DNA from: Candidatus Sulfomarinibacteraceae bacterium
GTDB lineage: Bacteria; Acidobacteriota; Thermoanaerobaculia; Thermoanaerobaculales; Sulfomarinibacteraceae
DNA length: 64,000 bases
Direction: 5' to 3'
Assembly: GCA_963741385.1 (NCBI GenBank)
Contig: CAVUHO010000003.1
Location: 134,833 to 198,832, forward strand
Shown here: positions 1-64,000 of the stretch, one piece after another
How the letters are laid out: each line of letters opens with the position of its first letter
Numbering within the stretch: the first letter of the stretch is position 1
Position numbers and translations under genes: made by a program
Notes under the pieces: generated by a model
The model's input: the letters and a program-made list of their open reading frames with translations, nothing else
The model's database searches: none
Told to the model about the DNA's origin: nothing

Positions 1-40
1 GTCGAGGATGTCGATCCATTTCTCCAGATGCAGTGGAGGG

Positions 41-559
41 CTAGCTCCTCGACGGATAGACCCCATACAGACAGATGATGTAGTTGACCGCCAGCGAGGG
101 CTGGATGTTGTTGAACGACTGGTTGCCGCCGGTGTTTCCAATCGTCACGCCGCTCATGCCTGTTGATGGGCCCGAACTGGAATAGATGTCCTCGTTGGTT
201 CGTGCCAGGTATTTCCCAGTGGGGTCGGAAGCGTCCGCGGCCGCGGTGGAACCGCTCAACGCTATTCCGTGCGTGTGTGATGGGAGTTGCGTGATATTCA
301 GAGTTTCACGTTCGGCGCCGCCTTTTTCGCCAAGTCTTCGATCTGAAAGCCCCGGGCCGTTACCGGCATGGATGGCGACTCGGCCGCGAAGGTCGGGGAG
401 GGCAAAGGTGGTTTGGCCGTCGCCGCCATAGGTCGTCCCAAGGACGGAGAACAGGGCTTCATTCGAAAAGATAGACAGCAACTGTCCATCACAAAACGCC
501 CAGCTTCTGGGTGCGAAGTTGCCTCCAAACATCATGATCTGTCCGATGAATCCTTCCAT
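41..559 (-). CDS. Phage-tail-collar domain protein (MdpB/COG4675-like), tandem paralog 1
   Basis: ORF 41..607. Alignment with the two neighbouring paralogs puts the start at MEGFIGQ (ATG at 559). Shared motifs: FAPRSWAFCDGQLL, ALFSVLGTTYGGDG, TFALPDLRGR, QLPSHTH. Confidence 0.8.
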   Translation of the reverse strand: MEGFIGQIMMFGGNFAPRSWAFCDGQLLSIFSNEALFSVLGTTYGGDGQTTFALPDLRGRVAIHAGNGPGLSDRRLGEKGGAERETLNITQLPSHTHGIALSGSTAAADASDPTGKYLARTNEDIYSSSGPSTGMSGVTIGNTGGNQSFNNIQPSLAVNYIICLYGVYPSRS

Positions 560-634
560 CAAGATCTCCTTCTGTCCTGTGTCGCCAAGTACCCTATCCC
601 TGACCACGTCGTGTGGGGTAGATCTGTCAACAGG

Positions 635-1156
635 TCAGTCCCTCGAGGGGTAGATCCCCTGTAAACAGATGATGAAGTAAATTGCCAGGTAGGGCTGCAT
701 GTTGTTCACCGCCACGTTGTTGCCGGTGTTGCCGATCGACAATCCGCTCATACCGCTGGCGGGGCTCGACCCGGCGTAGATGTCCTCGGTGGGTTGTGCC
801 AGATATCTGCCGGTGGGGTCGGAGGCGTCCGCGGCCGCGGTGGAGCCGCTCAACTGAATGGGATGCGTGTGTGAAGGTATTTGCGTGACGTTCAAGATGT
901 TTTCGACTGTGCCCGTTCTCTCACCCTCCCGATAGTCCGAAAGTCCCGGGCCTTGGCGGGGGCCGACGAGAAACCGCCCGCGGAGATCGGGGAGGGCAAA
1001 TGTGGTGCGGCCGTCCCCTCCGTAGATGGTGCCCAGAATGGAAAACAAGGCGGTATTCGAAGAGATCGACAGCAACTGCCCGTCACAAAAGGCCCAATAC
1101 CTGGGCGCGAAGTTGCCAGCGAACAAGATGATCTGGCCGATGAATCCTTCCATCAA
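635..1156 (-). CDS. Phage-tail-collar domain protein, tandem paralog 2
   Basis: 173-aa ORF starting MMEGFIGQIILFAGNFAPRYWAFCDGQLL. It has the same motif set (TFALPDLRGR, QIPSHTH) and ends IICLQGIYPSRD, like paralog 1. Confidence 0.8.
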   Translation of the reverse strand: MMEGFIGQIILFAGNFAPRYWAFCDGQLLSISSNTALFSILGTIYGGDGRTTFALPDLRGRFLVGPRQGPGLSDYREGERTGTVENILNVTQIPSHTHPIQLSGSTAAADASDPTGRYLAQPTEDIYAGSSPASGMSGLSIGNTGNNVAVNNMQPYLAIYFIICLQGIYPSRD

Positions 1157-1226
1157 AAACTCCCTTTTCCTGTGACGGCCGCGTGTCCTGCTCCTGCCCC
1201 GTCATACGGACGGGTCGTTGGGGTTG

Positions 1227-1745
1227 CTAGCTTCGCACGGGAAAGATCCCCTGGATCGCGATGATGTAGTTGACCGCCAGCCAGGGCTGCATGTTGTTGA
1301 CCGACTGGTTGCCGCCAGTGCTGCCGAGCACCGGGCCGTTCATATTTGTGGGAGGTCCCGAACTGGAATAGGCGCGCACGTCAGTCTGTGCCGGGACTCT
1401 CCCGGAGGGGTCGGAGGCGTCGGCGGCGGCGGTGGTACCGCTCAACTGACCGGTGTGGGTGTGTGACGGCAGCTGGGAGGTACTCAAGGTATTGGTTTGC
1501 CAGCCGGCTCGCCCACCCACATAGTGGTTCGGGAGACCGGGGCCCTGTCCCGGTCCGATGGGACCTCTCCCGCGGAGATCCGGGAGAGCAAAGGTGATTC
1601 GACCGTCGCCGCCGTACATGGTTCCCAGAAGCGAAAAAAGAGCCTGGTTCTGGGAAATTGGGAGAAGCTGACCGTCACAAAGGGCCCAGCCCCTGGGTGC
1701 GAAATTTCCACCGAACATGACGATTTGGGCGAGGGTTGGTTCCAT
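1227..1745 (-). CDS. Phage-tail-collar domain protein, tandem paralog 3
   Basis: 172-aa ORF with FAPRGWALCDGQLL, ALFSLLGTMYGGDG, TFALPDLRGR and QLPSHTH. Co-directional with paralogs 1 and 2. Confidence 0.8.
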   Translation of the reverse strand: MEPTLAQIVMFGGNFAPRGWALCDGQLLPISQNQALFSLLGTMYGGDGRITFALPDLRGRGPIGPGQGPGLPNHYVGGRAGWQTNTLSTSQLPSHTHTGQLSGTTAAADASDPSGRVPAQTDVRAYSSSGPPTNMNGPVLGSTGGNQSVNNMQPWLAVNYIIAIQGIFPVRS

Positions 1746-1861
1746 CGAGATCTCCCTTGGTCAGCGCTGGGTTGTTGCCGGCCGCGCGCGCCGGTTCGGC
1801 GAGATACCGGTCATTCCAACCGGACTGCCGCGAAAGGGCAGGGACCCCATGATTTTCACGA

Positions 1862-2158
1862 TCAGTTGAAGATGCATTCGAAATAGCTCCCATCGGGATC
1901 CGGTTGGCGGGGGATGAGGAAAAGCTCCATCGTACCGAGCAGCGGGTGGCTGATCGCGTAAATGTTCTGCGGGAGGAAAAGACCACCCGGGCCGCGAAAC
2001 ATGAGTGCAAAGGGGTCCTGCCGCGGAGCGCCGGGATGTGCCGAGAGCGGTTTGACCTCGATGAGTTCGAGCACCACAGGTTCGCCCTCTCCGATTGTCA
2101 CGGTGAAGGTGGTGCCGACGTGGGGGCTGAATCGATCGAGAACGTATGTGTCTTCCAT
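1862..2158 (-). CDS. Small hypothetical protein, paralog of the C-terminal part of the next upstream gene
   Basis: ORF 1862..2188. The ATG at 2158 (MEDTYVLDRF) follows a GGGAAG RBS and lies 8 nt after the upstream stop. By-eye alignment to ORF 2167..2622 shows VG.TF ... L.F.GP ... H..LG ... E.IFN at the C-terminus. Confidence 0.55.
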   Translation of the reverse strand: MEDTYVLDRFSPHVGTTFTVTIGEGEPVVLELIEVKPLSAHPGAPRQDPFALMFRGPGGLFLPQNIYAISHPLLGTMELFLIPRQPDPDGSYFECIFN

Positions 2159-2166
2159 CGTCTTCC

Positions 2167-2622
2167 CTAGTTGAACCCGATCTCGCACAGGTTGGCCGTG
2201 GGCCGTCGCGGATCGGGGCGTGGATTGATGAAGGCCGGGAATCGCCCGAGCCTGGTGTGTTCAACGATGTGGGTGGCACTGGTGACGGGCTCGGGACCGG
2301 CCACCTCGAAGATCAACGAGCACCACTGGTCGGGCACGCCCGGGGGAAGCTCGGTGGAGTTGTTGTGGCGCCGGCGTTCGACATCTCTCAGGACCAACAC
2401 GGCGGGTTGCGCCTCTTCATCGAGGGGCGAACCGCATGCATAGAAGGTGTCGCCGACCAGCTCCTCCCAGGGTTTCTGGGCGATGTGGCTGATGCGGGTC
2501 GTGCCCCCCGCACCTTCCGATGTCGTGGCTGAGAGAGCAATGCCGCCACCGATGCCTGCGGCGCAGGCGTGGACCAGAAACTGGCGTCTGTTGGGTTGGT
2601 ACTGATCGTTTCGATCTTGCAT
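2167..2622 (-). CDS. Tat-signal hypothetical protein, paralogous domain to 1862..2158
   Basis: 151-aa ORF. Twin-arginine motif NRRQFLVHACAAGIGGGIALSA at the N-terminus. The C-terminal 100 aa align to the 98-aa neighbour and end EIGFN. Confidence 0.6.
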   Translation of the reverse strand: MQDRNDQYQPNRRQFLVHACAAGIGGGIALSATTSEGAGGTTRISHIAQKPWEELVGDTFYACGSPLDEEAQPAVLVLRDVERRRHNNSTELPPGVPDQWCSLIFEVAGPEPVTSATHIVEHTRLGRFPAFINPRPDPRRPTANLCEIGFN

Positions 2623-2644
2623 GGTATTGCGTCCTTTTCCCCGG

Positions 2645-3427
2645 TTACTGGCGCCGCAAGAGAATATATCCGGCGACCGCCAGGAGGCTCACCAGAACCG
2701 CGAATCCGAGGTGGGTGGCCGCGGGCACGCTGGTAACGGCGCTGCCGAAGCCGCGGATCATCCAGTTGCCGGCGACAAAACCATCGATCGTGGAGAAAAG
2801 GTTGTTGGCCGGAAGCAATGGTGGGTTCGGCGGGTCGCCGGTCCACACCGCAAGCCACGAACGGCCCTGGCTGGCCCCGGTGTCGATGGCAGCGGGTTGG
2901 GTCGCCGAGGTCACGCCTGATGTGACGAATCTGTCCACCACCCCGATGAGAACATCCCCCGGTTGGGAGATCAGGACTCCTGGATCGAGCGGATAGACCG
3001 AAAAGGTGTTGCCGTCGACCACTTGGATAGTCTCGTTGAAGGTCGCCACGAGGTCAGCGCCGTTGGACGGGTTGCCGTCTGGATCGTGGTACACGACGAG
3101 CTGGACGGCGGCGCCGGTCGTCACGTTGGGACCGGGTGGAAAAAGGACCCAGATCTCTTCCAAAGTGAATGGCAGCGAACCCGGCGTGAATCGGTTGAAC
3201 CACAGGAATTGCTGGGCGGTCGGTTGACCGACGCCAAACGCCCCTTCGCTCGAATCATCGTCCAGCACCAACTGGACGGCTGCGGGAGGGATCGGCGGCA
3301 GGGCCTTGAGCGAGGATTTGTTCGGCTGGAACGTTGTTTGAAGCTCCAACTCCGAGGCCGCGCCGGTGCCGCACACCATCAGCGCGACCGCGATGGCCCC
3401 GAAGATGACTTTTGATGACGTGTTCAT
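2645..3427 (-). CDS. Secreted hypothetical protein with exosortase-type (PEP-CTERM-like) C-terminal tail
   Basis: 260-aa ORF with signal peptide MNTSSKVIFGAIAVALMVCGTGAAS. The C-terminus VPAATHLGFAVLVSLLAVAGYILLRRQ is a short motif plus a hydrophobic helix plus a basic end. Confidence 0.65.
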   Translation of the reverse strand: MNTSSKVIFGAIAVALMVCGTGAASELELQTTFQPNKSSLKALPPIPPAAVQLVLDDDSSEGAFGVGQPTAQQFLWFNRFTPGSLPFTLEEIWVLFPPGPNVTTGAAVQLVVYHDPDGNPSNGADLVATFNETIQVVDGNTFSVYPLDPGVLISQPGDVLIGVVDRFVTSGVTSATQPAAIDTGASQGRSWLAVWTGDPPNPPLLPANNLFSTIDGFVAGNWMIRGFGSAVTSVPAATHLGFAVLVSLLAVAGYILLRRQ

Positions 3428-3448
3428 GGCTTCTCCAACCGGTCCTTT

Positions 3449-6400
3449 CTAAGGAGTGGTCAATGACCACATTGTTGTGCCGCCGCTTTCAAATCCATCG
3501 GAGAAGATCAGGTCTCCCTTTCCGAAGAACAGATCGTCGAGCCCAGCCGTGAAGTTCTGGCCGCCCGGCGTCGTGAACCTGAATGCGCAGCGTGCGGAAG
3601 AGGCACCTGCTGTCGTCGTCATCGTATCGGAGACCTCGATCCATGTACCACCCGTGCCACCCATGAGGTCGCTGTTGATCGAATTTCCGAGACCGGTCCC
3701 GGGCGCGCCGCAAAGGGTGGTGGAAAAGAACTCGCAGCTTCTGGAATAGGAGATGAAGCTGGTCGTGGTCAACCGCATCCGACCGACGATGTCGTAGTTC
3801 GTGGAAGGCGTCACTTTGACACACTGGCTGATCTCGAAGAGCGTATTCGCCGCCAGCTGCATGATCTGGGTGGAGCCCGAGATGGTCGAGCCGTCGGCGT
3901 CGTCGGAATCGCGGATGATCTCCACCGGATCTGAAACGCTCCAGCCGTCGAGACCGGTGGACGGGCAGTCGAAGTGGCCGTTTGTGAAATTGTTGAAGGG
4001 ATCGGAGCGGAATGTCCGCAAGAAGTCGTCCCCGGCCGCTCCGTCGCCGGTGCCGTCGAGCGGGTTGCCGGCGATATCGCGGATGGAGGTCGATCCGCAG
4101 ACGAGCAATCGCACCTGCGAGCTCGGGAGGCTGCCGGTAGCGAGTGTGGCGGTGCGGGTGGGTTCGTCATACGACACGGCCGTCAAGTTGACCACCTCAT
4201 CGTCGCCGAGCGGTCCTCCGCACACTGCGGTCGAGAAGTCGCCGTCGGGGCCGGATCCGATCACCAGATAGTTGGCCGGGTTGGTGACATCGTCGCTGTC
4301 GGTGTCACCGGGTGGATCGCGCACGGGTTCGGAGAAGATGACCCGCAGCGAGGTGATTGGCGACAGCACGGTGCGGCACGCCTCGAGTTCGCCGGCGCCC
4401 GGCTCCGCCAGGAGAGAAGTTACGGTCGGCGGCGTGGTGTCGGTGGTGGTTTCCTCGTCGTCGGTGTTGTCCTCGGCATCGAGCTCCGTTTCGGTGGCTG
4501 TCACGCTCGCGGTGTTGGTGATGATCGGCGGTGGATCGGGATTGACCGTCACCGAGATCGTGTACTGCTTCGAACCGCCAGCCGCGAGGGTACCGAGGGT
4601 GCAGGTCGGCACACCGCTCTGGTCCTCGGCGCAACCGGAGGTGGAAACCAGTGTCACCGACGCGGGCAGGGTGTCCGTCACCTCGACGCCGGTGGCGTCG
4701 GAGGGCCCCTGGTTGGTGATCGTCAACGTGTAGACAAGGGTCGCCCCCGGGGACCACGGGTTGGGCGAGCCGGTCTTGTCGAGCACCAGATCGATCTCTC
4801 GGGTCACCGAGGTCAACTCCGAGGCACTGTCGTTTGCCGGCACCGTGTCGGTTTCGTTGACCGCGGTGACGGTGGCGGTGGAGTCGACGACATCGGTGCC
4901 GGAGGCCGTCGAGGCCGAGACCGTGAGGACGACCGTCAGCGTTTCACTGTCGCCTCTGGCGAGGCCACCGAGGGTCCACGTGGGATCTGCAAACGAACCG
5001 CCGCTCGGTGTCACCGAGTCGATGGTGACCCCCGTCGGCAGCGTGAGGGCGGTTGTGATCGTCACGCCCGAGGCATCGGAAGGCCCGTTGTTGGTGGCGG
5101 TCACGACGTAGGTGAGGTTACCCGCTCCGGAGCCCGCCACCACTGGGTCGAAGGACTCCGCGACGGTCACCTCGACATCCACCTCACGCGTCACCGAGGT
5201 GTTCTCCGAAGAGGAGTCGTTTGCGGAGGAGGTGTCGGTTTCGTTGACCGCGGTGATGGTGGCGGTGGAGTCGATGACATTGGTGCCGAAGGCCGCGGAG
5301 TTGTCCACGGTCAGCGTCACCGTCAAGGTTTCGCTTGCGCCCGCCGCGACATAACCGAGGGTCCAGGTGGGGTCCGCAAACGAACCAGCGCTCGGTGTCA
5401 CCGAGTCGACAGTGACCCCCTCGGGCAGGGTCAGGATCTCGGAGAGAGTCACCCCTGAAGCGTCGGATGGGCCGTTGTTGGTCGCGGTCACTGTGTAGAC
5501 CAGGTTGCCGGCGCCGGATCCCGCCACCACCGGGTCAATGGACTCGGTAGTCGAAACCTCGAGATCAACCTCTCGCGAAACCGAGGTGGTTTCGGTCGAG
5601 GTGTCGTTCGCGGTGGAGGTGTCGGTTTCGTTCAACGCCGTCACCGTCGCGGTCGAACCGATCACGTCGCTGCCGGCGACCGTCGAGGAGGCCACGGTGA
5701 GCGTCACCGTCAATGTCTCGCTCGCGCCGCTGGCGAGATCACCGATGGTCCAGGTGGGTCCGGCCCACGAACCGGCCCCGCTGGGCACCACGGAATCAGC
5801 CGAGGCCCCTGCCGGCAGCGTCAGGACCTCTGACACCGTGAGACCGGTCGCGTTGGCCGGTCCGTTGTTGGTGGCGGTCACGGTGTAGACCAGATTGCCG
5901 GCGCCGGATCCCGCCACCACCGGGTCGATCGACCCAGAGGTGGTCAGCTCGATGTCGACCCGGCGTGTCACCGATGTGGCCTCGGTGGCCGAGTTGTTGT
6001 CGGTGTCGGTCTCCGGTTCGTTGACTGCGGTGAGGGTAGCGGTGGTCGAGATGACGTCGGTGCCGGCCGCAGCCGAGCTCTGGACCGAGAGGACCAGCGT
6101 CAGGGTCTCGCTGGCGCCGTTGACCAGATCACCGATGGTCCATGTGGGGTCCGTCCACGTAGTGGCCCCGCTGGGCGTGATCGAGTCGATCGCCACTCCG
6201 GCGGGCAGGGTCAGGATATTGCTCGCCGTGACGCCGGATGCATCGCCGGGACCAATGTTGGTGGCGGTCACCACGTAGGTCAGATTGCCCGCACCGGAAC
6301 CGGCGATGACGGGATCGATGCTTTCGGCGGCGGCAATCTCGATATCCACGTTCCGCGTTACCGATGTGGCGACGGAGGAGGTGTCGTTCGCTGCGTTGGT

Positions 6401-9166
6401 GTCGGTTTCGTTCACAGCTGTTACGGTTGCGGTGGAGCCGATGACGTCGGTGCCGGCGGTCGTCGAGGCAGCCACAGTGAGAGTCACCGTCAATGTCGCG
6501 CTGGCGCCGGCGGCGAGGCTACCGAGGGTCCACGTGGGATCTGCAAACGAACCGCCGCTCGGTGTCACCGAGTCGATGGTGACCCCCGTCGGCAGCGTGA
6601 GGGTCTCTGAGATCGTCAGACCTGAGGCATCGCCCGGTCCCTTGTTGGCGGCGGTCACGGTGTAGACCAGGTTACCGGCACCGGAGCCGGCCATCACCGG
6701 GTCGATCGACTCGGTGGTGGTGAGTTCGATGTCGACCTGGCGTGTCACCGATGTGGCCTCGGTGGCCTCGTTGTTGTCGGTGACGGTCTCCGGCTGGGTG
6801 GTGGCGGTGATTGTGGCCGTGTTGGAGATGACATCGGTGCCGGCTGCCGTGGAGCTCTGCACCGTGAGGACCACGGTGAGGGTTGCGCTGGCGCCGTTGG
6901 CCAGATCACCGACGGTCCAGGTGGACGGAGCTGTCCAAACGGTGCCTGCACTGGGAGTGACCGAGTCCCTTGCCACTCCGGCTGGCAAGGTCAGGACGTT
7001 GCTCACCACGACGCCGGAGGCATCAACGGGACCGTTGTTGGTGGTGGTCACGGTGTAGGTGAGATTGCCTGCTGCGGAGCCGGCGACCACCGGGTCGACG
7101 GAGTCGACGACGGTCACGGCGATGTCGACGATTCTGATGTTGCCGAAAACGAGACCTGTCACGTCGACCCCACTCACAGTCGTGATGTCATGGACCGCGG
7201 GAAGCGTCGTTTGAACGGTGCCCGCCGGTGTGAGTTGGCGAACGAAATACCGTCCACCGCCCACGTTCGAGAAACCGAAAAGGCCTGCGAGGTCGGAGCC
7301 TGTCGAGTCAATTGAAACGTCGTCACCGATCCCGAAGTCCGGTGTGCCGTCGCCACCGTCCCGCCACAACTCGATCGTCACCATCGGAAACGCCGGGTCA
7401 CCGGTTGGGCTGCCGTCTCCGTTGAGGTCTTCGAAGACCAGTCCCGAAATGCTGACGGGTGTGAAGGGCCTGAGACCGGCGTCGATGGAGAGATCTTCGA
7501 TAGTGAAGGTCACATCGGCCTGACCGTCCGCCGGATCGAAGTTGCTGTCGAGTTCGAAGTCGCCGCCCTGTTCCTTGGGCGAAAGCTCGGATTCGGGCGG
7601 AAAACTGACCGTGAGCGTGTAGGAGCCAGGCAGCAGAGCGGGGAAGAGATACCTGCCGTTGACGTCGCTGGTGGTCGAAACACTCACCGACCCGGCGATC
7701 GCGACGGAAACGGCGTGGACACCCGGTTCGCCACCGTCCTGGATGCCGTCACTGTTGGTGTCGCTCCATACGAAGTCCCCAAGGTTGGCGGGAAGGTCTT
7801 CGGCGGCGATGACGCCCGCGGCCACCGTGACGGTTCCGGTGACCACGATTGGCGTACCGGCATTGGTGTTGTCCGCGATCACCGTCGCCGGAACGAACGA
7901 AGCCGAGTTCCCCTGATCCAACTGGACCGTGCTGACGGCCTGATCAATCTGATATGCGGAGGCGCCAGGGGTCTGGACGGTGTTGCCGGAGATGTCGAGG
8001 TCCAACGTGTAGACGCCGTTGTTTGCGTCGGCGTCGATCAGAATGCCCTCGCCAGTCGGGCTGGTGATGGTGTTTCCGGTGAGGACCACCTTCCAGAGAC
8101 CGCCGGAGCCGGTCGACGCGTCCTGTGGTCGCATCCGGATTCCGGCTCCGGAACCGGTGCCTGTGACGGTGTTGGCGTCGATCAGAACGTTGGCGATGAT
8201 GTCTGCGGAGGCCGAACCCCCATCGATGAAGATGCCGTTGTTTCCGGGGGCGGTGATCTGGTTGTTGCGGACGATGACGGACGTGGTCGTGGCGGCGCCC
8301 TCGAGGTCGACGAGGATGGCCTGTGACAGAGGGCTGGTGATCTGGTTGTCTTCAATGGCGATCGATGCGGAGGTGCCGACACTTCCGGTGTCTCCCAGGT
8401 CGACATCGATGGGGCTCCCCGATCCGGCGGCTGCATTGAACGTGTTGTTGATGATCCGACCGAGGATCACCGGCCCTGCCGGGCCGCTCGGCGACTGGAC
8501 GTCGATCTTGATGCCGTCGTCCTGCAGCATCGTAAAGGTGTTGTCCTCTGCGATGAGGTTGATGGACGGTGCGCCGGTGATCTCGATCTCGACCGCGTCC
8601 TGATTATCGGCGGGGGTTTCGAAACTGTTTCCCCGGACCTCGAGGGTGGTGACGGTGGACCCCGATACCGCCATCAGCACGCCAACGCCTCCGTATCCCG
8701 GGCCGAAGGTGTTGTCGAGCACGGTGACGACGCCGTCAATATTGATGAGTGAGAGGACACCGGTGGGAACGCCGGCGTCGGCATCGAGCACAAAACCGCT
8801 GACCGTTATGTTGCCCGCAAAGCCTGTAGCGCGGAACGCCGCACCCATTCCGCCGTCGACGGTGGCGCCCAGCGGGTTGGCTGCACGAATCGTCAGGTCG
8901 CCGACCGTGGGCGTTCCCAACGCGCTGCCCATCAGGCCGAGATCGACGCTCTCGTCGTACGAGCCGTCGTCAACCACGATTTCATCGCCTGGAGAGGCGT
9001 TGTTCACGGCCTCCTGGATCGTTGTGTAATCGTCAGAAACCGAGATCGTTGCGGCCTCTGAAAATGCTGGCAGCACCAGACATACGGCCATGATCGTCAG
9101 CGTCATCGACACACTCCAAATCGGGGGCTGAGGTGTCTTCGCGCATTCGTCGGAGTCGGTCGTCAT
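3449..9166 (-). CDS. Giant secreted surface protein with parallel beta-helix repeats, two SdrD-B/Cna-B-like units, seven DUF11-type repeats and Ig-like plus CBM-like C-terminal modules
   Basis: 1905-aa ORF with signal peptide MTLTIMAVCLVLPAFSEA (alternative start at 9106). It has NNxF/NNQIT beta-helix repeats and GDFVWSDTNSDGIQDGGEPG...NGRYLF...GSYTL. It contains seven units of about 130 aa each, with the core DPV.AGS.AGNL.YTVT..N.GP.DA.GV. The C-terminus is LIFSDGFESGGTTMWSLTTP. Confidence 0.85.
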   Translation of the reverse strand: MTTDSDECAKTPQPPIWSVSMTLTIMAVCLVLPAFSEAATISVSDDYTTIQEAVNNASPGDEIVVDDGSYDESVDLGLMGSALGTPTVGDLTIRAANPLGATVDGGMGAAFRATGFAGNITVSGFVLDADAGVPTGVLSLINIDGVVTVLDNTFGPGYGGVGVLMAVSGSTVTTLEVRGNSFETPADNQDAVEIEITGAPSINLIAEDNTFTMLQDDGIKIDVQSPSGPAGPVILGRIINNTFNAAAGSGSPIDVDLGDTGSVGTSASIAIEDNQITSPLSQAILVDLEGAATTTSVIVRNNQITAPGNNGIFIDGGSASADIIANVLIDANTVTGTGSGAGIRMRPQDASTGSGGLWKVVLTGNTITSPTGEGILIDADANNGVYTLDLDISGNTVQTPGASAYQIDQAVSTVQLDQGNSASFVPATVIADNTNAGTPIVVTGTVTVAAGVIAAEDLPANLGDFVWSDTNSDGIQDGGEPGVHAVSVAIAGSVSVSTTSDVNGRYLFPALLPGSYTLTVSFPPESELSPKEQGGDFELDSNFDPADGQADVTFTIEDLSIDAGLRPFTPVSISGLVFEDLNGDGSPTGDPAFPMVTIELWRDGGDGTPDFGIGDDVSIDSTGSDLAGLFGFSNVGGGRYFVRQLTPAGTVQTTLPAVHDITTVSGVDVTGLVFGNIRIVDIAVTVVDSVDPVVAGSAAGNLTYTVTTTNNGPVDASGVVVSNVLTLPAGVARDSVTPSAGTVWTAPSTWTVGDLANGASATLTVVLTVQSSTAAGTDVISNTATITATTQPETVTDNNEATEATSVTRQVDIELTTTESIDPVMAGSGAGNLVYTVTAANKGPGDASGLTISETLTLPTGVTIDSVTPSGGSFADPTWTLGSLAAGASATLTVTLTVAASTTAGTDVIGSTATVTAVNETDTNAANDTSSVATSVTRNVDIEIAAAESIDPVIAGSGAGNLTYVVTATNIGPGDASGVTASNILTLPAGVAIDSITPSGATTWTDPTWTIGDLVNGASETLTLVLSVQSSAAAGTDVISTTATLTAVNEPETDTDNNSATEATSVTRRVDIELTTSGSIDPVVAGSGAGNLVYTVTATNNGPANATGLTVSEVLTLPAGASADSVVPSGAGSWAGPTWTIGDLASGASETLTVTLTVASSTVAGSDVIGSTATVTALNETDTSTANDTSTETTSVSREVDLEVSTTESIDPVVAGSGAGNLVYTVTATNNGPSDASGVTLSEILTLPEGVTVDSVTPSAGSFADPTWTLGYVAAGASETLTVTLTVDNSAAFGTNVIDSTATITAVNETDTSSANDSSSENTSVTREVDVEVTVAESFDPVVAGSGAGNLTYVVTATNNGPSDASGVTITTALTLPTGVTIDSVTPSGGSFADPTWTLGGLARGDSETLTVVLTVSASTASGTDVVDSTATVTAVNETDTVPANDSASELTSVTREIDLVLDKTGSPNPWSPGATLVYTLTITNQGPSDATGVEVTDTLPASVTLVSTSGCAEDQSGVPTCTLGTLAAGGSKQYTISVTVNPDPPPIITNTASVTATETELDAEDNTDDEETTTDTTPPTVTSLLAEPGAGELEACRTVLSPITSLRVIFSEPVRDPPGDTDSDDVTNPANYLVIGSGPDGDFSTAVCGGPLGDDEVVNLTAVSYDEPTRTATLATGSLPSSQVRLLVCGSTSIRDIAGNPLDGTGDGAAGDDFLRTFRSDPFNNFTNGHFDCPSTGLDGWSVSDPVEIIRDSDDADGSTISGSTQIMQLAANTLFEISQCVKVTPSTNYDIVGRMRLTTTSFISYSRSCEFFSTTLCGAPGTGLGNSINSDLMGGTGGTWIEVSDTMTTTAGASSARCAFRFTTPGGQNFTAGLDDLFFGKGDLIFSDGFESGGTTMWSLTTP
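4400..7125. repeat. Intragenic tandem repeat of about 390 bp x7 (DUF11 units of the giant protein)
   Basis: The plus-strand shadow ORFs recur every 390 bp (5505, 5895, 6285). The protein repeat is 130 aa. Six units are highly similar and the seventh (about 4400-4790) is more diverged. Boundaries are approximate. Confidence 0.75.
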
Positions 9167-9471
9167 AGCCGCGTCTCCAGTGATCGGGGTTGGTAGGCTC
9201 TCGCGTCGTGTTCAAACACAACTCGATTTGCCTCTGTTGTGAGCAAGAAACGAAGGAAGAGGGTCATTTGCGCTGCGTCTTGTGCTCTTTGGCATGTTCG
9301 GTTTCGAGAATGCACGCCGAACTCTTCACGCGTTTTGGCCACTGCCTTTCGAGTTTATCACTGGGCAGCGATCGCCCTCGCGCACTGGCGATTTCTCTGT
9401 GGAAAGGTGAGCTAGTGCCCCAGACGCAGCCGCCGCACTCGGAGGCGGCCCCACCGCAGGTGCCGTCCGAC

Positions 9472-10509
9472 TCAGTGGGAGTCGGCCATGGACGCAAGCC
9501 ACGCCAGCGGGCGTTGAGCCCCGACGCACAGCAGCCGCATTCCCACGGCGCCTTTTTCCGTCATGAGATCGGCCCGGTCGGCGCCCCGGTCGGCGGCGGG
9601 GATCTTCGACGCCGCCTGTTCGATCAGGGCTTCGGTGGCCGCGTCGAGGGTCGACGCCAGGATCCGGCCGTCGAGACCGACGATGGCGGCGGGTCGCGGG
9701 AGGGCGCCGAGGAGCCCCACCAGCAGATCCCGGTAGAGCGCCGTTCGTCCCACCATGGTGTTTTCGACCTCCTGCTGGCGGTCGAGCACCGCGTTGAGCT
9801 GGCGGGCGACCGCGCCGAGTTCGTCCGTGTACTGCATCGCGGCCCGGCGGTCGAAGCTGCCGCCGGCGATCGCCTCCGCGACCTCGGCCAACTCGTCGAG
9901 CCGTTCGAGGAGGGTCCGGTTCAACGCGCGCGACAGAAAGGCCAGGGAAAACAGCGCCAGCAGAACCAGGAGGGCGAGGACGGTTGCTCGTTGCGATGCG
10001 GTTGCCTGCGCTTGCCGGTCGGCCTCGACCATCGCCTGGTGGTTGATCTCCAGAAGATCGATGACGCCTGCCTTGACGGCTTCGAACTTCGGAAAGGTCT
10101 CCTCGTCGTAGGCGCGCAGGGGATATTCGGGCCTCGCTCCCAGCAGCTGGTCGCGGGCTGCGGCGAAGGCCGCGAACCGTTGTTCGATGTCCTCGATAAC
10201 CGGCTCTTCCTCCGGGAGGGTGATGTTGGCTCGAGCGCGAGCTAACGCCTGATGGAAGGACTCTTCCGACGCCTCGAGCGCGTGGCGCGCGTCGTTCTTG
10301 CCGAGGAGCAGTGCGAGGACCGCGCTGTCCTGGCGTTCCAGCGACTCCATCATGGCCGTGGAAGCGCGCACGCTGTCGAAGTTCTCCTTGAGCACCCGGC
10401 CGATGTTGCTGCCGAGGGTGTGGAAGCCGAGGGCCGCGCCGGCCGCGATGATGACGAGGAGGATCACCAGGTACCAGTAGCCGAGCAGGATTCGTGTGGC
10501 GAGCCGCAT
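9472..10509 (-). CDS. Membrane sensor protein with a periplasmic helical sensor, HAMP and a PAS-like remnant, and no kinase or other output domain
   Basis: 345-aa ORF. N-terminal TM, then LKENFDSVRASTAMMESLERQDSAVLALLLG...LARARANIT, homologous by eye to the sensor of the kinase at 22182. A second TM is followed by a HAMP-like segment (LNRTLLERLDELAEVAEAIAGGSFDRR...DELGAVARQLNAVL). No H-box or ATPase motifs. Confidence 0.7.
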   Translation of the reverse strand: MRLATRILLGYWYLVILLVIIAAGAALGFHTLGSNIGRVLKENFDSVRASTAMMESLERQDSAVLALLLGKNDARHALEASEESFHQALARARANITLPEEEPVIEDIEQRFAAFAAARDQLLGARPEYPLRAYDEETFPKFEAVKAGVIDLLEINHQAMVEADRQAQATASQRATVLALLVLLALFSLAFLSRALNRTLLERLDELAEVAEAIAGGSFDRRAAMQYTDELGAVARQLNAVLDRQQEVENTMVGRTALYRDLLVGLLGALPRPAAIVGLDGRILASTLDAATEALIEQAASKIPAADRGADRADLMTEKGAVGMRLLCVGAQRPLAWLASMADSH

Positions 10510-10511
10510 GG

Positions 10512-11168
10512 TCAGACCTTGGCCGCGAATCTGGCGACGGCGCTGGAGGATCCGATGACCATGAGAGTCTCGCCGGCCTGCAGCGCCTCGTCACGGCTCG
10601 GGTTGGCGACGATCTTGTCGCCTCGGTGGATGGCGACGACGGTGATGTCGAAGCGGCGGCGGACGTCGAGCTCGACCAGGGTCTTGCCCACGTACTGCGC
10701 GGGAACCTCGAGCTCGGCGAGCTCGATGTTATCGCCGAGGTCCACACGGTCGAGGACGTTGGGGTGCGAGAGTCGATAGGCAAGCCGCTGGCCCATCTCC
10801 ACCTCGGGGCTCACAACCTCATGTGCGCCCACCGCCCGCAGCACGCGGGCGTGGAGGTCGCTGAGCGAACGGGCGACGATGCGAGGCACACCGATCTGGC
10901 GCAGCAGCGCGGTCGCCAGGATCGAAGCCTCCATCGACTCGGCGCCGATGGCGACCACGGCGCACGACACCCGATCGAGCCGCAGGTTGCGCAGCGCCTC
11001 CTCGTCGGTCGCGTCGGCGCGAACCACGGCGTCGAGCTCGGTGGCCATCCGGTTGACCTCGTCCTCGTTGGTGTCGATGGCGAGCACGGTCTGACCCTCG
11101 CGCGCGAGGCTCGTGGCGACCATCCTCCCGAACATGCCGAGCCCAATGACGACAAACTCTCCGACCAT
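10512..11168 (-). CDS. trkA: Trk/Ktr K+ uptake regulatory subunit (RCK N+C domains)
   Basis: Within ORF 10512..11765. The conserved protein starts at MVGEFVVIGLGMFGRMVA (Rossmann GxGxxG; ATG at 11168). The 218-aa length fits a TrkA-N plus TrkA-C protein. It lies 14 nt downstream of the trkH stop. Confidence 0.88.
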   Translation of the reverse strand: MVGEFVVIGLGMFGRMVATSLAREGQTVLAIDTNEDEVNRMATELDAVVRADATDEEALRNLRLDRVSCAVVAIGAESMEASILATALLRQIGVPRIVARSLSDLHARVLRAVGAHEVVSPEVEMGQRLAYRLSHPNVLDRVDLGDNIELAELEVPAQYVGKTLVELDVRRRFDITVVAIHRGDKIVANPSRDEALQAGETLMVIGSSSAVARFAAKV

Positions 11169-11182
11169 GCGAAAGCCTCCCT

Positions 11183-13291
11183 TCACCCGACCATGATTCT
11201 GGCCTCGGGGTAGCCGACGGCGGCCTGCCGCTTCCTGCCGAACAGGAGCGCGAGGCTCAACGGGCCGATGCGGCCGATGAGCATGACAATGACAACCACC
11301 AGCTTGCCTGAAATCTTGAGTCCGGCCGTCGCGCCGAGTGAAAGGCCGACGGTGCCGAACGCACTCACGGTTTCGAACACCAGCGGCAGAAAGCCCTGGT
11401 TCTCCAGCGCCATCAGCGCCGTCGCCCCGCCCACGACCACCAGCATCGCGACGACAGCGATCGCCGCGCAGCGGAACACAGTCTCGAGGCTGATCGTGCG
11501 TTTGAGCAGCACCACCCGCTGGCGGCCGCTGGCGATCGCCGGGATCGCACTGAGCAGCACCACCAGCGTCGTCGTCTTGATGCCGCCGCCGGTGCCTCCG
11601 GGCGAGGCGCCGACAAACATCAGCGCCATGACGAGCATCAACGTCGCCGGCTGCAGAGCGTCGAAGCCCACCGAGTTGAAGCCGGCGGTGCGGCAGGTCA
11701 CGCTCTGGAACAGGGCGTTGACCAGCTTGTCGAGGGTGCCGAGGCCGGCCAGTCCGTGGTTCCACTCAGCGAGCGCGATCCCCACAAAACCGAACGCGGT
11801 CAGCGCGGCGGAGGCCAGGAGCACGATTCTCACCTGGGTCGCGAGCCCGACGTGGGCGCTGCTCTTGAGCCGCAACCAGGCAAAGGCGAGCACCGCGAAT
11901 CCGAGTCCGCCGAGGGTGATCAACGTCGCCATCACCAGGAGAACCAACGGCTGATCCTGAAATCCCACCAACGAGTCCGAGTAGAGGGCGAAGCCGGCGT
12001 TGCAGAAGGCGGAAACGGAGTGGAAGATCCCCAGCCAGGCGGCGGTCAACGGCGGTGCCCCGCGCTCGAATTCGACCGCACCGAGGATCGACGCGCCGAT
12101 GCCCTCCACCAGCAGCGTGCTGACGACGATGAAGCCGATCAGCCGGTAGGCGGCCGCCACCGACGGCAGGTCGAGCATGGCCCCCAGCGCCTGCTCGCCG
12201 CGCAGGCCGAGCCCGCGCCCGAGCAGGAGGGCGGCGAAGGTGGACAGCACCATGATATTGAGGCCGCCGATCTGGATCAGGAGCAGGACCACAAACTGGC
12301 CGAAGAACGACAGGTCGTGCGGCGTGTCGAGAACGATCAGGCCGGTGACGCAGGCCGCGCTGGTTGCCGTGAAGAGGGCGTCGACCGGCTGCAGAGGCGT
12401 GGCGTGGGCTGAGGCCGCGGGAAAGGTCAACAACAGGGTTCCGAAGCCGATCAACACCACGAAGCTGACCAGGATGAGCAGCGCCGGTCGTCCGTAGAAA
12501 AACTGGAGCACCTCGGCAATCAGGCTGCTGCGGGTCGCGAGAAGCACCAGAACGACGGCGTCGAAGGCGGCCAGGAGGGCGAGAGAGACCTCGGGCCGGG
12601 CGGCGGCCGCAATGGCGGCGGCCACGAGCACGAAAGGCGCGAAGACGTCCCAGCGCCCGCGTTTCGACAACTTGCGAAGGAAGCCTCCGGCGACCGCGAC
12701 CGCGAGCACCTGCAACGCGACGCAGACCGAATGTGCGGGCGCTCTCCAGCCGATTCCGTAGCCGACCACCGCGACGGTTGCGACCAGGGCGATCGTCAGG
12801 AGATGGCGGGCTGCGGGGCCGTTGAGCGCGAGCCAGGCGGCAACGTCGTCATCCGGATCGGATGGCTCCCGGCCGAGGAGCGTGAAGCGCGTCCTGACTG
12901 AGAGCACAATGCGGCTCAGAAGATAGAAGTTCCACAGAACGACGAGGCCTGCGATCACCGGGTTGGCGACCAACGGCGGGACGAACAGGCCGATGTTGAT
13001 GGCGAAGATCGCCATGGCACCGTAGGGCCCCCAACGGCTGCGGCGCGTCTGCGCCAGGATCGTCATCGTCAGGAGGACGAGGATTCCCGCCGAGTAAATG
13101 ACGCCGAACGGTGTGACTTCGTCGGATGGTCCGAAGTAGCTCTCCGGCATCGAGACCGCGAACTGCGCCAGCAGCGCAGCCGCCACCGCTCCCACCTGCC
13201 GCGCCATCTGCAGCCGGGCGCGCACGCCTGCGTGGTGCGCGTCGTCGGCGGCCGGGGGAAACATCTGGGGTCGCGGCATGGCATCGATCAT
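11183..13291 (-). CDS. trkH: TrkH/KtrB-family K+ transporter membrane subunit with a long N-terminal multi-TM extension
   Basis: 702-aa ORF. The core from about residue 270 (LLILVSFVVLIGFGTLLLTFP...TATSAACVTGL...CNAGF...RTAGFN...GGIKTTT) matches the TrkH/KtrB selectivity-loop pattern. The first 270 aa or so are extra hydrophobic segments. Confidence 0.85.
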   Translation of the reverse strand: MIDAMPRPQMFPPAADDAHHAGVRARLQMARQVGAVAAALLAQFAVSMPESYFGPSDEVTPFGVIYSAGILVLLTMTILAQTRRSRWGPYGAMAIFAINIGLFVPPLVANPVIAGLVVLWNFYLLSRIVLSVRTRFTLLGREPSDPDDDVAAWLALNGPAARHLLTIALVATVAVVGYGIGWRAPAHSVCVALQVLAVAVAGGFLRKLSKRGRWDVFAPFVLVAAAIAAAARPEVSLALLAAFDAVVLVLLATRSSLIAEVLQFFYGRPALLILVSFVVLIGFGTLLLTFPAASAHATPLQPVDALFTATSAACVTGLIVLDTPHDLSFFGQFVVLLLIQIGGLNIMVLSTFAALLLGRGLGLRGEQALGAMLDLPSVAAAYRLIGFIVVSTLLVEGIGASILGAVEFERGAPPLTAAWLGIFHSVSAFCNAGFALYSDSLVGFQDQPLVLLVMATLITLGGLGFAVLAFAWLRLKSSAHVGLATQVRIVLLASAALTAFGFVGIALAEWNHGLAGLGTLDKLVNALFQSVTCRTAGFNSVGFDALQPATLMLVMALMFVGASPGGTGGGIKTTTLVVLLSAIPAIASGRQRVVLLKRTISLETVFRCAAIAVVAMLVVVGGATALMALENQGFLPLVFETVSAFGTVGLSLGATAGLKISGKLVVVIVMLIGRIGPLSLALLFGRKRQAAVGYPEARIMVG

Positions 13292-13488
13292 ACGCCGGCG
13301 GGACCTCCAGTCGCGGGGTTGATGCTCCCGAAGCCGGTTGCGGCATGAACTCTCGTTGTGAATCGATCGGCTGCGAGGTCTTGTTCCGGGGACGTGGCCC
13401 CGAAACCGCTGTAGGATGGTCGCCGCTCAGCCCCGCCGCGCACCGGAGACGACTCCGGACGGGACGGCCGGGGCACAAAGGGGGATCC

Positions 13489-13983
13489 ATGAAAAAGTCT
13501 TATCTGATGTTCGTGATGGTGTGCTGTGTTTTGGTCGCAGTGATCGGCTGCAGCAAGCCGGGGCCGGTGGTCGAGGCCGAGGCCGACGCGACGATGGACG
13601 CGGTCACGGACGAGATCGTCGCCGAGGATGCGGGAACTGCGGTCCGGAACGACGTCATCTTTGTCTGCAACTGTGGGCCTGACTGCACGTGCAAATCGGT
13701 GAGCACCGAGGCCGGCACCTGCATCTGCGGCAAGGAGCTGGCGGCTGCCCATGTCGTCAAGATCGAGGGCAACGAAGCGCTGCTGTGCACCTGCGGCGGC
13801 GACTGCACCTGCGCGATCAACGCCGACGACGAGACCAAGTGCGCGTGCGGCACCGACGTCCGGCGGGTGAGCCTGGAGGGCAGCGGCCTCTACTACTGCA
13901 ACTGCGGTGGTTCGTGCACCTGCAACTTCATCTCCGACGAGCCGGGTACCTGCAGCTGCGGCATGGAGCTGGTCACCAGCTGA
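13489..13983 (+). CDS. Cysteine-rich triple-repeat lipoprotein (metallothionein-like CxCGxxCxC...CxCG motif x3)
   Basis: In-frame ATG at 13489 within ORF 13126..13983. Lipobox LVAVIGC. Three repeats: CNCGPDCTCKSVSTEAGTCICGKEL, CTCGGDCTCAINADDETKCACGTDV, CNCGGSCTCNFISDEPGTCSCGMEL. Confidence 0.7.
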   Translation: MKKSYLMFVMVCCVLVAVIGCSKPGPVVEAEADATMDAVTDEIVAEDAGTAVRNDVIFVCNCGPDCTCKSVSTEAGTCICGKELAAAHVVKIEGNEALLCTCGGDCTCAINADDETKCACGTDVRRVSLEGSGLYYCNCGGSCTCNFISDEPGTCSCGMELVTS

Positions 13984-14176
13984 CCTTGTCAGCCCGGGCC
14001 GAAAGGACCAAACGCCCCACCCTCCGCAGCGGTAGGGTCACTCCTCCAAGCGTCCCTCGCGGGTCGGGACGTCGCGGATGTGAAGTCGGGATAAAGAAGT
14101 GGAATTCGGGCGGCGCGGTGTGAAATAATCCGCGCTTCGCCGACATTTCCAAGGCAGAGTCGAAAGGAAGAGAGTC

Positions 14177-14989
14177 ATGCGTCACCCATCTTCGGTCCGT
14201 ACGGCGGTTCTGGCAGTTGTGGTTTCGATGGCGTTCGTCACCCCTTCCACTTTTGCCGAAGACGACAACGCCGATGTGGCTGAAGAGGCGAAGCTGTTGG
14301 CCAACGCCAACAACCCGCTGGCAAACATCGTGGCGTTCAACATCCAGAACTACTATTACTCCTCTCTCTACGGCACCGACGACAGCGCCAACACTGCCTG
14401 GCTTCGCTATGTGCGGCCCTTCGGTCGCTGGTTGCTGCGGGCCTCGTTGCCGATCGCAACGGTGCCGACGCCCGCCTCGCCGGACCCGACATCGGGTCTC
14501 GGCGACTTCAACGCCTTCCTCGCCTACCTGGTCTCCGACCCGTCATCCCCCACGCAGTTCGGCGTCGGGCCGTTGATCGCGGCCCCCACTGCCACCGACG
14601 ATGCCCTAGGTTCGGACACCTGGCAGGCGGGAGCGGCGGCGGTGTACTTCAACGCCAAGTCGCGCCGGGTGCAGTACGGCGGGTTGGTCACCTATCAGAC
14701 CTCGTTTGCTGGCGATGGGACCGACGTCAGCCAGGCGGCCGTTCAGCCCTTCTACATGTTCCAGCTCGGCAAGGGCACGTATCTCCGCGGTGCGCCCGTC
14801 TGGGTGTACGACTTCGAGAACGACTCGTACAGCGTGCCGTTCGGTTTAGGGATCGGTCAGGTCATCAAAAACGACAAGACCGTCTATAACATATTTATCG
14901 AACCCCAGTGGACGATCCTCCACGACGGCGTCGGCCAGCCCGAGTTCACGGTCTTTGTCGGGCTCAACATCCAGTTCTTGCCGAAGTAA
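14177..14989 (+). CDS. Outer-membrane beta-barrel protein (MetA-pathway/transporter-like family, by motif recollection)
   Basis: 270-aa ORF with signal peptide ending TFAEDD and an N-terminal NNPLANIVAFNIQNYYY motif. Alternating beta-strand pattern. The C-terminus is FVGLNIQFLPK, with the aromatic F four residues from the end. Confidence 0.6.
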   Translation: MRHPSSVRTAVLAVVVSMAFVTPSTFAEDDNADVAEEAKLLANANNPLANIVAFNIQNYYYSSLYGTDDSANTAWLRYVRPFGRWLLRASLPIATVPTPASPDPTSGLGDFNAFLAYLVSDPSSPTQFGVGPLIAAPTATDDALGSDTWQAGAAAVYFNAKSRRVQYGGLVTYQTSFAGDGTDVSQAAVQPFYMFQLGKGTYLRGAPVWVYDFENDSYSVPFGLGIGQVIKNDKTVYNIFIEPQWTILHDGVGQPEFTVFVGLNIQFLPK

Positions 14990-15095
14990 CGCGGGGTGGA
15001 GATTCAAGGGTGGTGTCACGCCGCTGAGATCAGCCTGCGGAAGGGTTGCAGCGGTCTTCTTAGGTTCGAAAGTTTTAATGTCAAGGGAGAATGTC

Positions 15096-15785
15096 ATGAA
15101 GAATCAAAGAGTCCTGCGCATGGTGCTGGCGTCTGTGGTGGTGCTGACGATGGTGGGTTTCGCGGGCGTGGTGTCCGCTCAGGACGAATCGGCGGCACAG
15201 GCCGGTGAAAAGACCGGCGTCGAAGGCACGTTCGTCCGCGTTGCCGAGAACAACGAGGGTTTTGTCGTGCTTGGCTATACCACGGCCAACGGCTCGGTCA
15301 AGGAGAAGTGGATGCTTCTCAACGTCGGCATCACCCTTCAGGACGGCGTCAAACCTCAGAAGATCACCCGCGATCAGATCAAGCTCGTGACTCCGGACGA
15401 CCAGGTGATCTCCCTCGCAACCCAGGAAGAGTTCATGAAAGGCTCCGGGGTGCTCGACCCGATGAACGCACGCGCCAACATGGAGTCGGAGTCGATCAAT
15501 TACTTCCCGAACGGCCGCACCCGTCCCTGCCGCATCGGTTTCTTCGGCGACATGGACCGGGCCGTCGGCAACCTCGCCTTCAACCAGGTGGATGTGGACG
15601 ACAGGTCGGCGTGCATGGGCAGGGTTTACTTCCAGGTGCCAGAAGGTGTCCAGTACGGCAACTACAACCTCGACGTCCAGTTCGCCGACAGCATCGTCAG
15701 GGTTCCGTTCAAGATCATGACGAAGGAAGAGGCCAAGGCGTTCGACAAACAGTGGAAGGCAGCGGAGAAGGAAGAAAAGCACTAG
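15096..15785 (+). CDS. Secreted hypothetical protein
   Basis: ATG at 15096 preceded by AGGGAGA. Signal peptide MKNQRVLRMVLASVVVLTMVGFAGVVSAQ. Lys/Glu-rich C-terminus. No recognised domain. Confidence 0.55.
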   Translation: MKNQRVLRMVLASVVVLTMVGFAGVVSAQDESAAQAGEKTGVEGTFVRVAENNEGFVVLGYTTANGSVKEKWMLLNVGITLQDGVKPQKITRDQIKLVTPDDQVISLATQEEFMKGSGVLDPMNARANMESESINYFPNGRTRPCRIGFFGDMDRAVGNLAFNQVDVDDRSACMGRVYFQVPEGVQYGNYNLDVQFADSIVRVPFKIMTKEEAKAFDKQWKAAEKEEKH

Positions 15786-15807
15786 GACTGGCCGACCATT
15801 CTCACCG

Positions 15808-16185
15808 GTGTTCCCCTCGCGGGGGAACACCGGTGATCTGATGACCCGCGCCCTCAACGTCTACAACAACAGCTTCCGCGGCGCCTCGGCGATGGCCTTC
15901 TGGTCCTTTACCGTGTACGACAATCAGTCGCGCTCGATGCTGCAGACGCCGCAGAAATATCCACGCGCGGGCAGCCAGAGCTACCCGTCGCCCGCCGCCG
16001 AGGCCAGTGCCGATGGCTCGACAACGGTGTACTTCGGTCCGAAGCAGCCGCAGGGCGTCGCCCGCGGCAACTGGATTCAGACCATGCCAGGCAAGGGCTG
16101 GTTCACGATCATCCGGCTCTACAGCCCGCTGCCGTCGTTCTTCGACAAGACCTGGCGGCCGGGCGAGATCGAGCTGGTGAAATAG
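15808..16185 (+). pseudogene. C-terminal fragment of a DUF1214-family protein (gene remnant)
   Basis: The 125-aa ORF covers only the family's C-terminal signature (FWSFTVYD...GNWIQTMPGKGWFTIIRLYSPL...FFDKTWRPGEIELV). Full-length family members are several-fold longer. There is no upstream DUF1254 part. Confidence 0.6.
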
Positions 16186-16213
16186 GCGAACCGCGCCAGA
16201 CCGATGATTCTTG

Positions 16214-16243
16214 ATGACGGCGCCTCGGCGCCGTCATTCGTTT
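16214..16243 (+). terminator. Rho-independent terminator-like hairpin
   Basis: ATGACGGCGCC-tc-GGCGCCGTCAT followed by TCGTTTC, 29 nt after the stop at 16185. Confidence 0.5.
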
Positions 16244-16359
16244 CTGGAACTGGAGCTGCCGTTGTGTTTTTCGAACAAGATCAGCCGGCATCAGCTCACC
16301 TCGGTGTGAGGATCTTGCACGGAGAGAGGTTATAGTGGCCGCACTCTCTGCAATACACG

Positions 16360-17100
16360 ATGAGAGGCGGCGTTCCGATGGACCGGGGAGGTGCTGTGGT
16401 TAAGGACATTTCGGCGGTGCTCCTGGCGGGGATCGGCCGCGGCCCATTCAAGGCGGTCGCCCCGGTTCTCGACCGCCGCCACCTCAAGATCGAGCACATC
16501 ACCGAGCCGGAAGATGCAGTTGCGCTCGCCTGCACCAAACCCTTCGACCTGGTGATTTTCGATGCCGAGCCCCAGCGGCTCGGGCTCGCCGAGCTGGTCG
16601 GCAGGCTTCGCACTCCGGGTTCCGCGAGCCGCTTCAGCTCCCTGATGGTGGTTGCTAGACCGGGCGCCGCGCAGGAGGCGGCCGAACTGATCGGCCTCGG
16701 CGTCAACCGCGTGGTGACTCTCGACATGAGCGAGGAGATCATCGACCGGTACGTCGCGGACCTCCTCGATGTCGCACCGCGCGCCGCCGTCCGTTTCAAG
16801 GCGCGTCTGACCACCGTTCTCAACAGCGGCGCGATCGAGATCATCGGCCGCACGGCCAACGTGTCGGTGACCGGGATGTTGCTGCAGACCGCGACCAGGC
16901 TGGAGATCGGGCAACCGGTGGCGTTCGAGTTTCTCGCGAGCGACGGCGACGACATGGTCTCGGGAGAGGCCTGGGTCGTGCGCCACGCGGTTGCCGAGCG
17001 CGGCGGCGTCGACGGGATCGGACTGCGCTTTCTCCGATTTCACGGCGACGGCCGCGAACGCATCGAGGAAATCCTCACCAGAGCCTGCGTGGGTCCCTGA
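16360..17100 (+). CDS. Degenerate receiver-like domain plus PilZ domain protein (putative c-di-GMP effector)
   Basis: 246-aa ORF. The C-terminal half has the PilZ signatures RAAVR (RxxxR) and NVSVTG (D/NxSxxG). The N-terminal half has a CheY-like pattern (DLVIFD) but lacks the N-terminal acidic pair. Confidence 0.7.
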   Translation: MRGGVPMDRGGAVVKDISAVLLAGIGRGPFKAVAPVLDRRHLKIEHITEPEDAVALACTKPFDLVIFDAEPQRLGLAELVGRLRTPGSASRFSSLMVVARPGAAQEAAELIGLGVNRVVTLDMSEEIIDRYVADLLDVAPRAAVRFKARLTTVLNSGAIEIIGRTANVSVTGMLLQTATRLEIGQPVAFEFLASDGDDMVSGEAWVVRHAVAERGGVDGIGLRFLRFHGDGRERIEEILTRACVGP

Positions 17101-17245
17101 CCGCTTGGTGCGGACCGCCCCGGCCGCCGTTTCGCAGCCTCCCGCCGAATGCAGGTTGGGGTCGAATCGTGATAGTGTTTCCGCTTGCGAAATCCGTCCG
17201 AGAGATCGGAATTTATTGAAAGCTCTACAGTCTGGAGGAGACAAG

Positions 17246-17665
17246 ATGAAAAGAAACGTGCTGGTGGTGATCGTGGCGGTGTTGTTGCTGAGCGTGTCCG
17301 GGGCCTGGGCGCAACAGGAGATCGTCGACAATATGATGACCGCCTGTGCGACCGAGATCGAGACCTACTGCAGCCAGGTGACCCCGGGTGAGGGCCGGCT
17401 GCTGGCCTGTGCCTATGCGCACGAGGACAAGCTCTCCGGAGAGTGCAGCTGGGCGATCTACAAAGGCGTCGCGGAGCTCGAGGCTTTCGTCGACGCGTTG
17501 GTCGAGGTCGTGACGGCCTGCGAGGACGATCTGATGAAGTTCTGCGCCGAAGTCGAACTCGGTGAGGGCCAGGTCGCGACCTGCCTGCTCGAGCACAAGG
17601 CCGAGGTCACCGAAGACTGCCGCGCGGCGGTCGAGGACACCGGTCTCGAGGTCGTCGAAAACTGA
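17246..17665 (+). CDS. Secreted cysteine-rich-repeat protein
   Basis: ATG at 17246 after GGAGGAG. Signal peptide ...LLSVSGAWAQQ. Two repeats of C-x(7)-C-x(11)-L(L)AC-x(13-15)-C (TACATEIETYCSQVTPGEGRLLACAYAHEDKLSGEC and TACEDDLMKFCAEVELGEGQVATCLLEHKAEVTEDC). Confidence 0.7.
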   Translation: MKRNVLVVIVAVLLLSVSGAWAQQEIVDNMMTACATEIETYCSQVTPGEGRLLACAYAHEDKLSGECSWAIYKGVAELEAFVDALVEVVTACEDDLMKFCAEVELGEGQVATCLLEHKAEVTEDCRAAVEDTGLEVVEN

Positions 17666-17687
17666 CGATCGCACGAAAACGAGAAAA

Positions 17688-17709
17688 GGGCGGGGATCCA
17701 CTCCGCCCC
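17688..17709. terminator. Hairpin between convergent genes, with a T-tract on the minus strand
   Basis: GGGCGG-ggatccact-CCGCCC. On the minus strand it is followed by CTTTTCTCGTTTT. It lies between the stops at 17665 (+) and 17762 (-). Confidence 0.5.
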
Positions 17710-17761
17710 GGCAATTCATCGTGAGCGGGAGGGGTTGATCCCCTCCCTTTCATTTCGAGTC

Positions 17762-18652
17762 TTACGGCGTGCAGTTCACGGCGTGGACCTGGTCGGTTCC
17801 GACGATTACCTGTCCGCTCAGCAACGTGCCTTTGAGCATCAGCTGCCTGGTCGTGCACGCCAGCGCGATGTCTGCAATCGTGAACCGTGCGAGAAGATCG
17901 ACGTTTCCGTCCGAATTGACATCCTTGAATACCTTGTTGGCGAGGGCCGCTTCCTGCCCGGTTGCGCCCAGATGCAGGCTGGCGAGGTCGATTTGATGCG
18001 GATCAAACGTAGGAGATCCGAAAACTGCAACCGCGAGCTTCCCGGCGCTCTGGGGGTCGACGTGATTGTTCGCATTGTTCGGATTGATGTCGATGGACAG
18101 CTTCTGCTGGCCCGGGAGGTAGGCGAAATTGTCCAGGACCATGTAGGTGTTGTCGTACGAGAACTCGACCCAGGAGATGTCCACCGGACTTTCGACGCCG
18201 AAGAAGTCCGGCGTCCACGGCACGAATGCAGGACTGAGCGAGAAGACCTCGCCGGTGGAGAGGCGGATGGTGTAGGAGCCGGCCACGTTGTAAAAAGGCG
18301 ACAGATCGGTCCCGAAGGCGTAGGTTCCGGCGGGGAGGACCACCCGCAGACCCTGGGACGGGAACACGTAGAGCGACTGATTCCAGTAGCTGCGGGCACC
18401 GACGAAATCCGCGCCCCTCAGCGTGATCGGCGAAAACGCGACGTCGTTTACTGGAAACGTGATGACGCACCCGTCGTCGCGCGTCGTGAAGTCGATGACC
18501 GTCGACGGGGTCCCGACTGCCGCCTCCCAGGTCGAACGATCCGTATACGTGACGCTTTGCGCTGAGCCAGTCAGGGCCGGCAGGAGCAGCGCGGCAAAGC
18601 AGACGCTCTTGAGGAATCGGGCCGACAGAGGTTGTTGATATGGAGTCTTCAT
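17762..18652 (-). CDS. Secreted hypothetical protein
   Basis: 296-aa ORF with signal peptide ...FAALLLPALTGSAQS. No recognised catalytic motifs. Confidence 0.6.
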   Translation of the reverse strand: MKTPYQQPLSARFLKSVCFAALLLPALTGSAQSVTYTDRSTWEAAVGTPSTVIDFTTRDDGCVITFPVNDVAFSPITLRGADFVGARSYWNQSLYVFPSQGLRVVLPAGTYAFGTDLSPFYNVAGSYTIRLSTGEVFSLSPAFVPWTPDFFGVESPVDISWVEFSYDNTYMVLDNFAYLPGQQKLSIDINPNNANNHVDPQSAGKLAVAVFGSPTFDPHQIDLASLHLGATGQEAALANKVFKDVNSDGNVDLLARFTIADIALACTTRQLMLKGTLLSGQVIVGTDQVHAVNCTP

Positions 18653-18944
18653 ATCGTGAGCGTTGCACCCTTTTTGAACAAAAGCAATACCCTCCTCAAC
18701 GTTCTGACCAGAAAATGTGAAAAACGGCAGAGGGGACTCCGGCCCGAGTTCAAGCGAAGTCCGGCACCTATGGGAATATTCTGACGCTGCACCGCGTCTT
18801 CCAGTGCTCGAACAGGGGATCTCGTGTCGCGGGAGGTCGCACCAGGCGGTGACATGGTAGTTTGTGAGCGCAATCAGACAGGTTCATGCATCCGGACGGA
18901 CGTCCCTGATGTCCCGCATTCAGAACTCTCGAGGAGGCTGTTCA

Positions 18945-20477
18945 ATGAAAACGTCAATCGCGCTGGTGCTTTCGTTCTCGTTGGTCGTGTTCGCCGGGTC
19001 GTCTGCGACCATCGCTCGAAGCGAGGACACCGCCGGCGGGGAAAAGACCGCAAAGGCTGAGATTCCGGCTGCCAAGGTCTTTCAATCCGACCACCAACTC
19101 GCGGTCGGCGGCCGAACCGTCAACTACACGGCGACCGCCGGGACCATGTTGATGAAGGACGACGCCGGCAAGCCGGTGGCCCTCTTCGGCTATACGGCTT
19201 ACATCGAGAAGGGGGCCGACCCGGCCAAACGCCCGATCCTCTTCGCCTACAACGGGGGCCCGGGCTCGGCGTCCGTCTGGCTGCACATGGGCATTCTCGG
19301 TCCGCAGCGGGTCGTCGTGACCGATGCCGGTTTCACGCCCCCCGGCCCCTTCAAACGCGTGGCGAACGAGTTCAGCATTCTCGATGTGGCCGACCTCGTG
19401 ATGATCGATCCGGTCGGAACGGGCTACTCGAAGCCGGTGGGCGAGGCCGAGGGCAAGGACTTCTGGGGCGTCGACCAGGACATCAAATCGGTCTCCGCCT
19501 TCATCGCCCAGTACGTCACGCAGAACGGCCGCTGGGCCTCGCCCAAGTACCTGCTCGGCGAGAGCTACGGCGGGATGCGCTCCGGAGGCGTCGCCTACCG
19601 CCTCCTCACCACCCACAACCTGGCGCTCAACGGCGTCATCCTGGTGTCCCCCTATCTGGATTTCGTGGCCGGCACCGCCGGTCTCCAGGTCGACCTGCCG
19701 TACGTGCTCTTCTTCAGCGCGTACGCGGCGACCGCCTGGTACCACGACGTTGTCCCGGACAAGCCTGACGACCTCCTGGCCTTTCTCGCGGCGGCAGAGG
19801 ATTTCGCCGAGACGGTGTACGCCCCGGCCCTCTTCAAGGGCAACAGTCTTCCCCAGGCGGAACGCGCGAAGGTGCTCGCCGGGATGACGCGCTTCACCGG
19901 GATAGAAGAGGAGTACTGGGACCGGGCCAATCTCCGCATCGACGAGATGCACTTCTCGAAGGAGCTGCTGCGCCGGCGCAAGGAAACGGCCGGGCGCGCC
20001 GACTCCCGATTCAAGGGAGAGAGCATCAACCTGCTCGCCGAGCGCTTCACCTACGACCCCTTCAACTCATCGGTGGGCCCGGCATTCGCAGCCGCCTTCA
20101 ACGACTACTATCGGGCCGATCTGGGCGTCGACTTCGAGCAGGACTACGTCGTCTCCGGTGAGCTCTGGAAGAAATGGGATGAAACGCACGACCAACCCGA
20201 CGGCGGCGCGTGGGGCAAAGTCCCATTCGCCAACACGGCCATCGACCTGACCTACGCCATGGTGCAGAACCCCAACATGAGGGTGCTCGTCAACCAGGGC
20301 TACTTCGATCTCGCGACGCCGTTCGGGGTCACCAACTACGTCATCGACCACATGAAATTGAGCCCCGAGCTGCAGAAGAACCTCGTGATCGAGTACTACC
20401 GAGCGGGACACATGATGTACATCCACCCCCCCTCGATGGCGAAGTTCAGGGAAACCCTGGCGAACTTCATCGAGTGA
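18945..20477 (+). CDS. Peptidase S10 family serine carboxypeptidase
   Basis: ATG at 18945 after GAGGAGG. Signal peptide [22 protein letters not shown]10 signatures [18 protein letters not shown] and the nucleophile motif GESYGG. Confidence 0.85.
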
Positions 20478-20649
20478 AGACCGAATGGGTGCCAGCGCCA
20501 TTCCGGTGGCGGGATTGTCGCGCGGCGGCGGGTCGCCAGCACGTGAAAGATCGGGACCTGTGATCCACCACTGGCGGCCCGACCTTCCATCGTGGACGAC
20601 GCAAAGTCCCGTGGTTTAGGTCTATGATGGGGCCGAAAACCGACCCATT

Positions 20650-22011
20650 ATGACTCATTCCGGCGAACACTCCCATCCTGACCTCAACATCCTTGTCGTG
20701 GATGACGAGCCGAACATCCGCAAGACTCTCTCCTACTGCCTCGCCGCCGAGGGGCACACCGTGATTGCGGTGAGCAACGGCGAGGATGCCGCCGAGGAAG
20801 CGCGGGGCCGGTCCTTCGATGTCGTCTTCCTGGATCTCAGGCTCAAGGAGAGTGACGGCATGGAGCTGATCCCGGTGATGTTGTCCGGCTCACCGTGGAC
20901 GAAGATCGTCGTGATCACCGCGCACGCATCGATCGAAAGTGCGGTCGACGCGATGCGGCGCGGCGCCGCGGACTACATCGCCAAACCGTTCACGCCTGAC
21001 CAGGTCACGCATGTCGTGCGGCGCCTTGCAGAGCTTCGTCGACTCGAATCTGAAGTCGTCACCCTCAGGGAGGGCCTGCAGATGCTCGAACCCGGGGATC
21101 GGCTGCAGAGCGGCAACCCGGGGATGCAAAGGGTGATCGAGACCGCCCGACGCTCCGCCTCCTCGGAGGCGATCATCCTGCTCGAGGGCGAAAGTGGCAC
21201 CGGAAAATCCGTGCTGGCACGAGCTATCCATCGCTGGAGCCCGAGAAGCTCGAAACCGATGGCGTTGGTCGCCTGTCCGGCGGTACCGACGGATCTCCTG
21301 GAGAGCGAGCTCTTCGGTCATGTCAAGGGCGCGTTCACCGGCGCAGTCGCGGATCAACCTGGACGGGTCGCCTCGTGCGAAGGCGGTTCGCTCTTCCTCG
21401 ACGAGGTTGCCGAGATGGCACCCTCGGTACAGGCCAAGCTGCTTCGTTTCATCCAGGACAAGGAGTACGAGCGTCTTGGAGAGTCGAAGCCGCGCAGGGC
21501 GGACGTGCGCATCATCGCCGCCACCAACGCAGATCTCGAACAGCGTGTGGCGGAGGGGCGGTTTCGAGAGGACCTGTTCTACCGGCTCAACGTCATACGG
21601 TTGACGATCCCGCCCCTTCGAGAGCGGCGCGAGGACGTGATGCCGCTGGCGACGGATTTTCTCGCGCACTTCGGTCGTGCCAACCACCGGAGGATCCTCG
21701 GGTTTGGTGATGAGGCGAAACGGAGCTTGACCGAACACAGCTGGCCCGGAAACGTCCGAGAGCTTCAAAATGCCATCGAACGCGCCGTGATCCTGGGGAG
21801 CGGAGAGTGGATCGAGATTGCAGACCTCCCTGAGAGTATCGTTGCCGCGGAGAGCACGGTTTCCATCGGCGACCTCGTACCGCTGACGGCGATCGAGGAG
21901 CGACACATCAGGAAGGTTCTGGCCCGGACCTCGTCGCTTCAGGAGGCGGCGGACATCCTGGGTATCGACCAGGCGACGCTGTGGCGTCGAAGAAAATCCT
22001 ACGGCATCTGA
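20650..22011 (+). CDS. Sigma-54-dependent response regulator (NtrC family: REC, AAA+ and Fis-type HTH)
   Basis: 453-aa ORF. REC (ILVVDDE...DVVFLDLRL). Walker A GESGTGKS. The sigma-54 contact motif ESELFGHVKGAFTGA. C-terminal HTH (LQEAADILGIDQATLWRRRKSYGI). Confidence 0.9.
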   Translation: MTHSGEHSHPDLNILVVDDEPNIRKTLSYCLAAEGHTVIAVSNGEDAAEEARGRSFDVVFLDLRLKESDGMELIPVMLSGSPWTKIVVITAHASIESAVDAMRRGAADYIAKPFTPDQVTHVVRRLAELRRLESEVVTLREGLQMLEPGDRLQSGNPGMQRVIETARRSASSEAIILLEGESGTGKSVLARAIHRWSPRSSKPMALVACPAVPTDLLESELFGHVKGAFTGAVADQPGRVASCEGGSLFLDEVAEMAPSVQAKLLRFIQDKEYERLGESKPRRADVRIIAATNADLEQRVAEGRFREDLFYRLNVIRLTIPPLRERREDVMPLATDFLAHFGRANHRRILGFGDEAKRSLTEHSWPGNVRELQNAIERAVILGSGEWIEIADLPESIVAAESTVSIGDLVPLTAIEERHIRKVLARTSSLQEAADILGIDQATLWRRRKSYGI

Positions 22012-22134
22012 TTCCGCGCCCGGGCTGCTGTCGCATTGAAGCATGCAAGGTCGGGGTGGCGGCTCTCTTTCAACTTTCAATGCATGCAGCGTCGGTTGTC
22101 GTTGGAACTGGTGTGATTCCAATATCTTGAAAGT

Positions 22135-22150
22135 TGGCACCACTGTTGCT
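22135..22150 (+). promoter_or_regulatory. Sigma-54 (-24/-12) promoter
   Basis: TGGCAC-cactg-TTGCT matches TGGCAC-N5-TTGCW exactly. It lies 32 nt upstream of the kinase start (22182) and 124 nt downstream of the NtrC-type activator gene. Confidence 0.7.
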
Positions 22151-22181
22151 CTACGGCCTGATGCCAGGGAGGTCCCGTCGA

Positions 22182-24015
22182 ATGAGCTTGAAACGGAAAA
22201 TTCTGACCGGATACGGCGTGGTGTTCGTACTCATGGCGCTGGTCATCGCCTGGGCGGTCGCCAACCTGGTGTCCCTTGGAAGAGCCACATCCGCCATTCT
22301 CAGTGAAAACTACCGGAGCATTCTCGCGGCGGAAAACATGGTGGATGCCCTGGAGCGTCAAGACAGCGGCGTTCTGCTCGTCTACCTCGGCGAAACGGAA
22401 TCGGGGATTGCACAGGCTCGCGAGAACGAGGCTTTGTTTCTCGAATGGCTGGCGCGGGCGAAGGACAACATCACCATTCACGGCGAACGGGAGCTCGTGC
22501 AAACCATCGAGGCCGATTACGAGACCTATCTCCGTCTCCTTTCCTCTGTGAGAGGCACCGACGCTTCGGCCGGCCCTCCGGGGCTGCCCTCGTCCTACCG
22601 CGAATCGGTTTTCCCCGTGTTCGCAAAGGTGCGCGAGGCCTGCATCACCCTGCGGAGACTCAACGAGGAAACGATGTACGGCGCCAGCGTTCGGGCGGCT
22701 GACGTCGCCGGACGGGCCATCTGGTCGACGACCCTGGTGGCGGGCGTGGCACTGACCATCGCCCTGGTTTTCAGCCTCGTCCTGTCCGAACGCATCGTCG
22801 GGCCGATCCGTCGCTACATGACTGCATCACGGACGATCTCGTCGGGCGACTACGGAGTCCACGTGCCGGTCGAGACCCAAGACGAATTCGGCCAGCTGGC
22901 CGAAGAGTTCAACCGGATGGCCGCACAGCTCGGCCGGTACCACGAGATGAACATCGAGCAGATCATCGAGGAAAAGAACAAGGGTGAGGCCGTTCTCTCC
23001 AGCATCGAGGACGGTTTGGTGGTTTTCGACACCGATCTCAGAGTGACCGCGGTCAACCCGGCGGCGAGACGTCTGCTCTCACTGGACGCCTCCGACATCT
23101 CGGCGCTGCAGTGCGAGGACGTGCTGCCGGACGCTCAGATCTGCAAGCAGATCCGCGCAACAGTCCGAACCGGAGATCAACCGGACCTTCCCGACGAGGA
23201 GCGGGTCCTCACCCTGTCAAGCGACCGGCAGGTCCGCCATTTTCTCTATTCCGTCACACCGATCCGCCGCAAGGACAGGGTCCTTTCCGGTATCGTGCTG
23301 CTGCTGAGAGATATCACCCGCATCAAGGAGGTCGAGCGGCTCAAGAGCGAGTTCATCATGGCGGCGTCCCACGAGCTGCGGACACCGTTGACCAGTCTCG
23401 GGATGAGTGTCGACCTGCTCCTGGAGCACGCCGCGCGGGACCTCTCCGAACAGGACCGCGAGCTCCTGCAGGCGGCCCACGAGGAGGTCCATCGAACCAA
23501 AGCGCTGGTCGCGGACCTGCTCGACCTCTCAAAGATCGAAGCCGGAAAGATCGACATGGACTTCGAAATGGTTTCGATTCCCGACCTTTTCAGGCGTGTG
23601 CACGGAGTCTTCAAGACTCAGGCGGACATGAAGTCGATCACTCTGACGACGGACGCGAGCCCGGGCCTGCCCGCGGTCTGGGCAGACTGCCAACAAGATC
23701 ACCTGGGTGATGTCGAACCTGATCTCCAACGCCCTACGGTACGTCAAGCCGGGCGGCCGGATCGACCTCGAGGCCAGGGAGGCCGGCCCCCGCGTCCACC
23801 TCTCGGTGCGCGATAACGGTCCGGGAATTCCGGCGGAGTACCACAGCAGGATTTTTCAGAAGTTCGCGCAGGTGCATGGACGGGAGACGGACGGGTCGGG
23901 TCTCGGGCTCGCCATCTGCAAGGAGATCGTGCGTGCTCACGGTGGGACGATCTGGGTGGAGTCGCCGCCGGACCAGGGGTGCACCTTCACGTTCACCCTT
24001 CCTGTGGATCGGTAG
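22182..24015 (+). pseudogene. Sensor histidine kinase (helical periplasmic sensor, HAMP, PAS, HisKA, HATPase_c) interrupted by an apparent 1-nt frameshift near 23688
   Basis: ORF 22134..23816 carries the sensor, HAMP, PAS and H-box (AASHELRTPLTSL) and then runs into Arg/Pro junk after ...LPAVWAD. The ATPase domain (ANKITWVMSNLISNALRYV...DNGPGIP...GSGLGLAICKEIV) continues in the +1 frame as ORF 23707..24015. Removing t23688 restores one reading frame. Confidence 0.75.
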
Positions 24016-24023
24016 GAGGAGCC

Positions 24024-24749
24024 ATGAAGAGGCAAGCGGTTCTCGTGGTCGACGACGAGAAGAACATCCGTCTGACAGCGGCCCGGTCGTTGCGGCCGCT
24101 CGAGGTGCAGATCGAGGCGGCGGTCAACGGAGAGGAGGCCCTTGCGAAGCTCGGCCAGCAGCCGTTCGACCTGGTTTTCCTGGATCTGAAGATGCCCGGT
24201 ATGGGTGGAATGGAGGTTCTGCGCCGGATCAGGAGCAACTGGCCGCAGGTGCGGGTCGTCATCATCACCGCCCACGGAACGATCGACACAGCGGTCGAGG
24301 CGATCAAGCTGGGAGCGAGCGATTTCCTGCAGAAACCCTTCAGCGCCAACGAGATCCGAGACGTCGCCAGGGCGTCGCTCGAACACGTTCAGTCGCCTCG
24401 TGAGGGCGCGGTCGACAGTCGCTCCCTGCTCGAGCTTGTCAGACGCCACATCGCAAACCGGGATCTCGCGGCCGCTCGAGAAACCGTGTGCCGAGTGATC
24501 GCGGCGGACCCGACGGAGGTGGAGGCGTACAACCTGCTCGGTGCGCTGCTGGAGACGAATGGTGACTGGTTGGGCGCCCAGAAGTTCTACCGGGCCGCGC
24601 TCGACATGGACCCGACCTTCAAACCGGCGCAGGCGAACCTCGAGCGCACGACCTCCTGGAGTAAATCGGGCGAAATCCAGCTCGGCGCCGATCAGGGAGA
24701 CGCCGGCACTCCGCAGGCGACGCCTCGGGGGGGCCGAGATGAAGACTGA
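24024..24749 (+). CDS. Response regulator with REC and a TPR-like C-terminal domain
   Basis: ATG at 24024 after AGGAGGA. REC motifs VLVVDDE, DLVFLDLKMPGMGG and ITAHG...KLGASDFLQKP. The C-terminus carries TPR-like helices (EAYNLLGALLETNGDWLGAQKFYRAALDMDP). Confidence 0.85.
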   Translation: MKRQAVLVVDDEKNIRLTAARSLRPLEVQIEAAVNGEEALAKLGQQPFDLVFLDLKMPGMGGMEVLRRIRSNWPQVRVVIITAHGTIDTAVEAIKLGASDFLQKPFSANEIRDVARASLEHVQSPREGAVDSRSLLELVRRHIANRDLAAARETVCRVIAADPTEVEAYNLLGALLETNGDWLGAQKFYRAALDMDPTFKPAQANLERTTSWSKSGEIQLGADQGDAGTPQATPRGGRDED

Positions 24750-25179
24750 CCGTTACATCGTCGTTGTCGGATGCGGGCGATTGGGCTCGCTCCTCGCGAA
24801 TCGCCTGAGCCGCGACGGGAACGCGCTCGTCGTCATCGACCGCGACAGGGCGACGTTCGACGACCTGTCCCTCGAGTACAGCGGCTTTCGCGTCGAAGGC
24901 GACGCGACCCGGCTCGCCGTGCTCAACCAGGCAAAGGTCGGGAACGCCGATGTCCTGATCGCGACCACCCACCAGGACAACGTCAACCTGATGGTCGCCC
25001 AGGTTGCTCGTCGGATCTTCGGCGTCGCCACTGTTCTTGCCAGGGTTTTCGACCCCAAGAGAGAGGAGGTCTACTCCCGGTTGGGCATCGACACCGTGTC
25101 GCCGATCTCGTTGGCTGCGGAGAGGTTCTTGACGTCGATTGACTCAGGGGGGATCGCGACCAATGGAGCCTCACTATGA
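24739..25179 (+). CDS. TrkA-N (RCK NAD-binding) domain protein
   Basis: ATG at 24739 overlaps the end of the upstream gene. YIVVVGCGRLGSLLA Rossmann motif. 146 aa, N-domain only. Confidence 0.8.
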   Translation: MKTDRYIVVVGCGRLGSLLANRLSRDGNALVVIDRDRATFDDLSLEYSGFRVEGDATRLAVLNQAKVGNADVLIATTHQDNVNLMVAQVARRIFGVATVLARVFDPKREEVYSRLGIDTVSPISLAAERFLTSIDSGGIATNGASL

Positions 25180-25838
25180 GGGTGCTCATTGTCGGCGGCG
25201 GGAAAACGCTCTACTTCCTCTGCCGGAGCTTCACTGCCAAGGGGTACGAGGTCGTCGTGGTCAACCGCGACCGCGAGGAGTGCGCCCAGATGGCCCGTGA
25301 ATTGAGGGCGGTCGTGGTCGAAGGTGACGCGAGCGACGCCGGCATCCTCGAGGAGGCCGGCGCGAGAGTGGCAGACGTCGTCCTCGCCATCACCCCCAAC
25401 GACCAGGACAACCTGGTCATCTGTCAGCTCGCCTCACTCCAGTTCGAGGTGCCACGGGTCCTGGCCCTGGCGAATGACCCGGAGAACGCCCGGATTTTCG
25501 AAGAGCTTGGGGTTTCAGCGTTTTCGACCACGAAGATCGTGAGCAATCTGATCGAACAGCGGGCGGCGGTGGAACAGATCACGAACCTGTTGCCGGTCGG
25601 CGAGGGGCTGGTCAACGTCACGGAGATCGTGCTGGAGGCCGATTCCCCGGTCGCCGGGAAAGCGCTCAAGGACATCATGCTGCCCGAGAACGCTCTGATT
25701 GCAATCGTCATCCGCGGAGGCAAGCCGATCGTTCCACGGGGCACCAGCGTATTGGCAGCGCGCGATCGTCTGGTCCTTGTGACCTTACCCGAAAACCACG
25801 GCCCGGTTGTGAAGGCCCTCACCGGCGAGCGGATCTGA
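25176..25838 (+). CDS. trkA: Trk/Ktr K+ uptake regulatory subunit (RCK N+C)
   Basis: 220-aa ORF with RVLIVGGGKTLYFL Rossmann motif and a C-terminal TrkA-C pattern (VTEIVLEADSPVAGKALKDIMLPENALIAIVIRGGKPIVPRG). ATGA overlap with the upstream gene. Confidence 0.85.
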   Translation: MRVLIVGGGKTLYFLCRSFTAKGYEVVVVNRDREECAQMARELRAVVVEGDASDAGILEEAGARVADVVLAITPNDQDNLVICQLASLQFEVPRVLALANDPENARIFEELGVSAFSTTKIVSNLIEQRAAVEQITNLLPVGEGLVNVTEIVLEADSPVAGKALKDIMLPENALIAIVIRGGKPIVPRGTSVLAARDRLVLVTLPENHGPVVKALTGERI

Positions 25839-25850
25839 AGGGGAATCGTC

Positions 25851-27341
25851 GTGCGCGAAAGGGAGCACCTCCGTTTGCGTTATCGCGCGATCGCGTCCTT
25901 CGTCGGGCCCATTCTGGTGGCGGCCGGCGTGGTGATGATGTTGCCGCTCCTGATCCTCCCGAGCCACCCGGAGGAGGTACTTCGGGCACCGGCGTTCGTC
26001 GTTCCGGCCGCCGGTCTGATCGTCGTCGGCGGCCTGTGCCACAGAGGCATTCGCCGTCCCGCCGGTATCGTGCTGTCGATCCAGGAGGGGGGCATCATCG
26101 TGGTGATCACCTGGATCGTGGTCATTCTCGTGTCAGCCTTGCCGTTCGTGTGGCTGTCAGGTCTCACATTTTCGCGGGCGGTGTTCGAAGCGGTGAGCGG
26201 GTGGACCACGACCGGGCTTTCGGTCGTCGACGTCAACACTGCGGGCCCCCTGATCCTCCTCTGGCGAAGCGTCATGCAGCTGGCCGGCGGAGCGGGGTTC
26301 GCCATCATCATGATGTCGTCGATTCTCGGACCCACCGGGGTCGGTTTCGCCACGGCCGAGGGCAGGAGCGACCAGCTCGTTCCCCACGTCCGCGCGTCGG
26401 CACGTCTCGTCCTCGCCATCTACTCCGTGTATGCGGTGGCCGGCGTCCTGGCCTATCGGCTGGCCGGCATGTCGTCCTTCGACGCGGTCAACCATGCGTT
26501 CGCGGCGATCTCCACCGGCGGTTTCTCCACGCGCGCGCAGAGCATCGGCTACTGGGATTCCGTGGCTGTCGAGGCAGTGACGTTGCCGCTGATGATTCTC
26601 GGCAACCTCAGCTTTGTTACGGCGTGGTTCCTTGTGCGCGCAAAGCTCCGTTCGGTTGCGAGAAACGGCGAGGTCCGGCTGCTGGCGATCGTGGTTCCCC
26701 TCGCCGCGGCCATGATGTTCTTCCTGACCTGTCGGACGATATACCCTCAGCTTGGGAAATCGATTCGGGTGGCGGTGTTCGAGACGGTCACTGCACTCAC
26801 AACGACAGGTTTCTCGACTGTCAGCTACGCCGACTGGAACGCTTCCGGCATCCTCCTGATGATCGCCTTGATGCTGATCGGCGGCGGCACCTGTTCGACT
26901 GCGGGTGGCATCAAACAGTTTCGGGTGCACCTCCTGGCCAGCACTCTGGTGTGGGACCTCAAACGAGCGCTCATGCCGCGCACGGCGGTCGTGGCGCGTC
27001 CCGTTTGGGAGGGCGACCAGCGGGTCTTCGTGGACGATGCGAGGGTGCGACAGGTATCGACCTTCGTCTCCCTGTACCTGATGTCGTTCGTCGTTGGCAC
27101 GATGGTCCTGTGCGCCTGTGGCTACAGCCTGGGCGAATCACTGTTCGAGTTCGCATCCGCCCTCGGAACGGTCGGGTTGTCGGTCGGGGTGACGTCTCCC
27201 AACATGCCGGACGTCGCGCTCTGGGTAGAGGCTGTCGGGATGTTTCTCGGTCGGTTGGAGTTCATGGTCGTGATCGTGAGTGCGCTCAAGCTCGCCAAAG
27301 ACATGCGTCGCGCAATGGCGAGAGAATCCCACGGCAGCTGA
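25851..27341 (+). CDS. trkH: TrkH/KtrB-family K+ transporter membrane subunit
   Basis: 496-aa multi-TM ORF (GTG start) with loop motifs SGWTTTGLSV, STGGFST, LTTTGFST and GGIKQFR. Confidence 0.85.
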   Translation: MREREHLRLRYRAIASFVGPILVAAGVVMMLPLLILPSHPEEVLRAPAFVVPAAGLIVVGGLCHRGIRRPAGIVLSIQEGGIIVVITWIVVILVSALPFVWLSGLTFSRAVFEAVSGWTTTGLSVVDVNTAGPLILLWRSVMQLAGGAGFAIIMMSSILGPTGVGFATAEGRSDQLVPHVRASARLVLAIYSVYAVAGVLAYRLAGMSSFDAVNHAFAAISTGGFSTRAQSIGYWDSVAVEAVTLPLMILGNLSFVTAWFLVRAKLRSVARNGEVRLLAIVVPLAAAMMFFLTCRTIYPQLGKSIRVAVFETVTALTTTGFSTVSYADWNASGILLMIALMLIGGGTCSTAGGIKQFRVHLLASTLVWDLKRALMPRTAVVARPVWEGDQRVFVDDARVRQVSTFVSLYLMSFVVGTMVLCACGYSLGESLFEFASALGTVGLSVGVTSPNMPDVALWVEAVGMFLGRLEFMVVIVSALKLAKDMRRAMARESHGS

Positions 27342-27345
27342 TGCC

Positions 27346-27969
27346 ATGTGCCTCGATACCCGCGTGACCCGCGAACCCAGGGTGCGAGCCCTTTGGGTCC
27401 TGGTGTGCGACCCGGGCGGCGCCAGCGACGGCAGGCCGTCACCGGGCAAAGACGAATGGGTTCACAGCGCGGTCCACTGTCTGCACCGGGCGGTGGACGG
27501 CGCGCATGACGTGGTCGTTGTCTGCTTCGGCGATGCATCGATCGGGAATCGAGCTGCATTGGTGGAACTGTGCGCCGCACTGAAGCAGAACTCTCATACC
27601 AGGGAGCGCCCCGTGCTCGCGTTGATCAGAGCGCGACATCGAGGACTGATCGAGGATCTGGAACGGGCGCAGGTCGATTTCGTTTGCGTCGTGGGAGAGG
27701 CCGATCTGGACCCGGCCGCCGTGCGGGCGATCCTCCAGGAGGTGGGGCCGGACGACGAGCTGCCACGTTTCCTCGACACACTCTGTCCGTTGATTCACTA
27801 CTGCGCCGATGACGCCGAGCACGAGCTTGCGGTGTGCGGGGGGTACCTGGACCGGCTCGTGCTGGGGGGTAATCGTTTGCGTCGTATCTGCGAGACCCGT
27901 GAACATCTCCGCTGCGAGTACTTTCTGAGTCCCAAGCCCAAACGAACGCGCCGGGCCGGTCACAGTTGA
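27346..27969 (+). CDS. Hypothetical protein with a receiver-like N-terminal pattern and a Cys-rich C-terminus
   Basis: ATG at 27346 within ORF 27280..27969. It has the codon bias of its neighbours. C-terminal cysteines: CPLIHYC...CGG...C...C. No recognised family. Confidence 0.45.
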   Translation: MCLDTRVTREPRVRALWVLVCDPGGASDGRPSPGKDEWVHSAVHCLHRAVDGAHDVVVVCFGDASIGNRAALVELCAALKQNSHTRERPVLALIRARHRGLIEDLERAQVDFVCVVGEADLDPAAVRAILQEVGPDDELPRFLDTLCPLIHYCADDAEHELAVCGGYLDRLVLGGNRLRRICETREHLRCEYFLSPKPKRTRRAGHS

Positions 27970-28023
27970 TCGGCGCCACGAACCCTGTTGCTGCATGAGC
28001 TGTCTGAAATCGGGGCAGATCGA

Positions 28024-28135
28024 TGCCAGGAGAAACGTCGTCAACTTTCTTGATCGTTGAGAGGAACATTGTCGGGAGAGCTGCGCGAGTCTCGGGGTGG
28101 CGAAGCAAACAAAGTTAAGAAAGTTTCTCCTGGCA
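28024..28135 (+). mobile_element. 112-bp MITE-like element, copy A
   Basis: Perfect 13-bp terminal inverted repeats TGCCAGGAGAAAC...GTTTCTCCTGGCA. Near-identical copies lie at 30350..30461 (same orientation) and 39454..39565 (inverted). All are followed by CCGATA. Confidence 0.8.
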
Positions 28136-28339
28136 CCGATACTGCGCGGCGTCGTGGTCGGCCGCAAGAACCACTATGGCTCGAAGTCGAAACGAGGCAC
28201 CGAGGTCGTGGCGCTCTTCTACACCCTCTTCGAAACCGCGAAGCTGAGCCAGATCGACCCGCGTGCCTACGTCACCCTGGCGGCGCACCGCGCCATCGCC
28301 GAGCACGGCGCAATCACCCTGCCCTCAGACCTCTCCTGA
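28136..28339 (+). pseudogene. IS66-family transposase C-terminal remnant
   Basis: The translation LRGVVVGRKNHYGSKSKRGTEVVALFYTLFETAKLSQIDPRAYV matches the conserved C-terminal GRKN...AKL..(I/V)(D/N)P..YL block of IS66 transposases. The N-terminal 400 aa or more are absent, and the fragment abuts MITE copy A. Confidence 0.65.
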
Positions 28340-28610
28340 TCTGCCTCGACTCAGATTCCAAGCACTCCCATCTGCGCCTGGCAAGACGGGGTAGGGCGAG
28401 GGCGTACGTTTGAATGAGGCAACCGCTGTTACCCCAAATCGAAGAACGGCACGGATAAAATAGCCTCCCTCGAATAGTGTGTCATTTTGCAACATCATTT
28501 CACTAGATCGCTGCCTCTCTAGCCTTAATCAATAACTGTTCTCAAATCTGTCAAACCATTTGACGCTATAGAGTAGAATTGCCCAACAAATAATCTGTAG
28601 GAGTTGGCTT

Positions 28611-29228
28611 ATGAGGTTTTTCCTGTTGGCCATCATCGCGGCGATCACCTTGGTCGGCCCAAATCATATTGCAGTCGCACAAGACGCTGAAATGCCGGTT
28701 CCTGGACTGGTGGTAAAGGACGCTGACGGAAAGGTGATGGGGCAGGTGGACGGGTTCTTGCCAGGGACTTCGGGTACGCTCTATCCAGTCGTTGTTTTCA
28801 ATATTGAAGGGAGTCTCGCCTTCTTAGTCTATCGGCCCTATGGTCTGATCGACGGAGTAGCGCACGCAGCTGGAAACTTGGGCGGTCCCACCGTTTATTT
28901 TTCAGGCTCCGACTGCACAGGGAATTCATACGTCAATATTGTTCACCCGGATGGAGTCGAAGCACAGTCCGGATATGCCTATGGCGTAGGTGGGCCAGAT
29001 CCGACTTCAGGGGAATACAAACTGTACCGCTCCAACACGCTGGCAGCCGGCATGTCCTTCGTGACCTCGAAATGGGAAGGTGGTACCTGCAGGAACTATG
29101 GCCCAACAGACCCGGACGTACTTTCCGCAGAGGAAGTTGTTCCCAACCCCCTCGCCGGTTTCCACGGCCCGACAACCGCCAACCCCGAACGCGTGCTGAC
29201 CATTGAGGGTGGCACGAGGCTTCCGTAA
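28611..29228 (+). CDS. Secreted hypothetical protein (paralog pair, member 1)
   Basis: 205-aa ORF after GGAG with signal peptide MRFFLLAIIAAITLVGPNHIAVAQ. The C-terminal 33 aa (SAEEVVPNPLAGFHGPTTANPERVLTIEGGTRLP) are nearly identical to the next gene. Lower G+C than the flanks. Confidence 0.7.
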   Translation: MRFFLLAIIAAITLVGPNHIAVAQDAEMPVPGLVVKDADGKVMGQVDGFLPGTSGTLYPVVVFNIEGSLAFLVYRPYGLIDGVAHAAGNLGGPTVYFSGSDCTGNSYVNIVHPDGVEAQSGYAYGVGGPDPTSGEYKLYRSNTLAAGMSFVTSKWEGGTCRNYGPTDPDVLSAEEVVPNPLAGFHGPTTANPERVLTIEGGTRLP

Positions 29229-29243
29229 AGAAAGGAGAATGCT

Positions 29244-29828
29244 ATGAGGTCATTTCTTTTCACCTTGGCAGCCATCTCTTTCCTGTTAACCCCAAGCCAA
29301 AGCGCGGATGCCCAAAGCGCAGAAATGCCGTTGCCGATTGCTGTCGTGAAGGACGCGGACGGGAAGTTGATTGCTCAAATCGTCGATATTGGGCCTAATG
29401 AGGGATCCGATCCCAAAGTACTACTCAACATAGGTGGCACCCCTGTCCCTTTTAGAGTTTCACCTCTCAAGGGGGTGTTTGAATCTCAAAGATTTGCCTA
29501 TTTCCCCTTTGAAAATTGCAGTGGTAGCCCAGCCATAACCCCTCCCCTAGCCATTGGTTGGGACTCCTTTTCTCAAACGAGTTTTGCGGTGGTTGGTCCG
29601 GACCCTGACTCTGGGACGTACAAGGTCTATCGATCGACTTCGCCAACTCCCGTGGCGTTTTCCCCTCTTTCCTATTGGATTGACGGATCCTGCGATGGCA
29701 TAACTGGGCAGACTTTGCTGTCTCCTGCAGAGGAAGTTGTTCCCAACCCCCTCGCAGGCTTCCACGGTCCGACAACCGCCAACCCCGAACGTGTATGGAC
29801 GATCGAGGGCGGCACGAGGCTCCCATGA
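29244..29828 (+). CDS. Secreted hypothetical protein (paralog pair, member 2)
   Basis: 194-aa ORF after AGGAGAA with signal peptide MRSFLFTLAAISFLLTPSQSADAQ. The N-terminal motif AEMP.P..VVKDADGK and the C-terminal block are shared with 28611..29228. Confidence 0.7.
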   Translation: MRSFLFTLAAISFLLTPSQSADAQSAEMPLPIAVVKDADGKLIAQIVDIGPNEGSDPKVLLNIGGTPVPFRVSPLKGVFESQRFAYFPFENCSGSPAITPPLAIGWDSFSQTSFAVVGPDPDSGTYKVYRSTSPTPVAFSPLSYWIDGSCDGITGQTLLSPAEEVVPNPLAGFHGPTTANPERVWTIEGGTRLP

Positions 29829-30295
29829 TGGACGCCAAACACCCAACCCACATCATCTGGAAACTGATTCCCCTGGTCGGCTTCATCCTTATTGCCGGAG
29901 TCATCCCCGCCGAAAGTGAAACCTGCAACGTCCCCTCCTCCAGCTATCCCTCAATCCAATCCGCCGTCAACGTCATCAACTGCACCGAGATCGTACTGAC
30001 GTCCGGCAACTTCTTCGGTGATGTCACCATCGGTCGTACGCTGACGGTTCAAGGGGTATCCAGTGCCTCAACCACCGTGTTTGGGAAAGTGACGGTCTCG
30101 GGTTCAGATACCCAGGCCACGCTCAAGGGACTGAAGATCGCAGTCGGTCCTGAAGATCTTCCCCACAATGGATTGGTGGTTGTGGGTGATGCTGAGGTGA
30201 TTCCTGATGACCTTGTGATTGGATCGACTGATTTGATCTTCGAGGATGGTTTTGAGCGCGGGAATACGACGGCTTGGTCGAACACGGTGTCCTAA
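29825..30295 (+). CDS. Small secreted or membrane-anchored protein sharing N- and C-terminal modules with the giant surface protein
   Basis: ATGA overlap with the upstream stop. A hydrophobic N-terminus is followed by SYPSIQSAVNVINCTEIVLTSGNFFGDV (compare DYTTIQEAVNNASPGDEIVVDDGSYDESV in 3449..9166). The C-terminus is DLIFEDGFERGNTTAWSNTVS (compare DLIFSDGFESGGTTMWSLTTP). Confidence 0.65.
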   Translation: MMDAKHPTHIIWKLIPLVGFILIAGVIPAESETCNVPSSSYPSIQSAVNVINCTEIVLTSGNFFGDVTIGRTLTVQGVSSASTTVFGKVTVSGSDTQATLKGLKIAVGPEDLPHNGLVVVGDAEVIPDDLVIGSTDLIFEDGFERGNTTAWSNTVS

Positions 30296-30349
30296 GGTTT
30301 TGGATTGGAGAACGTGCCAATGAGGCATTCCCATAGTGGTGCCTAGTGG

Positions 30350-30461
30350 TGCCAGGAGAAACGTTGTTAACTTTCTTGATCGTTGAGAGGAACATTGTCG
30401 GGAAAGCTGCGCGAGTCTCGGGGTGGCGAAGCAAACAAAGTTAAAAAAGTTTCTCCTGGCA
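30350..30461 (+). mobile_element. 112-bp MITE-like element, copy B
   Basis: Same 13-bp TIRs and internal sequence as copy A, with a few substitutions. Same orientation. Confidence 0.8.
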
Positions 30462-30496
30462 CCGATATAGAGTACTACTAAGCCGCATCGGCATCA

Positions 30497-30555
30497 GTGC
30501 CAGGTACATAGTTACGGAGTTGTGAAATGTAACTGCGGAACTCCGTACCTGGCAC
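30497..30555. repeat. 59-bp REP-like imperfect palindrome R1
   Basis: GTGCCAGGTAC...GTACCTGGCAC ends. Aligns along its full length to the reverse complement of R2 (32597..32655). It lies 3 nt beyond the stop of the 30559..32454 gene. Confidence 0.75.
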
Positions 30556-30558
30556 CGA

Positions 30559-32454
30559 TTAGGGAGTCCCGCCGGTTGCGGCGACGCGACGGCCGACCCG
30601 GCGCGGCGCCGGGTTGAGCCCGAGTGCCCTCTTGATCCGGTTGCCGTCCGCCAACGAGATCCCCGCCGAAGGGATGACGATGGTCTGGTCGTCACCGCCC
30701 ATCGGCGGCAGGCCCTGCGGCTGGTTGTTGACAATGATCGCCGCCACGGCGCCCGCATCTTGTGCGTTCTTCACCTTTTCGACGAACAGGCACGTACCGC
30801 GGTCGATGACGGCGATCTTACCCGTGATCTCGCTGGCGTTGACCAGCGGTTCGCAACCCAGGATCGGCGCATTCGAGCCGTCGCGGACCACGGCCAGATC
30901 TCCGGAGACCCCCACAACGCTCACCGGCGGCCCGAACTGGGCCGTCTGTACCGCGTAACCCCCAGCCAGGCTCGGAGGTGAGTTGATGAGAAGCCGCGGG
31001 GCGTTGCCGAGAATCTGAGGCGCTGCATCGACAGAGGCCGGCCCATCCCAGACCAACCGCCCGGTGTTGACGGCGGAGGTCCGACGTTCGTCGTTGGTCA
31101 TGACGTTCCAGTGCAGACCGATCTCCGAGTCGAAGGTGTAGACGCTGTAGATGCCGGGTTGCCGCGGGAGGCCGGCAAAAAACGGCAGCGACCCGGTGCT
31201 GGGATCAACGAAGCTCTGAAACCCCAGCCCGTGCGCGATCTCGTGGAGGGCCACCATGGCGAAGGAGGCCTGGCCGCTCGGCGTGTTGCCGTCCAAACCA
31301 TAGTAGAAGCGGTAGGACGGCGCCAGGCAGCCCTCGTCAATTCGGCTGTTGAAGTTGGCCACAACGTCGCCGGTGTTCGAGGGCCGGTTATTTTCGGTCG
31401 TGCTGAGGTTTTCGCCCGCCAGGGCTTCGGCGAGAGCGCCGGAATACCAGGTTCCCTGGCGAGGGGCGTTCGCGAAATCGGAAAACAGGTAGCGCGTACC
31501 GGCCGCCGCCAGAACCGCCCCTTCATCGGGATCGCAGTCGAACTCGTCGAAGGCTGCGTCAATGTTGATCTCGATCTCGCTGCCGAGGAGAGTCCCCCAG
31601 ACGTCCGCAGCCCACTGCAAAGCGGCAAGCCGCTGTCCACCAACAGTGGTCCCTCCCGGGTTGGCGGGAGACTCGGGGACAACGGTGGCATCGTTGAAGC
31701 CTTCGCCACTGGAGTCTTGAACCCTGATGGTCACGGTAGAGGAGCCGGCGGGCCAGCCAATGTCCTGGAAAAGCGGGAGCGTGAGGTCGACCTCGCCGAA
31801 GCCGACGCCCGGCGACGCGGTCGGCTCCATCAGAAGGTCAGGGGTGGCCGAAAGGTCCCAGTGGGAAATCGAGGAGCCCAGCTCGAGCGGATCCGGGTTG
31901 TAGAGCAACGGCCGCCCCAGCGTGTCGGCGCCGGCCAGACGAGTCGGGTCGATGGCGAGGCTCGCGGAGACCTCGGCCGCCTTGAAGGACAGCTGCGACG
32001 GTGGCGCGACCGCCAACAGCCCGAGGGAGAGCGGGACATCGATTCCGGCCTTTGCCGAACCGAGGCCCATCAGCTTTTCCACCGCTTGCACATGGTCAAC
32101 ACACGACGTCGCGAACGAGCCGTCCGCTCGCACCTGGACCATGAAGACGTGCCGAAAGCGACCGTCGAGGTCAACCCCTCTCCCGCCGTTGTCGAGATCG
32201 AAGACCTGCAGGCCATCAGTTGAACGGCTGAGGGCGTTCATGATGGCGCCCGACAGCGGGCCAGATTCCTCGCGAGGTTCCGCTGGAACAACCTGATTGG
32301 GCCCGTCATCAGTCGCGGCTCTCACGACCGAAGGAGCGCCGTCGGGACCCGGCGATGCGGCCGCCACTCCCGCGAGCGGCACCACACAGATGGCGATGCA
32401 GCACAGTATGGTCACTCGGAAACGGAGATTGACTCCAGCGTGCACTCGTTTCAT
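30559..32454 (-). CDS. Secreted zinc metalloprotease-like protein with HExxHxxG motif and a C-terminal PA (protease-associated) domain
   Basis: 631-aa ORF with signal peptide ...CVVPLAGVAAASP. VALHEIAHGLGF motif. PA-domain pattern GKIAVIDRGTCLFVEKVKNAQDAGAVAAIIVNN. Confidence 0.75.
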   Translation of the reverse strand: MKRVHAGVNLRFRVTILCCIAICVVPLAGVAAASPGPDGAPSVVRAATDDGPNQVVPAEPREESGPLSGAIMNALSRSTDGLQVFDLDNGGRGVDLDGRFRHVFMVQVRADGSFATSCVDHVQAVEKLMGLGSAKAGIDVPLSLGLLAVAPPSQLSFKAAEVSASLAIDPTRLAGADTLGRPLLYNPDPLELGSSISHWDLSATPDLLMEPTASPGVGFGEVDLTLPLFQDIGWPAGSSTVTIRVQDSSGEGFNDATVVPESPANPGGTTVGGQRLAALQWAADVWGTLLGSEIEINIDAAFDEFDCDPDEGAVLAAAGTRYLFSDFANAPRQGTWYSGALAEALAGENLSTTENNRPSNTGDVVANFNSRIDEGCLAPSYRFYYGLDGNTPSGQASFAMVALHEIAHGLGFQSFVDPSTGSLPFFAGLPRQPGIYSVYTFDSEIGLHWNVMTNDERRTSAVNTGRLVWDGPASVDAAPQILGNAPRLLINSPPSLAGGYAVQTAQFGPPVSVVGVSGDLAVVRDGSNAPILGCEPLVNASEITGKIAVIDRGTCLFVEKVKNAQDAGAVAAIIVNNQPQGLPPMGGDDQTIVIPSAGISLADGNRIKRALGLNPAPRRVGRRVAATGGTP

Positions 32455-32596
32455 TTCAAACTCCTCGACGACCCCATGTCAGCATACTCAAACACGGCTC
32501 ACTCTGGGAACCACACGAACGGCATCTCGAATTTCATCCCCTCACAACGTTGTCACGCATTCGAAGCCCCGCAAGGGCGTCGAATGAATGCAATGG

Positions 32597-32655
32597 GTGC
32601 CAGGTCCGGAGTTACGCAGTTACAGATCACAACTCCGTAACTCCGTACCTGGCAC
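32597..32655. repeat. 59-bp REP-like imperfect palindrome R2 (inverted relative to R1)
   Basis: Its reverse complement aligns to R1 with a handful of substitutions. It lies 143 nt upstream of the start of the 30559..32454 gene and is followed by CGAT, like R1 and the MITEs. Confidence 0.75.
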
Positions 32656-32903
32656 CGATGTTCTGCCACCATGCTTTCGTGTGTGGCGACTTTGCCGGAA
32701 CTGGCGCCTTCGAGACCCCACGCGATTGCGTTGGCGAACCGGACGCGTTCGGTCAGCGAATCAAACACGGCGGGGGAAAGGAGCACGCAGGCCGCGCGGC
32801 CGGCACCGAAACCGATCCCACCCAAGCCAACCGCCGCGTGGCGATCCTCATCAAGGACAAGGCCAAGTGACCTCGACCCGGAGGGCCGGCTGGGCAACGC
32901 CTC

Positions 32904-35900
32904 TCAGCCCGGCGGTCTGCCCCGCCCCAGGCTGACGAAGAACCGTCCGCCGGTCATCGCGGGATCGTCCGGATAGCCGAGAGCCTCGAAGTCGAGGCGC
33001 CGCTCGACGCCGGGGTAGACCTTTCGGGCATGCTCGGGACGGTCCATCCCCTTGGCGGCACGGTGGCAGCGCACGCAGTTGGCGGCCTCGACGCTGTGGC
33101 AGTCGGTGCACCCCAGGGCCGTCACGGCAGGACCGACCCCGTGGTGAAGCCCTGTGTAAAGGGTTGTCTCCACCCACTCGAAGCGGCCCGAGTACTCGAG
33201 CCCCATGGCCTTCATGCCGTCTCTGATCGACCGCTCCCAGCTGAAGTCCGCCCAGTAGTCCGCCGACAGCTTCGGTATGGCGAGCACACGCGATTCGGCG
33301 TCGACCGGTTGGATTGCGGTATGGGCCTTGAACGGGAAGATGCGCGCCGCCGGGTTTCGCTTGTCCCCGGACGGTGGGTTGAGGAGAACGCCGCGCGAAG
33401 AGTTGACCTTCTCTCCGACCAGGGTCGCGCGGCGGCTGCCGTCGAACCACAGGTACACCGGCACCTGGTCCATGCCCCAGCGAAGGGTCCCGAAGCGGCG
33501 GTCGTAGGTCGGCATGCCGTAGCGGTCCAGCTCCTCCACCCTGTCCTCGCCCGCCACCGAGTAGTCCCGGTGCAGCAGGGTGGGTGTGGCGCGCGCGAAC
33601 GCGGGAATGTGGCAGGTCTCGCAGGCGATGCTGCGGACGTGGTCGTCCAGGTGCTGCCCCAGCATGCCGACGACACCGTGCGGCGTGGAACCGTGGCACT
33701 GCTCGCAGGACACTCGCCCCTCCATTGCCGGGGCGGTCATGGACATACCGGCGATGCGGTGGTGAGTCGTCGTGTGGCAGTCCTGGCAGCGCATGTTGCG
33801 CCTGCCCATATGCTGATCGAGGTCTGCGGACGGATCGGCAAGCTGCGGCTCGAGGTCCCCGTGCTTGGCGTTGGGCGCGCCGCCACTCTGGAAGTGGCAG
33901 GACCCGCAGGTCGCGCGTGACGGACGACCGACCTTGCGGGCGACCGCCACCAGGTCGACCTCCGGCAACGGCATGCCGGCCTGCAGAGGGTCCTTGCGGT
34001 AGGTGCCCGTGGTGTCGTGGCAGACCAGGCAGTCGATGTTGGATGGATCGGTGAAGTCGAAGCCCTCGTCGACCCAGCCGTAGCCGATGTGGCAGGTCGC
34101 ACAGGCCTGGGGGTTGGAGCCGATGGCGATGCAGTAGTTGTTGACCATGAGCTGCAGGCTGATGTCGGTGCGGTGCTGGTAGCCGACGAGGGTCGGCGAC
34201 TGGCCCTTCCAGTTCCAGTGCGCGGTCACCAAGAGGTCGTCGCCGACGCGGGAGTGGCACGCCAGGCAGGCACGGGTAGTCTCCTGCGGGGAGGGCCGCT
34301 CCGGCAGCTCGACGAGGAGGCTGTGGTCGGGCGTCCACGGATGGTGGCACGAGCTGCACTCGGTGGGCGCCGGGGCGGGCTGCATGCGGCGCTCATGGCA
34401 GCCGATGCACTGGCGGTGGTACGCGCCCTTGAGCCCGAGACGCGCAGGGGCGTCCTCCTCGTTGGGCATGCCGTGGCAACGAGCGCAGGACTGCGGCGGG
34501 TTGTCCGCCATGTCCTCGTGGCAGCCGGAACAGGCGCCGCCGATGGGCACGTCGATGGACTCGTGGAGCTCGACAATGTCCTCGCCGACCCGGTCGTCGT
34601 CGTCCCATGAGTAACGGTGGTGGCAGACGCCGCAGTCCCCCCCGTTCAGCTCGTCGTGAATGCGGTGGGAGAAGGCCACCGGCTCATAGTCGTCCGAGGC
34701 GGCGTTCAGCATCGGGTTGGAGAGGACGTAAACTCTCCTGTACCTATCGGGTCGCAGCGGGTACGCATCTCTCGTCGCCTCCACGTGGACGGGTTCGGCG
34801 GCCGTGACCCGCTGAACTTCGGCCACGGTCTCTCGGGAGGCCGCAATCGCAGATCGGTGCACCAGAGAGTACGTGAGGACGAAACCGAGAAGCACCGCGA
34901 CGGCCGAGGCCCGGATCACCCAGGTCCACCGCGACGGCACGGTGCGCGCTCGTTCCTCGCGAAGACTCGCAAGCTGCGCGCTGGTAGCCGGGACGTAGCC
35001 CGGGAGGATGGGGAAGAAGGTCACCAGCAGCCGGTAGCAGAACAGGATGCTGGAGACGATGGCGATGGTCATGGCGATCTCGCCGATGGACGGGAAGTAT
35101 GTCGTGGTGGAGTACGGAGGGTTGTAGCCCACGAGGAACACGTTGATCCGGTTGAGGATCACACCGAAGATGATGAGGGCGATCGCAAAGAACAGCCAGC
35201 CCATGGACCGCCGCACCGCCTTGTTGAGCAGGAGAAGGAAGGGGGCGACCACGCCGATCAGGATTTCGACGACCAGGGCAATCGTCGCACCCGGGTTGTC
35301 GAGGAAATCGATCTGGTTGTGGCGGACGACGAGGTCTCCGATCTTCACCACACCGTAGGCCGCCAGGAACCAGGGAATGATGCGCGCCAGAGGTGTCAGC
35401 AGCTCCATTTCCGCCTTGCGACCGAAGCTGATGTTGGCGTAAATGGACTCCAGAATGACCATCGGGAAACCGACCATGAGTGCCGACAGCAGGAAGAGCA
35501 GAGGCAGGATCGAGGTGTCCCACAGCGCGCTCATTTTGGTGGTGGAGATCAACATCAAGGTGCCGAGAGAGGACTGGTGCATGCAGGACAGCACCACGCC
35601 TGCTACGACGAAAATCGGCAGAACGATGTTCACCCACGAGTGCAGGGCGTCCACGGGCTTCTCGAGGCGGTGCAGAAACCGTGCTCCCGTGGAGTCCTCG
35701 GCAATCCGGTCCTTGAGCCCCTCCAGAATCGAGGGACTCATCTCGACGCTCAGAATCACCAGATAAAAGGTGACGCACATGGCCACCTCGAAAAGCACCG
35801 AGTTGCCCTGCCAGTTGAACAGAGGCCGCCACGAATTCCAATAGCGGCCGAGATCGAAGAGCAGAGCAATGGCAACCCACAGGTAGCCCAGGAATGCTGT

Positions 35901-36185
35901 CAGAAGCGCTGGGCGCAGCAGCGCCCGGTATTTCCTGCGGCCGAAGATCTCCACCAGGGCGGCGGTGAGGAACCCGCCGGCGGCGAGGGCGACGCCGCAG
36001 GCCACGTCGAAAGCGATCCAAATACCCCAGGGATTGTGATTGTCGAGATTGGTCACCGACCCCAACCCGAGGAACAGACGGGTGATGCCGAAGGAAAAGC
36101 CGATTCCCATGAGGATCAGCAGGGTGAGCGTGCCGAAGGTGAAAAACGGCTTGGTGACGCGATGGGGACGGTCGTTGGCACTCAT
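32904..36185 (-). CDS. NrfD/PsrC-like polytopic quinol-interacting membrane protein fused to a 14-haem c-type cytochrome domain
   Basis: 1093-aa ORF. The N-terminal 430 aa or so are NrfD-like TM helices (NPWGIWIAFDVACGVALAAGGF...). The C-terminal 620 aa or so contain 14 CxxCH motifs, counted in the translation. The last 8-9 haems resemble the octahaem tetrathionate-reductase-type family by recollection (IDCLVCHDTTGTYRK, CGSCHFQSGG). ATGA overlap with the upstream FeS gene. Confidence 0.8.
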   Translation of the reverse strand: MSANDRPHRVTKPFFTFGTLTLLILMGIGFSFGITRLFLGLGSVTNLDNHNPWGIWIAFDVACGVALAAGGFLTAALVEIFGRRKYRALLRPALLTAFLGYLWVAIALLFDLGRYWNSWRPLFNWQGNSVLFEVAMCVTFYLVILSVEMSPSILEGLKDRIAEDSTGARFLHRLEKPVDALHSWVNIVLPIFVVAGVVLSCMHQSSLGTLMLISTTKMSALWDTSILPLLFLLSALMVGFPMVILESIYANISFGRKAEMELLTPLARIIPWFLAAYGVVKIGDLVVRHNQIDFLDNPGATIALVVEILIGVVAPFLLLLNKAVRRSMGWLFFAIALIIFGVILNRINVFLVGYNPPYSTTTYFPSIGEIAMTIAIVSSILFCYRLLVTFFPILPGYVPATSAQLASLREERARTVPSRWTWVIRASAVAVLLGFVLTYSLVHRSAIAASRETVAEVQRVTAAEPVHVEATRDAYPLRPDRYRRVYVLSNPMLNAASDDYEPVAFSHRIHDELNGGDCGVCHHRYSWDDDDRVGEDIVELHESIDVPIGGACSGCHEDMADNPPQSCARCHGMPNEEDAPARLGLKGAYHRQCIGCHERRMQPAPAPTECSSCHHPWTPDHSLLVELPERPSPQETTRACLACHSRVGDDLLVTAHWNWKGQSPTLVGYQHRTDISLQLMVNNYCIAIGSNPQACATCHIGYGWVDEGFDFTDPSNIDCLVCHDTTGTYRKDPLQAGMPLPEVDLVAVARKVGRPSRATCGSCHFQSGGAPNAKHGDLEPQLADPSADLDQHMGRRNMRCQDCHTTTHHRIAGMSMTAPAMEGRVSCEQCHGSTPHGVVGMLGQHLDDHVRSIACETCHIPAFARATPTLLHRDYSVAGEDRVEELDRYGMPTYDRRFGTLRWGMDQVPVYLWFDGSRRATLVGEKVNSSRGVLLNPPSGDKRNPAARIFPFKAHTAIQPVDAESRVLAIPKLSADYWADFSWERSIRDGMKAMGLEYSGRFEWVETTLYTGLHHGVGPAVTALGCTDCHSVEAANCVRCHRAAKGMDRPEHARKVYPGVERRLDFEALGYPDDPAMTGGRFFVSLGRGRPPG

Positions 36186-37138
36186 CGCTCGTTCCCCTCT
36201 GCTGCCCGCTCACCGGCCTCAGCGGCCTCCTCACCGTCGTCGGCTTCCGCGTGGCGATGGTTGAACCACATGATCCCGGCAAGAGCGCCATACAACGCGA
36301 CCGGGAGAATGCCATACTTGAAGATGCCGTGCTGGATGGCCTCCGTGCGCAATGCCGGTGCTCTCTCGGGCAGCGGCAGCAGGCCGATCTCTTCCACCGG
36401 CCGGCCAGTCAGGTAGAGCCAACCCGTTCCGCCCACCTCCTGCTCCCCATAGACCTTCTGCACATAGCGGTCCGGCCGCCCCTCCAGGCGCTGGTGGGCG
36501 ATCGCCAGGAGATCGGCGCGTTTGCCGGCAACGAGGGTCTCGGTCGGACAGGCTGCTGCGCACGCCGGATCAGCGCCGCCGCCGGCTGTCGTGCCCGTGC
36601 ACAGCTCGCACTTTCGCACTCTGGGCGCCAGGGCCGTGTCGTACTCGTAGGCCAGCACCTCGAACGGGCAGGCCACCATACAGTAGCGGCAGCCGATGCA
36701 CACGGTGGGGTCGTAGACCACGGCACCGTCAGGCGCCTTGGTCAACGCGCCGACGATGCAGGCCGACACGCACGACGGGATGAGACAGTGCATGCACTGA
36801 ACCTTGGCGAAGGTCACCGGCAGCTCGGTCTGGTCCGGCGACGGGCTCCCTCGGAACTGGTTGACGACAGTGAAGGCGTTCTCGGAAGGCCGACGGAAGG
36901 TGTGCAACACCTCGCGATCCGAGAAGGAGCCGGAGGTGCGCGGCAGGAGGTTGCGCCGATTGCACGCCTCCTCACACTTCCGACACCCGATGCACAGCGT
37001 TGTGTCGACGAGGACACCGGCGTAGTCCGGGGAAACGGTGTGTCTCTCTGCGGCGCCCTCGGCGGGTGCCGGCGCCGTGCCGCTGACTACTGCCGCTGCG
37101 CCGAGGCCCACGAAAGCGCGGCGATCGAGTCGCTTCAT
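36182..37138 (-). CDS. Tat-exported 4x[4Fe-4S] ferredoxin-type subunit (NrfC/PsrB/HybA-like) with a C-terminal membrane anchor
   Basis: 318-aa ORF. Twin-arginine signal MKRLDRRAFVGLGAAA. Cluster motifs CIGCRKCEEAC, CMHCLIPSCVSAC, CIGCRYCMVACP and CELC...CAAACP. C-terminal hydrophobic helix ILPVALYGALAGIMWF. Confidence 0.85.
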   Translation of the reverse strand: MKRLDRRAFVGLGAAAVVSGTAPAPAEGAAERHTVSPDYAGVLVDTTLCIGCRKCEEACNRRNLLPRTSGSFSDREVLHTFRRPSENAFTVVNQFRGSPSPDQTELPVTFAKVQCMHCLIPSCVSACIVGALTKAPDGAVVYDPTVCIGCRYCMVACPFEVLAYEYDTALAPRVRKCELCTGTTAGGGADPACAAACPTETLVAGKRADLLAIAHQRLEGRPDRYVQKVYGEQEVGGTGWLYLTGRPVEEIGLLPLPERAPALRTEAIQHGIFKYGILPVALYGALAGIMWFNHRHAEADDGEEAAEAGERAAEGNER

Positions 37139-37157
37139 GGCATTTCCCTCCGAATCA

Positions 37158-37195
37158 ATTGTAATATCTTTTGCTCACTTGTGAATCTGCTCACA
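37158..37195 (-). promoter_or_regulatory. Candidate sigma-70 promoter overlapped by a perfect CRP-type palindrome
   Basis: Read on the minus strand: TGTGA-gcagat-TCACA (37180..37195), which equals TGTGA-N6-TCACA. -35 TTCACA, a 16-bp spacer, -10 TACAAT (37158..37163), then GGAGGG and the ATG at 37138. Confidence 0.5.
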
Positions 37196-37198
37196 AAA

Positions 37199-38342
37199 TA
37201 AAAGTGCCATAAAAGTGCCATAAAAGTGCCAGTAAAAGTGCCAGGTACGGTGGTTATGATGTTATAATGTCCTTACCTCAATTGGTGGAGATGGGGGATG
37301 GGGCGTCGACCGCGGATACTTTTGCCTGGTGGTATTTACCACGTGTACAACCGGACGTCCCGTGGCGAGGACGTTTTCCGTGAGGACGAAGAGGCCGATC
37401 GGCTCGAGGGCCTCATCTCTGCGACGAAGGCGCGAGACGACTTCCAGATCCTCGCCTGGTGCATCATGTCGAATCACTACCACCTCGCGGTGCGGATGGG
37501 AGAGGTCCCATTGTCACGATCGATGCGAACGATCCACCATAGGTTCGCACAGAGCTTCAACGGTCGGCACCGCGTCTTCGGTCCGTTCTGGCAGGGCCGT
37601 TTCCGGTCGAAGTTCGTGGGCGACGACGAGTATGTGAGACGGCTCATCGCATACATCCATCTCAATCCGGTGACCGCCGGAATCGTGAGAGATGCGGCGC
37701 AGTATCGGTGGTGTGGGCACCGCGAGGTGGTCGGTAGGGCGGCGGGACGTCGTCTGGTCGATGTCAACGAGACGCTGATGTCGTATCACCCGAAGCGAAG
37801 GGATGCGCTGGCGGGGTACCGCGAGGCGATGTCATCGACGCTGGCTGAGGAATGGCGGTCGGAAGGCCCGGGGCACCTTCCCTGGTGGAAGGTCGGTCGC
37901 CCGAAGGGTGGCGATGACGAGCGGGAGATCGAGGTCGACGAGGCGAAGCCTCGGATCCAGATGAACGGGCGGAGCAACGTCGAGATGAGGCCGAGAATGG
38001 AGATCGCCAGGTTCATCGAATTGGGTGCGGACGCCTGTGGCGTTATGGCAGCCGACTTGAGGAGCAACAGGCGGGGATCGCCGGTGGTGGAGGCGCGAGA
38101 GATCCTGGCCTGGCTTGGGACAATACTGTACGGGTTCAAGGTCAAAGAGATCGCGGCAGGATTCGACAAGTACGGAGAGACGGCGAGTCGATTGGTGAGC
38201 AGAGCGGCGCGGCGTAGGATGGACGATGTGGGCTTCGCGGACCGGATCCAAAGCGTCGATTCCGCGATCACGAAGGGGGCGACTGGGGTCGAGAAAAAAT
38301 AACATCATAACCACCGTACCTGGTACCTTTTTGGTACCTTTT
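37199..38342 (+). mobile_element. RAYT-type (IS200/IS605-like Y1) transposase unit with perfect 23-bp inverted repeats and 11-bp subterminal tandem repeats
   Basis: Left IR CCAGGTACGGTGGTTATGATGTT (37241..37263) is the exact reverse complement of 38301..38323. Outside the IRs there are four copies of TAAAAGTGCCA on the left (37199..37243) and two of TGGTACCTTTT on the right (38321..38342). Confidence 0.8.
37298..38302 (+). CDS. REP-associated tyrosine transposase-like protein (Y1/HUH) with a C-terminal DnaA-C-like HTH domain
   Basis: 334-aa ORF with GGIYHVYNRTSRGEDVF, the HUH motif SNHYHLAV, FWQGRF and the catalytic Tyr region AYIHLNP. The C-terminal segment REILAWLGTILYGFKVKEIAAGFDKYGETASRLVSRA resembles the DnaA domain IV HTH. 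Confidence 0.8.
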   Translation: MGRRPRILLPGGIYHVYNRTSRGEDVFREDEEADRLEGLISATKARDDFQILAWCIMSNHYHLAVRMGEVPLSRSMRTIHHRFAQSFNGRHRVFGPFWQGRFRSKFVGDDEYVRRLIAYIHLNPVTAGIVRDAAQYRWCGHREVVGRAAGRRLVDVNETLMSYHPKRRDALAGYREAMSSTLAEEWRSEGPGHLPWWKVGRPKGGDDEREIEVDEAKPRIQMNGRSNVEMRPRMEIARFIELGADACGVMAADLRSNRRGSPVVEAREILAWLGTILYGFKVKEIAAGFDKYGETASRLVSRAARRRMDDVGFADRIQSVDSAITKGATGVEKK

Positions 38343-39569
38343 CGCGAGCCCTTCGTGGCCCATGAACGTGTGCCACTGTCGTTCACCATCGGAGTTCAGC
38401 TTGACGGCAAAACCGTTATCCCCTCCACCGTGTGAATGAACGGGCGTTCTCCACGAGGCATCGCTGGCACCACTACTACCGGCATCCTCGATGAAATTCA
38501 GGATGTTGCGGCCGAGAACACCATCGACGACCTCCTGCGGGTACCCACGCTCGGTGAGACGCCGGCCGATCCTCGAGAAAGCATCCTCGCGGTTGAGGCT
38601 GGCCGGCACGTACCTCCCTCCAGCCTGAAGATCGGAGCCGATGCCAACGTGATCGGGACCGAGATGCCCGATCAACTCGGCGATCTGGTCGACCATCAAC
38701 TCCAGTGCATCCGCTTCCGGATCACCTGCCAGCAGATCTGAGGCGTTGAACGACACCCAGACTGATCCGCCGGTCTCCCCGAGCTTCGCCACGACGTCGT
38801 CAGGCAGGTTGAATGCCGTAGGGCTCACCTCAGCGGTGAGGCTGTGGGTCGCGACCACCGGCGCTCTCGATTGTTTGATGATTACCAGTTTCTGCGGATG
38901 ACTCAGGTGGGTGATGTCGATCGAGACGCCGGTTTCATTCATGGCCTCCACGATCCGTTTCCCGAATGGCGTCAATTCGTTCGATCGATCGCCGACACCG
39001 AAGAGCCCGTCGGGGTCCTTCTCCACGAGACCGATGATTCGCACCCCGAGATTTCGAAACCGCTCCACCCTCCCTGGATCTCCATCGAAAATCCTGTCAA
39101 ACCACTCGATGGAGAACAGGAGGCGAAGGTCGTTCTCTGGAGCGCTGCCCGGCTTCTCGTGCGGACCGACGATCGAAAAACCCGCGTCCGTCGCCGCAGC
39201 CCGCCGAAGCTCCGTCATTTCGCTGACAATGCGGGACTCCACATCCGATGTTTTCGATCGGTCGAGGGGCAGTGGAACCACCACCGTATCGATGCCGCGA
39301 GATCGCACTGCCGCGAGCCGTGAGAGGTCCAGCCGGCCGCCCCTAATACCAATGACGTCGTGGTTGTGGCCGTCGACCACCGGGCTCGGCTCGCCCGCGA
39401 TCGCAGGCGGGCACAACGAAAAGACGATCAACGCGGCTGCGTATCGGTATCGGTGCCAGGAGAAACTTTCTGAACTTTGTTTGCGTCGCCACCCCGAGAC
39501 CCGCGCAACTCTCTCGACAATTTTCTTCCTGGCGATCAAGAAAGTTAACAACGTTTCTCCTGGCATCAC
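38268..39569 (-). CDS. Peptidase M19 (membrane dipeptidase) family protein with both ends remodelled by mobile elements
   Basis: M19 motifs DGHNHD, ITHLSH, VVATHS and GIGSDL. The first 38 codons or so lie in MITE copy C and the last 25 codons or so lie in the right end of the RAYT unit. The native start and stop are therefore uncertain. Confidence 0.6.
   Translation of the reverse strand: MMPGETLLTFLIARKKIVERVARVSGWRRKQSSESFSWHRYRYAAALIVFSLCPPAIAGEPSPVVDGHNHDVIGIRGGRLDLSRLAAVRSRGIDTVVVPLPLDRSKTSDVESRIVSEMTELRRAAATDAGFSIVGPHEKPGSAPENDLRLLFSIEWFDRIFDGDPGRVERFRNLGVRIIGLVEKDPDGLFGVGDRSNELTPFGKRIVEAMNETGVSIDITHLSHPQKLVIIKQSRAPVVATHSLTAEVSPTAFNLPDDVVAKLGETGGSVWVSFNASDLLAGDPEADALELMVDQIAELIGHLGPDHVGIGSDLQAGGRYVPASLNREDAFSRIGRRLTERGYPQEVVDGVLGRNILNFIEDAGSSGASDASWRTPVHSHGGGDNGFAVKLNSDGERQWHTFMGHEGLAKRYQKGTRYGGYDVIFSRPQSPPS
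39454..39565 (-). mobile_element. 112-bp MITE-like element, copy C (inverted)
   Basis: Reverse complement of copies A and B, with the same 13-bp TIRs. The CCGATA flank is duplicated (TATCGGTATCGG at 39442..39453). Confidence 0.8.
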
Positions 39570-39575
39570 TAAGTC

Positions 39576-39863
39576 TTAAGTTTTGAATCGCCACACTTCA
39601 GCGGGAGGAATCTGCCCCTCTGTGTTGCACTTGGGACAGAGGACTCGCACCCCGCTGCCGGTCATCACTCCGAACACGCCCGGCGGGTCGAGTGAATCTT
39701 CCCTTGGAGATGACCACTCGGCGTGACATTTGGTGCACCGAAAACTGATCTGCTTGGGTGCGCCTTGCATCGGCTTTGACGGGTTTCGGTTTCTTCGGAG
39801 CGTCGGGTCTTTAATCTCGCTCCATTCTTCGACAGCGAGTATCAGAATAGGTGATTCGCTCAT
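39576..39863 (-). CDS. Small zinc-ribbon-like hypothetical protein
   Basis: 95-aa ORF from the ATG at 39863 (inside the longer ORF 39576..40235, which would run through the tRNA). Two CxxC pairs (CTKCH...CPKCN). Lower-G+C region. No RBS checked. Confidence 0.35.
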   Translation of the reverse strand: MSESPILILAVEEWSEIKDPTLRRNRNPSKPMQGAPKQISFRCTKCHAEWSSPREDSLDPPGVFGVMTGSGVRVLCPKCNTEGQIPPAEVWRFKT

Positions 39864-39976
39864 GTATCGAACATACCTCAGATAGCGGCTTGAGGAAAAC
39901 GTTTCGATCGAGCAGATTTGGCAACGAAGGGCGACCCGAGTGTATCCAGCCGACAGCGATTTTTTTCGTAAGATGT

Positions 39977-39998
39977 TGGTGCGAAAGGGGGGGCTCGA
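39977..39998. repeat. Direct repeat of the tRNA-Leu 3' end (att-like scar)
   Basis: TGGTGCGAAAGGGGGGgCTCGA versus 40155..40176 TGGTGCGAAAGGGGGGaCTCGA, 21 of 22 identical. It lies 157 bp beyond the tRNA 3' end. Confidence 0.65.
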
Positions 39999-40153
39999 TC
40001 GTGCCGAGAGGCAGCGGTTTGTGGTCGTTGCCGAGGTGGAAGGTTGGGGTGGTGGTCGGCCTACGACCATCCGGCGGCTCCGGCGTGAGGCCGTGCCCCG
40101 GGGCATGGCCAACCCCCCGGGGGAGTTGGTGAGCACTCGAGCGGTGAGGAGAA

Positions 40154-40241
<88 letters not shown>

Positions 40242-40392
40242 ACACAGGCGGGAGATGCATGGTAGATCAGGGGAGGAAGACCGTCAAGGCGGTTAGCGGT
40301 GCAATTCGACCGGAAATCGGTTCGGACCGCGTCGGCTCGGCTAAGATCCTCGCAGGTGGAGAATCACGGCGACATCTGAAAGGGGGCACGAA

Positions 40393-40644
40393 ATGCGGTT
40401 GAACACGAGGGCGTTTGCTCTGACCTGCGGGATCCTGTGGGGGGTGTCGGTTCTGCTGGCCACGGTGTGGATCATCGTATTTGGTTTCGACGGAACCGTG
40501 ATGGTCAACCTCGATCACTTCTACTTCGGCTACAACATCAGCTATCTGGGGGCCGTCATCGGCGGCATCTGGGGTTTCGTGGACGGCGCGATCGGCGGCG
40601 CGATTTTCGCGTGGCTCTACAACAAGCTGGCCGGCGCCAAGTAG
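40393..40644 (+). CDS. Small Gly-rich membrane protein (2-3 TM)
   Basis: 83-aa ORF after GAAAGGGGG. Hydrophobic segments FALTCGILWGVSVLLATVWIIVF and YLGAVIGGIWGFVDGAIGGAIFAWL. Confidence 0.6.
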   Translation: MRLNTRAFALTCGILWGVSVLLATVWIIVFGFDGTVMVNLDHFYFGYNISYLGAVIGGIWGFVDGAIGGAIFAWLYNKLAGAK

Positions 40645-40650
40645 CGCCGG

Positions 40651-40820
40651 CGATTTCGGATTTCGGATTTCGGATTTCGGATTTGCGCCCGCCCACCCGG
40701 CAGCCGGGACGGCTGCCCCACAATTCCCCCGGCAGAACAAATTGGTTTGTGGGGCACGCGTCTCGCGTGCCGGGCGGGCGGTCGGGAATTCAAAATTCAG
40801 AATTCAAAATTGAGAATTGA
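40651..40820. repeat. Composite structured intergenic repeat, copy I (GGATTTC heptamer arm, GC-rich double-hairpin core, GAATTCAAAATT-type arm)
   Basis: (GATTTCG)x4.7 at 40651..40685. Core with GGCAGCC-GGGAC-GGCTGCC + CCCACAA ... TTTGTGGGG + CACGCG-TCT-CGCGTG. AT-rich 7-nt-period arm at 40786..40820. Confidence 0.8.
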
Positions 40821-40844
40821 CTCTGGTGTGCTTCAATAGCGGCC

Positions 40845-43085
40845 ATGACAGTGAAAAGCAAAGACAATGAAATCGATGCGGCCGCGGTTCTGGCCGCGAT
40901 CCACGAACGCGGGCAGAAGGGCCTGACCATCCAGCAACTGGTCAACCAGGTGGCCGCCGAACAGGATGCGGACCGATCCGAGACGCGGCACCTGCTGCGT
41001 CCGGTCCTCAAGAAACTGCAGCGCGACGGGCTGGTGGTCCTGGGCCGCGGCAAGCGCTACTTCGTGCCGGAGGCGTCGGACCTGGTGAGCGGCAAGCTGC
41101 GGCGGGTGCCGGGCGGCCACGTGGAACTGGTGGCGCCTGGCCTCGAGGGTCCGCCGGTGCGGGTCCCGCCGCGTGGACTCCGCGGGGCGCTCGATGGCGA
41201 CACGGTCCTGGTGCGGTTGGAGAAACCGCGCAAGAAGGCGCGTGTCGACGGCGTCCGCGAGGGCGTCGTAGTGAAGGTGATCGAACGCAGCCGCAGCGAG
41301 GTGGTCGGCCGCTGGATGGTGGGCGGCGGACGTCCGCACGTGCGGCCGCTCGACCGACGGTTGCGGTTCAAGGTGGAGCCTACCGGTTCGCGGGTCGAGG
41401 GGCAGCCGGACGAGGGCGAGATGGTGGTGATCTCGCTCGACACGGTCGATTCGCATGGCGAAACCGCCCGCGGCGAGCTGCTGGAGAGGCTCGGTCAGGT
41501 TGAGGACCCCGGCGTGGTGGAGCGGGTGGTGCTGCGGCTGCACGGCATCGAGACGGAGTTCCCGGCCGCCGCGCTGCAGGAGGCGGAGCTGCTACCCGGA
41601 GAGATTTCGGCGGAAGACGTCGCCGGTCGCGAGGACCGCCGCGGCGAGAAGGTGATCACGATCGACGGCAGCACCGCGCGGGACTTCGACGACGCGGTCA
41701 GCGCCCGGCGCGGCCAGAACGGTGCAATCGAGGTCGAGGTCCACATCGCCGACGTCAGTCACTTCGTCCTCCCCGGCACGGCGCTCGACGACTCGGCCCG
41801 TGAGAGGGGCACCTCGGTCTACCTGCCCGGGGTGTGCGTGCCGATGCTGCCGGAACGGCTGTCCAACGACCTGTGCTCGCTGCGCGAGGACGTGGACCGC
41901 CTGACCTTCAGCGTGCGCTACACCATCGACCGTAAGGGCAAGATCACATCGACAAAGACCTATGACTCGGTGATCAGGTCGCGCCGACGGTGCACCTATG
42001 ACGAGGTGGCCGAGTGGTTGGATCTGCCGCGGGCCCGGTGGCCGCGCGAGACCGCCGGTTTTGCGGACTCGCTGGAGCTCCTGGCCGAGGCCGCAAAGCG
42101 GTTGGGCACGGCGCGTCGCGAGCGCGGCAGCCTCGACTTCGACCTCGCCGAGCCGGAGCTGATCCTCGACCCCGAGGGCCGGGTGGTGGCCATCCAGCCG
42201 GCGGCCCGCAACCGCGCCCACCGGCTGATCGAGGAATTGATGGTGGCCGCCAACAGCTGCGTGGCGGGAATCCTGATGAAGGCCGACCAGCCCGGGCTCT
42301 ACCGGGTGCACGACCAGCCGGAGGCGTCGCGCGTCGAGGAGCTCAAACAGGTGATGTCGGATCTCGGTCTGCAGCTCAAGGGCGAGTCGCGGTCGCTGAA
42401 GCCGGCGGCCCTGCAAGAACTGCTCGAGGCCGCCGACGGCCGTCCCGAGGAGCGGCTGGTGGACATGCTGGTGCTGCGGACGCTGGCCCGGGCTATCTAC
42501 AGCCCGGAGCCGCGGGGCCACTACGCGTTGACCACCGACGAGTACCTCCACTTCACCTCGCCGATCCGGCGCTACCCCGACCTGGTGGTGCACCGGATGC
42601 TCCGACAGCTCAACGACGAAGGACCGCTGCGGGAGGGTGAGAAGCGGGCCGCCGTGGAGGCCGAGCTGAAGGAGCTGGGCGAGTCGTGCTCGGCGGCCGA
42701 ACGGCGGGCCGAGGCGGCAGAGCGGTCGGCGGTGGAGTGGAAGACGGTGCTCTTCCTGCGCGAGCGGGAGGGCGAGGAGTTTGCGGGCCACATCTCGGGG
42801 GTGACCGACTTCGGGCTCTTTGTCCGTCTCGACGAGATCTCGGTGGATGGGATGGTGCACATTTCCGAGCTCGGCGACGACTACTACGTGTATGACGACC
42901 GCCGCCACCGGTTGGTGGGGGAGCGCACAGGGCGGGTGTGGCGGTTGGGCGATGCCATCGAGGTCAAGCTCGTCCGGGTGGACCTCGACGCCATGCAGTT
43001 GCAGTTTCTGCCGGTGGGTGTCGAACCCGATGCCCGCGCCGCGCGCAAAACGGGCCGCCCGCGGAAGAAGACTTCGAAACGTTAG
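40845..43085 (+). CDS. rnr: Ribonuclease R
   Basis: 746-aa ORF. RNB catalytic motifs (ITIDGSTARDFDDAVS, HYALTTDEYLHFTSPIRRYPDLVVHR). C-terminal S1 domain (GHISGVTDFGLFVRL...GMVHISEL). Basic tail. Confidence 0.92.
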   Translation: MTVKSKDNEIDAAAVLAAIHERGQKGLTIQQLVNQVAAEQDADRSETRHLLRPVLKKLQRDGLVVLGRGKRYFVPEASDLVSGKLRRVPGGHVELVAPGLEGPPVRVPPRGLRGALDGDTVLVRLEKPRKKARVDGVREGVVVKVIERSRSEVVGRWMVGGGRPHVRPLDRRLRFKVEPTGSRVEGQPDEGEMVVISLDTVDSHGETARGELLERLGQVEDPGVVERVVLRLHGIETEFPAAALQEAELLPGEISAEDVAGREDRRGEKVITIDGSTARDFDDAVSARRGQNGAIEVEVHIADVSHFVLPGTALDDSARERGTSVYLPGVCVPMLPERLSNDLCSLREDVDRLTFSVRYTIDRKGKITSTKTYDSVIRSRRRCTYDEVAEWLDLPRARWPRETAGFADSLELLAEAAKRLGTARRERGSLDFDLAEPELILDPEGRVVAIQPAARNRAHRLIEELMVAANSCVAGILMKADQPGLYRVHDQPEASRVEELKQVMSDLGLQLKGESRSLKPAALQELLEAADGRPEERLVDMLVLRTLARAIYSPEPRGHYALTTDEYLHFTSPIRRYPDLVVHRMLRQLNDEGPLREGEKRAAVEAELKELGESCSAAERRAEAAERSAVEWKTVLFLREREGEEFAGHISGVTDFGLFVRLDEISVDGMVHISELGDDYYVYDDRRHRLVGERTGRVWRLGDAIEVKLVRVDLDAMQLQFLPVGVEPDARAARKTGRPRKKTSKR

Positions 43086-43107
43086 CAATTCGCGGCAGCG
43101 AATTGCC

Positions 43108-43152
43108 TTGACAAACGTTCCGGTGCGACATAGTTTACAAAACGAACGTTCG
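43108..43152 (+). promoter_or_regulatory. Candidate sigma-70 promoter plus palindromic operator upstream of the TetR gene
   Basis: TTGACA (43108..43113), 17 bp, TAGTTT (43131..43136). Perfect 10-bp palindrome CGAACGTTCG at 43143..43152, with a related AAACGTTCC half-site at 43113..43121. The TetR ATG is at 43163. Confidence 0.5.
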
Positions 43153-43162
43153 GTTTTTATAA

Positions 43163-43846
43163 ATGCCACGAGGAACCAACGGACGCCAGGCTACGAGGTC
43201 GGAGGTCGCGACCGCCGGGGTGCTGCAGGCGGCGCTCGAGCTGTTTTCGACCCAGGGCTACGGCGCCACGTCCATGCGCCAGATCGCCGAGGCGTGCGAC
43301 CAGTCGGTGGGCAACCTCTACCACCACTTCGGCTCCAAAGAAAAGATCTACCAGGCCCTCATCGACGATTACTGGGCCCGGCTGCTCAATCCCGAGAACC
43401 CACTCCAGAAGGTCTTCACGCGGGCCAACTTCCCCGATGACCTCGAAGATCTGGCGGCGGCGATCGAGGCCACGGTGGAGGAGAACAGGGCCTCGATCCT
43501 GCTCGTGTTCGTTGACGTCATCGAGCACCAGGGCCGGCACATCCGGTCCTTTTACGAGACCATGGCCGGCCGCTTCAAGGAAAAGTACGGCCCGCACTTC
43601 GCGGATCTCGCAAGGGAAGGCCGCCTCGCCGACGCCGACCCCCTGGTGGCGGTCATGGTAGCGACCCGGTGGCTCTTCTATTTCTACACGGTGGAGAAGT
43701 GTTTCGGTGTGCCCATGCACTTCGGCATGGACGCCCAGCAAGCAGTGGGCGGTTTTATCCGCATTTTGCGTAACGGGGTGCTGCGGCAGCCGGTGGAGGC
43801 TGGCGCGGTGCCCACAACGGAAGTCAAGGAGGGGAGAGCATCATGA
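43163..43846 (+). CDS. TetR/AcrR-family transcriptional regulator
   Basis: 227-aa ORF. N-terminal HTH signature LELFSTQGYGATSMRQIAEACDQSVGNLYHHFGSKE. Confidence 0.88.
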   Translation: MPRGTNGRQATRSEVATAGVLQAALELFSTQGYGATSMRQIAEACDQSVGNLYHHFGSKEKIYQALIDDYWARLLNPENPLQKVFTRANFPDDLEDLAAAIEATVEENRASILLVFVDVIEHQGRHIRSFYETMAGRFKEKYGPHFADLAREGRLADADPLVAVMVATRWLFYFYTVEKCFGVPMHFGMDAQQAVGGFIRILRNGVLRQPVEAGAVPTTEVKEGRAS

Positions 43847-46134
43847 GTGATCGATTGAGGAACTGGTTGTTGCTATTGGCCGCCCTTGTCATAGTCTGCG
43901 GACTGGCGGGCCCGGTGCTGGCGCAGGAGGCCACCGAGGACCCGGGCGAGTCTCCAAAGACCGAAGAAGAAAAGGCTATCGATGAAGCGCTGAAGCGGGA
44001 GCCTTTCGCGGGCGAGATCATCGTCACGTCGCGACGGCGAGAGGAGGTCTTGCAGGAGGTTCCGATCGCGGTTTCGGTGGTGGCCGGAGATCAGCTCGAA
44101 GACGTCGCGGCATCCACTATTTCCGAGCTCCAGGCCTATGTCCCCAACCTGTCCATCTATCAGGGCCGTAACCAGTCGACCACGCTGACGGCGTTCATTC
44201 GTGGTGTCGGGCAGGCGGACCCACTGTGGGGCGTGGATCCCGGAGTCGGGCTGTATATTGATGACGTCTATATCGCCCGTGCACAGGGCGCGCTGCTCGA
44301 CGTCTACGACATCTCGAGGGTCGAGGTGCTGCGCGGTCCACAGGGGACCCTGTACGGCAAGAACACGATTGGCGGCGCGATCAAGTACGTCACCAAACCG
44401 CTTTCAAACACTTTAGAAGGCCGCATCACCTGGAACCCCGGGACCTTCAACACCGAGGAGTTCCGGGCCAATGTCAGCGGGCCGATCGTCAAGGACAAAC
44501 TGCTTGGCAAGGCGTCCTTCGCCAAGCTCACCCGCGACGGCTACGGTACGAACCTCTACCAGGAAAGAGAAGTTTCGAACAAGGACACCACCGCCTACCG
44601 CCTCGCCCTGGAGTGGCTGGCGTCGGACAAGGTGTCGCTTCGTGCGGACTACGACTACACCAAAGACGACGCCGAGCCGATCGGTTTGACCCGGCTCGCG
44701 TCCAACCCGTTTTGTTGGGTCTACGGCGGATATGCCTGCGATCCGTTGCCGAATCTCTTCGACACCGAGAGCGGTATCGATCCGGTCAACAACACCAAAT
44801 CCACCGGTTATTCGCTGACTCTCCAATGGGATATCAACCCCGGCCTGAAGTTCAAGTCGATCACCGCCTACCGGGAAACCGACACCCAGAACTGGATTGA
44901 CTTTGACACCTCTCCGTTGGCGATTGCTGATTCTCAGGCGACCTATTACGACGATCAGACCACGCAGGAGTTCCAGCTCATCTTTACCGGTTCCAAGAAG
45001 TGGAGTGGTGTCGTCGGGTTCTTCTACTTCGATGGCCTGGCGGGAGGCGAGGTCGAGGCCATCTTCTACACCAACTTCCCCAACACGACGACCGGAGACA
45101 TGGGAACCAAATCCTATGCCGTGTACGGCGACGCCAGTGTCAGACTCACCGATCGGTTGACCCTCAATTTGGGTCTGCGGCCGACCCGGGAGACGAAGCA
45201 CGGCAGGGCCTTCAACGTCTACAATATTCCCCCGGATGACTTCGACAACTACTATTTCGTTGCGGCGGATTTCGATAAAGAGGTGACCTTCACGTCCTGG
45301 GCTCCCAAGATCGGACTCGATTACCAGTTCAGCCCTGACGTCATGGGCTATGTCAAGGTCAACCAGGGATTCAAGAGCGGCGGTTACAACGTCCGTGCGC
45401 AGTCGACCCTTTTTCCTGATACCGCCCTGCCCTTCGATGACGAGACCATGACCATGGGCGAGATCGGACTCAAGACGGTTCTGGCGAATCGGTCACTCGT
45501 CCTCAACACCGCCGTCTTCTACGGTTCCTACGACGACATCCAGGTCAGCACCTTCACCTCGTACGATTCGAACGGCGATGGTTCTGACGATGCGTTCTTC
45601 GGCAACTTCCTCAATGCCGGCAACGCCACGATCAAAGGTCTCGAGGTCGAGTACAACTGGGCCTCGAAGTCCTGGTTCGGGCTTTCGGGATTCGTCGCGT
45701 ACCTCGACGCAAAACCGGACGAGTTTCTCGATGAAAACGGGGACGGGTTCGTCGATACCCAGGTCATCACCAACGCACCGGAGTGGACCGGAACCATCCG
45801 CGGGAATGTCGACTTCCCACTCTTCGGAGGTCTGATCACCGGGAGCGTCGGATACGCCTATCGTGATGATTCGGTACTGACCAACGAGGGCGGAACCCAG
45901 CCGTTCAATCCGACGCAACCGTTGCTGCCCCTGGTGCAACCGTCGTACGGCTTGTTGGACGCCTGGATTGCGTGGCTGTCGGGCAATTCCAAATGGCGCT
46001 TCGGTGTCAGCGGCAAGAACCTCACTGACGAGGAGTACCTGACAAACGGCTACAACCTTCCGGTGCTGGGATCGGTCACCGGTTCGTACGGCATGCCGCG
46101 AACATTCGTAGCGACATTGGAGTTCAGATTCTGA
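43843..46134 (+). CDS. TonB-dependent outer-membrane receptor
   Basis: 763-aa ORF with a signal peptide and plug motifs (IIVTSRRREEVLQEVPIAVSVV, RVEVLRGPQGTLYGKNTIGGAIKY). The C-terminal strand ends TLEFRF. ATGA overlap with the TetR gene. Confidence 0.9.
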   Translation: MSDRLRNWLLLLAALVIVCGLAGPVLAQEATEDPGESPKTEEEKAIDEALKREPFAGEIIVTSRRREEVLQEVPIAVSVVAGDQLEDVAASTISELQAYVPNLSIYQGRNQSTTLTAFIRGVGQADPLWGVDPGVGLYIDDVYIARAQGALLDVYDISRVEVLRGPQGTLYGKNTIGGAIKYVTKPLSNTLEGRITWNPGTFNTEEFRANVSGPIVKDKLLGKASFAKLTRDGYGTNLYQEREVSNKDTTAYRLALEWLASDKVSLRADYDYTKDDAEPIGLTRLASNPFCWVYGGYACDPLPNLFDTESGIDPVNNTKSTGYSLTLQWDINPGLKFKSITAYRETDTQNWIDFDTSPLAIADSQATYYDDQTTQEFQLIFTGSKKWSGVVGFFYFDGLAGGEVEAIFYTNFPNTTTGDMGTKSYAVYGDASVRLTDRLTLNLGLRPTRETKHGRAFNVYNIPPDDFDNYYFVAADFDKEVTFTSWAPKIGLDYQFSPDVMGYVKVNQGFKSGGYNVRAQSTLFPDTALPFDDETMTMGEIGLKTVLANRSLVLNTAVFYGSYDDIQVSTFTSYDSNGDGSDDAFFGNFLNAGNATIKGLEVEYNWASKSWFGLSGFVAYLDAKPDEFLDENGDGFVDTQVITNAPEWTGTIRGNVDFPLFGGLITGSVGYAYRDDSVLTNEGGTQPFNPTQPLLPLVQPSYGLLDAWIAWLSGNSKWRFGVSGKNLTDEEYLTNGYNLPVLGSVTGSYGMPRTFVATLEFRF

Positions 46135-46145
46135 GTTTTTCCCAA

Positions 46146-46176
46146 GGGGGCGCCGGAGCCGGCGCCCCCTGTTTTC
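46146..46176 (+). terminator. Rho-independent terminator
   Basis: GGGGGCGCCGG-ag-CCGGCGCCCCC followed by TGTTTTC, 12 nt after the receptor stop. Confidence 0.75.
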
Positions 46177-46252
46177 TTGATTCAATTACCCGGGCAGGTT
46201 CGTGGGCGAAGCCATGTCCTGCCGGGATTGGTTCAGACTATTTGGAGGAGCC

Positions 46253-47038
46253 ATGATCGAAACTGGACTCAAGAACAAGGTTGTCATCGTCACCGGCGCG
46301 GCGGCCGGGATCGGGCGCGCAACCGCTGAGCGGTTTGCCGCCGAGGGGTGCAAGGTCGCGGCGTGGGATGTGAACGAGGCAGTGTCGCACGAGGTGGTGG
46401 CGGCACTCGAGGCCGCCGGTGGGAAGGGCATCTTCCAGAAGGTGAACGTCGCCAACGTGGGCGAGGTGGAAGCTGCGGTCGCGGATGTCGTGGATCGTTG
46501 GGGTTCGGTCTCGGTGCTGGTCAACAACGCCGGCATCGTGCGCGACAGCCAGTTGGTCAAGTACAAGGACGGCGCGGTTCAATCGACCATGACCGACGAG
46601 GCGTGGGATGCGGTGATCGGAGTCAACCTCAAGGGCGTGTTCAACTGCACGCGGGCGGTGGTGCCGCACTTGATCGCCGGCGGCCAGGGCGGCGTGGTCC
46701 TCAACGCCTCGTCGGTGGCCTGCCTCAACGGCAACTTCGGCCAGACCAACTACGTGGCCACCAAGGCCGGCGTCATCGGCATGACCAAGACCTGGGCGCG
46801 TGAACTGGGCAAGTTCGGGATCCGGGTCAACGCGGTGGCCCCGGGCTTCGTCAAGACCGAAATCATCAACGCCATGCCGCAGAAGGTCATCGAATCCATG
46901 GTGGCGCACACGCCGATGGGGCGCATCGGTGACACGAAAGACATCGCCGAGGCGTACGTGTGGTTGGCGTCCGATGCGGCGAACTGGGTGACGGGGACGG
47001 TCTTGTCGGTGGATGGTGGGTTGGTGATCGGGACGTGA
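46253..47038 (+). CDS. Short-chain dehydrogenase/reductase, 3-oxoacyl-ACP reductase (FabG)-like
   Basis: ATG at 46253 after GGAGGAG. TGAAAGIG cofactor motif, NNAG, and the S...YxxxK pattern (NYVATKAG). Confidence 0.85.
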   Translation: MIETGLKNKVVIVTGAAAGIGRATAERFAAEGCKVAAWDVNEAVSHEVVAALEAAGGKGIFQKVNVANVGEVEAAVADVVDRWGSVSVLVNNAGIVRDSQLVKYKDGAVQSTMTDEAWDAVIGVNLKGVFNCTRAVVPHLIAGGQGGVVLNASSVACLNGNFGQTNYVATKAGVIGMTKTWARELGKFGIRVNAVAPGFVKTEIINAMPQKVIESMVAHTPMGRIGDTKDIAEAYVWLASDAANWVTGTVLSVDGGLVIGT

Positions 47039-47175
47039 ATTTCGGATTTCGGATTTCGGATTTCGGATTTCGGATTGGCCACCCAACCACCCGGCACGCG
47101 GGACGCGTGACCCACAAGGCTTCTGATCCGGTTTGTGGGGCAGCCGTCCCGGCTGCCATTCCGCTGGGTGGATTG
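47038..47175. repeat. Composite structured intergenic repeat, copy II (heptamer arm plus core in inverted orientation, no AT arm)
   Basis: (ATTTCGG)x5 at 47038..47076. The core carries the CACGCG hairpin first and GGCAGCC-GTCCC-GGCTGCC second, i.e. the reverse complement of the copy I core. Confidence 0.8.
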
Positions 47176-47198
47176 AACGGTCAGTGAGGGAGGGGGAG

Positions 47199-48191
47199 AT
47201 GGCCAGATACGCGACGATTGTCTCGACCGGGCGCTACATCCCTGAAATCGAGGTGTCCAACGACGTGCTCCGGGAGCGCTTTGCGCACCTTCCGGACTTC
47301 GTCGACAAGATGGAGGAGTCGTCGAACATCAGGACCCGTTGGTGGGCCCCGGACGACTGGTGCACCTCCGACATCGCGTTGCCCGCGGCCCAACGGGCGC
47401 TCGAAAAGGCCGGTCGCAGGCCTGAGGACGTGGACCTGATCGTCCTCGGCACCGACTCGCCGGACTACATCACGCCGGCCACATCGGTGGTTCTCCAGCA
47501 CAAGCTCGGCGCCAAGAACGCCGGCACCTTTGATGTGGGGTGTGCGTGTGCGTCGTTCCCGACCGGAGCGGCCATTGCGGCAGGCCTCATCGCCGCGAAT
47601 CAGGCATTGAAGACCGTGCTGGTGGTCGGCGTCTACAACATGCACAAGCTGGCCTCGCCGGACGATCCGATGGTCTTTTTCTACGGTGACGGCGCCGGCG
47701 CTGCGGTTCTGGAGCCGGCAGATGAACCGGGCTTCATCTCGTCGGCGTACAGGGCCGACGGTTTCTACCACCGCCACTGGGGGATCTACGCGGGCGCCAC
47801 CTTCGAGCCGGCAACCGAGGCAGCGGTCCGCGACGGCCGGACCATGGTCAAGATGATCGATCGCTACCCGCCGGAGATCAACCACGAGGGTTGGCCGGCG
47901 GTGGTCCGCAAGCTCGCCGCCAACGGGGGGTTCGAGCTGTCGGATATCGACTTCACGATCTTCACCCAGGTTCGCAAGCCGTCCATCGAGCTGGTGATGG
48001 CCGATCTCGGGCTGCCGATGGAGCGCACCCACACGGTGATGGAGAAGTGGGGCTACACGGGGTCGGCGTGCGTGCCGATCGCGCTCGACGACGCGCTCGA
48101 ACAGGGAAAGATCAAATCAGGCGATCTGCTCGTGATGGTAGGGTCCGGGGTAGGGTATAACCAAGCAGGAGTCGCGTTCAGGATGCCCTGA
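47199..48191 (+). CDS. KAS III (FabH)-like protein with Cys retained but His/Asn positions substituted
   Basis: ATG at 47199 after GAGGGAGGGGGAG. FabH-like fold motifs (FDVGCACASF, FFYGDGAGAAVL). By-eye alignment to E. coli FabH puts FTQVR opposite PHQAN and WGYTGSAC opposite HGNTSAAS. Confidence 0.8.
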   Translation: MARYATIVSTGRYIPEIEVSNDVLRERFAHLPDFVDKMEESSNIRTRWWAPDDWCTSDIALPAAQRALEKAGRRPEDVDLIVLGTDSPDYITPATSVVLQHKLGAKNAGTFDVGCACASFPTGAAIAAGLIAANQALKTVLVVGVYNMHKLASPDDPMVFFYGDGAGAAVLEPADEPGFISSAYRADGFYHRHWGIYAGATFEPATEAAVRDGRTMVKMIDRYPPEINHEGWPAVVRKLAANGGFELSDIDFTIFTQVRKPSIELVMADLGLPMERTHTVMEKWGYTGSACVPIALDDALEQGKIKSGDLLVMVGSGVGYNQAGVAFRMP

Positions 48192-48199
48192 ACGTGGGA

Positions 48200-48300
48200 A
48201 AAATTCTGAATTTTGAATTTTTAATTTTGAATTGCGGACACGCAACCGTTCTCTGGCCGGGTGGCCGTGAATTCAAAATTCATAATTCAAAATTTAAAAC
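48200..48300. repeat. Composite structured intergenic repeat, copy III (inverted AT-rich arms around a short GC core)
   Basis: AAAATTCTGAATTTTGAATTTTTAATTTTGAATTG ... GAATTCAAAATTCATAATTCAAAATTTAAAAC. The arms are mutually inverted. Confidence 0.75.
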
Positions 48301-48327
48301 TCGCGATGATCGGTTCGGGGGCTGAAG

Positions 48328-49293
48328 ATGGGCAGGAAGTTGCTGAAGATTCTCATGGTTATCGGAGTTTTGGTCGTCGTTGCGATCATCGCGTGCGTGT
48401 GGATGGTGTGGAAACGGCCGCTCACCGTGGATGCGATGTTCAGCCGCATGGCGCTCGGCAGGATCGGGTTCGAGAAGACGACCGTCGCCATCCCGGAAGG
48501 CAGGATGACGGTGTGGGTCGGCGGTGAGGGGCCCTGCATGGTGCTGTTGCACGGCGCGGGCGACCAGGCTGGCGCCTGGGCGCGGATGGCGGCGCCCCTG
48601 CTGGACGACCACCGGGTCGTCATTCCGGATCTCCCGGGCCACTGGAAGAGCGATCCGCGGAGCGGGCCGCTCGGTATCGGCCAGGTTCTCGGGGGGCTCG
48701 AGGCGGTGATGGAGACCACCTGCGCGGGAGAGAACGCGATTCTGGTGGGCAACTCGATGGGGGCATGGATCTCGATGCTCTACGCCGTCGAACACCCGGA
48801 CCGCGTCGAGCGTTTGGTGGCGATCAACGGCGGCGCGATCCGCGAGGACAACCCGCAAGTGAACCTCTTCCCGACGAGCCGCGAGGAGGCGCGCGCGACC
48901 TTGAAGGCGCTGATGGGCCCGGCGACGCCGCCGGTGCCCGACTTCGTGCTCGACGACGTCATCCGCCACGCGCGGGTCGGTCCGGCGGGCCGGCTGGCGC
49001 TGACCGCCGGTGACATGGGCCGCTATCTCCTCGACGGCAGGCTCGACGAGGTGACGGTGCCGGTGGAGCTGGTGTGGGGTGACGCCGACGGGTTGTTGAC
49101 CCTCGATTACGCACAACGGCTGCTGGACGGATTGCCGCGGGCGCGGCTGTACCCGGTGCACGGCTGCGGCCACGTCCCCGAGCGCGAATGCCCCGACAAG
49201 ACCCTCGAGGTCATGGAGACGGCCCTGGCGATGGCGCCGGTCGAAACCGCCGTCGTCGAGGAGCCGCCGACCGAGGAGGAGGCAACACCGTGA
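48328..49293 (+). CDS. Alpha/beta hydrolase with N-terminal membrane anchor
   Basis: 321-aa ORF. TM LKILMVIGVLVVVAIIACVWMV. HG oxyanion motif VLLHGAGD. Nucleophile elbow GNSMG. GCGHVP near the C-terminus. Confidence 0.85.
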   Translation: MGRKLLKILMVIGVLVVVAIIACVWMVWKRPLTVDAMFSRMALGRIGFEKTTVAIPEGRMTVWVGGEGPCMVLLHGAGDQAGAWARMAAPLLDDHRVVIPDLPGHWKSDPRSGPLGIGQVLGGLEAVMETTCAGENAILVGNSMGAWISMLYAVEHPDRVERLVAINGGAIREDNPQVNLFPTSREEARATLKALMGPATPPVPDFVLDDVIRHARVGPAGRLALTAGDMGRYLLDGRLDEVTVPVELVWGDADGLLTLDYAQRLLDGLPRARLYPVHGCGHVPERECPDKTLEVMETALAMAPVETAVVEEPPTEEEATP

Positions 49294-50828
49294 TCTGCGG
49301 CGACATCATCGGCGAACGCAGCCGCCTGTCTCCCGACCGCACGGCGGTGGTTGACGTGGCCAGCGGCCGCCGCCTGACCTACCGCGAGATGAACTCGCGG
49401 GCGGCTCACTGCGCCCGGACCTGGCTCTACGGTCTCGGGCTCAAACGGGGCGACCGCATCGGCATCCTGGCCGGCAACCGCCTCGAGTTTCTCGACGCCT
49501 TTTTCGCCGCCGGCAAGTCGGGCGTGATTCTGGTGCCGTTGGGGACGCGGCTGACGGCGGCGGAGCTGGCGGTGATCGCCGCCGATTGTGGTCTTTCGGC
49601 ACTGGTCTTCGGCGACGATCACGCGGACACCGTGCGGGAGCTGGCCGGTCGCGGCGACGTCGGCCGTCTGGTGGCGTTGGATGAAGGTGCCGGGATCGGT
49701 GCTGCATCGTGGAAAGAGTTGAAAGACAGGGTGGGGGAGGGCGATCACGTGCCCTCGGTGTGCTCGCCGGACGACCCCTACTGCCTGCTCTACACTTCGG
49801 GGACCACCGGCCGGCCCAAGGGCGTGATCACACCGCACCGCATGGTGGCATGGAATGCCTACAACACGGTTGTGTGTTGGCAGCTGACCGAGAACGACGT
49901 CAGCCCGATCTTCACACCGCTCTACCACGCAGGAGGACTGGGCGCCTTTTTGACGCCGATCCTGCTGGCCGGAGGGACCATCCTGCTCCACCGGCAGTTC
50001 GACCCGACCGAGGTGTGGCGGGTCATCGAGTCGGAAGGTTGCACGGTGGTGCTGGGCGTGCCCACGATCTGGAAGATGCTGGCCGAGGCCCCCGAGTTTG
50101 AAAACGCCGACCTCAGCCGGGTTCGCTGGTTCATCTCCGGCGGCGCACCGTTACCGCGCCATCTGGTCCAGACCTTTCGCGATCGCGGTGTTGTGCTGAG
50201 GCAGGGCTACGGTCTGACCGAAGTCGGGGTGAACTGTTTCTCGATGACCGACGAGGAGGCCTGGCTCAAGGCGGGCTCGATCGGCAAGCCGCTGATGTTC
50301 ACCGAAGCGCGGGTGATGGACCCCGACGGCAGGGAAAAGCCGCCCGACGAGGTCGGTGAGCTGTGCTTCCGCGGGCCGCACGTCAGCGCCGGCTACTGGA
50401 ACAACCCACAGGCGACCGCCGAAGCCCGCGACAAGGACGGCTGGTTCCACACCGGCGACATGGCGTGCCGTGATGCCGACGGGTTCTACTCCATCGCCGG
50501 CCGCGCCAAGGACATGTTCATCTCGGGCGGGGTCAACGTCTATCCGGCCGAGATCGAAAATGCGCTGCTCCAACATCCCGCGGTGTCCGACGTGGCGGTT
50601 GCCGGGGTGCCGCACGATGTGTGGGGAGAGATCGGCGTTGCCTTCGTGGTGCCGGTGGCCGGCGGCGACGCCGTAACGCCGGAAGCGATGGCCGAATACC
50701 TTGGCGCCCGGCTCGCGCGCTACAAGATCCCACGCCAGTTCCACCTGCTCGAGGAGTTACCCCGCACGGCCTACGGCAAAGTGGTGAAGGGAGAGCTTGT
50801 GGAGTGGTGGAAGAAACGGAACCAATGA
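49290..50828 (+). CDS. AMP-dependent acyl-CoA synthetase/ligase
   Basis: GTG at 49290 (GTGA overlap with the upstream stop, GAGGAGGAGG RBS). AMP-binding motif LLYTSGTTGRPKGV, plus GYGLTE, TGDMA and the C-terminal YGKVVK. Confidence 0.88.
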   Translation: MICGDIIGERSRLSPDRTAVVDVASGRRLTYREMNSRAAHCARTWLYGLGLKRGDRIGILAGNRLEFLDAFFAAGKSGVILVPLGTRLTAAELAVIAADCGLSALVFGDDHADTVRELAGRGDVGRLVALDEGAGIGAASWKELKDRVGEGDHVPSVCSPDDPYCLLYTSGTTGRPKGVITPHRMVAWNAYNTVVCWQLTENDVSPIFTPLYHAGGLGAFLTPILLAGGTILLHRQFDPTEVWRVIESEGCTVVLGVPTIWKMLAEAPEFENADLSRVRWFISGGAPLPRHLVQTFRDRGVVLRQGYGLTEVGVNCFSMTDEEAWLKAGSIGKPLMFTEARVMDPDGREKPPDEVGELCFRGPHVSAGYWNNPQATAEARDKDGWFHTGDMACRDADGFYSIAGRAKDMFISGGVNVYPAEIENALLQHPAVSDVAVAGVPHDVWGEIGVAFVVPVAGGDAVTPEAMAEYLGARLARYKIPRQFHLLEELPRTAYGKVVKGELVEWWKKRNQ

Positions 50829-50921
50829 AAATTTCGGATTTCGGATTTCGGATTTCGGATGTGACCCCCACCCACCCGGTGACCCGGATTGTTCGTGAGG
50901 GCGGGCGGGAAATCCGAAATC
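50828..50921. repeat. Composite structured intergenic repeat, copy IV (inverted GGATTTC-type arms)
   Basis: (ATTTCGG)x4 at 50828..50860, a GC-rich core (CCCACCCACCCGG ... GAGGGCGGGCGGG), and GAAATCCGAAATC at 50909..50921. Confidence 0.75.
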
Positions 50922-50952
50922 TAAAGAGCCTATTACTTCAAAAGGAGTCTCG

Positions 50953-52158
50953 ATGATGAAGAAGATTTATATTGCCGCTTATCATCAATCCAAGTTCGGC
51001 AAGCTGTTCGACATGACGGTGCCGGACATCATCGCCAACGCGGTCACCGAAACCTGCGCCGAGATCGGCGCCGAGCCGTCCGCCATCGATGTGGCTTCGG
51101 TCGGCGCCACCTGCAATTTCTCCCTCAACGAACAGGGCCTGTTGGCCGGTCTGGTGGCGATGGTGCCGGGACTTGGCGCCAAGCCCATCGAGGCAGTCGA
51201 GAACGCCTGCGCCAGCGGCGGTCAGGCTGTGTTGAGCGTGATCGGCAAGCTCCAGATGGGTCTCGGCGATGTCGGGCTTGCGGTGGGCTACGAGAAGATG
51301 CGCGACTCCGAGGGCAAGATGGACGGCGCGTTGATCGGCAAGGTGCTCGGCTATTTCTCACACCCCGTCGAGCGCGAGGGCAAGGTCTACATCTTCCCCC
51401 ACCTCTTCGCGGAGGTGATGCGCGACTACATGGCGGCCCACGGAACCACCGAACGCGAGTTCGCCGAGATCTCCTCCCGTGAGTACGCCAACGGCAACCA
51501 CAACCCCTACGCCCAGATGCAGAAGGTCCAGGTATCGCTCGACGAGGCGGCGACGGCCGAGGGCCGCAACCGCTACATCGTCGATGGCCTGCCGCTCAAG
51601 ACCTACGACTGCTCGCAGATCACCGACGGCTACGCGGGCATGATTCTCGCCACCGCCGAGGGTCTTTCAAAATTGGGAATCGCCAAAGCCGACTGCGTCG
51701 AGATCGCCGGGTGGGGCCAGGCCACCGACCCGTTGCTCAAGGCCGGCCGCGACATCCTCAAACCAGAGGGCGCCTACGCCGCGATGAACGCCGCTTATCA
51801 ACTGGCGGGTGCAAACCCGGCCGATGTCAACGTGGCCGAGATCCACGACTGCTTTACGGTCATGGCCGCCATCGGGACCGAAGTCATCGGCAAGGCGGGC
51901 CACGGCAAGGGCGCGCGGTTCTGGGCCGACGGCAAGGCCGACGCCAAGGGCGAGTGCGGCATCAACACCTCGGGCGGGCTGATCGCCAAGGGGCACCCGG
52001 TGGGCGCTACCGGCATCGCCATGATCGGGTGGAGCGCGTGGCAGCTGCAGGGCAAGGCGCCCGCCGAGCTCCAGGTGCCCAACCCCAAGCTCGCGGCGAC
52101 CTTCAATATCGGCGGACCGATCTGCGCATCAGTCTGCACAGTTCTCAGGCGAGCCTGA
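50953..52158 (+). CDS. Thiolase-fold protein (SCP-x/non-specific lipid-transfer-type thiolase-like)
   Basis: 401-aa ORF. Active-site Cys context VENACASGG. C-terminal thiolase motifs NTSGGLIAKGHPVGATG and NIGG. Confidence 0.85.
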   Translation: MMKKIYIAAYHQSKFGKLFDMTVPDIIANAVTETCAEIGAEPSAIDVASVGATCNFSLNEQGLLAGLVAMVPGLGAKPIEAVENACASGGQAVLSVIGKLQMGLGDVGLAVGYEKMRDSEGKMDGALIGKVLGYFSHPVEREGKVYIFPHLFAEVMRDYMAAHGTTEREFAEISSREYANGNHNPYAQMQKVQVSLDEAATAEGRNRYIVDGLPLKTYDCSQITDGYAGMILATAEGLSKLGIAKADCVEIAGWGQATDPLLKAGRDILKPEGAYAAMNAAYQLAGANPADVNVAEIHDCFTVMAAIGTEVIGKAGHGKGARFWADGKADAKGECGINTSGGLIAKGHPVGATGIAMIGWSAWQLQGKAPAELQVPNPKLAATFNIGGPICASVCTVLRRA

Positions 52159-52170
52159 GAACGGCGCAGA

Positions 52171-52283
52171 CTCAATTTTGAATTATGAATTATGAATTTT
52201 GAATTCCCATCACACTACCAATCCGCATCGAAGATTGGGGCTGCGTCCGAAATTCAAAATTGAGAATTCAAAATTAAGAATTA
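52171..52283. repeat. Composite structured intergenic repeat, copy V (inverted AT-rich arms)
   Basis: CTCAATTTTGAATTATGAATTATGAATTTTGAATTC ... AAATTCAAAATTGAGAATTCAAAATTAAGAATTA. The arms are mutually inverted around a core of about 43 bp. Confidence 0.75.
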
Positions 52284-52296
52284 TTCAGGAGGAACG

Positions 52297-53187
52297 ATGA
52301 ATCAGGAACTGGCGCCTGATCGCAGCGGTCATCTGCAGGTCGGCGACAATAAAATCTGGTGGGAGTACTTTGGCACGGGCGACCGCGAGGCGGTGTGCCT
52401 GCTCAACGGCCTCGCCATGCACACCAAGGCCTGGTACGGCTTTCTGCCGATGCTGATCGACGAGTACGACGTGATCCTCTACGACTTTCTCGGCCAGGGG
52501 GAGTCGTCGAAGGAAGACGTCCCGTACTCCATGGACGAACTCGCTCGCCACCTCGCGCTGATCATGGATGAGGTCGGGGTCGAAAAAGTCCACCCCATGG
52601 GGATCTCCTACGGCGGCTTCATCGCGCTCGAGTTCGCGCGCCTCTACCCCGAGCGGCTCCACACGTTGATCCTGTCGGGGATCCTCGCCAGCCGGGAGAA
52701 GCTCTTCTCCATGTACCAGGACATTTCCTTGCGCTTCTACCGCGGCACAGAGGGCGAGTTCGAGCTCTACACCTACTACATGTACGAAAAGATCTTTTCC
52801 GAACGATTCGTCAAGAACATCCCGGACGAGCAGCTCGCGGCCATGCGGCAGCGCTTTTACGATCGCTACATCGACTACCGCTACTGCCTGATCCGTTTGA
52901 CCGAGGCCCAGAACCCGTACTTCGCCAACATCGAGGAACGGGTGGAAGGCTATCGGAAGGTGACCGCGCCGACCCTGATCCTGGCCGGCGCCCACGACCG
53001 GGCGATCCCGCTGTGGCAGCAGGAGAAGCTGGCCGAGATCTTCCCCAACAGCCGCTACGAGCTGGTGCCGGAGAGCGGCCACGTGGTCTATATCGAACGG
53101 CCGGACATCTTCTTTCCGGCCCTCAAGGCCTTCATGGCGGCGAAGTCGGTCGATTTCGAGATGCCGTCGGGCGAGAGCGCCGCGTGA
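52297..53187 (+). CDS. Alpha/beta hydrolase
   Basis: 296-aa ORF after AGGAGGA. LLNGLAM..., nucleophile elbow GISYGG, and C-terminal SGHVVYIE. Confidence 0.85.
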   Translation: MNQELAPDRSGHLQVGDNKIWWEYFGTGDREAVCLLNGLAMHTKAWYGFLPMLIDEYDVILYDFLGQGESSKEDVPYSMDELARHLALIMDEVGVEKVHPMGISYGGFIALEFARLYPERLHTLILSGILASREKLFSMYQDISLRFYRGTEGEFELYTYYMYEKIFSERFVKNIPDEQLAAMRQRFYDRYIDYRYCLIRLTEAQNPYFANIEERVEGYRKVTAPTLILAGAHDRAIPLWQQEKLAEIFPNSRYELVPESGHVVYIERPDIFFPALKAFMAAKSVDFEMPSGESAA

Positions 53188-53981
53188 ACGAGTCCGCGAC
53201 GGTCCTCTTTCACCAGTGCGACGGTGACGGCGAACCGCTGCTGCTGCTCAACGGGATCGCCATGACGACGGCCTCGTGGCAGGCGGTGGCGCGGCCGCTG
53301 GCCAAACGATTCCAGGTCGTCCGCTGCGATTTCCGCGGCCAGTTGATGACCCCTGGCGCCCCGCCGGACGACGTTGCCCAGCACGCCGACGACGTGGCCG
53401 CCCTCCTCGACCACCTCGAGATCGACTCCGTTCACGTGGTGGGCACCTCTTTCGGCGGTGTCGTCGGGACCCTCTTCGCCGCCCGGTATGCCGACCGGAC
53501 CCGTTCGCTGATCACCATCGCGTCGGCCGATGGGTTTGACGACGTCATGGCGGACGAAGTGGTGCGATGGCGGCGGGGGTGTGCCGACTCACTTCGGGGC
53601 GGCGACCGCGGAGTGCTGTCCGACGTTCTCGAACCGGTGGTCTACTCCCCGGGGTGGGTGGCCGCGCACCGTGCAGAGCGTGCGCAGCGGCGTGCCCAGA
53701 TTGCGGCGCTCCCGGATGTGTGGTTCGAGGGATTGATCGGGCTCCTCGACTCGGCCCACTCGCTGCGACTTCGTGAGGAATTGGTTGCAGTTACGTGCCC
53801 GACCATGGTGGTGGCGGCGGCGCTCGACGGCTTCGTGCCGCTCGATCGCGCACGCGGCCTCGCCGCCGCCATCGCCGGCGCACGCTTCGAGATCATTCCC
53901 GAAGCCGGTCACGCCGTGGTGGTGGAGCAACCGCAGCGGATCGTCGAAATCTGCACCGGTTTTCTGGCCGGGTTGACCTGA
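53184..53981 (+). CDS. Alpha/beta hydrolase
   Basis: GTG at 53184 (GTGA overlap). LLLNGIAM, nucleophile elbow GTSFGG, and C-terminal AGHAVVVEQP. Confidence 0.8.
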   Translation: MNESATVLFHQCDGDGEPLLLLNGIAMTTASWQAVARPLAKRFQVVRCDFRGQLMTPGAPPDDVAQHADDVAALLDHLEIDSVHVVGTSFGGVVGTLFAARYADRTRSLITIASADGFDDVMADEVVRWRRGCADSLRGGDRGVLSDVLEPVVYSPGWVAAHRAERAQRRAQIAALPDVWFEGLIGLLDSAHSLRLREELVAVTCPTMVVAAALDGFVPLDRARGLAAAIAGARFEIIPEAGHAVVVEQPQRIVEICTGFLAGLT

Positions 53982-53993
53982 AGCCACGCTCCA

Positions 53994-54551
53994 GATCCCT
54001 CCGCTCGGTCGCTGCGCTCCCTCGGTCGGGATGACAGTGAGAGAGGACGTTCGCCCTTCGGTCCGGAAGTCGCTCTCAAAATGTCATTCCGACCGAGGGA
54101 GCGCCAACGACCCTCCCCAATGTCATTCCGACCGAGGAAGCGCCAACGACCGCTCCTCGTGTCATTCCGACCGAGGGAGCGCCAACGACCGCCCCTATGT
54201 CATTCCGACCGAGGGAGCGCCAACGACCGCCTCTCTTGTCATTCCGACCGAGGGAGCGCCAACGACCCTCCCCTATGTCATTCCGACCGCGGGAGAGCCC
54301 ACGACCCCTTCCCTGTGTCATTCCGACCGACGGAGCGCCAACGACAGCCCCTCTTGTCATTCCGACCGACGGAGCGCCAACGACCGCCTCTCTTGTCATT
54401 CCGACCGACGGAGAGCCAACGACCGCCTCTCTTGTCATTCCGACCGACGGAGAGCCAACGACACCCCTCTTGTCATTCCGACCGACGGAGAGCCAACGAC
54501 ACCCCCCTTGTCATTCCGACCGAGGGAGCGCAGCGACCGAGTGGAGGAATC
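53994..54551. repeat. Tandem array (12 copies, 38-40-bp period) bracketed by inverted 42-bp elements
   Basis: Units GTCATTCCGACCGAGGGAGCGCCAACGACC + 8-10 variable nt start at 54083, 54122, 54161, 54199, 54238, 54277, 54317, 54356, 54395, 54434, 54472 and 54510. 53994..54035 matches the reverse complement of 54510..54551 at 39 of 42 positions. Confidence 0.85.
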
Positions 54552-54687
54552 TCGGCGGATGAGCGAGCATGCTCCCGGGCCCCCTCATGGCAGCCGGGAC
54601 GGCTGCCTCACAAGGCGCCGGCGGCTTTGGAACACGCGTCCCCTGTGGCGCGGCTCCTTTGCCCCCGGAGGGCCGTTCTCTGCAATA

Positions 54688-55785
54688 ATGGCCGGCATGG
54701 TGTGGATCTGGTCCGAGGCGGGAGTGATCGGCGTGGCTGTGACGGCCGGCGCCGCGCTGTGGCACCTCGGACGATTGATGCCGCAACACCTCGATCCCGG
54801 CGTGTGCCTCGGTTGGTTGTTGATTGCCGCCGGGCAGGTGATCGGGACCCCAGCCATTGCGGGGGGACCACACGGGGTTGGTGGCGCGCTGGTCGTGGCC
54901 GGTCTGGTGTTGATCGGCATGTCACTGTCTTCCGCGCCGCACGGCGGGAGTTGGAGACGGGTCGGCGTGGTTCTGGCGGTGGCCTTGCCGCTCGTGATCG
55001 CGGCGGTCGTCCTGCCGACGGTGGCGTGGCGCGGCCTCTGGGGTGCGGCACTGTTGGTTGTCGCGGTGTGGCTCGGGCAACAGTGGGGTGAGCACCGCTC
55101 GCGGACGCTCTTCAGTCTGGGGATCGCGTTGCTGACGCTCGCAGCGACGGGTCTGATGGTCACATCCATCCGCCCGTCTCTCGGGTTGTTGTCGGAGGGA
55201 GTGGTTGGGGCGTTGATCTTCGTCGGGATGGTCGGTGTCGCGGCGGCGACGATTCTCGACCAGGCGACTGCAGAGGTGAGCTCGCTGCGCAGCAAGCTCG
55301 CAGATCTCGAGGAGGACCACGAACACCTGCTCCGACTTTCGGAGGCCGATCCACTCACCGGCTGCCCGACGCGACAGGCGCTGAGGGCGTGGTTCGAGCG
55401 GTGGGACGGCGGCGAGCCGGTGTCGGTGGTGTTGATCGATGTGGACAACCTCAAACGCATCAACGAGCGGCACGGCAGCGGAGCCGGCGACGAGGCCTTG
55501 CGCCTGGTGGCGGGCGTGTTGATGGGATCGATCCGGCCGGGTGATCTGGTCGTGCGCTGGGGTGGCGACGAGTTCGTGGTGGTGCTTCGTGGTGCCGACC
55601 ACGAAGCCGCAAAACGAAGGTTCACGGGGCTCATCGATACCCTTCAGGAATCGACCGGCGCCTTTCCCTACGAAGAGACGTTGCGGGTCGACTGGGGTGT
55701 CTCGTCGTGCTCGTTACCGTCGGACATCTCGCGTGCCCTGGCCGAGGCGGACGAGCGCATGTTCGCCATGAAGCGGCGGCGCTGA
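54688..55785 (+). CDS. Membrane-anchored diguanylate cyclase (GGDEF with RxxD I-site)
   Basis: ATG at 54688 (or 54697) in frame within ORF 54031..55785. About six hydrophobic segments, a coiled-coil linker and a GGDEF domain (DPLTGCPTRQAL...VVLIDVDNLKRIN...RPGDLVVRWGGDEFVVV). Confidence 0.8.
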   Translation: MAGMVWIWSEAGVIGVAVTAGAALWHLGRLMPQHLDPGVCLGWLLIAAGQVIGTPAIAGGPHGVGGALVVAGLVLIGMSLSSAPHGGSWRRVGVVLAVALPLVIAAVVLPTVAWRGLWGAALLVVAVWLGQQWGEHRSRTLFSLGIALLTLAATGLMVTSIRPSLGLLSEGVVGALIFVGMVGVAAATILDQATAEVSSLRSKLADLEEDHEHLLRLSEADPLTGCPTRQALRAWFERWDGGEPVSVVLIDVDNLKRINERHGSGAGDEALRLVAGVLMGSIRPGDLVVRWGGDEFVVVLRGADHEAAKRRFTGLIDTLQESTGAFPYEETLRVDWGVSSCSLPSDISRALAEADERMFAMKRRR

Positions 55786-55814
55786 GACCGCAGGCCGAAT
55801 CGCCGCGATTGCCT

Positions 55815-56009
55815 TTAACTTTTTGCCGGCGTCCGACGGGTCGAGAATCCGAACGGCAGATAGGCCGGGCACCACGAGATGAACGCCGTCGCCAGCGGGA
55901 TCAGACCGATGAGCCCGAACCAATTTTTGTAGTAGTAACCGGCGGCCAGGATGGCGACGCCGAGGACGCCCCGGATCACGCGGTCGGCGCTTCCCATGTT
56001 CTTTTTCAT
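55815..56009 (-). CDS. DUF2892 (YgaP-like) small membrane protein
   Basis: 64-aa ORF MKKNMGSADRVIRGVLGVAILAAGYY...GLIPLATAFISWCPAY. It shows the characteristic R..R...G and CP.Y pattern. Confidence 0.7.
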   Translation of the reverse strand: MKKNMGSADRVIRGVLGVAILAAGYYYKNWFGLIGLIPLATAFISWCPAYLPFGFSTRRTPAKS

Positions 56010-56251
56010 TTTCTTTCTCCTTTGGTAGCAGGTTTACCGGAAGAACCTGGTATGTGCAACACCCGCCGCTCACGGTCTATTCGCTGTCGCGGGCCCGGTG
56101 CGCCTGGGGTGAACTCTCCCTCGACGTGTCGCCTGGACGCGACGGGTCGAGATGAACCGAGGGGGGTCTGCCGGTGGCCCTCCTCACGTTGGGATCGTTC
56201 TTCAATCACGCCGGCGAATGAGAATCATCAGTTGCTTGTTACGATCATTCG

Positions 56252-56842
56252 GTGACTGGATCAAAGTCGGGAGCTGCCGCGGTGGTCACGGCCGACCGCA
56301 CGCTGGTCAATCGCTGCCTCAAGGGTGATGAGGAGGCGTGGGTGGAGCTGTGGACCCGCTACGGTCCGGTCGTCAAGGCGGTGGCGCGGCGGGTGGGCTG
56401 CGACACGGAGGAGGCGAGAGATGTCCTGCAGCGTGTGGCTCTGGTAGCGCTTCAGGGTCTGGACGGTCTGCGCGATCCGGAGAAACTCGGAGGGTGGCTT
56501 GCCGGAACGGCCCGCTACCAGGCGTATGAGGTCATCCGTCGCCGTCGCCCCACCGAACAGTTGTTTCCGGGATCCGCAGTGCACGATCCATCCCCGGAGG
56601 AATCCATACAGCGAGACCGCGATGTGGTGATTCTGCGGCGCGCGCTGTTGGATCTCGACGAACGCTGCCGCAGGCTGATTCAAAGCCTCGATCTCGAGGA
56701 CCCACCGGTCAGTTATCGCGACGTGGCAGAGGCCGAGGGTCTGACGCCGTCGTCCGTCGGGCCGATCCGGCGGCGGTGTTTGAACCGCTTGAGAAAAATC
56801 GTCGAAAAGCTGTCTTATCGCCGGCCCGGGGGACACACATAG
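56252..56842 (+). CDS. ECF-type (sigma-70 family group 4) sigma factor
   Basis: 196-aa ORF (GTG start). Region 2 (EEAWVELWTRYGPVVKAVARRV...ARDVLQRVALVAL...GWLAGTARYQAYEVIRRRR). Region 4 HTH (VSYRDVAEAEGLTPSSVGPIRRRCLNRLRKIV). Confidence 0.85.
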   Translation: MTGSKSGAAAVVTADRTLVNRCLKGDEEAWVELWTRYGPVVKAVARRVGCDTEEARDVLQRVALVALQGLDGLRDPEKLGGWLAGTARYQAYEVIRRRRPTEQLFPGSAVHDPSPEESIQRDRDVVILRRALLDLDERCRRLIQSLDLEDPPVSYRDVAEAEGLTPSSVGPIRRRCLNRLRKIVEKLSYRRPGGHT

Positions 56843-57457
56843 ATGAGGGATGAGATGAGTCACCTGGAATTCGATCGCCTTTTCGACCTGATGGGAGGAT
56901 CCGGCACCGCCGAAGAAGCCTCCCACCTGGCGGATTGCGATGTCTGCCGTCGTCAACTCGAGCTGTGGCGCACCCGGGTGGACGATCTCCGGGAGATCGA
57001 ATCCAGCGCGGTGGATATGGCCGAAATCCACAACCTGCGCGTGCTCTTTCGGGAGTTCGGGCCATCGCCCGCGGACCGGAGTTGGGTCGCGCGGCTCATC
57101 CGCAGTTCGCAACCGGTTGCCGCTGAGGCTGTTCGCGGCGGTCTGGCAGCCACCCTCGAAGCTTACGATGCCGGTCCCTATCAGATTGTCCTGCAGGTGA
57201 GTCCGTCGGAAGCGGAGGGTCGGTTCGACCTCCAGGGACAGGTGGCGGGCGACGGAAGCCGCGTCCCGGTAAGCACCCAAGTGGTCCTCACATCTGAACG
57301 TGGATTCGCCGACCGGGCGACGGTTGATGCCTTCGGAGAGTTCCGCATCGCCGGGGTGCCCGAGGGACCGTGTCGGTTGGTGTGGTACGGCGGCGGTGAG
57401 CGGATCGATCTCGATAGCCTGCGAATCGGGGAGTGCGATGACGACGACGGGAAATGA
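56843..57457 (+). CDS. Soluble anti-sigma-like protein (zf-HC2 motif) with a C-terminal beta-sandwich (carboxypeptidase-regulatory-like) segment
   Basis: The ATG immediately follows the sigma stop codon. It has an H-x3-C-x2-C motif (HLADCDVC) and no hydrophobic TM segment. C-terminal pattern DAFGEFRIAGVPEGPCRLV. Confidence 0.65.
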   Translation: MRDEMSHLEFDRLFDLMGGSGTAEEASHLADCDVCRRQLELWRTRVDDLREIESSAVDMAEIHNLRVLFREFGPSPADRSWVARLIRSSQPVAAEAVRGGLAATLEAYDAGPYQIVLQVSPSEAEGRFDLQGQVAGDGSRVPVSTQVVLTSERGFADRATVDAFGEFRIAGVPEGPCRLVWYGGGERIDLDSLRIGECDDDDGK

Positions 57458-60164
57458 GCCGTTGCCGCCGGAAATTCTTCGCACTCTGGCCGACGAGGGC
57501 GCGATCCGCGCGGGCGAGCACCTCGTGAGGTATGCCGAAAACATGGCGCGTTCGCGCCCCGGCGAGGCCCGGCGCTGGGGAGCGAGAATGGCCGGTTCGC
57601 ACTATGACGACACGATCGTCACCGGTTGCGCTCACTGGGCGGCAGGAGTCGCGATGTACCTTGCGGGAGATGTGGCTGCCGCAGAACCGGCTCTCCTCGA
57701 TGCCGCCCGGATGCTCAACGGGACCGACGACGGGAGTCTCGCCGACCGCGCAAGACTGTTGCTGATTGATCTCCACGGTGAGAAGTTCGAACTGGGTCGT
57801 GCGCGGCGGCTGGCTGAAAAACTGCATCGTAACTTCAGCGCGCGGGGCGACAGCGCTCGAGCGGCTGCGGTTCTCGCCAATCTCGCCGGCGCTGAGGACG
57901 CCGCCGACCGGGTGTCGCGCGCCCGTGCCCTGTGGCGCCGGGCGCGCCGCGGCCTCGAGGCGGGCTCTCTGCGGAGGTTGCTGACCGACGCCAATCTCGC
58001 CAATGTTGCGGCCCTCGAAGGCCACCTCCGCGATGCTGCCGACGGACTGGCAGCGGTGGCCGGCGAAGCGCGGCGGATGGACATGGACGGTCTTGCGGTC
58101 AAGGCCGAACTCAACCTCGCCGAGGTGGAGTTCTCTGCCGGAGATGTGGACTCGGCCTTCGCCCGTTGGGCACGGGTGCTGACCGAGGCCCACGATTCAG
58201 GCAACCGTGTCGCTGAAGTTGCCGCTGTGATCGATCTTGCAGCCGCCGAGGCCGGCGTCGGCGACATCAGTGGGGCGCGGAGGCGGCTCGAGGGTGCCCT
58301 CACCGGAGCGCGGGAACTCGGTCTCGATGTTGAGGCCGCCCGCGCTGCCCGTCTGCTCGCGACGCTCGAGGCGGCGGACGGCGTTGCGGGCTCGCTCGAG
58401 CGTGCGCAAGGCGATCTTCGCGGACCTGCATGGTCCGTGCAAAGGGATCTCCTGACGGTGGAGGTGGCGCAGCTCGACCCGAGCTGCGACCCCGGCCGGT
58501 TGTCCCGCGCGGCGCGCCGTCTGATCCGTGGCGGCCACCTGCAACGCGGCCGCCTCGGCCTTGCATGGGCCGCATCGCGGTGGCTCGATCGCGGCCAGAC
58601 GTCGCGGGCCCGCGGTTTGGCTCGCGAGGTTCTCGCAGCCCGCGGCCTTTCGCCGTGGATCCGGATGATTGCGAATCACGTGCTCGGCCGCCTCGGCGGG
58701 CCGCAGCAGATTCGTTACCTGCTGGCGGCGGCGTGGAACGCCGATAAGGTCCACGGCCGGCTCGCGGCCGCGGCTGATCGCCAGGCATTTCTGTCGAGAC
58801 GTGGAGAGGTCTACCTGGATCTCATGGGTGCGCTCATCGAACGCAACCGTCCGTCCGATCGGCGCCGGGCTCTAGGTATTGCGGACCGGGTTCGCACAGG
58901 GTGGCTTCTCGATGAATTGGCTCGCCGATCAGACCGCGGCGATGACGACGAAGTGCGGCGGTGGCAGGATCTCCGCTGTCGGCTGTCGGCTCTGCTGCAC
59001 GATGTCGAAGGCGCGGGCGAACCGCGTGTCCGCCGGTCGGGGCTCAAGCTCCACGGCGAGATCAGATCCCTGGAGCGGGATGTGCGGAGGGCCGAAACTG
59101 AACTCGCCCGCCGCTGGCCGGTGGCGTGGAATGGTGTCGAATTCTCGGCGGCCGATGAGCTCTTGAAGGTGCTCCCGGAGCGCGATTGCTTTGTCGAATA
59201 TCTGCTCGACCGGGAGAACCTCGTCGTGTTCCGGGTTCTGGGTGGTTCTCTGACGGTCGTGGTGGTGCCTGGCGGATCACTCGAACTTGCCGGCCTCCTG
59301 GCATCGGTGCAGTTTCATCTCGATGCCGCTACCTGGCTGGGCGACCGGTGGGGCGATGCCCAGAATGCCGCGCTTGACGACAGGCTGCGCCGGCTGGGAG
59401 AGATTCTGCTTGAACATGTGCCCCTGGATGGCGTTGACCGGTTGTGGATCGCACCGCACGCACGTCTTTTTCACGTGCCGTGGCCGGCTCTTCGCCACCC
59501 CCGGGGCGAGCGCCTGCTGGATGTGGTGCCGTTCACCCTGGTACCCGGTGCACGGGCCGCTGCCATGTTGCTCGGTGGAGCCGTTCGCCGTCCCAGATCG
59601 GCGGCCGTCGGTGGGGCGGTGGCGGCGAATTTGCCGCTGGTGGAAAAGGAGATGCGTGAGCTCTCCGAGATTGCCGGCGGCGAGAGCGTTGCAATTTCGA
59701 CGACGCGGGAGGGGTTTCTCGGTTTGATGCGGGAACACGAACTCGTCCACCTCGCCGGTCACGCGCTGTTTCTTGACGGCCTTCCATTCGCGTCGGGTCT
59801 GCGGATGAGCGACGGTTATGTGACGGTCCACGATCTCGCGGCCACCAGAATGGCGGCGCGCTTCGTGTCGTTCGGTGTGTGTTCGGGGCTGCGGCTAGGG
59901 CGTGATTCCGGCGACCGCTACGCGGGGTTCGTATTGGCGTTGATGAGCGGCGGCGTGCGGACCGTGGTCGGACCGGTCGGCCCGGTTCGCGATGACGTCG
60001 CGTATACGTTTGATATGGCTCTCCACCGCCGGCTGGCTGAGACCGGAGACCCGCAGTCAGCGTTCTTCGGCGCTGTCGCCGCGGTCCGTGAGCTCGATCC
60101 GCGGCCCGCCACCTGGGGGAGCTTCCACATGTGGGGCGATCCGCGCGCGTGGGGGATTGCATGA
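57438..60164 (+). CDS. TPR-like repeat plus CHAT (caspase-like) protease domain protein
   Basis: ATG at 57438 overlaps the anti-sigma 3' end. About 600 aa of Ala/Leu/Arg-rich helical repeats. C-terminal CHAT with LVHLAGHA (His) and FVSFGVCSG (Cys) dyad contexts. Confidence 0.8.
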   Translation: MTTTGNEPLPPEILRTLADEGAIRAGEHLVRYAENMARSRPGEARRWGARMAGSHYDDTIVTGCAHWAAGVAMYLAGDVAAAEPALLDAARMLNGTDDGSLADRARLLLIDLHGEKFELGRARRLAEKLHRNFSARGDSARAAAVLANLAGAEDAADRVSRARALWRRARRGLEAGSLRRLLTDANLANVAALEGHLRDAADGLAAVAGEARRMDMDGLAVKAELNLAEVEFSAGDVDSAFARWARVLTEAHDSGNRVAEVAAVIDLAAAEAGVGDISGARRRLEGALTGARELGLDVEAARAARLLATLEAADGVAGSLERAQGDLRGPAWSVQRDLLTVEVAQLDPSCDPGRLSRAARRLIRGGHLQRGRLGLAWAASRWLDRGQTSRARGLAREVLAARGLSPWIRMIANHVLGRLGGPQQIRYLLAAAWNADKVHGRLAAAADRQAFLSRRGEVYLDLMGALIERNRPSDRRRALGIADRVRTGWLLDELARRSDRGDDDEVRRWQDLRCRLSALLHDVEGAGEPRVRRSGLKLHGEIRSLERDVRRAETELARRWPVAWNGVEFSAADELLKVLPERDCFVEYLLDRENLVVFRVLGGSLTVVVVPGGSLELAGLLASVQFHLDAATWLGDRWGDAQNAALDDRLRRLGEILLEHVPLDGVDRLWIAPHARLFHVPWPALRHPRGERLLDVVPFTLVPGARAAAMLLGGAVRRPRSAAVGGAVAANLPLVEKEMRELSEIAGGESVAISTTREGFLGLMREHELVHLAGHALFLDGLPFASGLRMSDGYVTVHDLAATRMAARFVSFGVCSGLRLGRDSGDRYAGFVLALMSGGVRTVVGPVGPVRDDVAYTFDMALHRRLAETGDPQSAFFGAVAAVRELDPRPATWGSFHMWGDPRAWGIA

Positions 60165-62242
60165 GTCGGCGCCAAAGACTCGGGGCGGTGTTCGCGGCGA
60201 TAGCCGTACTGTTGGTCGTGGTCGGTGATCGGGCGGCCGCGGCAGAGCCCTCACTCGCTGACCGGGGCCGGACATCCACCATCCGCGGAATCGTGAAATC
60301 CGTCGATCCGCCGTTCGGTTTCGTGCTGGAAGACGGCACGGTCGTCGAGCTTGAGGCGGGCGCGCAGTGGGACGGCCTTCGCGGCGTCGCGGACCTGGTA
60401 CCGGGCGACAGCATCACGGTCATCGGGACATTGTTCGAAATCGGTGGACGTCCCGCGGTCAAGGCCGGTGGGGTGAGGGTCGCATCGCCGTCCGGTCGTG
60501 TTGTTCCCATCGGTTCGCCGGTGTGCATGCCGCCGCGTTTGACCCATTCCGGTGGCAGGAAGTCGTCCCGCGCCGCGCCCGCCAACCTGACGACGGCCAA
60601 GGGCGAGTTCGAGCTCCAGAAGGACGGTGATGGCGGAGGCGGCGAAAGTGACGACGACGGTGTGGATTTCGAGTCGACCGGTATCGTGACCGAGATCGTG
60701 CCGCCCGACAGTTTTGCCTTCAGCGATCAGCGCATCTATCGGGTGGACGGTCTGACTGAATTCGACGAGCCCATCGTCTCGTACTCGGGTCTTGCAGTGG
60801 GGCAGTACCTCGAGGTCAAGGCAGTGTACGAGGGTGGCAGTGTCTACCGCGCGGTCAAGATCGAGTTCGAAGGGGACGACGACGGGGGCCAGGGCTACCG
60901 GACTGTTGAAGGGACCGTCGCAGCCGTTTCGGCCGTGGAGATGACCCTGACGGATGACACCGTGCTGCTCTTCACAGCCACGACGCAGTTCAACGGCGAC
61001 ACCGACCGGCGCGAGGACCTTCAGGCGGGGTGGGAGGTCGAGGCCACGGCTCTCTTCAACGCATCCGCCCAGTTGTTGGCGCTCACGGTGCGAGCGGAGA
61101 ACCCGGCGCCGTCGACGACCGCGGACCAGGAGTACGAGCCGCACGAGGCCGTTCTCGTGCTGGTGGAAGGAGCCGACCCCCAGACCGTGGCATCGAGACA
61201 CGGCGGCGAAGTTTCGGGCCAGGTCTCGACCCTCGGTGCGCTCTTCAGATGGCAACGGGAAATTGACGATGATCTGCTGGCGCAGCTGGCTGCGGATCCG
61301 GACGTTTTGGCGGTGGAACCGAACTTCCTGTTCCGGGACCCCGAGTCGACCCGCCGGAGATTCGTGATCGTCGACCGGTCGCCTACCAGCGCCGAGTACA
61401 CCGGTCAGCAGGCTGCAATCAAGCACGGGGTCGCGAATGCCCACACCATCAGCCAGGGCGGCGGAACCGTGGTCGCCATCATGGACAACGGAGTGGACTA
61501 CTGCCACCCGCTGCTCCAGGGACACCTCCTGGCGGGCGGGATGGACCTCATCGATGGCGATCTGTTGCCGTGGGAAACAGCCGACGGAATCGACCAGGAC
61601 GGTGATGGCGAGACCGACGAGGCCGCCGGACACGGCACTTTTGTCGCCTCCGTGGTGGCGTTGGCGGCACCCGGGGCGCGGATCCTGCCGTACCGGGTCC
61701 TCGACGACGACGGCGGTGGTACCGCCTTCAACCTGGCGTTGGCCCTCGCCGATGCCATCGAGCGCGGTGTCGACGTCATCAACCTTTCGCTCGCCTACCG
61801 CGAACGGTCGGTAGTGGTGGACCTCCTGCTCGAGGAGGCCGCGAGACGGAAAATCGTGGTGGTGGCCGCTGCTGGCAACGACGCGTCCGCGACGCTGCCG
61901 TTCCCGGCCATCGACAGCCACGTGTTGGCGGTAACTGCTCTTCGGGCGGACGGTGGCGGGCTCGCGGACTTCGCCAACCGCGGCACCACGGTGGTCCTTG
62001 CGGCGATCGGAGAGGACGTCTATGGCGCGCTTTTCGGAGGCGAGTACGGCACTTCCTCGGGCACCTCGATGGCGGCGCCGTTCGCCGCAGCCGGAGCGGC
62101 CCTGGTCAAGAGCCTCGATCCCGGGGTCCCGCCGGACATCGTCCGCCAGCTGCTCCTCCAGTCCGGCGTGGTGATCGCTGACGGCGAGTGGAGCGGTTCT
62201 TCGCTCGATCTCGGTCGTGCCGCAGTCGCCGCTCAGCCCTGA
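60161..62242 (+). CDS. Secreted or anchored subtilisin-like S8 peptidase with three N-terminal OB-like (DUF5666-like) repeats and an I9-like propeptide
   Basis: ATGA overlap with the CHAT gene. Signal/anchor LGAVFAAIAVLLVVVG. Three repeats of about 70 aa (GIVKSVDPP.GFVLEDGTVV..., GIVTEIVPPDSFAFSDQRIY..., EGTVAAVSAVEMTLTDDTVL...). S8 triad contexts VAIMDNGVD, GHGTFVAS and GTSMAAP. Confidence 0.85.
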   Translation: MSRRQRLGAVFAAIAVLLVVVGDRAAAAEPSLADRGRTSTIRGIVKSVDPPFGFVLEDGTVVELEAGAQWDGLRGVADLVPGDSITVIGTLFEIGGRPAVKAGGVRVASPSGRVVPIGSPVCMPPRLTHSGGRKSSRAAPANLTTAKGEFELQKDGDGGGGESDDDGVDFESTGIVTEIVPPDSFAFSDQRIYRVDGLTEFDEPIVSYSGLAVGQYLEVKAVYEGGSVYRAVKIEFEGDDDGGQGYRTVEGTVAAVSAVEMTLTDDTVLLFTATTQFNGDTDRREDLQAGWEVEATALFNASAQLLALTVRAENPAPSTTADQEYEPHEAVLVLVEGADPQTVASRHGGEVSGQVSTLGALFRWQREIDDDLLAQLAADPDVLAVEPNFLFRDPESTRRRFVIVDRSPTSAEYTGQQAAIKHGVANAHTISQGGGTVVAIMDNGVDYCHPLLQGHLLAGGMDLIDGDLLPWETADGIDQDGDGETDEAAGHGTFVASVVALAAPGARILPYRVLDDDGGGTAFNLALALADAIERGVDVINLSLAYRERSVVVDLLLEEAARRKIVVVAAAGNDASATLPFPAIDSHVLAVTALRADGGGLADFANRGTTVVLAAIGEDVYGALFGGEYGTSSGTSMAAPFAAAGAALVKSLDPGVPPDIVRQLLLQSGVVIADGEWSGSSLDLGRAAVAAQP

Positions 62243-62256
62243 ACCCGTTTTGTCGA

Positions 62257-62823
62257 TCAGATCACGACAACGTCCTGGGAGACGATCCAACAGCCGATGA
62301 CGATCAGGAGGATTCCTCCGACGACCGCCATCCGCGAACCGAATCGGTTGCCCAGGGCCTTTCCCCCGAGGGTGCCGACCAGGGTCATGGCGCCCGCCGT
62401 CAGACCGATGATCGCGGCCGGCAGCCAGATCTCGACCCCGAGGGCGGCAAAACTGAGGCCGATCGCCAGCGCGTCGATGCTGGTGGCGATGGACAGCACC
62501 ACCAACGACCACCCGCGGGTGGGATCGGAGCGCCGGGTGTCGCGGCCGTCGCCCCGCAGCGCCTCGAGGATCATGCGACTGCCGACGATGGTCAGCAGGG
62601 CGAATGCCAGCCAGTGGTCCCAACTCTCGATCAACGGCCGGACCGATCTGCCGGCGATCCAGCCGATGATCGGCATCAGAGCCTGAAACAGCCCGAAGTG
62701 CCACGCCAGGCGAAAGGTCTGGCGCCGTGAGGTCCCTCCCAGAGCCACGCTGACTGCGATGGACACAGCAAATGCGTCCATCGCCAGTCCGATGGCGATT
62801 CCGAACAGTACGATCAGATCCAC
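62257..62823 (-). CDS. mntP: Manganese efflux pump MntP
   Basis: DUF204 repeats (GLAMDAFAVSIA and SIDALAIGLSF). The GTG at 62823 gives 188 aa, matching E. coli MntP in length and N-terminal alignment. The longest ORF extends to the ATG at 62898. Confidence 0.8.
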   Translation of the reverse strand: MDLIVLFGIAIGLAMDAFAVSIAVSVALGGTSRRQTFRLAWHFGLFQALMPIIGWIAGRSVRPLIESWDHWLAFALLTIVGSRMILEALRGDGRDTRRSDPTRGWSLVVLSIATSIDALAIGLSFAALGVEIWLPAAIIGLTAGAMTLVGTLGGKALGNRFGSRMAVVGGILLIVIGCWIVSQDVVVI

Positions 62824-62945
62824 GTCGACCTCATGGGCATCGAAGAATAGCGGTGCTTTCGGGCGGTGTCGAGCCGGTAGGCTATGATCCGGTATCACGG
62901 AGGCACATCCTGAAACACGAGCACCACTTCGACCAGCATCTGCCG

Positions 62946-63845
62946 ATGAGCGGTGAGGCGCGCACGCGGTGGGTGGTGGCCATGACGGCGGCGACCATGG
63001 TGGTGGAGATCGCCGCCGGCGTGGTGTACGGGTCGATGGCGCTGCTCGCGGATGGCCTTCATATGGCGTCGCATGCTGCGGCGCTCGGGTTGGCGGCCTT
63101 TGCCTACGCGTACGCCCGCCGGCACGCGCACGACCGGAGCTTCAGCTTCGGTACCGGCAAGGTGAACTCTCTGGCGGGGTTCGCGAGCGCCGTGGTGCTG
63201 GTGTTGTTCGCGGTCATGATGGGCATCGAAAGCCTGAGGAGGTTTTTCGAGCCGGTGCCGATCGCCTACAACCAGGCGATCGCGGTGGCCATCCTCGGGC
63301 TTATCGTCAACGGCATCAGCGTTTTCATCCTCCGCGAAGGCCACGATCACGGCCACGGCCACGGTCACCACGAAGGGGACCACCACCACGATCACAACCT
63401 GCGCGCCGCTCACCTCCACGTTTTGGCGGATGCCCTGACGTCGGTCCTCGCCATCGCCGCCCTCCTCGCAGCCAAGATCTTCGGGGTCAATTGGATGGAC
63501 CCGGCGATGGGGATCGTTGGCGGGATCCTGGTGGCACGGTGGTCGTGGGGCTTGATGCGGACGACGAGCCGGGTCCTCCTCGATCAACAAGCGTCGTCGG
63601 ACATTCTTGATGAGATCAGGACGGCTCTCGGCAAGAGTTCGGTGGAGCTTGTCGACCTGCACGTGTGGGAGATCGGTCCGGGTTACCGGGCTGCGATCGT
63701 CGCGGTCGAGACATCGGAGCCCATCAATCCGGAAGACGTGAAAAAGCTCTTCCCGGAACACCTCGGCATCGCACACCTCACAGTGGAGATTTACCAGTCG
63801 GGGGAGGGGCCATCCCCACCAGATGCCGCCGGAGGGACTGCGTGA
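62946..63845 (+). CDS. Cation diffusion facilitator (CzcD/ZitB-like) metal efflux transporter with His-rich loop
   Basis: ATG at 62946 in ORF 62772..63845. CDF signature LLADGLHMASHAAAL...SFGTGKV. His-rich loop GHDHGHGHGHHEGDHHHDHN. HVLADALTS. C-terminal cytoplasmic domain. Confidence 0.88.
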   Translation: MSGEARTRWVVAMTAATMVVEIAAGVVYGSMALLADGLHMASHAAALGLAAFAYAYARRHAHDRSFSFGTGKVNSLAGFASAVVLVLFAVMMGIESLRRFFEPVPIAYNQAIAVAILGLIVNGISVFILREGHDHGHGHGHHEGDHHHDHNLRAAHLHVLADALTSVLAIAALLAAKIFGVNWMDPAMGIVGGILVARWSWGLMRTTSRVLLDQQASSDILDEIRTALGKSSVELVDLHVWEIGPGYRAAIVAVETSEPINPEDVKKLFPEHLGIAHLTVEIYQSGEGPSPPDAAGGTA

Positions 63846-64000
63846 GCCAACTCCACCTGCTCGGAGAACGCCGTTTCTGGCCGTTGTTCTGGACCCAGTT
63901 TCTGGGCGCGTTCAACGACAATCTGTTCAAAAACGCGCTGGTGATCCTGGTGGCCTACCGCTCCATGACGTTGCTCGGACTCAGTTCGAAGACGATCGTG
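63842..64000 (+). CDS. Partial MFS-type transporter or lysophospholipid transporter/Aas-like N-terminus (truncated by the window end)
   Basis: GTG at 63842 (GTGA overlap with the CDF stop). Translation VSQLHLLGERRFWPLFWTQFLGAFNDNLFKNALVILVAY resembles the N-terminus of LplT/Aas-type MFS proteins. Confidence 0.55.
   Translation, partial: MSQLHLLGERRFWPLFWTQFLGAFNDNLFKNALVILVAYRSMTLLGLSSKTIV

Follow-up and report, generated by a model that had tools for sequence, protein, structure and literature searches.

The gene at positions 13489..13983 of the window (the whole 64,000-nucleotide stretch of DNA that was analysed; + strand, stop codon included) is a real, conserved gene, as seen from its translation and its homologues. 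It encodes a Cys-rich lipoprotein precursor of 164 amino acids, here called P0001, with three tandem six-cysteine (Cys6) modules. From sequence comparison, the Cys6 module is best read as a derived knuckle of the HMBD type (heavy-metal-binding domain, Pfam PF19335), and what is new here is an HMBD/zinc-ribbon knuckle that is triplicated, has six Cys per module and occurs in a free-standing exported lipoprotein. With modest confidence we favour the view that P0001 is a lipid-anchored envelope protein whose HMBD-derived Cys6 modules bind a soft metal, and that it serves as a periplasmic buffer or relay. Metal binding, the identity of the metal, the stoichiometry and the direction of transfer are what we infer from the evidence given below.

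Gene and protein

A Shine-Dalgarno-like GGGGGA, read from the sequence, is found at 13480..13485 (+ strand), 3 nt 5' of the ATG. Codons 1-21 (13489..13551, + strand) specify a predicted signal peptide with the lipobox V-I-G-C21. Bacterial lipoboxes follow the rule [LVI][ASTVI][GAS]C, and in the N-terminus of the precursor, MKKSYLMFVMVCCVLVAVIG|C21, a positively charged start and a hydrophobic core are followed by VAVIG|C21, which agrees with this rule. The mature protein is predicted to begin with a lipidated Cys21, and these features support the export and lipid anchoring of P0001. Residues 22-52 (13552..13644, + strand) constitute an acidic tether, predicted to be disordered, which was delimited by charge count and pLDDT and has 8 D/E and 1 K/R in its 31 residues. 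The lipobox and the acidic linker described in an earlier note on this DNA were thus both found.

The remainder of the protein is made up of the three Cys6 modules, all encoded on the + strand. Module 1 (residues 53-93; 13645..13767) has its cysteines at positions 60, 62, 66, 68, 78 and 80, with a long beta-strand after them. Module 2 (residues 94-130; 13768..13878) has C100, C102, C106, C108, C118 and C120, and in module 3 (residues 131-164; 13879..13980) GLYYC137, C139, C143 and C145 are followed by PGTC155, C157, GM159 and EL. The only other cysteines of the precursor are Cys12, Cys13 and Cys21. The earlier note had described three repeats with six Cys each and a spacer of seven or eight residues; the repeats and the 18 cysteines, which lie within the last 112 residues, stand as described, whereas the spacer is nine residues long in every case, all three modules reading exactly CxCGxxCxC-x9-CxCG. 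A search for C.CG..C.C in the six frames of the 64-kb window gave three occurrences, every one inside the 13489..13983 ORF. GLYYC, previously noticed before one of the repeats, is at residues 132-137, ahead of the module 3 cysteines. Of the three modules, only module 3 has retained G-M in the second knuckle.

Family, conservation and distribution

A set of 5.8 billion proteins contained 107 homologues with 45-88% identity, all of them labelled 'hypothetical', and 188 matches at E<=0.001 were obtained among cluster representatives (approximately 190 clusters at 50% identity). In a cross-phylum alignment of 20 sequences all 18 module cysteines were invariant or at least 90% conserved, which bears out the six invariant Cys per repeat proposed from the single sequence. 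Several Gly residues, H88, N138, N146 and M159 were also kept in this alignment, and the CGM motif of module 3 was present in at least 90% of it. Across the wider family, module 2 is the most conserved of the modules.

When whole P0001 was compared with Pfam, NCBIfam and PDB sequences, no match rose above noise and nothing usable was returned, in line with the statement of the earlier note that the protein could not be assigned to a family. The whole-family profile gave sub-threshold zinc-finger hints alone against PDB (NEIL3 GRF and Fpg), and no description of the Cys-rich lipoprotein family was found in a literature search. The family is unnamed, and no curated family covers P0001.

Members of the family are found, according to genome records, in Thermoanaerobaculia (Ca. 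Sulfomarinibacteraceae, likely the clade of the window), Holophagae, Rokubacteria, Desulfuromonadales, Desulfobulbales and other Desulfobacterota, and in Thermodesulfovibrionales and other Nitrospirota. The gene is single-copy in its own genome. Of 24 genomes of the same genus, 20 carry it, and none was detected in 16 genomes from a sister family; its distribution is therefore patchy.

Every homologue examined carried an export signal, in most cases with a lipobox, which is replaced by an ordinary signal peptide in Nitrospirota and some Holophagae homologues. A lipobox-like motif was recognized in 137 sequences of a set of 256 family members that includes many fragments. The tether varies in length and sequence, and in a subset of homologues the acidic stretch is replaced by Cys/His/Met-rich stretches (e.g. 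MHQGMHQGHGSMEGMG or GCHGHHHRGMWAHGSGCKMM), which are typical of periplasmic copper proteins.

Relationship to HMBD

Interpretation of the Cys6 module as an HMBD-type knuckle derives from distant family members that match HMBD, together with a profile comparison; of these, the distant full-length members are the more persuasive evidence. They keep the Cys6 form in module 2, and their module 1 or module 3 is a four-ligand knuckle of the form CxxC(H)...CxxCG (e.g. VYVCPDCHVTALQAGKCPKCGKDM). Pfam HMBD was matched by 6 of 22 distant members, the best E being 5.6e-10. In one of the family sequences (P0250, a singleton on a 1,050-bp contig) the HMBD match scored 28.8 bits (cut-off 23.6) and fell exactly at the position of module 1.

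In the profile comparison, a repeat profile (A5) made from 75 single repeats was aligned by hhalign with a profile (A6) of 35 HMBD sequences taken from CopA-like and adaptor-like ORFs of related genomes. The alignment, with 89% probability and an E value of 2.2e-6, placed ..S-x-x-P-G-x-C-x-C-G-x-x-L of the repeats against ..D-x-P-G-x-C-P-x-C-G-M-x-L of HMBD. Its score was 25.4, while the 200 column shuffles averaged 8.3 and reached 20.1 at most; the match is limited to the second knuckle (19 columns), which counts against the reading. The score above all 200 shuffles and the intermediates among the distant members argue for common ancestry with HMBD. When the single repeats were searched against Pfam, HMBD was the most frequent family (9 of 75, best E 0.0043, below threshold), and weak zinc-ribbon matches were obtained too.

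By Pfam's own criteria P0001 is not an HMBD member: the whole protein gave no HMBD match at E<=1 and did not reach the gathering score of 23.6 bits, and an HMBD search of its own genome (G000) matched two other genes, not the Cys-rich gene. In HMM searches against PDB the HMBD profile found 8OVL, which was not recovered with the repeat profile. The HMBD consensus is Y-T-C-P-M-H ... P-G-x-C-P-x-C-G-M-x-L. In place of its C-P-M-H and C-x-x-C-G-M, the modules of P0001 read C-x-C-G-x-x-C-x-C and then C-x-C-G. Judged by these motifs, module 3 is the most HMBD-like of the three modules.

The earlier note had drawn attention to a resemblance to SmtA. SmtA has a GLYYC segment and CxC-rich spacing, and P0001 could on these grounds be an exported relative of the SmtA/BmtA-type bacterial metallothioneins. 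Weak Pfam matches point in the same direction: the plant Ec (PEC) metallothionein family PF02068 gave the best match to whole P0001, with E 0.63 and 10.8 bits, and Metallothio_5 matched 4 of the 75 single repeats. These matches are far below the cut-offs (the gathering score of PF02068 is 31.8 bits), and the prokaryotic metallothionein family was absent from the Pfam results at E<=1, both for P0001 and for the 75 repeats. GLYYC corresponds more plausibly to the conserved 'aromatic-x-C' with which an HMBD/zinc-ribbon knuckle begins, and HMBD is the best-supported kin. In the absence of profile support for either P0001 or the repeats, homology to SmtA or other metallothioneins was rejected; such a relationship is largely refuted at the sequence level and very improbable.

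Predicted structure

An AlphaFold2 model of P0001 was made from a 128-sequence alignment. Residues 50-164 had pLDDT values of 87-96, and the values of the signal peptide and the linker (residues 29-46 of the tether) stayed below 50. The predicted fold is all-beta; DSSP assigned strands only and no helix. A long strand (83-93) pairs with residues 96-100, so that hairpins are predicted to join consecutive modules into one rigid body. A model of one module was likewise confident (pLDDT 87). Neither the whole-protein model nor the one-module model had a structural match in PDB by Foldseek; with regard to a rubredoxin knuckle, the outcome was confident models with beta-hairpins and no PDB match.

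In the HMBD core of L. pneumophila CopA (PDB 8OVL), which has a rubredoxin-knuckle fold, M44, C59 and M61 coordinate Ag(I), and by inference Cu(I), in a trigonal manner; the core is similar to the N-terminal periplasmic domain of SilB with bound Ag (PMC11970713). The same fold is shared with zinc-binding domains, and the LpCopA HMBD may hold Zn without Cu (PMC11970713). This is one of the observations in favour of a structural zinc-ribbon array, in which each module would contain Zn(Cys)4 or Zn2Cys6 for the sake of the fold only and the rod would be a scaffold or a protein-protein adaptor. Weak single-repeat matches to DUF1922 (5 of 75, best E 7.9e-5) and to the GRF zinc finger are consistent with such an array, and the rigid, confidently predicted rod is more like a structured domain than a floppy metallothionein. 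However, six Cys per module exceed the need of a structural Zn site, no partner protein is conserved across the family, and the Cys/His/Met-rich linkers, together with the NosL, SCO1, multicopper-oxidase and Cus neighbourhoods (see below), point to metal handling. We regard the structural array as unlikely, and a metal-handling role of the modules remains the preferred reading.

Gene neighbourhood in the window

Upstream, a divergent locus on the - strand (9472-13291) contains genes for TrkH (702 aa, its N-terminus extended), for TrkA and for a membrane protein that has a HAMP domain and no kinase domain. Within the window's own clade, the Cys-rich gene has as its neighbours Trk genes for potassium uptake and genes for unknown exported proteins. 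Downstream, the two same-strand ORFs reported earlier were found at 14177..14989 and 15096..15785 (both +), encoding proteins of 270 and 229 aa, respectively, whose signal-peptide-like N-termini suggest export. Neither product had a match in Pfam, NCBIfam or PDB. The gap between 13983 and 14177 is 193 bp and no terminator-like site was detected in it.

A functional link of the Cys-rich gene to 14177..15785, as raised in the earlier note, appears weak. Both downstream genes follow a homologue only in the related loci L013 and L014, and this order is absent from the closest relatives (L008-L012); the 229-aa protein is encoded near a homologue in L009, L013 and L014 only. The 270-aa protein belongs to a large unnamed family with 1,769 matches at E<=0.001, which is about 15 times larger than the Cys-rich family. 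Because synteny is limited to L013 and L014 and the 270-aa family is so much larger, an operon with 14177..15785 was rejected as a general feature, and the downstream genes are considered neighbours only, not parts of the system.

Two other ORFs in this part of the window deserve mention in their own right. The 125-aa ORF at 15808-16185 (+) has DUF1214 alone (E 1.8e-21); since its counterpart in locus L001 is a 556-aa protein with DUF1254 and DUF1214, the copy in the window seems to be either what remains of a truncated gene or an ORF with a wrongly placed start. A 139-aa exported protein encoded at 17246-17662 (+) contains, in two stretches, the Pfam Cys_rich_FGFR repeat (PF00839, E 7.1e-14), an odd find in the bacterium of the window as this repeat is mostly eukaryotic.

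Gene contexts of the homologues

Neighbours were tallied by running Pfam on two genes on each side in about 80 loci, with crude gene calling. On one side 147 and on the other 159 different Pfam families were counted, no family occurred in more than five loci, and a universal conserved partner gene was rejected on this basis. About 70 of 81 neighbourhoods are unrelated to metals; approximately ten homologues adjoin genes for NosL, SCO1, multicopper oxidase or Cus-like RND proteins. In L006, L035, L037, L044, L063, L066, L067 and L083 the homologue directly precedes or faces the arrangement NosL-102aa-FtsX/MacB-ABC-336aa, often with SCO1/SenC, and in each of the four searchable genomes with this NosL cluster NosL is single-copy and located beside the Cys-rich gene. 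In L076 the Cys-rich gene is convergent with genes for a multicopper oxidase, a CusB-like adaptor (HMBD + YHS) and a CusA-like RND pump. In L067 it is flanked by a CusA-like gene and the ABC cluster, and in L063 it is accompanied by genes for a 1,361-aa protein with a multicopper-oxidase domain and for SCO1. The order on the contig of another homologue (P0097) is Cu-oxidase, CusB-like, CusA-like, homologue.

These copper-context loci are related to one another and belong to Desulfobacterota and Nitrospirota, not to the window's clade. In the genome of the window NosL was not found, and the single SCO1 is located away from the Cys-rich gene. A motif scan of the approximately 80 loci (six-frame ORFs of at least 80 aa) detected no canonical HMBD (CPMH...CxxCxM), no P1B-ATPase signature and only two HMA-like motifs.

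The recurrent cluster is of interest by itself. It consists of NosL, a 102-aa membrane protein, a permease of the FtsX/MacB type, an ABC ATPase and a 336-aa protein with no Pfam match (L006, 5659-9325), occurs also in L035, L044, L063, L066, L067 and L083, often together with SCO1, and has the appearance of a copper-related ABC system that differs from NosDFY and has yet to be described. On both sides of the homologue in L067 (6896-8879) there are several pseudo-ORFs of about 82-87 aa with 'GEGLRMT/FASLRMT'-type strings, which look like copies of a short dispersed repeat. In the window's own genome, two HMBD-bearing ORFs (995 and 779 aa) and a DsbA-like ORF were located about 25-35 kb past the end of the window (G000:C3:223919-234366); this is probably the copper-efflux locus of the genome. 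Several genomes of the same genus have HMBD-bearing ORFs on the same contig as the Cys-rich gene, about 55-85 kb from it.

Redox setting

The genome of the window, which is 95.65% complete, gave no match to DsbB or VKOR and encodes three DsbA-like thioredoxin-fold proteins, suggesting limited or unusual periplasmic disulfide formation. According to genome records, the hosts of the family are mostly anaerobes of sulfidic sediments and belong largely to sulfur-, sulfate- or metal-reducing lineages. Given the missing DsbB/VKOR match and the largely anaerobic hosts, reduced thiolates that bind metal are more likely than nine structural disulfides.

This bears on the alternative that P0001 is an exported structural or adhesive protein, free of metal and stabilized by pairing of the 18 Cys into nine disulfides. 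The Cys count is even, the AlphaFold2 fold is compact and all-beta, the three DsbA-like proteins are encoded in the genome, and the protein is placed outside the cytoplasm, where disulfides are common in many bacteria. Besides the redox setting, the Cys pattern itself speaks against it: the CxC/CxCG knuckle spacing and the relationship to HMBD are typical of metal sites, and the variants of the family exchange Cys pairs for CxxCH/CxxCG metal knuckles and show no pairwise loss of Cys. A disulfide-stabilized protein seems to us distinctly improbable, slightly more so than the structural zinc array.

The lineages of the hosts would also suit a periplasmic thiol carrier of sulfur or redox equivalents, for example one that shuttles persulfide/polysulfide or buffers the redox state in anaerobes of the sulfur cycle. 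P0001 has many exposed thiols, and cytochrome c genes are common near the homologues, by an uncontrolled count. Recurrent sulfur-metabolism genes are lacking beside the homologues, however; by sequence the modules are related to a knuckle that binds metal, and the specific gene contexts have to do with copper. Such a carrier function has little to recommend it, and we return to soft-metal binding by the Cys6 modules.

Proposed function

Following Sec export, P0001 would be lipidated at Cys21, and in the periplasm its three tandem knuckle modules would form a rigid, all-beta rod held by the disordered acidic tether. The modules may have originated from an HMBD/zinc-ribbon knuckle in which loop 1, C-P-M-H, grew to C-x-C-G-x-x-C-x-C by the gain of three Cys and a four-residue expansion, and the second loop changed from C-x-x-C-G-M to C-x-C-G(-M). 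With loop 1 expanded and loop 2 of the CxC type, six thiolates are expected to converge where the loops meet. Each module could then bind one or more soft metal ions at the tip of the knuckle, most probably Cu(I), with Ag, Zn, Cd and Hg as further candidates. The ligands would be the six thiolates, joined in module 3 by Met159, and the metal might be held as a small polynuclear cluster. P0001 would act as a high-affinity periplasmic metal buffer, store or relay, and in lineages with adjacent genes for NosL, SCO1, multicopper oxidase or Cus-type pumps it might exchange metal with those partners.

A bolder version of this proposal is offered tentatively. Each Cys6 module would assemble a Cu(I)-thiolate cluster of several metal ions (Cu4S6, for example), and the whole protein would be a lipid-anchored, exported kind of 'metallothionein' made of three copies of an HMBD knuckle. 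It would store copper in the periplasm of anaerobes, in a setting where sulfide renders the metal scarce, and hand it to partners of the NosL, SCO1 or Cus type.

Little is known about how strict anaerobes handle copper in the periplasm. Sulfidic sediments contain vanishingly little of the free metal, yet N2O reductase, oxidases and multicopper oxidases depend on it. If the proposal is true, a widespread, high-capacity thiolate protein tethered to the envelope would be a missing piece, as a store, buffer or relay, and in some lineages its gene stands beside the only NosL of the genome, together with SCO1. It would also mean that a sensor knuckle for one metal (HMBD) has been enlarged to a cluster module with six cysteines. 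Such a compact module for binding metal might be of use in bioremediation or biosensing.

Comparison with known metal-binding proteins

The HMBD of CopA and of SilB/CusB-type proteins has the same two-loop knuckle, with an aromatic-x-C start and then ...(D/E)-x-P-G-x-C-x-C-G-M-x-L, and is itself found in periplasmic proteins adjoining some homologues (such as the CusB-like protein of L076). The two differ in loop 1 (C-x-C-G-x-x-C-x-C in P0001, C-P-M-H in HMBD) and in loop 2 (C-x-C versus C-x-x-C), so that six Cys per module stand against three Cys, one His and two Met. They also differ in architecture: P0001 is a free-standing lipoprotein of three fused modules, whereas HMBD occurs as one or two domains ending a pump or ATPase.

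With the bacterial metallothioneins SmtA/BmtA and MymT, P0001 has in common its small size, very high Cys content, CxC motifs and presumed soft-metal thiolate chemistry. These metallothioneins are cytoplasmic; P0001 has a signal peptide with a lipobox, and its homologues have a lipobox or an ordinary signal peptide. P0001 differs from them further in lacking detectable homology, in its lipid anchor and in its predicted rigid, repeated beta structure.

The remark in the earlier note that an exported Cys-cluster protein is unusual is fair, with the qualification that Csp1 provides a precedent. The copper storage protein Csp1 of methanotrophs is a Tat-exported four-helix bundle that is lined with Cys and stores many Cu(I) ions. 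It resembles P0001 in being an exported, Cys-lined, and in the case of P0001 proposed, holder of Cu(I) outside the cytoplasm. The sequences are unrelated, and the all-alpha bundle of Csp1 contrasts with P0001, which would be exported as a Sec-dependent lipoprotein and for which AlphaFold2 and DSSP gave strands only.

The periplasmic copper chaperones NosL and SCO1/SenC share with the proposed role of P0001 the handling of Cu in the envelope; NosL is also a lipoprotein, and both adjoin a homologue in several genomes. They belong to unrelated folds and families and have one metal site each, in contrast to the 18 Cys in three modules of P0001.

Follow-up and report, generated by a model that had tools for sequence, protein, structure and literature searches.

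Evidence for horizontal acquisition of a predicted exported-protein operon bracketed by REPIN-like elements in a Candidatus Sulfomarinibacteraceae bacterium

Between two direct copies of a palindromic element (A1 and A2), the window, i.e., the whole analyzed stretch of 64,000 nucleotides from a Candidatus Sulfomarinibacteraceae bacterium, contains an IS66 3' stub, an AT-rich spacer and a three-gene operon (p1, p2 and p3; Table 1). With a probability of roughly 0.6, this segment is best explained as a horizontally acquired operon for exported proteins in a plastic stretch of the chromosome, the bracket of A elements reflecting local element spread and rearrangement and being no proof that these elements brought in the operon. 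Horizontal acquisition as such is well supported, since the composition is deviant, the operon was not found in the relatives searched and the module occurs in unrelated metagenome contexts. Positions 28408–30341 would thus represent the acquired accessory operon with its own AT-rich leader. An IS66 element may once have inserted just upstream of the operon, its 3' 266 nt being left, and the chromosomal stretch around the operon appears to be repeat-rich and highly plastic. An earlier note, made from the letters alone, had described two same-orientation MITE copies bracketing an IS66 fragment, a spacer and three genes; all of these components were recovered, and their positions agreed with the note to within a few bases.

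Table 1. Features of the operon locus and of related elements in the window.
Feature	Position	Strand	Remarks
Surface protein, 1905 aa (Beta_helix, SdrD_B, 7 x DUF11)	3449..9166	-	C-terminal tag shared with p3
REPIN-like palindromic element, copy A1	28016..28141	+	97% identical to A2; hairpin prediction -47.6 kcal/mol (RNA parameters)
IS66-family 3' stub	28142..28407	+	last ~65 transposase codons, stop 28337-28339, intact right terminus ...GGGCGTAC
AT-rich spacer, presumed operon promoter/leader	28408..28610	+	41.6% G+C (measured 28409-28610), ~200 nt
p1, 205-aa predicted exported protein, unannotated beta-rich family	28611..29228	+	AGGAG 8 nt upstream of start
p2, 194-aa p1 paralogue	29244..29828	+	44% identity to p1
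p3, 156-aa predicted exported protein with C-terminal tag ...LIFEDGFERGNTTAWSNTVS	29825..30295	+	ATGA start/stop overlap with p2
REPIN-like element, copy A2	30342..30467	+	direct copy of A1; hairpin prediction -51.8 kcal/mol (RNA parameters)
MITE-B, second palindromic type, REP-like	30492..30560	.	24 nt after A2, directly after protease stop
REPIN-like element, copy A3	39447..39571	-	inverted, 89% identical

First, the composition of the cassette deviates from that of the genome. A windowed profile bore out the low G+C described in the earlier note, with 53.2% as compared to a genome mean of 64.4% (SD 3.2%); equal-sized windows that low made up 0.6%. GC3 of the cassette genes was 0.53–0.65, compared to 0.82 in the neighboring TrkH gene. 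The AT-rich spacer, claimed to span about 270 bp, proved to be real but shorter, because its first ~70 nt belong to the G+C-rich IS66 terminus. The spacer showed no similarity to the regions upstream of homologous cassettes, a simple scan revealed no sigma-70 consensus on its + strand, and promoter and terminator scans were at chance level.

Second, a DNA search of 40 relatives, including 24 members of the same genus, did not detect the operon. A p1-family profile search was negative in all 19 genus genomes and gave a high score in 1 other of 400 class genomes. In a scan of 185,579 species genomes, no relative of p3 and one relative of p1 (in a Ca. Sulfomarinibacteraceae MAG) were detected. 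The proposed horizontal acquisition is thereby strengthened; distant relatives did not show this cassette at the corresponding position, and its composition was not inconspicuous. The empty site expected in relatives did not turn up in the 40 genomes. Protein searches of the 24 genus genomes detected neither TrkH nor the left-flank ORF, so that the flanks are accessory, too; the protease gene lies at another locus in the closest relative, G016.

Third, the operon is a conserved module. Eight distinct metagenome contexts were compared, and in six of these (L022/23, L024/25, L030, L031/32, L036 and L037) one to three p1-type genes adjoin a p3-type gene; the flanks of the module differ in every context. 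In L022, for example, the three-gene module is located between replication/integration genes (integrase, HTH_17, DUF3987 primase) and further small genes. Since genes of the two types were also seen without each other (L026 and L029; L033–35), their products need not form an obligatory complex. Exact-pattern scans of JGI metagenomes with the left flank and the conserved 3' block yielded no matches.

The IS66 stub shares 94% DNA identity with the 3' end of an element from the relative G024 (contig C25), the ORFs of which match PF03050 DDE_Tnp_IS66 (1.5e-19 and 1.6e-17). The stub alone matched PF13817 below the cut-off (E 0.0024), and PF03050 was not found anywhere in the assembly of this genome. 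Of a complete IS66 element, with tnpA, tnpB, tnpC and an 8-bp target duplication, 266 nt are left here. All IS66 copies share the terminus GTAC. Three solo IS66 3' stubs similar to 28142–28407 are present in this genome, and another one adjoins the closest cassette homologue, in L030.

The A elements are about 126 nt long, with arms of 30–33 nt that are 82–90% complementary, and they lack coding capacity. Five copies are present in the genome. The direct copies aligned at 28024–28141 and 30350–30467 show 97% identity in the same orientation, with mismatches at 3–4 positions. The right end of A1 is fixed by the IS66 homology, which begins at 28142. Its left end is degenerate (GATGCCAGG), with GATGCC and without the upstream GTGCC partial repeat, while A2 has an intact left end with the partial repeat upstream (GTGGTGCC TAGTGGTGCC). 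A1 is located 47 nt past the stop of the left-flank ORF (27969), A2 in the gap before the protease stop, and A3 just upstream of a dipeptidase gene; the remaining two copies, which are diverged, lie on contig C9. A target duplication was observed only at copy A5 on C9 (12-nt flanking direct repeat CAATTCTGGATG), while A1–A4 lack flanking direct repeats of at least 7 nt. Rfam searches with the palindromes returned only sub-threshold hairpin look-alikes.

As the probable partner of the A elements, a transposase of the Y1/HUH type was identified. The A termini GTGCCAGGAGAAAC..TTAAC (14 nt) correspond to the inverted ends of a 1.1-kb Y1 transposase unit (G000:C3:23869-24970) about 110 kb upstream of the window on the same contig; both ends, at 23869 (+) and 24970 (-), carry GTGCCAGGAGAAACAAAGTTAAC. 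The unit encodes a 332-aa PF01797 protein (E 1.1e-10) with 36% identity to the Y1 transposase of the window. It is the sole element with A-type ends, and no DDE transposase with such ends was found. Likewise, MITE-B has an inverted partner at 32592–32660, and its termini GTGCCAGGTAC(GG) are the ends of the Y1 transposase unit of the window (37.2–38.3 kb). Because the 14-nt termini are common to the A elements and the Y1/HUH transposase unit, and four of the five copies lack a target duplication, the label "MITE" was given up: the elements are better read as REPIN-like, non-autonomous partners of a Y1 (IS200/RAYT-type) transposase. Low-G+C surroundings were four times as frequent at the ends of these repeat families as at random sites (15.7% vs. 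3.9%). REPIN-like elements gather in extragenic and foreign low-G+C DNA; the bracket is therefore best read as their local spread and rearrangement around a foreign insert.

The earlier note had suggested a MITE-mobilized composite unit, which the analysis did not sustain. The left flank of A1 and the right flank of A2 share no direct repeat. Y1 enzymes insert without target duplication; therefore, the duplication test cannot decide on composite mobilization, and the bracket neither proves the improbable mobilization by A repeats nor speaks against it. A Y1 transposase could have excised or copied the 2.45-kb unit of IS66 stub and operon as single-stranded DNA and inserted it here, acting on the outer ends of A1 (left) and A2 (right), which are on the same strand. 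Such a move is unlikely, even though A1 and A2 are direct, nearly identical copies, a cognate Y1 transposase is encoded in the genome, and the missing target duplication is compatible with Y1 enzymes. MITE-flanked units have been reported to be mobilizable in other bacteria (PMC10969869). In addition, the second direct A pair, on C9, has analogous content, namely a secreted-protein gene and IS66 fragments (tnpA and a truncated tnpB, PF05717). Four of the five genomic A copies thus form two direct pairs, each enclosing an IS66 fragment and a secreted-protein gene, and this order exceeds what simple accumulation predicts. Against the move stands that searches for the bracketed A1-to-A2 unit at further sites and in other genomes and contigs were negative, and that p3 is not followed by an A element in the closest cassette (L030, 86% DNA identity). 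A1 is degenerate at its left end, and we are aware of no case in which a RAYT-type enzyme was shown to move a composite.

Alternatively, a circle bearing the IS66 stub, the operon and a single A copy may have entered by homologous recombination at a lone resident A copy, located where the left-flank ORF and the protease gene converge with their 3' ends, the crossover duplicating A. Direct orientation is the expected product of such an event, and A1 and A2 occupy typical extragenic positions after gene ends. As 15 of 76 genomes carry A-type elements, these are native to the family, and a resident target is therefore plausible. Nevertheless, this route is also improbable: the predicted single-copy empty site is kept by no relative, as both flanks are absent from the genus, and an A element was not seen on any other module-carrying contig.

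An assembly artefact, with a fragment of another population member joined at the 126-nt repeats, is very unlikely. The repeats bound a low-G+C insert in what appears to be a draft or metagenome-derived assembly of 17 contigs, and all homologues are on short metagenome contigs. However, the low-G+C DNA begins at the IS66 terminus and not at the repeat, A1 and A2 differ and are therefore not collapsed copies, the contig is 606 kb long with an estimated contamination of the assembly of 0.14%, and p3 bears the tag of the host clade itself. An ancestral, vertically inherited locus with a low G+C due to function and not to origin has hardly any likelihood: the module is below its surroundings in G+C also in the other contexts examined (e.g., below the integrase/primase backbone in L022), so that low G+C is a property of the module itself, but the distribution is patchy, with no finding in the 24 genus genomes and one in the 64 family genomes searched, and the flanks change from context to context.

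The statement that none of the three proteins has a recognizable function was upheld, as p1, p2 and p3 had no match in Pfam, NCBIfam, PHROGs or PADLOC; viral contigs contained no relatives. As described in the earlier note, p1 and p2 are paralogous. For p1, 27 close homologues, all metagenomic, were found, and a profile search with the family returned 313 clusters at 50% identity. Members are predicted to be beta-rich single-domain proteins with two conserved cysteines, in which the N- and C-terminal segments are conserved and the center varies. The AlphaFold2 model of p1 was beta-rich and confident (pLDDT 88.3, pTM 0.79), and Foldseek searches of PDB and BFVD gave no match (best E ~0.1, TM at most 0.23); scattered weak matches to beta-trefoils, lipocalins and propellers were not counted as evidence. 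Profile searches against PDB yielded nothing under E 0.27. p1 and p2 share near-invariant C-terminal 35 residues and a 98-nt DNA block with 89% identity. The 33 encoded residues hardly vary among members of the family, which explains most of this DNA identity, and a need for gene conversion was rejected. The idea that p1 is the missing body of a domain whose first strand forms the tag of p3 was rejected as well, the p1 profile matching only p1 and p2 in the genome.

For p3, 28 homologues with 50–86% identity were found, and the family alignment shows no variation in the tag columns; the AlphaFold2 model of p3 (pLDDT 39.7) was not interpretable. The earlier note had stated that p3 mimics both ends of the giant adhesin, here the 1905-aa surface protein. 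The similarity was confirmed at the N-terminus (33% identity, E 5e-5) and at the extreme C-terminus (68% identity, E 6e-8), but it proved to be generic. The N-terminal likeness (67 residues) consists of a signal peptide and Y-x-[ST]-I-Q-x-A-V-N just upstream of the Beta_helix domain, a motif usual at the start of beta-helix proteins; p3 itself had no Pfam match to PF13229, and its low-pLDDT model does not place it among beta-helix proteins. The C-terminal match is the tag F-x-D-G-F-E-x-G-x4-W, about 10 residues or less from the C-terminus (in p3 ...IFEDGFERGNTTAWSNTVS), which is borne by about 18 ORFs for exported proteins in this genome, p3 included. The motif, DGFExG..WS, is abundant in several Thermoanaerobaculia genomes and rare elsewhere in the phylum, and it also occurs at N-termini and between domains. 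A literature search on the tag motif returned nothing relevant.

The predicted models of p1 and p3 begin with N-terminal hydrophobic helices, the p1 leader ends in an invariant A-Q, and cysteine pairs are conserved; on these grounds, p1, p2 and p3 are probably exported through Sec. The three genes lie close together, and the ATGA overlap of p2 and p3 suggests translational coupling. Most likely, the three proteins would cooperate outside the cytoplasm, forming a surface-associated or secreted accessory module in which p3 may provide tag-dependent targeting. In a bolder and quite unlikely version, direct REPIN-like pairs would be the ends of a Y1-driven composite transposon, moving as single-stranded circles and carrying a new three-part extracellular system in which the p3 tag docks p1 and p2 at the surface.

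RAYT-type transposases are usually viewed as domesticated enzymes that spread nothing but their own short repeats. If REPIN-like pairs were able to move genes, these transposases would be agents of gene transfer. The p1/p2 family represents a sizeable unannotated exported group whose confident predicted structure has no match in the structure libraries searched, and p3 is a compact mobile example of the unexplained Thermoanaerobaculia tag that might be used as a minimal substrate in a search for the tag-reading machinery. At present, the locus is a well-documented, functionally unexplained accessory islet.

The locus shares features with several known systems. The stub resembles IS66 elements in its tnpC 3' end and terminal repeat, but here fragments occur alone and the DDE domain is lacking from the assembly. 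Small integrase/primase integrative elements with 'moron'-like cargo are similar to L022, whereas the module in the window comes without integrase, primase or attachment site. In p3 and about 17 further exported proteins, the tag is a short conserved motif whose distance from the C-terminus is fixed, as are the sorting signals of the LPXTG/sortase, PEP-CTERM/exosortase, GlyGly-CTERM/rhombosortase and T9SS C-terminal domain systems. It differs from these in that neither a transmembrane helix nor a basic tail follows and in that it is also N-terminal or interdomain; no model in Pfam or NCBIfam matched the motif, and we know of no processing enzyme for it.

In Acinetobacter, class 1 integrons between identical MITEs form MITE-flanked mobilizable units (PMC10969869). 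The A bracket is similar to such units in that near-identical short non-coding elements with inverted-repeat ends surround accessory genes and the composition of the cargo is unlike that of the host. The Acinetobacter MITEs reportedly derive from DDE-type insertion sequences, the composites are said to have a target duplication, and the same MITEs reportedly surround different integrons in several strains. Here, in contrast, the ends are of the Y1/HUH type, flanking duplication is absent and the unit was seen once.

REPINs are short palindromic, hairpin-forming, extragenic elements whose sequence also flanks a single Y1 (IS200-like) transposase gene, the RAYT (Bertels and Rainey 2011, PMC3116915). 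The A elements share with them extragenic location, clustered copies and absence of target duplication, and also the inverted repeat ends around a single-copy Y1 gene and a palindromic doublet with a long predicted hairpin. To our knowledge, REPIN pairs enclosing genes have not been described. In contrast to REPINs, which number tens to hundreds per genome, five full A copies and about nine further solo ends of related types are present, and the A element is longer, with 126 nt and a non-palindromic center of about 60 nt. Unlike RAYTs, the transposases of this genome carry a C-terminal DnaA-like helix-turn-helix extension.

All components listed in the earlier note were found in the window, and its claim of a deviant base composition was borne out. 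Windowed G+C dropped from 62–70% outside to 47–58% across about 28.3–30.5 kb. The stretch 28409-30343 had 53.2% G+C, whereas windows of equal size averaged 64.4% (SD 3.2%) over the genome, with only 0.6% of them equally low. GC3 was 0.60 for p1, 0.53 for p2 and 0.65 for p3, and 0.82 for the adjoining TrkH gene. An AT-rich spacer was present (41.6% G+C, computed for 28409-28610), but it spans about 200 nt instead of the approximately 270 nt noted earlier, since 28340-28407 is the G+C-rich end of IS66.

The start of the low-G+C DNA coincided exactly with the right terminus of this IS66 stub, which was set at 28407 because all copies cease matching at one point, i.e., at a common ...GGGCG(A/T)...GTAC. 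By itself, the 80-aa ORF of the stub matched PF13817 under the cut-off (E 0.0024). At the DNA level, the stub was 94% identical to contig C25 of genome G024 and 83–89% identical to copies in three further genus genomes, and the G024 copy runs on into ORFs matching PF03050 (DDE_Tnp_IS66; 1.5e-19 and 1.6e-17). No IS66 DDE domain was found in the whole assembly of the source genome G000, nor was a full IS66 copy assembled. Solo 3' stubs with one shared terminus, 90–270 nt long, recurred in the window, on C10 and C15 and on the metagenome contig L030; what persists is in each case the right end.

Coordinates of the features, in window numbering (window = G000:C3:134833-198832; genome of 4.77 Mb, 17 contigs) unless prefixed, and metagenome loci (L) with p1-type or p3-type genes
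Feature	Location	Details
Tag-coding stretch	3449-3538	minus strand
A1 element	28024-28141	direct
IS66 3' stub	28142-28407	
AT-rich spacer	28408-28610	
p1	28611-29228	good ribosome-binding site
p2	29244-29828	good ribosome-binding site
Tag-coding stretch	30220-30295	
A2 element	30350-30467	direct
PA-domain metalloprotease gene	30559-32454	minus strand; bracketed by inverted B-type palindromes 30492-30560, 32592-32660
Y1 transposase	37298-38302	
A3 element, third copy	39447-39571	inverted; 89% identity
Solo IS66 3' stub	G000:C10:28517-28654	DNA similarity
Solo IS66 3' stub	G000:C15:151709-151797	DNA similarity
Solo IS66 3' stub, more distant	G000 contig C6	
IS66 3' stub	L030:1342-1512	adjoins closest cassette homologue
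Module	L022/L023	193, 188, 162 aa
Module	L024/L025	212, 200, 202, 150 aa
Module	L030, L031/L032, L036	p1-type + p3-type
Module	L037	gene order reversed
p1-type genes alone	L026, L029	
p3-type genes alone	L033-L035	

The genes p1, p2 and p3 are intact, conserved and co-oriented. p1 and p2 are paralogues (44% identity). A search of 5.8 billion proteins gave only about 27 close homologues for each of the p1-type and p3-type families; none of these is named, and all lie on metagenome contigs no longer than 10 kb. In the p1 family, the leader ends in an invariant A-Q, the mature N-terminus EMPVPxLVVKDADGKV is conserved (mean column conservation of 0.78), the centre is variable (0.39–0.47) but for two invariant cysteines, and the C-terminal 35 residues are near-invariant (0.78). 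The AlphaFold2 model of p1 was confident (pLDDT of 88.3, pTM of 0.79, about 13 strands), but Foldseek retrieved no structural match in PDB or BFVD (best E about 0.1, TM ≤ 0.23), and a profile search of PDB sequences gave none. Against 1.84 billion cluster representatives, the p1 profile matched 313 clusters at E ≤ 1e-3, including 31 of close relatives. The others were mostly exported proteins of 170–220 aa, with no Pfam domain in those sampled; a few were giant proteins with several occurrences of the N-terminal motif, some of them overlapping CarboxypepD_reg-like repeats. The matched proteins P0094-P0197 represent an uncharacterised superfamily of unannotated exported proteins. They follow the pattern A-Q...[IV]P.FV[VL]KD..G.V[IV]G.V, then F...C.G..Y and a late Cys, and occur in tandem (P0126) and fused (P0150) forms as well.

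The start of p3 at 29825 overlaps the p2 stop (ATGA). Its homologues show 50–86% identity, a higher conservation than for p1 and p2, and both an F..F-E-G....W tail and two cysteines close to the N-terminus are invariant. The structure model of p3 was uninformative (pLDDT of 39.7). p3 had been described as mimicking both ends of the giant adhesin, a 1905-aa Beta_helix/SdrD_B/DUF11 protein (3449-9166). Similarity was indeed observed at both ends: residues 4–70 (33% identity, E 5e-5) align with the signal peptide and with a short motif, Y-x-[ST]-I-Q-x-A-V-N, that precedes the Beta_helix domain, and the last 25 residues are 68% identical (E 6e-8). The C-terminal match, however, is not special to the adhesin, since this tag, in the form [IL]F.DGFE.G....WS plus about four residues, is found on about 18 exported proteins. 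The motif [DNSEG][GDNK]FE.G..W had 28 matches in the genome, 18 of them ending 0–10 residues before the stop codon; it also occurs directly behind signal peptides and between domains. Tag carriers include FG-GAP and beta-helix proteins, a glycosidase-like protein, a metalloprotease and an LRR protein, among others. A profile of the tag tail gave at least 26 matches in each of several Thermoanaerobaculia genomes and 0–4 in most other Acidobacteriota sampled; the literature search retrieved no paper describing the tag, and no existing profile of it was found.

No catalytic or known domain was detected in p1, p2 or p3, in line with the earlier statement that none has a recognisable function, and no defence-system or phage-protein profile matched. 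The three proteins are probably exported via Sec and would form extracytoplasmic disulfides. p1/p2 may act jointly with p3, because the genes are adjacent in six of eight contexts and the p2-p3 overlap is conserved. A variable accessory factor, surface-exposed or secreted, would fit the combination of conserved ends with a variable centre, tandem paralogues whose number varies, and location on mobile DNA; a housekeeping enzyme would not. That p1–p3 form a surface-associated complex targeted via the p3 tag is a tentative suggestion.

The module, i.e., one to three p1-type genes adjoining one p3-type gene, was not found in 24 genus genomes by DNA search, nor in 19 of them by profile search. Among 400 genomes sampled from the class, a profile search revealed it in one other, and no copy turned up among IMG/VR viral contigs. 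In L022, the neighbours of the module are a tyrosine integrase, an HTH_17 protein and a DUF3987/DnaB-like primase, and its G+C (48–56%) is once more below that of the integrase/primase backbone (60–64%). L030 harbors the closest cassette, whose DNA is 86% identical across p3 and the 3' end of p2, as well as an IS66 3' stub (77% identity) 700 nt downstream of p3 and oriented toward the cassette, and a repeat resembling the ends of the window Y1 unit. L024 carries one B-type palindrome, and on both contigs the tag ends neighbour proteins too. In L029, a Ca. Sulfomarinibacteraceae MAG (Thermoanaerobaculales) corresponding to G258, a tRNA-Arg gene and an integrase fragment lie about 2–3 kb from the p1-type gene. 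Since L030 and L024 carry matching repeats and the tag, and L029 belongs to the same family as G000, the module appears to circulate among relatives of the lineage that have its repeats and tag.

A repeat search of the window showed A1 and A2 to be a direct 118-nt pair of 97% identity. Beyond the window, just two copies exist in the genome, both on C9, in direct orientation 1.6 kb apart and with 74–76% identity. All five share TGCCAGGAGAAAC...GTTTCTCCTGGCA and an outer CCGATA at the right, and the outermost ATCGGTGCCAGG is common to A and B elements. Only A5 on C9 is flanked by a symmetrically placed 12-nt direct repeat (CAATTCTGGATG); none was found at A1–A4, nor between the A1 left flank and the A2 right flank. 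IS200/IS605-family enzymes leave no target duplication, so these absences are neutral with regard to movement of the bracketed unit. The window Y1 transposase matched PF01797 (E 1.2e-11), and the starts of the two 69-nt B-type palindromes resemble the ends of its unit at 37.2–38.3 kb. A genome search with the A-type terminus yielded a second unit of 1.1 kb (G000:C3:23869-24970), about 110 kb upstream of the window, with inverted ends GTGCCAGGAGAAACAAAGTTAAC and a 332-aa product (PF01797, E 1.1e-10; 36% identity to the window enzyme). It shares 14 terminal bases and a downstream TTAAC with the A element, and a partial GTGCC repeat lies about 10 nt outside the end of A2 and of both Y1 units. The 332-aa protein is likely the cognate enzyme of the A elements, which, because their termini coincide with those of its unit, are best described as REPIN-like elements, non-autonomous and partnered with a RAYT-type Y1 transposase. 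Together with about 290 nt of its gene, the left end of this unit also forms the beginning of a repeat, 2.5 kb or longer, at C11:355, C12:11457 and C3:9926 (97–99% identical). A-like elements occurred in 15 of 76 other family genomes (69–76% identity, or ends alone conserved); the family is native to the lineage, and the 89–97% subfamily is specific to G000. A repeat near A3 (39929-40290) is 74% identical to L037:152-448, on a module-bearing contig, and 89% identical to a portion of G024:C25 next to the G024 IS66 copy.

These observations are best read as an operon of foreign origin located in a hot spot of accumulation and rearrangement of REPIN-like elements and an IS66 (probability of about 0.6). 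A more than accidental link to the repeats is suggested by the arrangement of four of the five A copies as two direct pairs, and by the C9 pair (31370-31485, 32976-33091), which also brackets IS66 pieces and an exported-protein gene. Inside it (G000:C9:31370-33091) lie IS66 tnpA and a tnpB (PF05717, E 1.8e-21) that the left A element cuts off at position 62 of the 101-position profile, together with a gene, apparently frameshifted, for an exported protein with the tag at its end (...LLADGFESGNTSAWS). The C9 layout, with A5 as the right copy, parallels the window bracket. True composite movement by the Y1 enzyme is nevertheless improbable: the bracketed unit was found at no other place, the nearest cassette is without an A element, A1 has a degenerate left end, and the entire neighbourhood is a patchwork. 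For the left-flank ORF (cysteine-rich, ending at 27969) and TrkH (25851-27341; E ≤ 1e-60), no counterpart was found in the 24 other genus genomes searched; the left flank (25851-27969), though G+C-normal, is thus accessory too. The metalloprotease gene seems to have been relocated, since in G016, the closest relative, the 88% identical gene lies at another locus, syntenic with G000 C14:478289-480061. Moreover, repeat-family ends lie in low-G+C surroundings in 15.7% of cases, as compared to 3.9% of random sites, the sites being non-independent. Insertion through recombination at a resident A copy is just as unlikely.

Two points are of moderate interest, namely gene carriage by Y1-type repeat pairs and the role of the p1, p2 and p3 proteins. 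The locus is an islet of accessory genes surrounded by small mobile repeats, and in how it works it resembles the MITE-flanked accessory units reviewed in PMC10969869. The A elements differ from classical MITEs in having neither target duplications nor a DDE partner. With the REPIN/RAYT systems described in PMC3116915 they share the sequence in common with a flanked Y1 transposase gene, the predicted hairpin and the extragenic position, but differ in that their copy number is not high.

Follow-up and report, generated by a model that had tools for sequence, protein, structure and literature searches.

In the 64,000-nt stretch of Sulfomarinibacteraceae DNA analysed here (the window), a protease gene lies between two inverted copies of a 59-nt hairpin, R1 and R2 (Table 1). 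R1 and R2 are head-to-head dimers of the terminal inverted repeats (TIRs) of TIRtrons and not classical REPs. On balance, we regard them as old miniature elements, probably spread in trans, which mark the rearrangement junctions of a relocated gene cassette and do not constitute a working composite transposon.

Table 1. Location of the elements, genes and remnants discussed, in positions of the window.
Feature	Position	Strand	Basis
114-nt TIR-dimer MITE of a second family, arms GTGCCAGGAGAAAC, copy 1	28023..28136	+	repeat search
114-nt MITE of the second family, copy 2, 34 nt from R1	30349..30462	+	repeat search
R1, 59-nt TIR-dimer hairpin	30497..30555	+	repeat search, alignment, folding
631-aa secreted PA-domain/HExxH metalloprotease gene	30559..32454	-	profile searches, motif
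Conserved upstream region of ~125 nt, found with the protease CDS in every context	32455..32579	-	context comparison
R2, same 59-nt element as R1 in opposite orientation	32597..32655	-	repeat search, alignment, folding
Small-gene remnant, 141 nt from its 3' part	32662..32802	-	comparison with G016
Neighbouring TIRtron, 334-aa Y1 transposase gene (37298-38302) between 47-nt inverted repeats	37234..38330	+	repeat and profile searches
114-nt MITE of the second family, copy 3, inverted	39453..39566	-	repeat search
tRNA-Leu(CAG) gene, edge of the flexible region	40155..40241	-	comparison with G016

The initial annotation had placed the two 59-mers around the protease gene and described R2 as nearly the reverse complement of R1, and both observations hold. 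R1 agrees with the reverse complement of R2 at 53 of 59 positions (six differ) and with R2 read directly at 45 of 59, so the inversion is real and no artefact of self-palindromy. In the repeat search the pair grows to 69 nt (30492-30560 and 32592-32660, 88% complementary). R1 ends 3 nt from the protease stop codon, which its ATCG/CGAT palindrome extension overlaps by 1 nt, and the ATG lies 142 nt downstream of the end of R2. Each element forms a hairpin with a 25-bp stem (dG -20 to -29 kcal/mol; z -7 to -10 against shuffled sequences). The arms are composed of GTGCCAGG and two direct sub-repeats, and palindromy exists only at the level of the whole 59-mer. The left arm of R1 is of the gene-upstream type, and the outer arms of R1 and R2 are both of the same (left-end) type. 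A search of the hairpins against Rfam returned no family, only chance matches to microRNA precursors far below threshold. An integron cassette with an attC site, suggested by a 59-nt imperfect palindrome immediately after an ORF, was rejected on the lack of attC core sites and the match to TIRtron ends.

The genome contains at least 12 paralogous Y1 transposase genes in units of ~1057-1104 bp. Pairs at 99% and 91% identity exist among them, and the near-identical ones indicate recent activity. Every unit end begins with GTGCCAGG, behind which stand two tandem sub-repeats of 8-9 nt, specific to the protein clade. Short TIR dimers of four families are scattered through the genome. The unit in the window starts 4583 nt past R2; its arms are 81% complementary, with 25 of the first 26 nt matching. 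Its transposase matches PF01797 (Y1_Tnp; 1.2e-11) and the NCBIfam model NF047646, 'REP-associated tyrosine transposase' (88.9 bits, cut-off 80). The motifs SNHYHLAV, FWQGRF and YIHLNP correspond to the signature NH[YF]H, W[EQ], Y[IV]HLNP given for TnpA-Y1 subclass 2.1 in Table 1 of PMC6006769. The C-terminal region matches Bac_DnaA_C weakly (residues 244-290; E 0.001; its 19.5 bits fall short of the gathering score, 31.5), as well as a DnaA equivalog model, again weakly (residues 232-292). From these sequence features the enzyme is assigned to subclass 2.1, which carries Bac_DnaA_C/HTH tails and has been equated with the TIRYTs (Quentin et al. 2018, PMC6006769); the C-terminal HTH extensions of the subclass are of the Bac_DnaA_C, HTH_23 or HTH_28 type (PMC6006769).

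This neighbouring transposase had been taken as a RAYT matching R1 and R2, with both 59-mers starting with the 13-14 nt of its unit end. On the + strand, however, R2 starts with GTGCCAGGTCCGG and has GTGCCAGGTACGG in its other arm only. The similarity is above chance: GTGCCAGGTACGG occurs eight times in the genome against 0.36 expected, and a 25-nt arm pattern gives 17 half-sites, its reversed control none. The 59-mers are indeed related to the unit, as miniature Y1-unit ends of the same superfamily. The proposed match itself does not stand, since the 8-nt GTGCCAGG is common to all Y1 unit families in the genome and hence not specific for the neighbouring one. Beyond this universal octamer, the R1 and R2 arms fit the units on contigs C4 and C5 best (12-15 of 17 positions versus 6-10 of 17), and the nearest resident clade, the C4 type, has arms that differ from them at 2-5 of 17 positions. 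The exact arms (TACGGAGTTACGGAGTT) are found only in units of three congeners (G005, G020 and G021), where the repeats of the 59-mer flank a transposase gene in inverted orientation, and are absent from this assembly. The transposases of these units share 66-68% identity with the C4 type and 33-36% with the window transposase, whose own unit is not flanked by R1/R2-type repeats. Judged by the unit ends, the transposase 4.6 kb away is not the partner of R1 and R2. As the assembly is 95.65% complete and in 17 contigs, the partner could sit in an unassembled repeat.

The 59-mer family is low-copy. Its genome census, which the initial annotation had expected to extend beyond two places, gives five copies, and 59-mers are present in 19 of 25 congeners. 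R1 is 88-90% identical to R2 (as reverse complement) and to R3 (contig C3:277019), and the mutual identity of 88-92% among R1, R2, R3 and R5 points to old insertions. R4 lies between genes on contig C9, 16-20 nt past a stop codon. R3 is flanked by further repeats and a conserved tRNA-like sequence, and none of the 25 congeners has an orthologous empty site for it.

In classical REP systems, short palindromes tagged with GTAG (or CGTC) occur tens to hundreds of times in a genome, and their RAYT is single-copy and vertically inherited (Bertels and Rainey 2011, PMC3116915; Bertels et al. 2017, PMC5581495). R1 and R2 resemble REPINs as hairpins of two inverted units around a short spacer, located outside genes and presumably mobilised in trans. 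As in REP systems, a Y1 transposase gene also lies between inverted copies of the same units (here in the partner units of G005, G020 and G021), and the NCBIfam model matched is named after REPs. However, the arms of R1 and R2 are not palindromic alone, they have no GTAG/CGTC tag and their copy number is five, which removes the REP label used previously; the transposases are multi-copy (at least 12) and insertion-sequence-like.

For TIRtrons, which encode TIRYTs (TIR-associated tyrosine transposases), TIR repeats dispersed singly or in dimers have been described (Di Nocera et al. 2013, PMC3733652), and the literature includes an Acidobacteria-specific group (PMC3733652, PMC6006769). The units in this genome share with them a gene between long terminal inverted repeats and a Y1/HUH transposase in which the NHYH, WQ and YIHLNP motifs are present; the weak profile match makes its C-terminal region a candidate for the DnaA-C-like HTH. 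Further common traits are moderately abundant dispersed copies of the repeats, often as dimers, and several distinct genes per genome, each with its own TIRs. In contrast to the published TIR motif GGGGWSAS, found in the majority but not all cases, the ends here read (A/T)NNG-GTGCCAGG with two clade-specific 8-9-nt sub-repeats. The number of paralogs in one genome, at least 12 with some near-identical, and the R1/R2 subfamily without a resident partner are also different. Elements of the IS200/IS605 family carry their hairpins subterminally, lack terminal inverted repeats and often include tnpB. The units described here share a related catalytic domain with them (PF01797) but have terminal inverted repeats, and neither the subterminal-hairpin layout nor tnpB.

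The protease gene between R1 and R2 (PA domain 1.6e-20, HEIAH motif, weak matches to NF038122/M36-type metalloprotease models) has clearly changed its place in this lineage. Its product is 86-87% identical to proteins of congener G016 and of three metagenome contigs, where the gene occurs in other contexts; as the initial annotation had anticipated, it is not syntenic in relatives. The relocated cassette is 2.0 kb long and comprises the CDS with ~125 nt upstream, probably the promoter and 5' leader. It is found in at least three other contexts in relatives at 86-89% identity, and segment 30560-32579 has ~88% DNA identity to the cassette in its three other contexts. In G016 it adjoins the E2/E3 genes of a 2-oxoacid dehydrogenase, a site that in this genome holds just 307 bp of other repeats; in the metagenome contigs it adjoins the orthologue of contig C9:5598-9264. 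Relative to these relatives, two sites in this genome are 'empty' of the cassette. The cassette boundaries are the same in the other contexts, and no 59-mers were found in those of G016 and the metagenome contigs. The gene is native-like in composition (65.5% GC, GC3 0.79), with nothing to suggest that it is foreign and recently acquired. The two protease copies of G005 were rejected as evidence of gene-level mobility, since the 8.7-kb block that contains them occurs on two contigs (87.5% identity) of a bin with 9% contamination.

From 2100 to 39976, the window has almost no DNA homology to G016, and collinearity resumes at 39977, from the tRNA-Leu gene onward. The flexible region is an element hotspot, with 10-12 element half-sites in 11.65 kb versus 0.3 expected, and the 114-nt MITEs of the second family belong to it as well. 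R1 and R2 both lie within 0-20 nt of the homology boundaries of the cassette, and the inner end of R1 abuts the protease stop codon. On the other side of R2, the break in the small gene lies 2-6 nt beyond the outer end of the element; in G016 the gene runs on past both ends of the 141-nt remnant, and the rest of the locus is found at contig C9:35062-35818. A short-word BLAST search did not connect the outer flanks of R1 and R2 through the G016 sequence, and no intact target site was recovered. No empty site that would demonstrate individual insertion was found for R1 or R2 either.

We propose that R1 and R2 are old, diverged and non-autonomous elements that consist of left and right TIRtron TIRs, head to head around a 9-nt loop. 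Their source would be a TIRtron of ~1.06-1.1 kb, whose Y1/HUH tyrosine transposase has a helix-turn-helix tail of the DnaA-C-like type. They were probably mobilised in trans by the clade with unit ends GTGCCAGG-TACGGAGTT-ACGGAGTT; as this clade occurs in congeners and is absent from this assembly, R1 and R2 appear to be orphans here. Located in the hotspot by tRNA-Leu, at the exact borders of the relocated cassette, they would mark rearrangement junctions and probably helped to form these, most likely through breakage at the long palindromes or through transposase action at the element ends.

It is possible, though we consider it distinctly less likely, that the cassette came by an unrelated route and that R1 and R2 inserted later and independently, with no role in the rearrangement. 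The region contains about one element per 2 kb, and other copies of the family, such as R4, also sit right after stop codons. In G021, where the context is unrelated, one 59-mer lies 115 nt downstream of the protease orthologue, and a second, degenerate copy is found further upstream. However, insertion of both elements within 0-20 nt of pre-existing breakpoints is unlikely, and simple insertion of R2 cannot account for the missing 3' end of the truncated small gene on its other side. Under uniform placement, the chance that two of five copies flank one gene at 2.1 kb is ~0.01, as estimated from copy number and genome size, so independent landing of R1 and R2, also under the reading proposed above, needs the hotspot argument.

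The composite element suggested in the initial annotation is less likely again. It would require that two miniature elements flanked the protease at an earlier site and that a Y1 transposase used their outer arms to move R1, protease and R2 together. As a real composite unit, the promoter-bearing protease would have been carried by a TIRYT-type Y1/HUH enzyme from a core-genome site into the flexible region by tRNA-Leu, a scenario that we find improbable. Two copies of one element do surround a cargo: R1 and R2 are of one family, inverted and with outer arms of the left-end type, comparable to Tn5/Tn10-like composites, and a natural TIRtron is itself a pair of inverted arms around a gene. The protease has moved relative to the nearest relatives, this genome has two 'empty' sites, and element ends that coincide with homology breakpoints at the cassette boundaries are also what a composite unit would show. 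Against this, neither a second site of the whole unit nor a precise empty site was found in this genome, the 25 congeners or the scanned collections; the gene has no second copy in the genome, and the R1-protease-R2 unit is absent from all 25 congeners. Junction scans for the protease 3' end followed by GTGCCAGGT within 31 nt gave one unrelated chance match each in the metagenome contigs and the species-representative genomes. The cassette shifts among other contexts with the same boundaries but without 59-mers, and the sequence outside R1 is no continuation of the gene truncated by R2. An exact-arm unit, whose transposase would be expected to recognise the ends, is absent from the assembly, and R1 and R2 differ at six of 59 positions. 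Apart from TIRtrons, no other inverted pair of the 59-mer family at kilobase spacing was seen in the genus.

Known composite transposons (Tn5, Tn10; IS or MITE pairs) employ DDE transposases and occur as complete units at several sites, with target duplications. R1 and R2 share with them the inverted copies with equivalent outer ends that bracket a cargo, whereas HUH/Y1 chemistry would apply here and a single site is seen. With no second copy, empty target site or resident partner transposase, composite transposition of the protease is without positive support, and we consider it doubtful.

A host function as the reason for the arrangement, with R1 as a stabiliser or terminator at the 3' end of the protease mRNA and R2 as an insulator that separates the protease promoter from the respiratory operon, is very improbable. 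The hairpins are strong, on the transcribed strand, and located right after a stop codon and between two co-directional transcription units; REPs and MITEs are known to act in this way (PMC3733652). However, no T-run follows either hairpin, a terminator scan does not detect R1 or R2, and orthologous protease genes lack the hairpins. As elements at rearrangement junctions, R1 and R2 may have a terminator or insulator effect on the protease and the upstream respiratory operon. That R1 and R2 serve as inverted repeats for flip-flop inversion of the protease segment is the least credible reading: they are inverted and gene orientation varies between genomes, with the protease of G002 beside fer4/NrfD in another arrangement, but 59 nt at 90% identity are too little for homologous recombination, and a simple inversion between R1 and R2, or between R2 and the TIRtron, does not link the arrangements because the G002 neighbour is the other end of the operon.

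To our knowledge, the capture and relocation of a gene by RAYT- or TIRYT-type elements has not been described. Tyrosine transposases of these types are widespread. The finding as it stands is an ordinary outcome of mobile-element clutter in a flexible region, and the locus provides a concrete, testable case of a relocated gene-sized cassette whose borders coincide with miniature elements. Behind the common GTGCCAGG terminus, each of the dozen transposase clades in this genome has its own pair of 8-9-nt sub-repeats. This combination of a shared terminus with clade-specific sub-repeats suggests a division of labour, in which the HUH domain would cut the shared terminus while the DnaA-like tail would read the clade-specific repeats.

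The protease gene is bracketed by two 59-nt hairpins, R1 and R2, both present where the initial annotation had placed them. R1 reads GTGCCAGGTACATAGTTACGGAGTT-GTGAAATGT-AACTGCGGAACTCCGTACCTGGCAC and lies 3 nt from the stop codon; R2 is on the upstream side of the gene, 142 nt from the ATG. Compared with R1, R2 shows 6 differences over the 59 positions when reverse-complemented and 14 when read directly, and asymmetries in the loop and arms establish that the two are truly in opposite orientation. Each folds with a 25-bp stem (ΔG −20 to −29 kcal/mol, z −7 to −10), and the palindrome is lengthened by ATCR/CGAT to 69 nt. The family occupies more than these two sites, with five copies in this genome (R1–R5). 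A census of the arm pattern across 25 genomes of the genus found this arm type in 19 and the reversed control pattern in none. R1, R2, R3 and the truncated R5 are 88–92% alike, R4 being more distant, and judging by this mutual identity the copies are old insertions.

About 4.6 kb from R2 lies a TIRtron, a ~1.1-kb unit with a Y1/HUH transposase (TIRYT) gene between 47-nt terminal inverted repeats (TIRs). Both PF01797 and the 'REP-associated tyrosine transposase' model NF047646 (88.9 bits, cut-off 80) match the protein, which contains the motifs NHYH, WQ and YIHLNP and shows a weak Bac_DnaA_C match at residues 244–290. Y1 paralogs number at least 12 in this genome (4.77 Mb, 17 contigs); they have 35–99% identity and sit in units of ~1057–1104 bp. 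The window unit is not single-copy: there are also a 91% identical copy with a ~780-bp insertion, a 253-nt internally deleted derivative and a 68% identical relative on contig C15. Every unit carries GTGCCAGG at both ends, followed by two tandem 8–9-nt sub-repeats that differ by protein clade (for example TCAGACGAT twice, AACAAAGTT/AACAATGTT, TCCGCAGT/TCCGTAGT and GTGGTTAT/GATGTTAT); they are common to clades of at least ~65% identity and not to those below 60%. DnaA domain IV recognises 9-mers. Together with this covariation and the DnaA-C-like tail, this suggests a split of tasks, in which the tail would read the clade-specific sub-repeats and the HUH domain would cut at the terminus common to all units. 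Many element ends are followed directly on the outside by tandem repeats of their terminal 6–11 nt (TAGTGGTGCC twice, GTATCG twice, AAAAGTGCCAG arrays), which could be an insertion or cleavage footprint or reflect elements targeting their own end sequence.

Positions of the elements and associated features (window coordinates unless a contig is named)
Feature	Window	Elsewhere
R1	30497-30555	
R2	32597-32655	
R3; R4; R5		C3:277019; C9:2529; C9:29836
Protease gene (minus strand)	30559..32454	
Y1 transposase gene	37298..38302	
Y1-unit ends or loci with GTGCCAGG terminus	37238-37263, 38301-38326	C3:23868, C4:5066, C4:11631, C4:14565, C6:561435, C15:150608
91% copy; deleted derivative of window unit		C3:241693-243561; C3:3721-3973
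End-adjacent tandem repeats	30334-30353, 37199-37245, 39441-39452	C3:23853-23875, C3:243551-243575
114-nt elements	28023, 30349, 39453	
Paired 110–114-nt elements	28023-30462	C9:31371-33086
~40-nt repeats	40651-40820	G016:C40, 2440-2589 (L011)
Truncated small gene; upstream continuation	32662-32802	C9:35062-35818
tRNA-Leu(CAG)	40155-40241	

The initial annotation regarded the nearby unit as the transposase matching R1 and R2. Beyond the shared octamer, the arms of R1–R4 best fit units on contigs C4 and C5 (12–15 of 17 positions, versus 6–10 for the window unit), also under gapped alignment. Full units with arms identical to those of R1–R3 (GTGCCAGGTACGGAGTTACGGAGTT) occur in the congeners G005 (two), G020 and G021 (one each) and were not found in this assembly. 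Their transposases are 76–80% identical to one another, 66–68% to the C4 type and 33–36% to the window protein. The neighbour therefore shares only superfamily features with R1 and R2 (GTGCCAGG and TACGG) and is not their partner.

Four of the Y1-unit families have short palindromes built of two unit ends. R1 and R2 belong to one such family of TIR dimers (two ends head to head), and the 114-nt elements to another. This is the published layout of TIRtrons, TIRYTs and TIR dimers, which included an Acidobacteria group (PMC3733652); later work treated this layout as equivalent to TnpA-Y1 subclass 2.1, and the window protein bears the signature of that subclass (PMC6006769). In contrast to classical REP/REPIN-RAYT systems (PMC5581495), the R1/R2 system has no GTAG/CGTC tag, its arms are non-palindromic on their own, and its transposases are multi-copy and its repeats few. 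By these features the layout is not the classical one, and strictly speaking the elements are no REPs. The kind of element is already known; the family with the GTGCCAGG terminus is a new member.

The product of the bracketed gene is 631 aa long. It combines a PA domain with an HEIAH motif and matches metalloprotease models weakly; solved relatives cover the PA domain only. Full-length orthologues occur in ~10 of 24 congeners, and their settings differ, contrary to the repeat-free synteny that the initial annotation had named as the counter-case. In G016 (86% protein, ~88% DNA identity) the gene lies directly downstream of 2-oxoacid dehydrogenase E2 and E3 genes, and in G020 within 2.7 kb of them. 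The orthologous E2/E3 genes in this genome, on contig C14, are followed by just 307 bp of other repeats and then the shared right flank. In three metagenome contigs (86–87% protein identity) the protease adjoins the orthologue of C9:5598-9264, where this genome has an esterase-like gene instead, and in G002 it sits beside a fer4/NrfD pair, at the opposite operon end compared with the window. In every pairwise comparison, homology ends at the stop codon on one side and 100–130 nt upstream of the ATG on the other, with or without a 59-mer. The 59-mers are absent from the other protease contexts compared, with the exception of G021, where a 59-mer lies 115 nt downstream of the gene and a degenerate copy farther upstream. 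On this comparative evidence, the protease gene has changed its genomic place. A very abundant family of ~40-nt repeats, unrelated to the GTGCCAGG elements and with hundreds of matches in this genome, borders the protease in G016 and occupies the "empty" site on C14.

Window positions 2100-39976 have almost no DNA homology to G016, the closest congener; collinearity (77–93% identity) runs from 39977 onward, starting at tRNA-Leu(CAG), the border of a flexible region that spans 36 kb or more. IS66 debris lies within it, and 27968-39618 contains 10–12 element half-sites versus 0.3 expected. Same-orientation pairs of the 110–114-nt element (97–98% identical) twice bracket 1.5–2.2 kb of IS66 fragments and secreted-protein genes, an IS66 fragment beginning 5 nt past the element end at both loci. 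Right outside R2 lies a remnant of a small gene, its 3' part, and in G016 the gene continues past both ends of this piece. The remnant lacks the last nine codons and is cut 2–6 nt from the R2 end. Its upstream continuation (93% identity) is on C9; the missing 3' piece did not turn up anywhere in the genome, and the flanks beyond R1 and R2 also lack it. TIR-type elements from several families crowd the 37-kb contig C9, which shares two breakpoints with the window, this continuation (C9:35062) and the protease neighbour of the metagenome relatives (C9:5598). The contig may have a physical or historical link to the window region.

Breakpoints coincide with the outer end of R2, the inner end of R1 (at the stop codon) and the inner end of R2 (at most 20 nt from the border of the cassette, the coding sequence plus ~125 nt upstream). 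We lean towards reading R1 and R2 as two orphan TIR-dimer miniature elements on junctions of a patchwork region. That they lie at these breakpoints by pure coincidence is less likely. A composite transposon, in which R1, the protease gene and R2 form one unit as the initial annotation proposed, fits the geometry of an inverted pair around a gene that has moved but is improbable: no second copy was found in the genome, the unit was found nowhere else in the 25 genus genomes or in junction scans of metagenome contigs and species-representative genomes, the outer flanks yielded no rejoinable target, and no partner enzyme is resident in the assembly. As for R1 and R2 as junction markers, at least one rearrangement has an element end as its end point, which we take as a hint that long palindromes or transposase action at element ends may promote breakage and joining.
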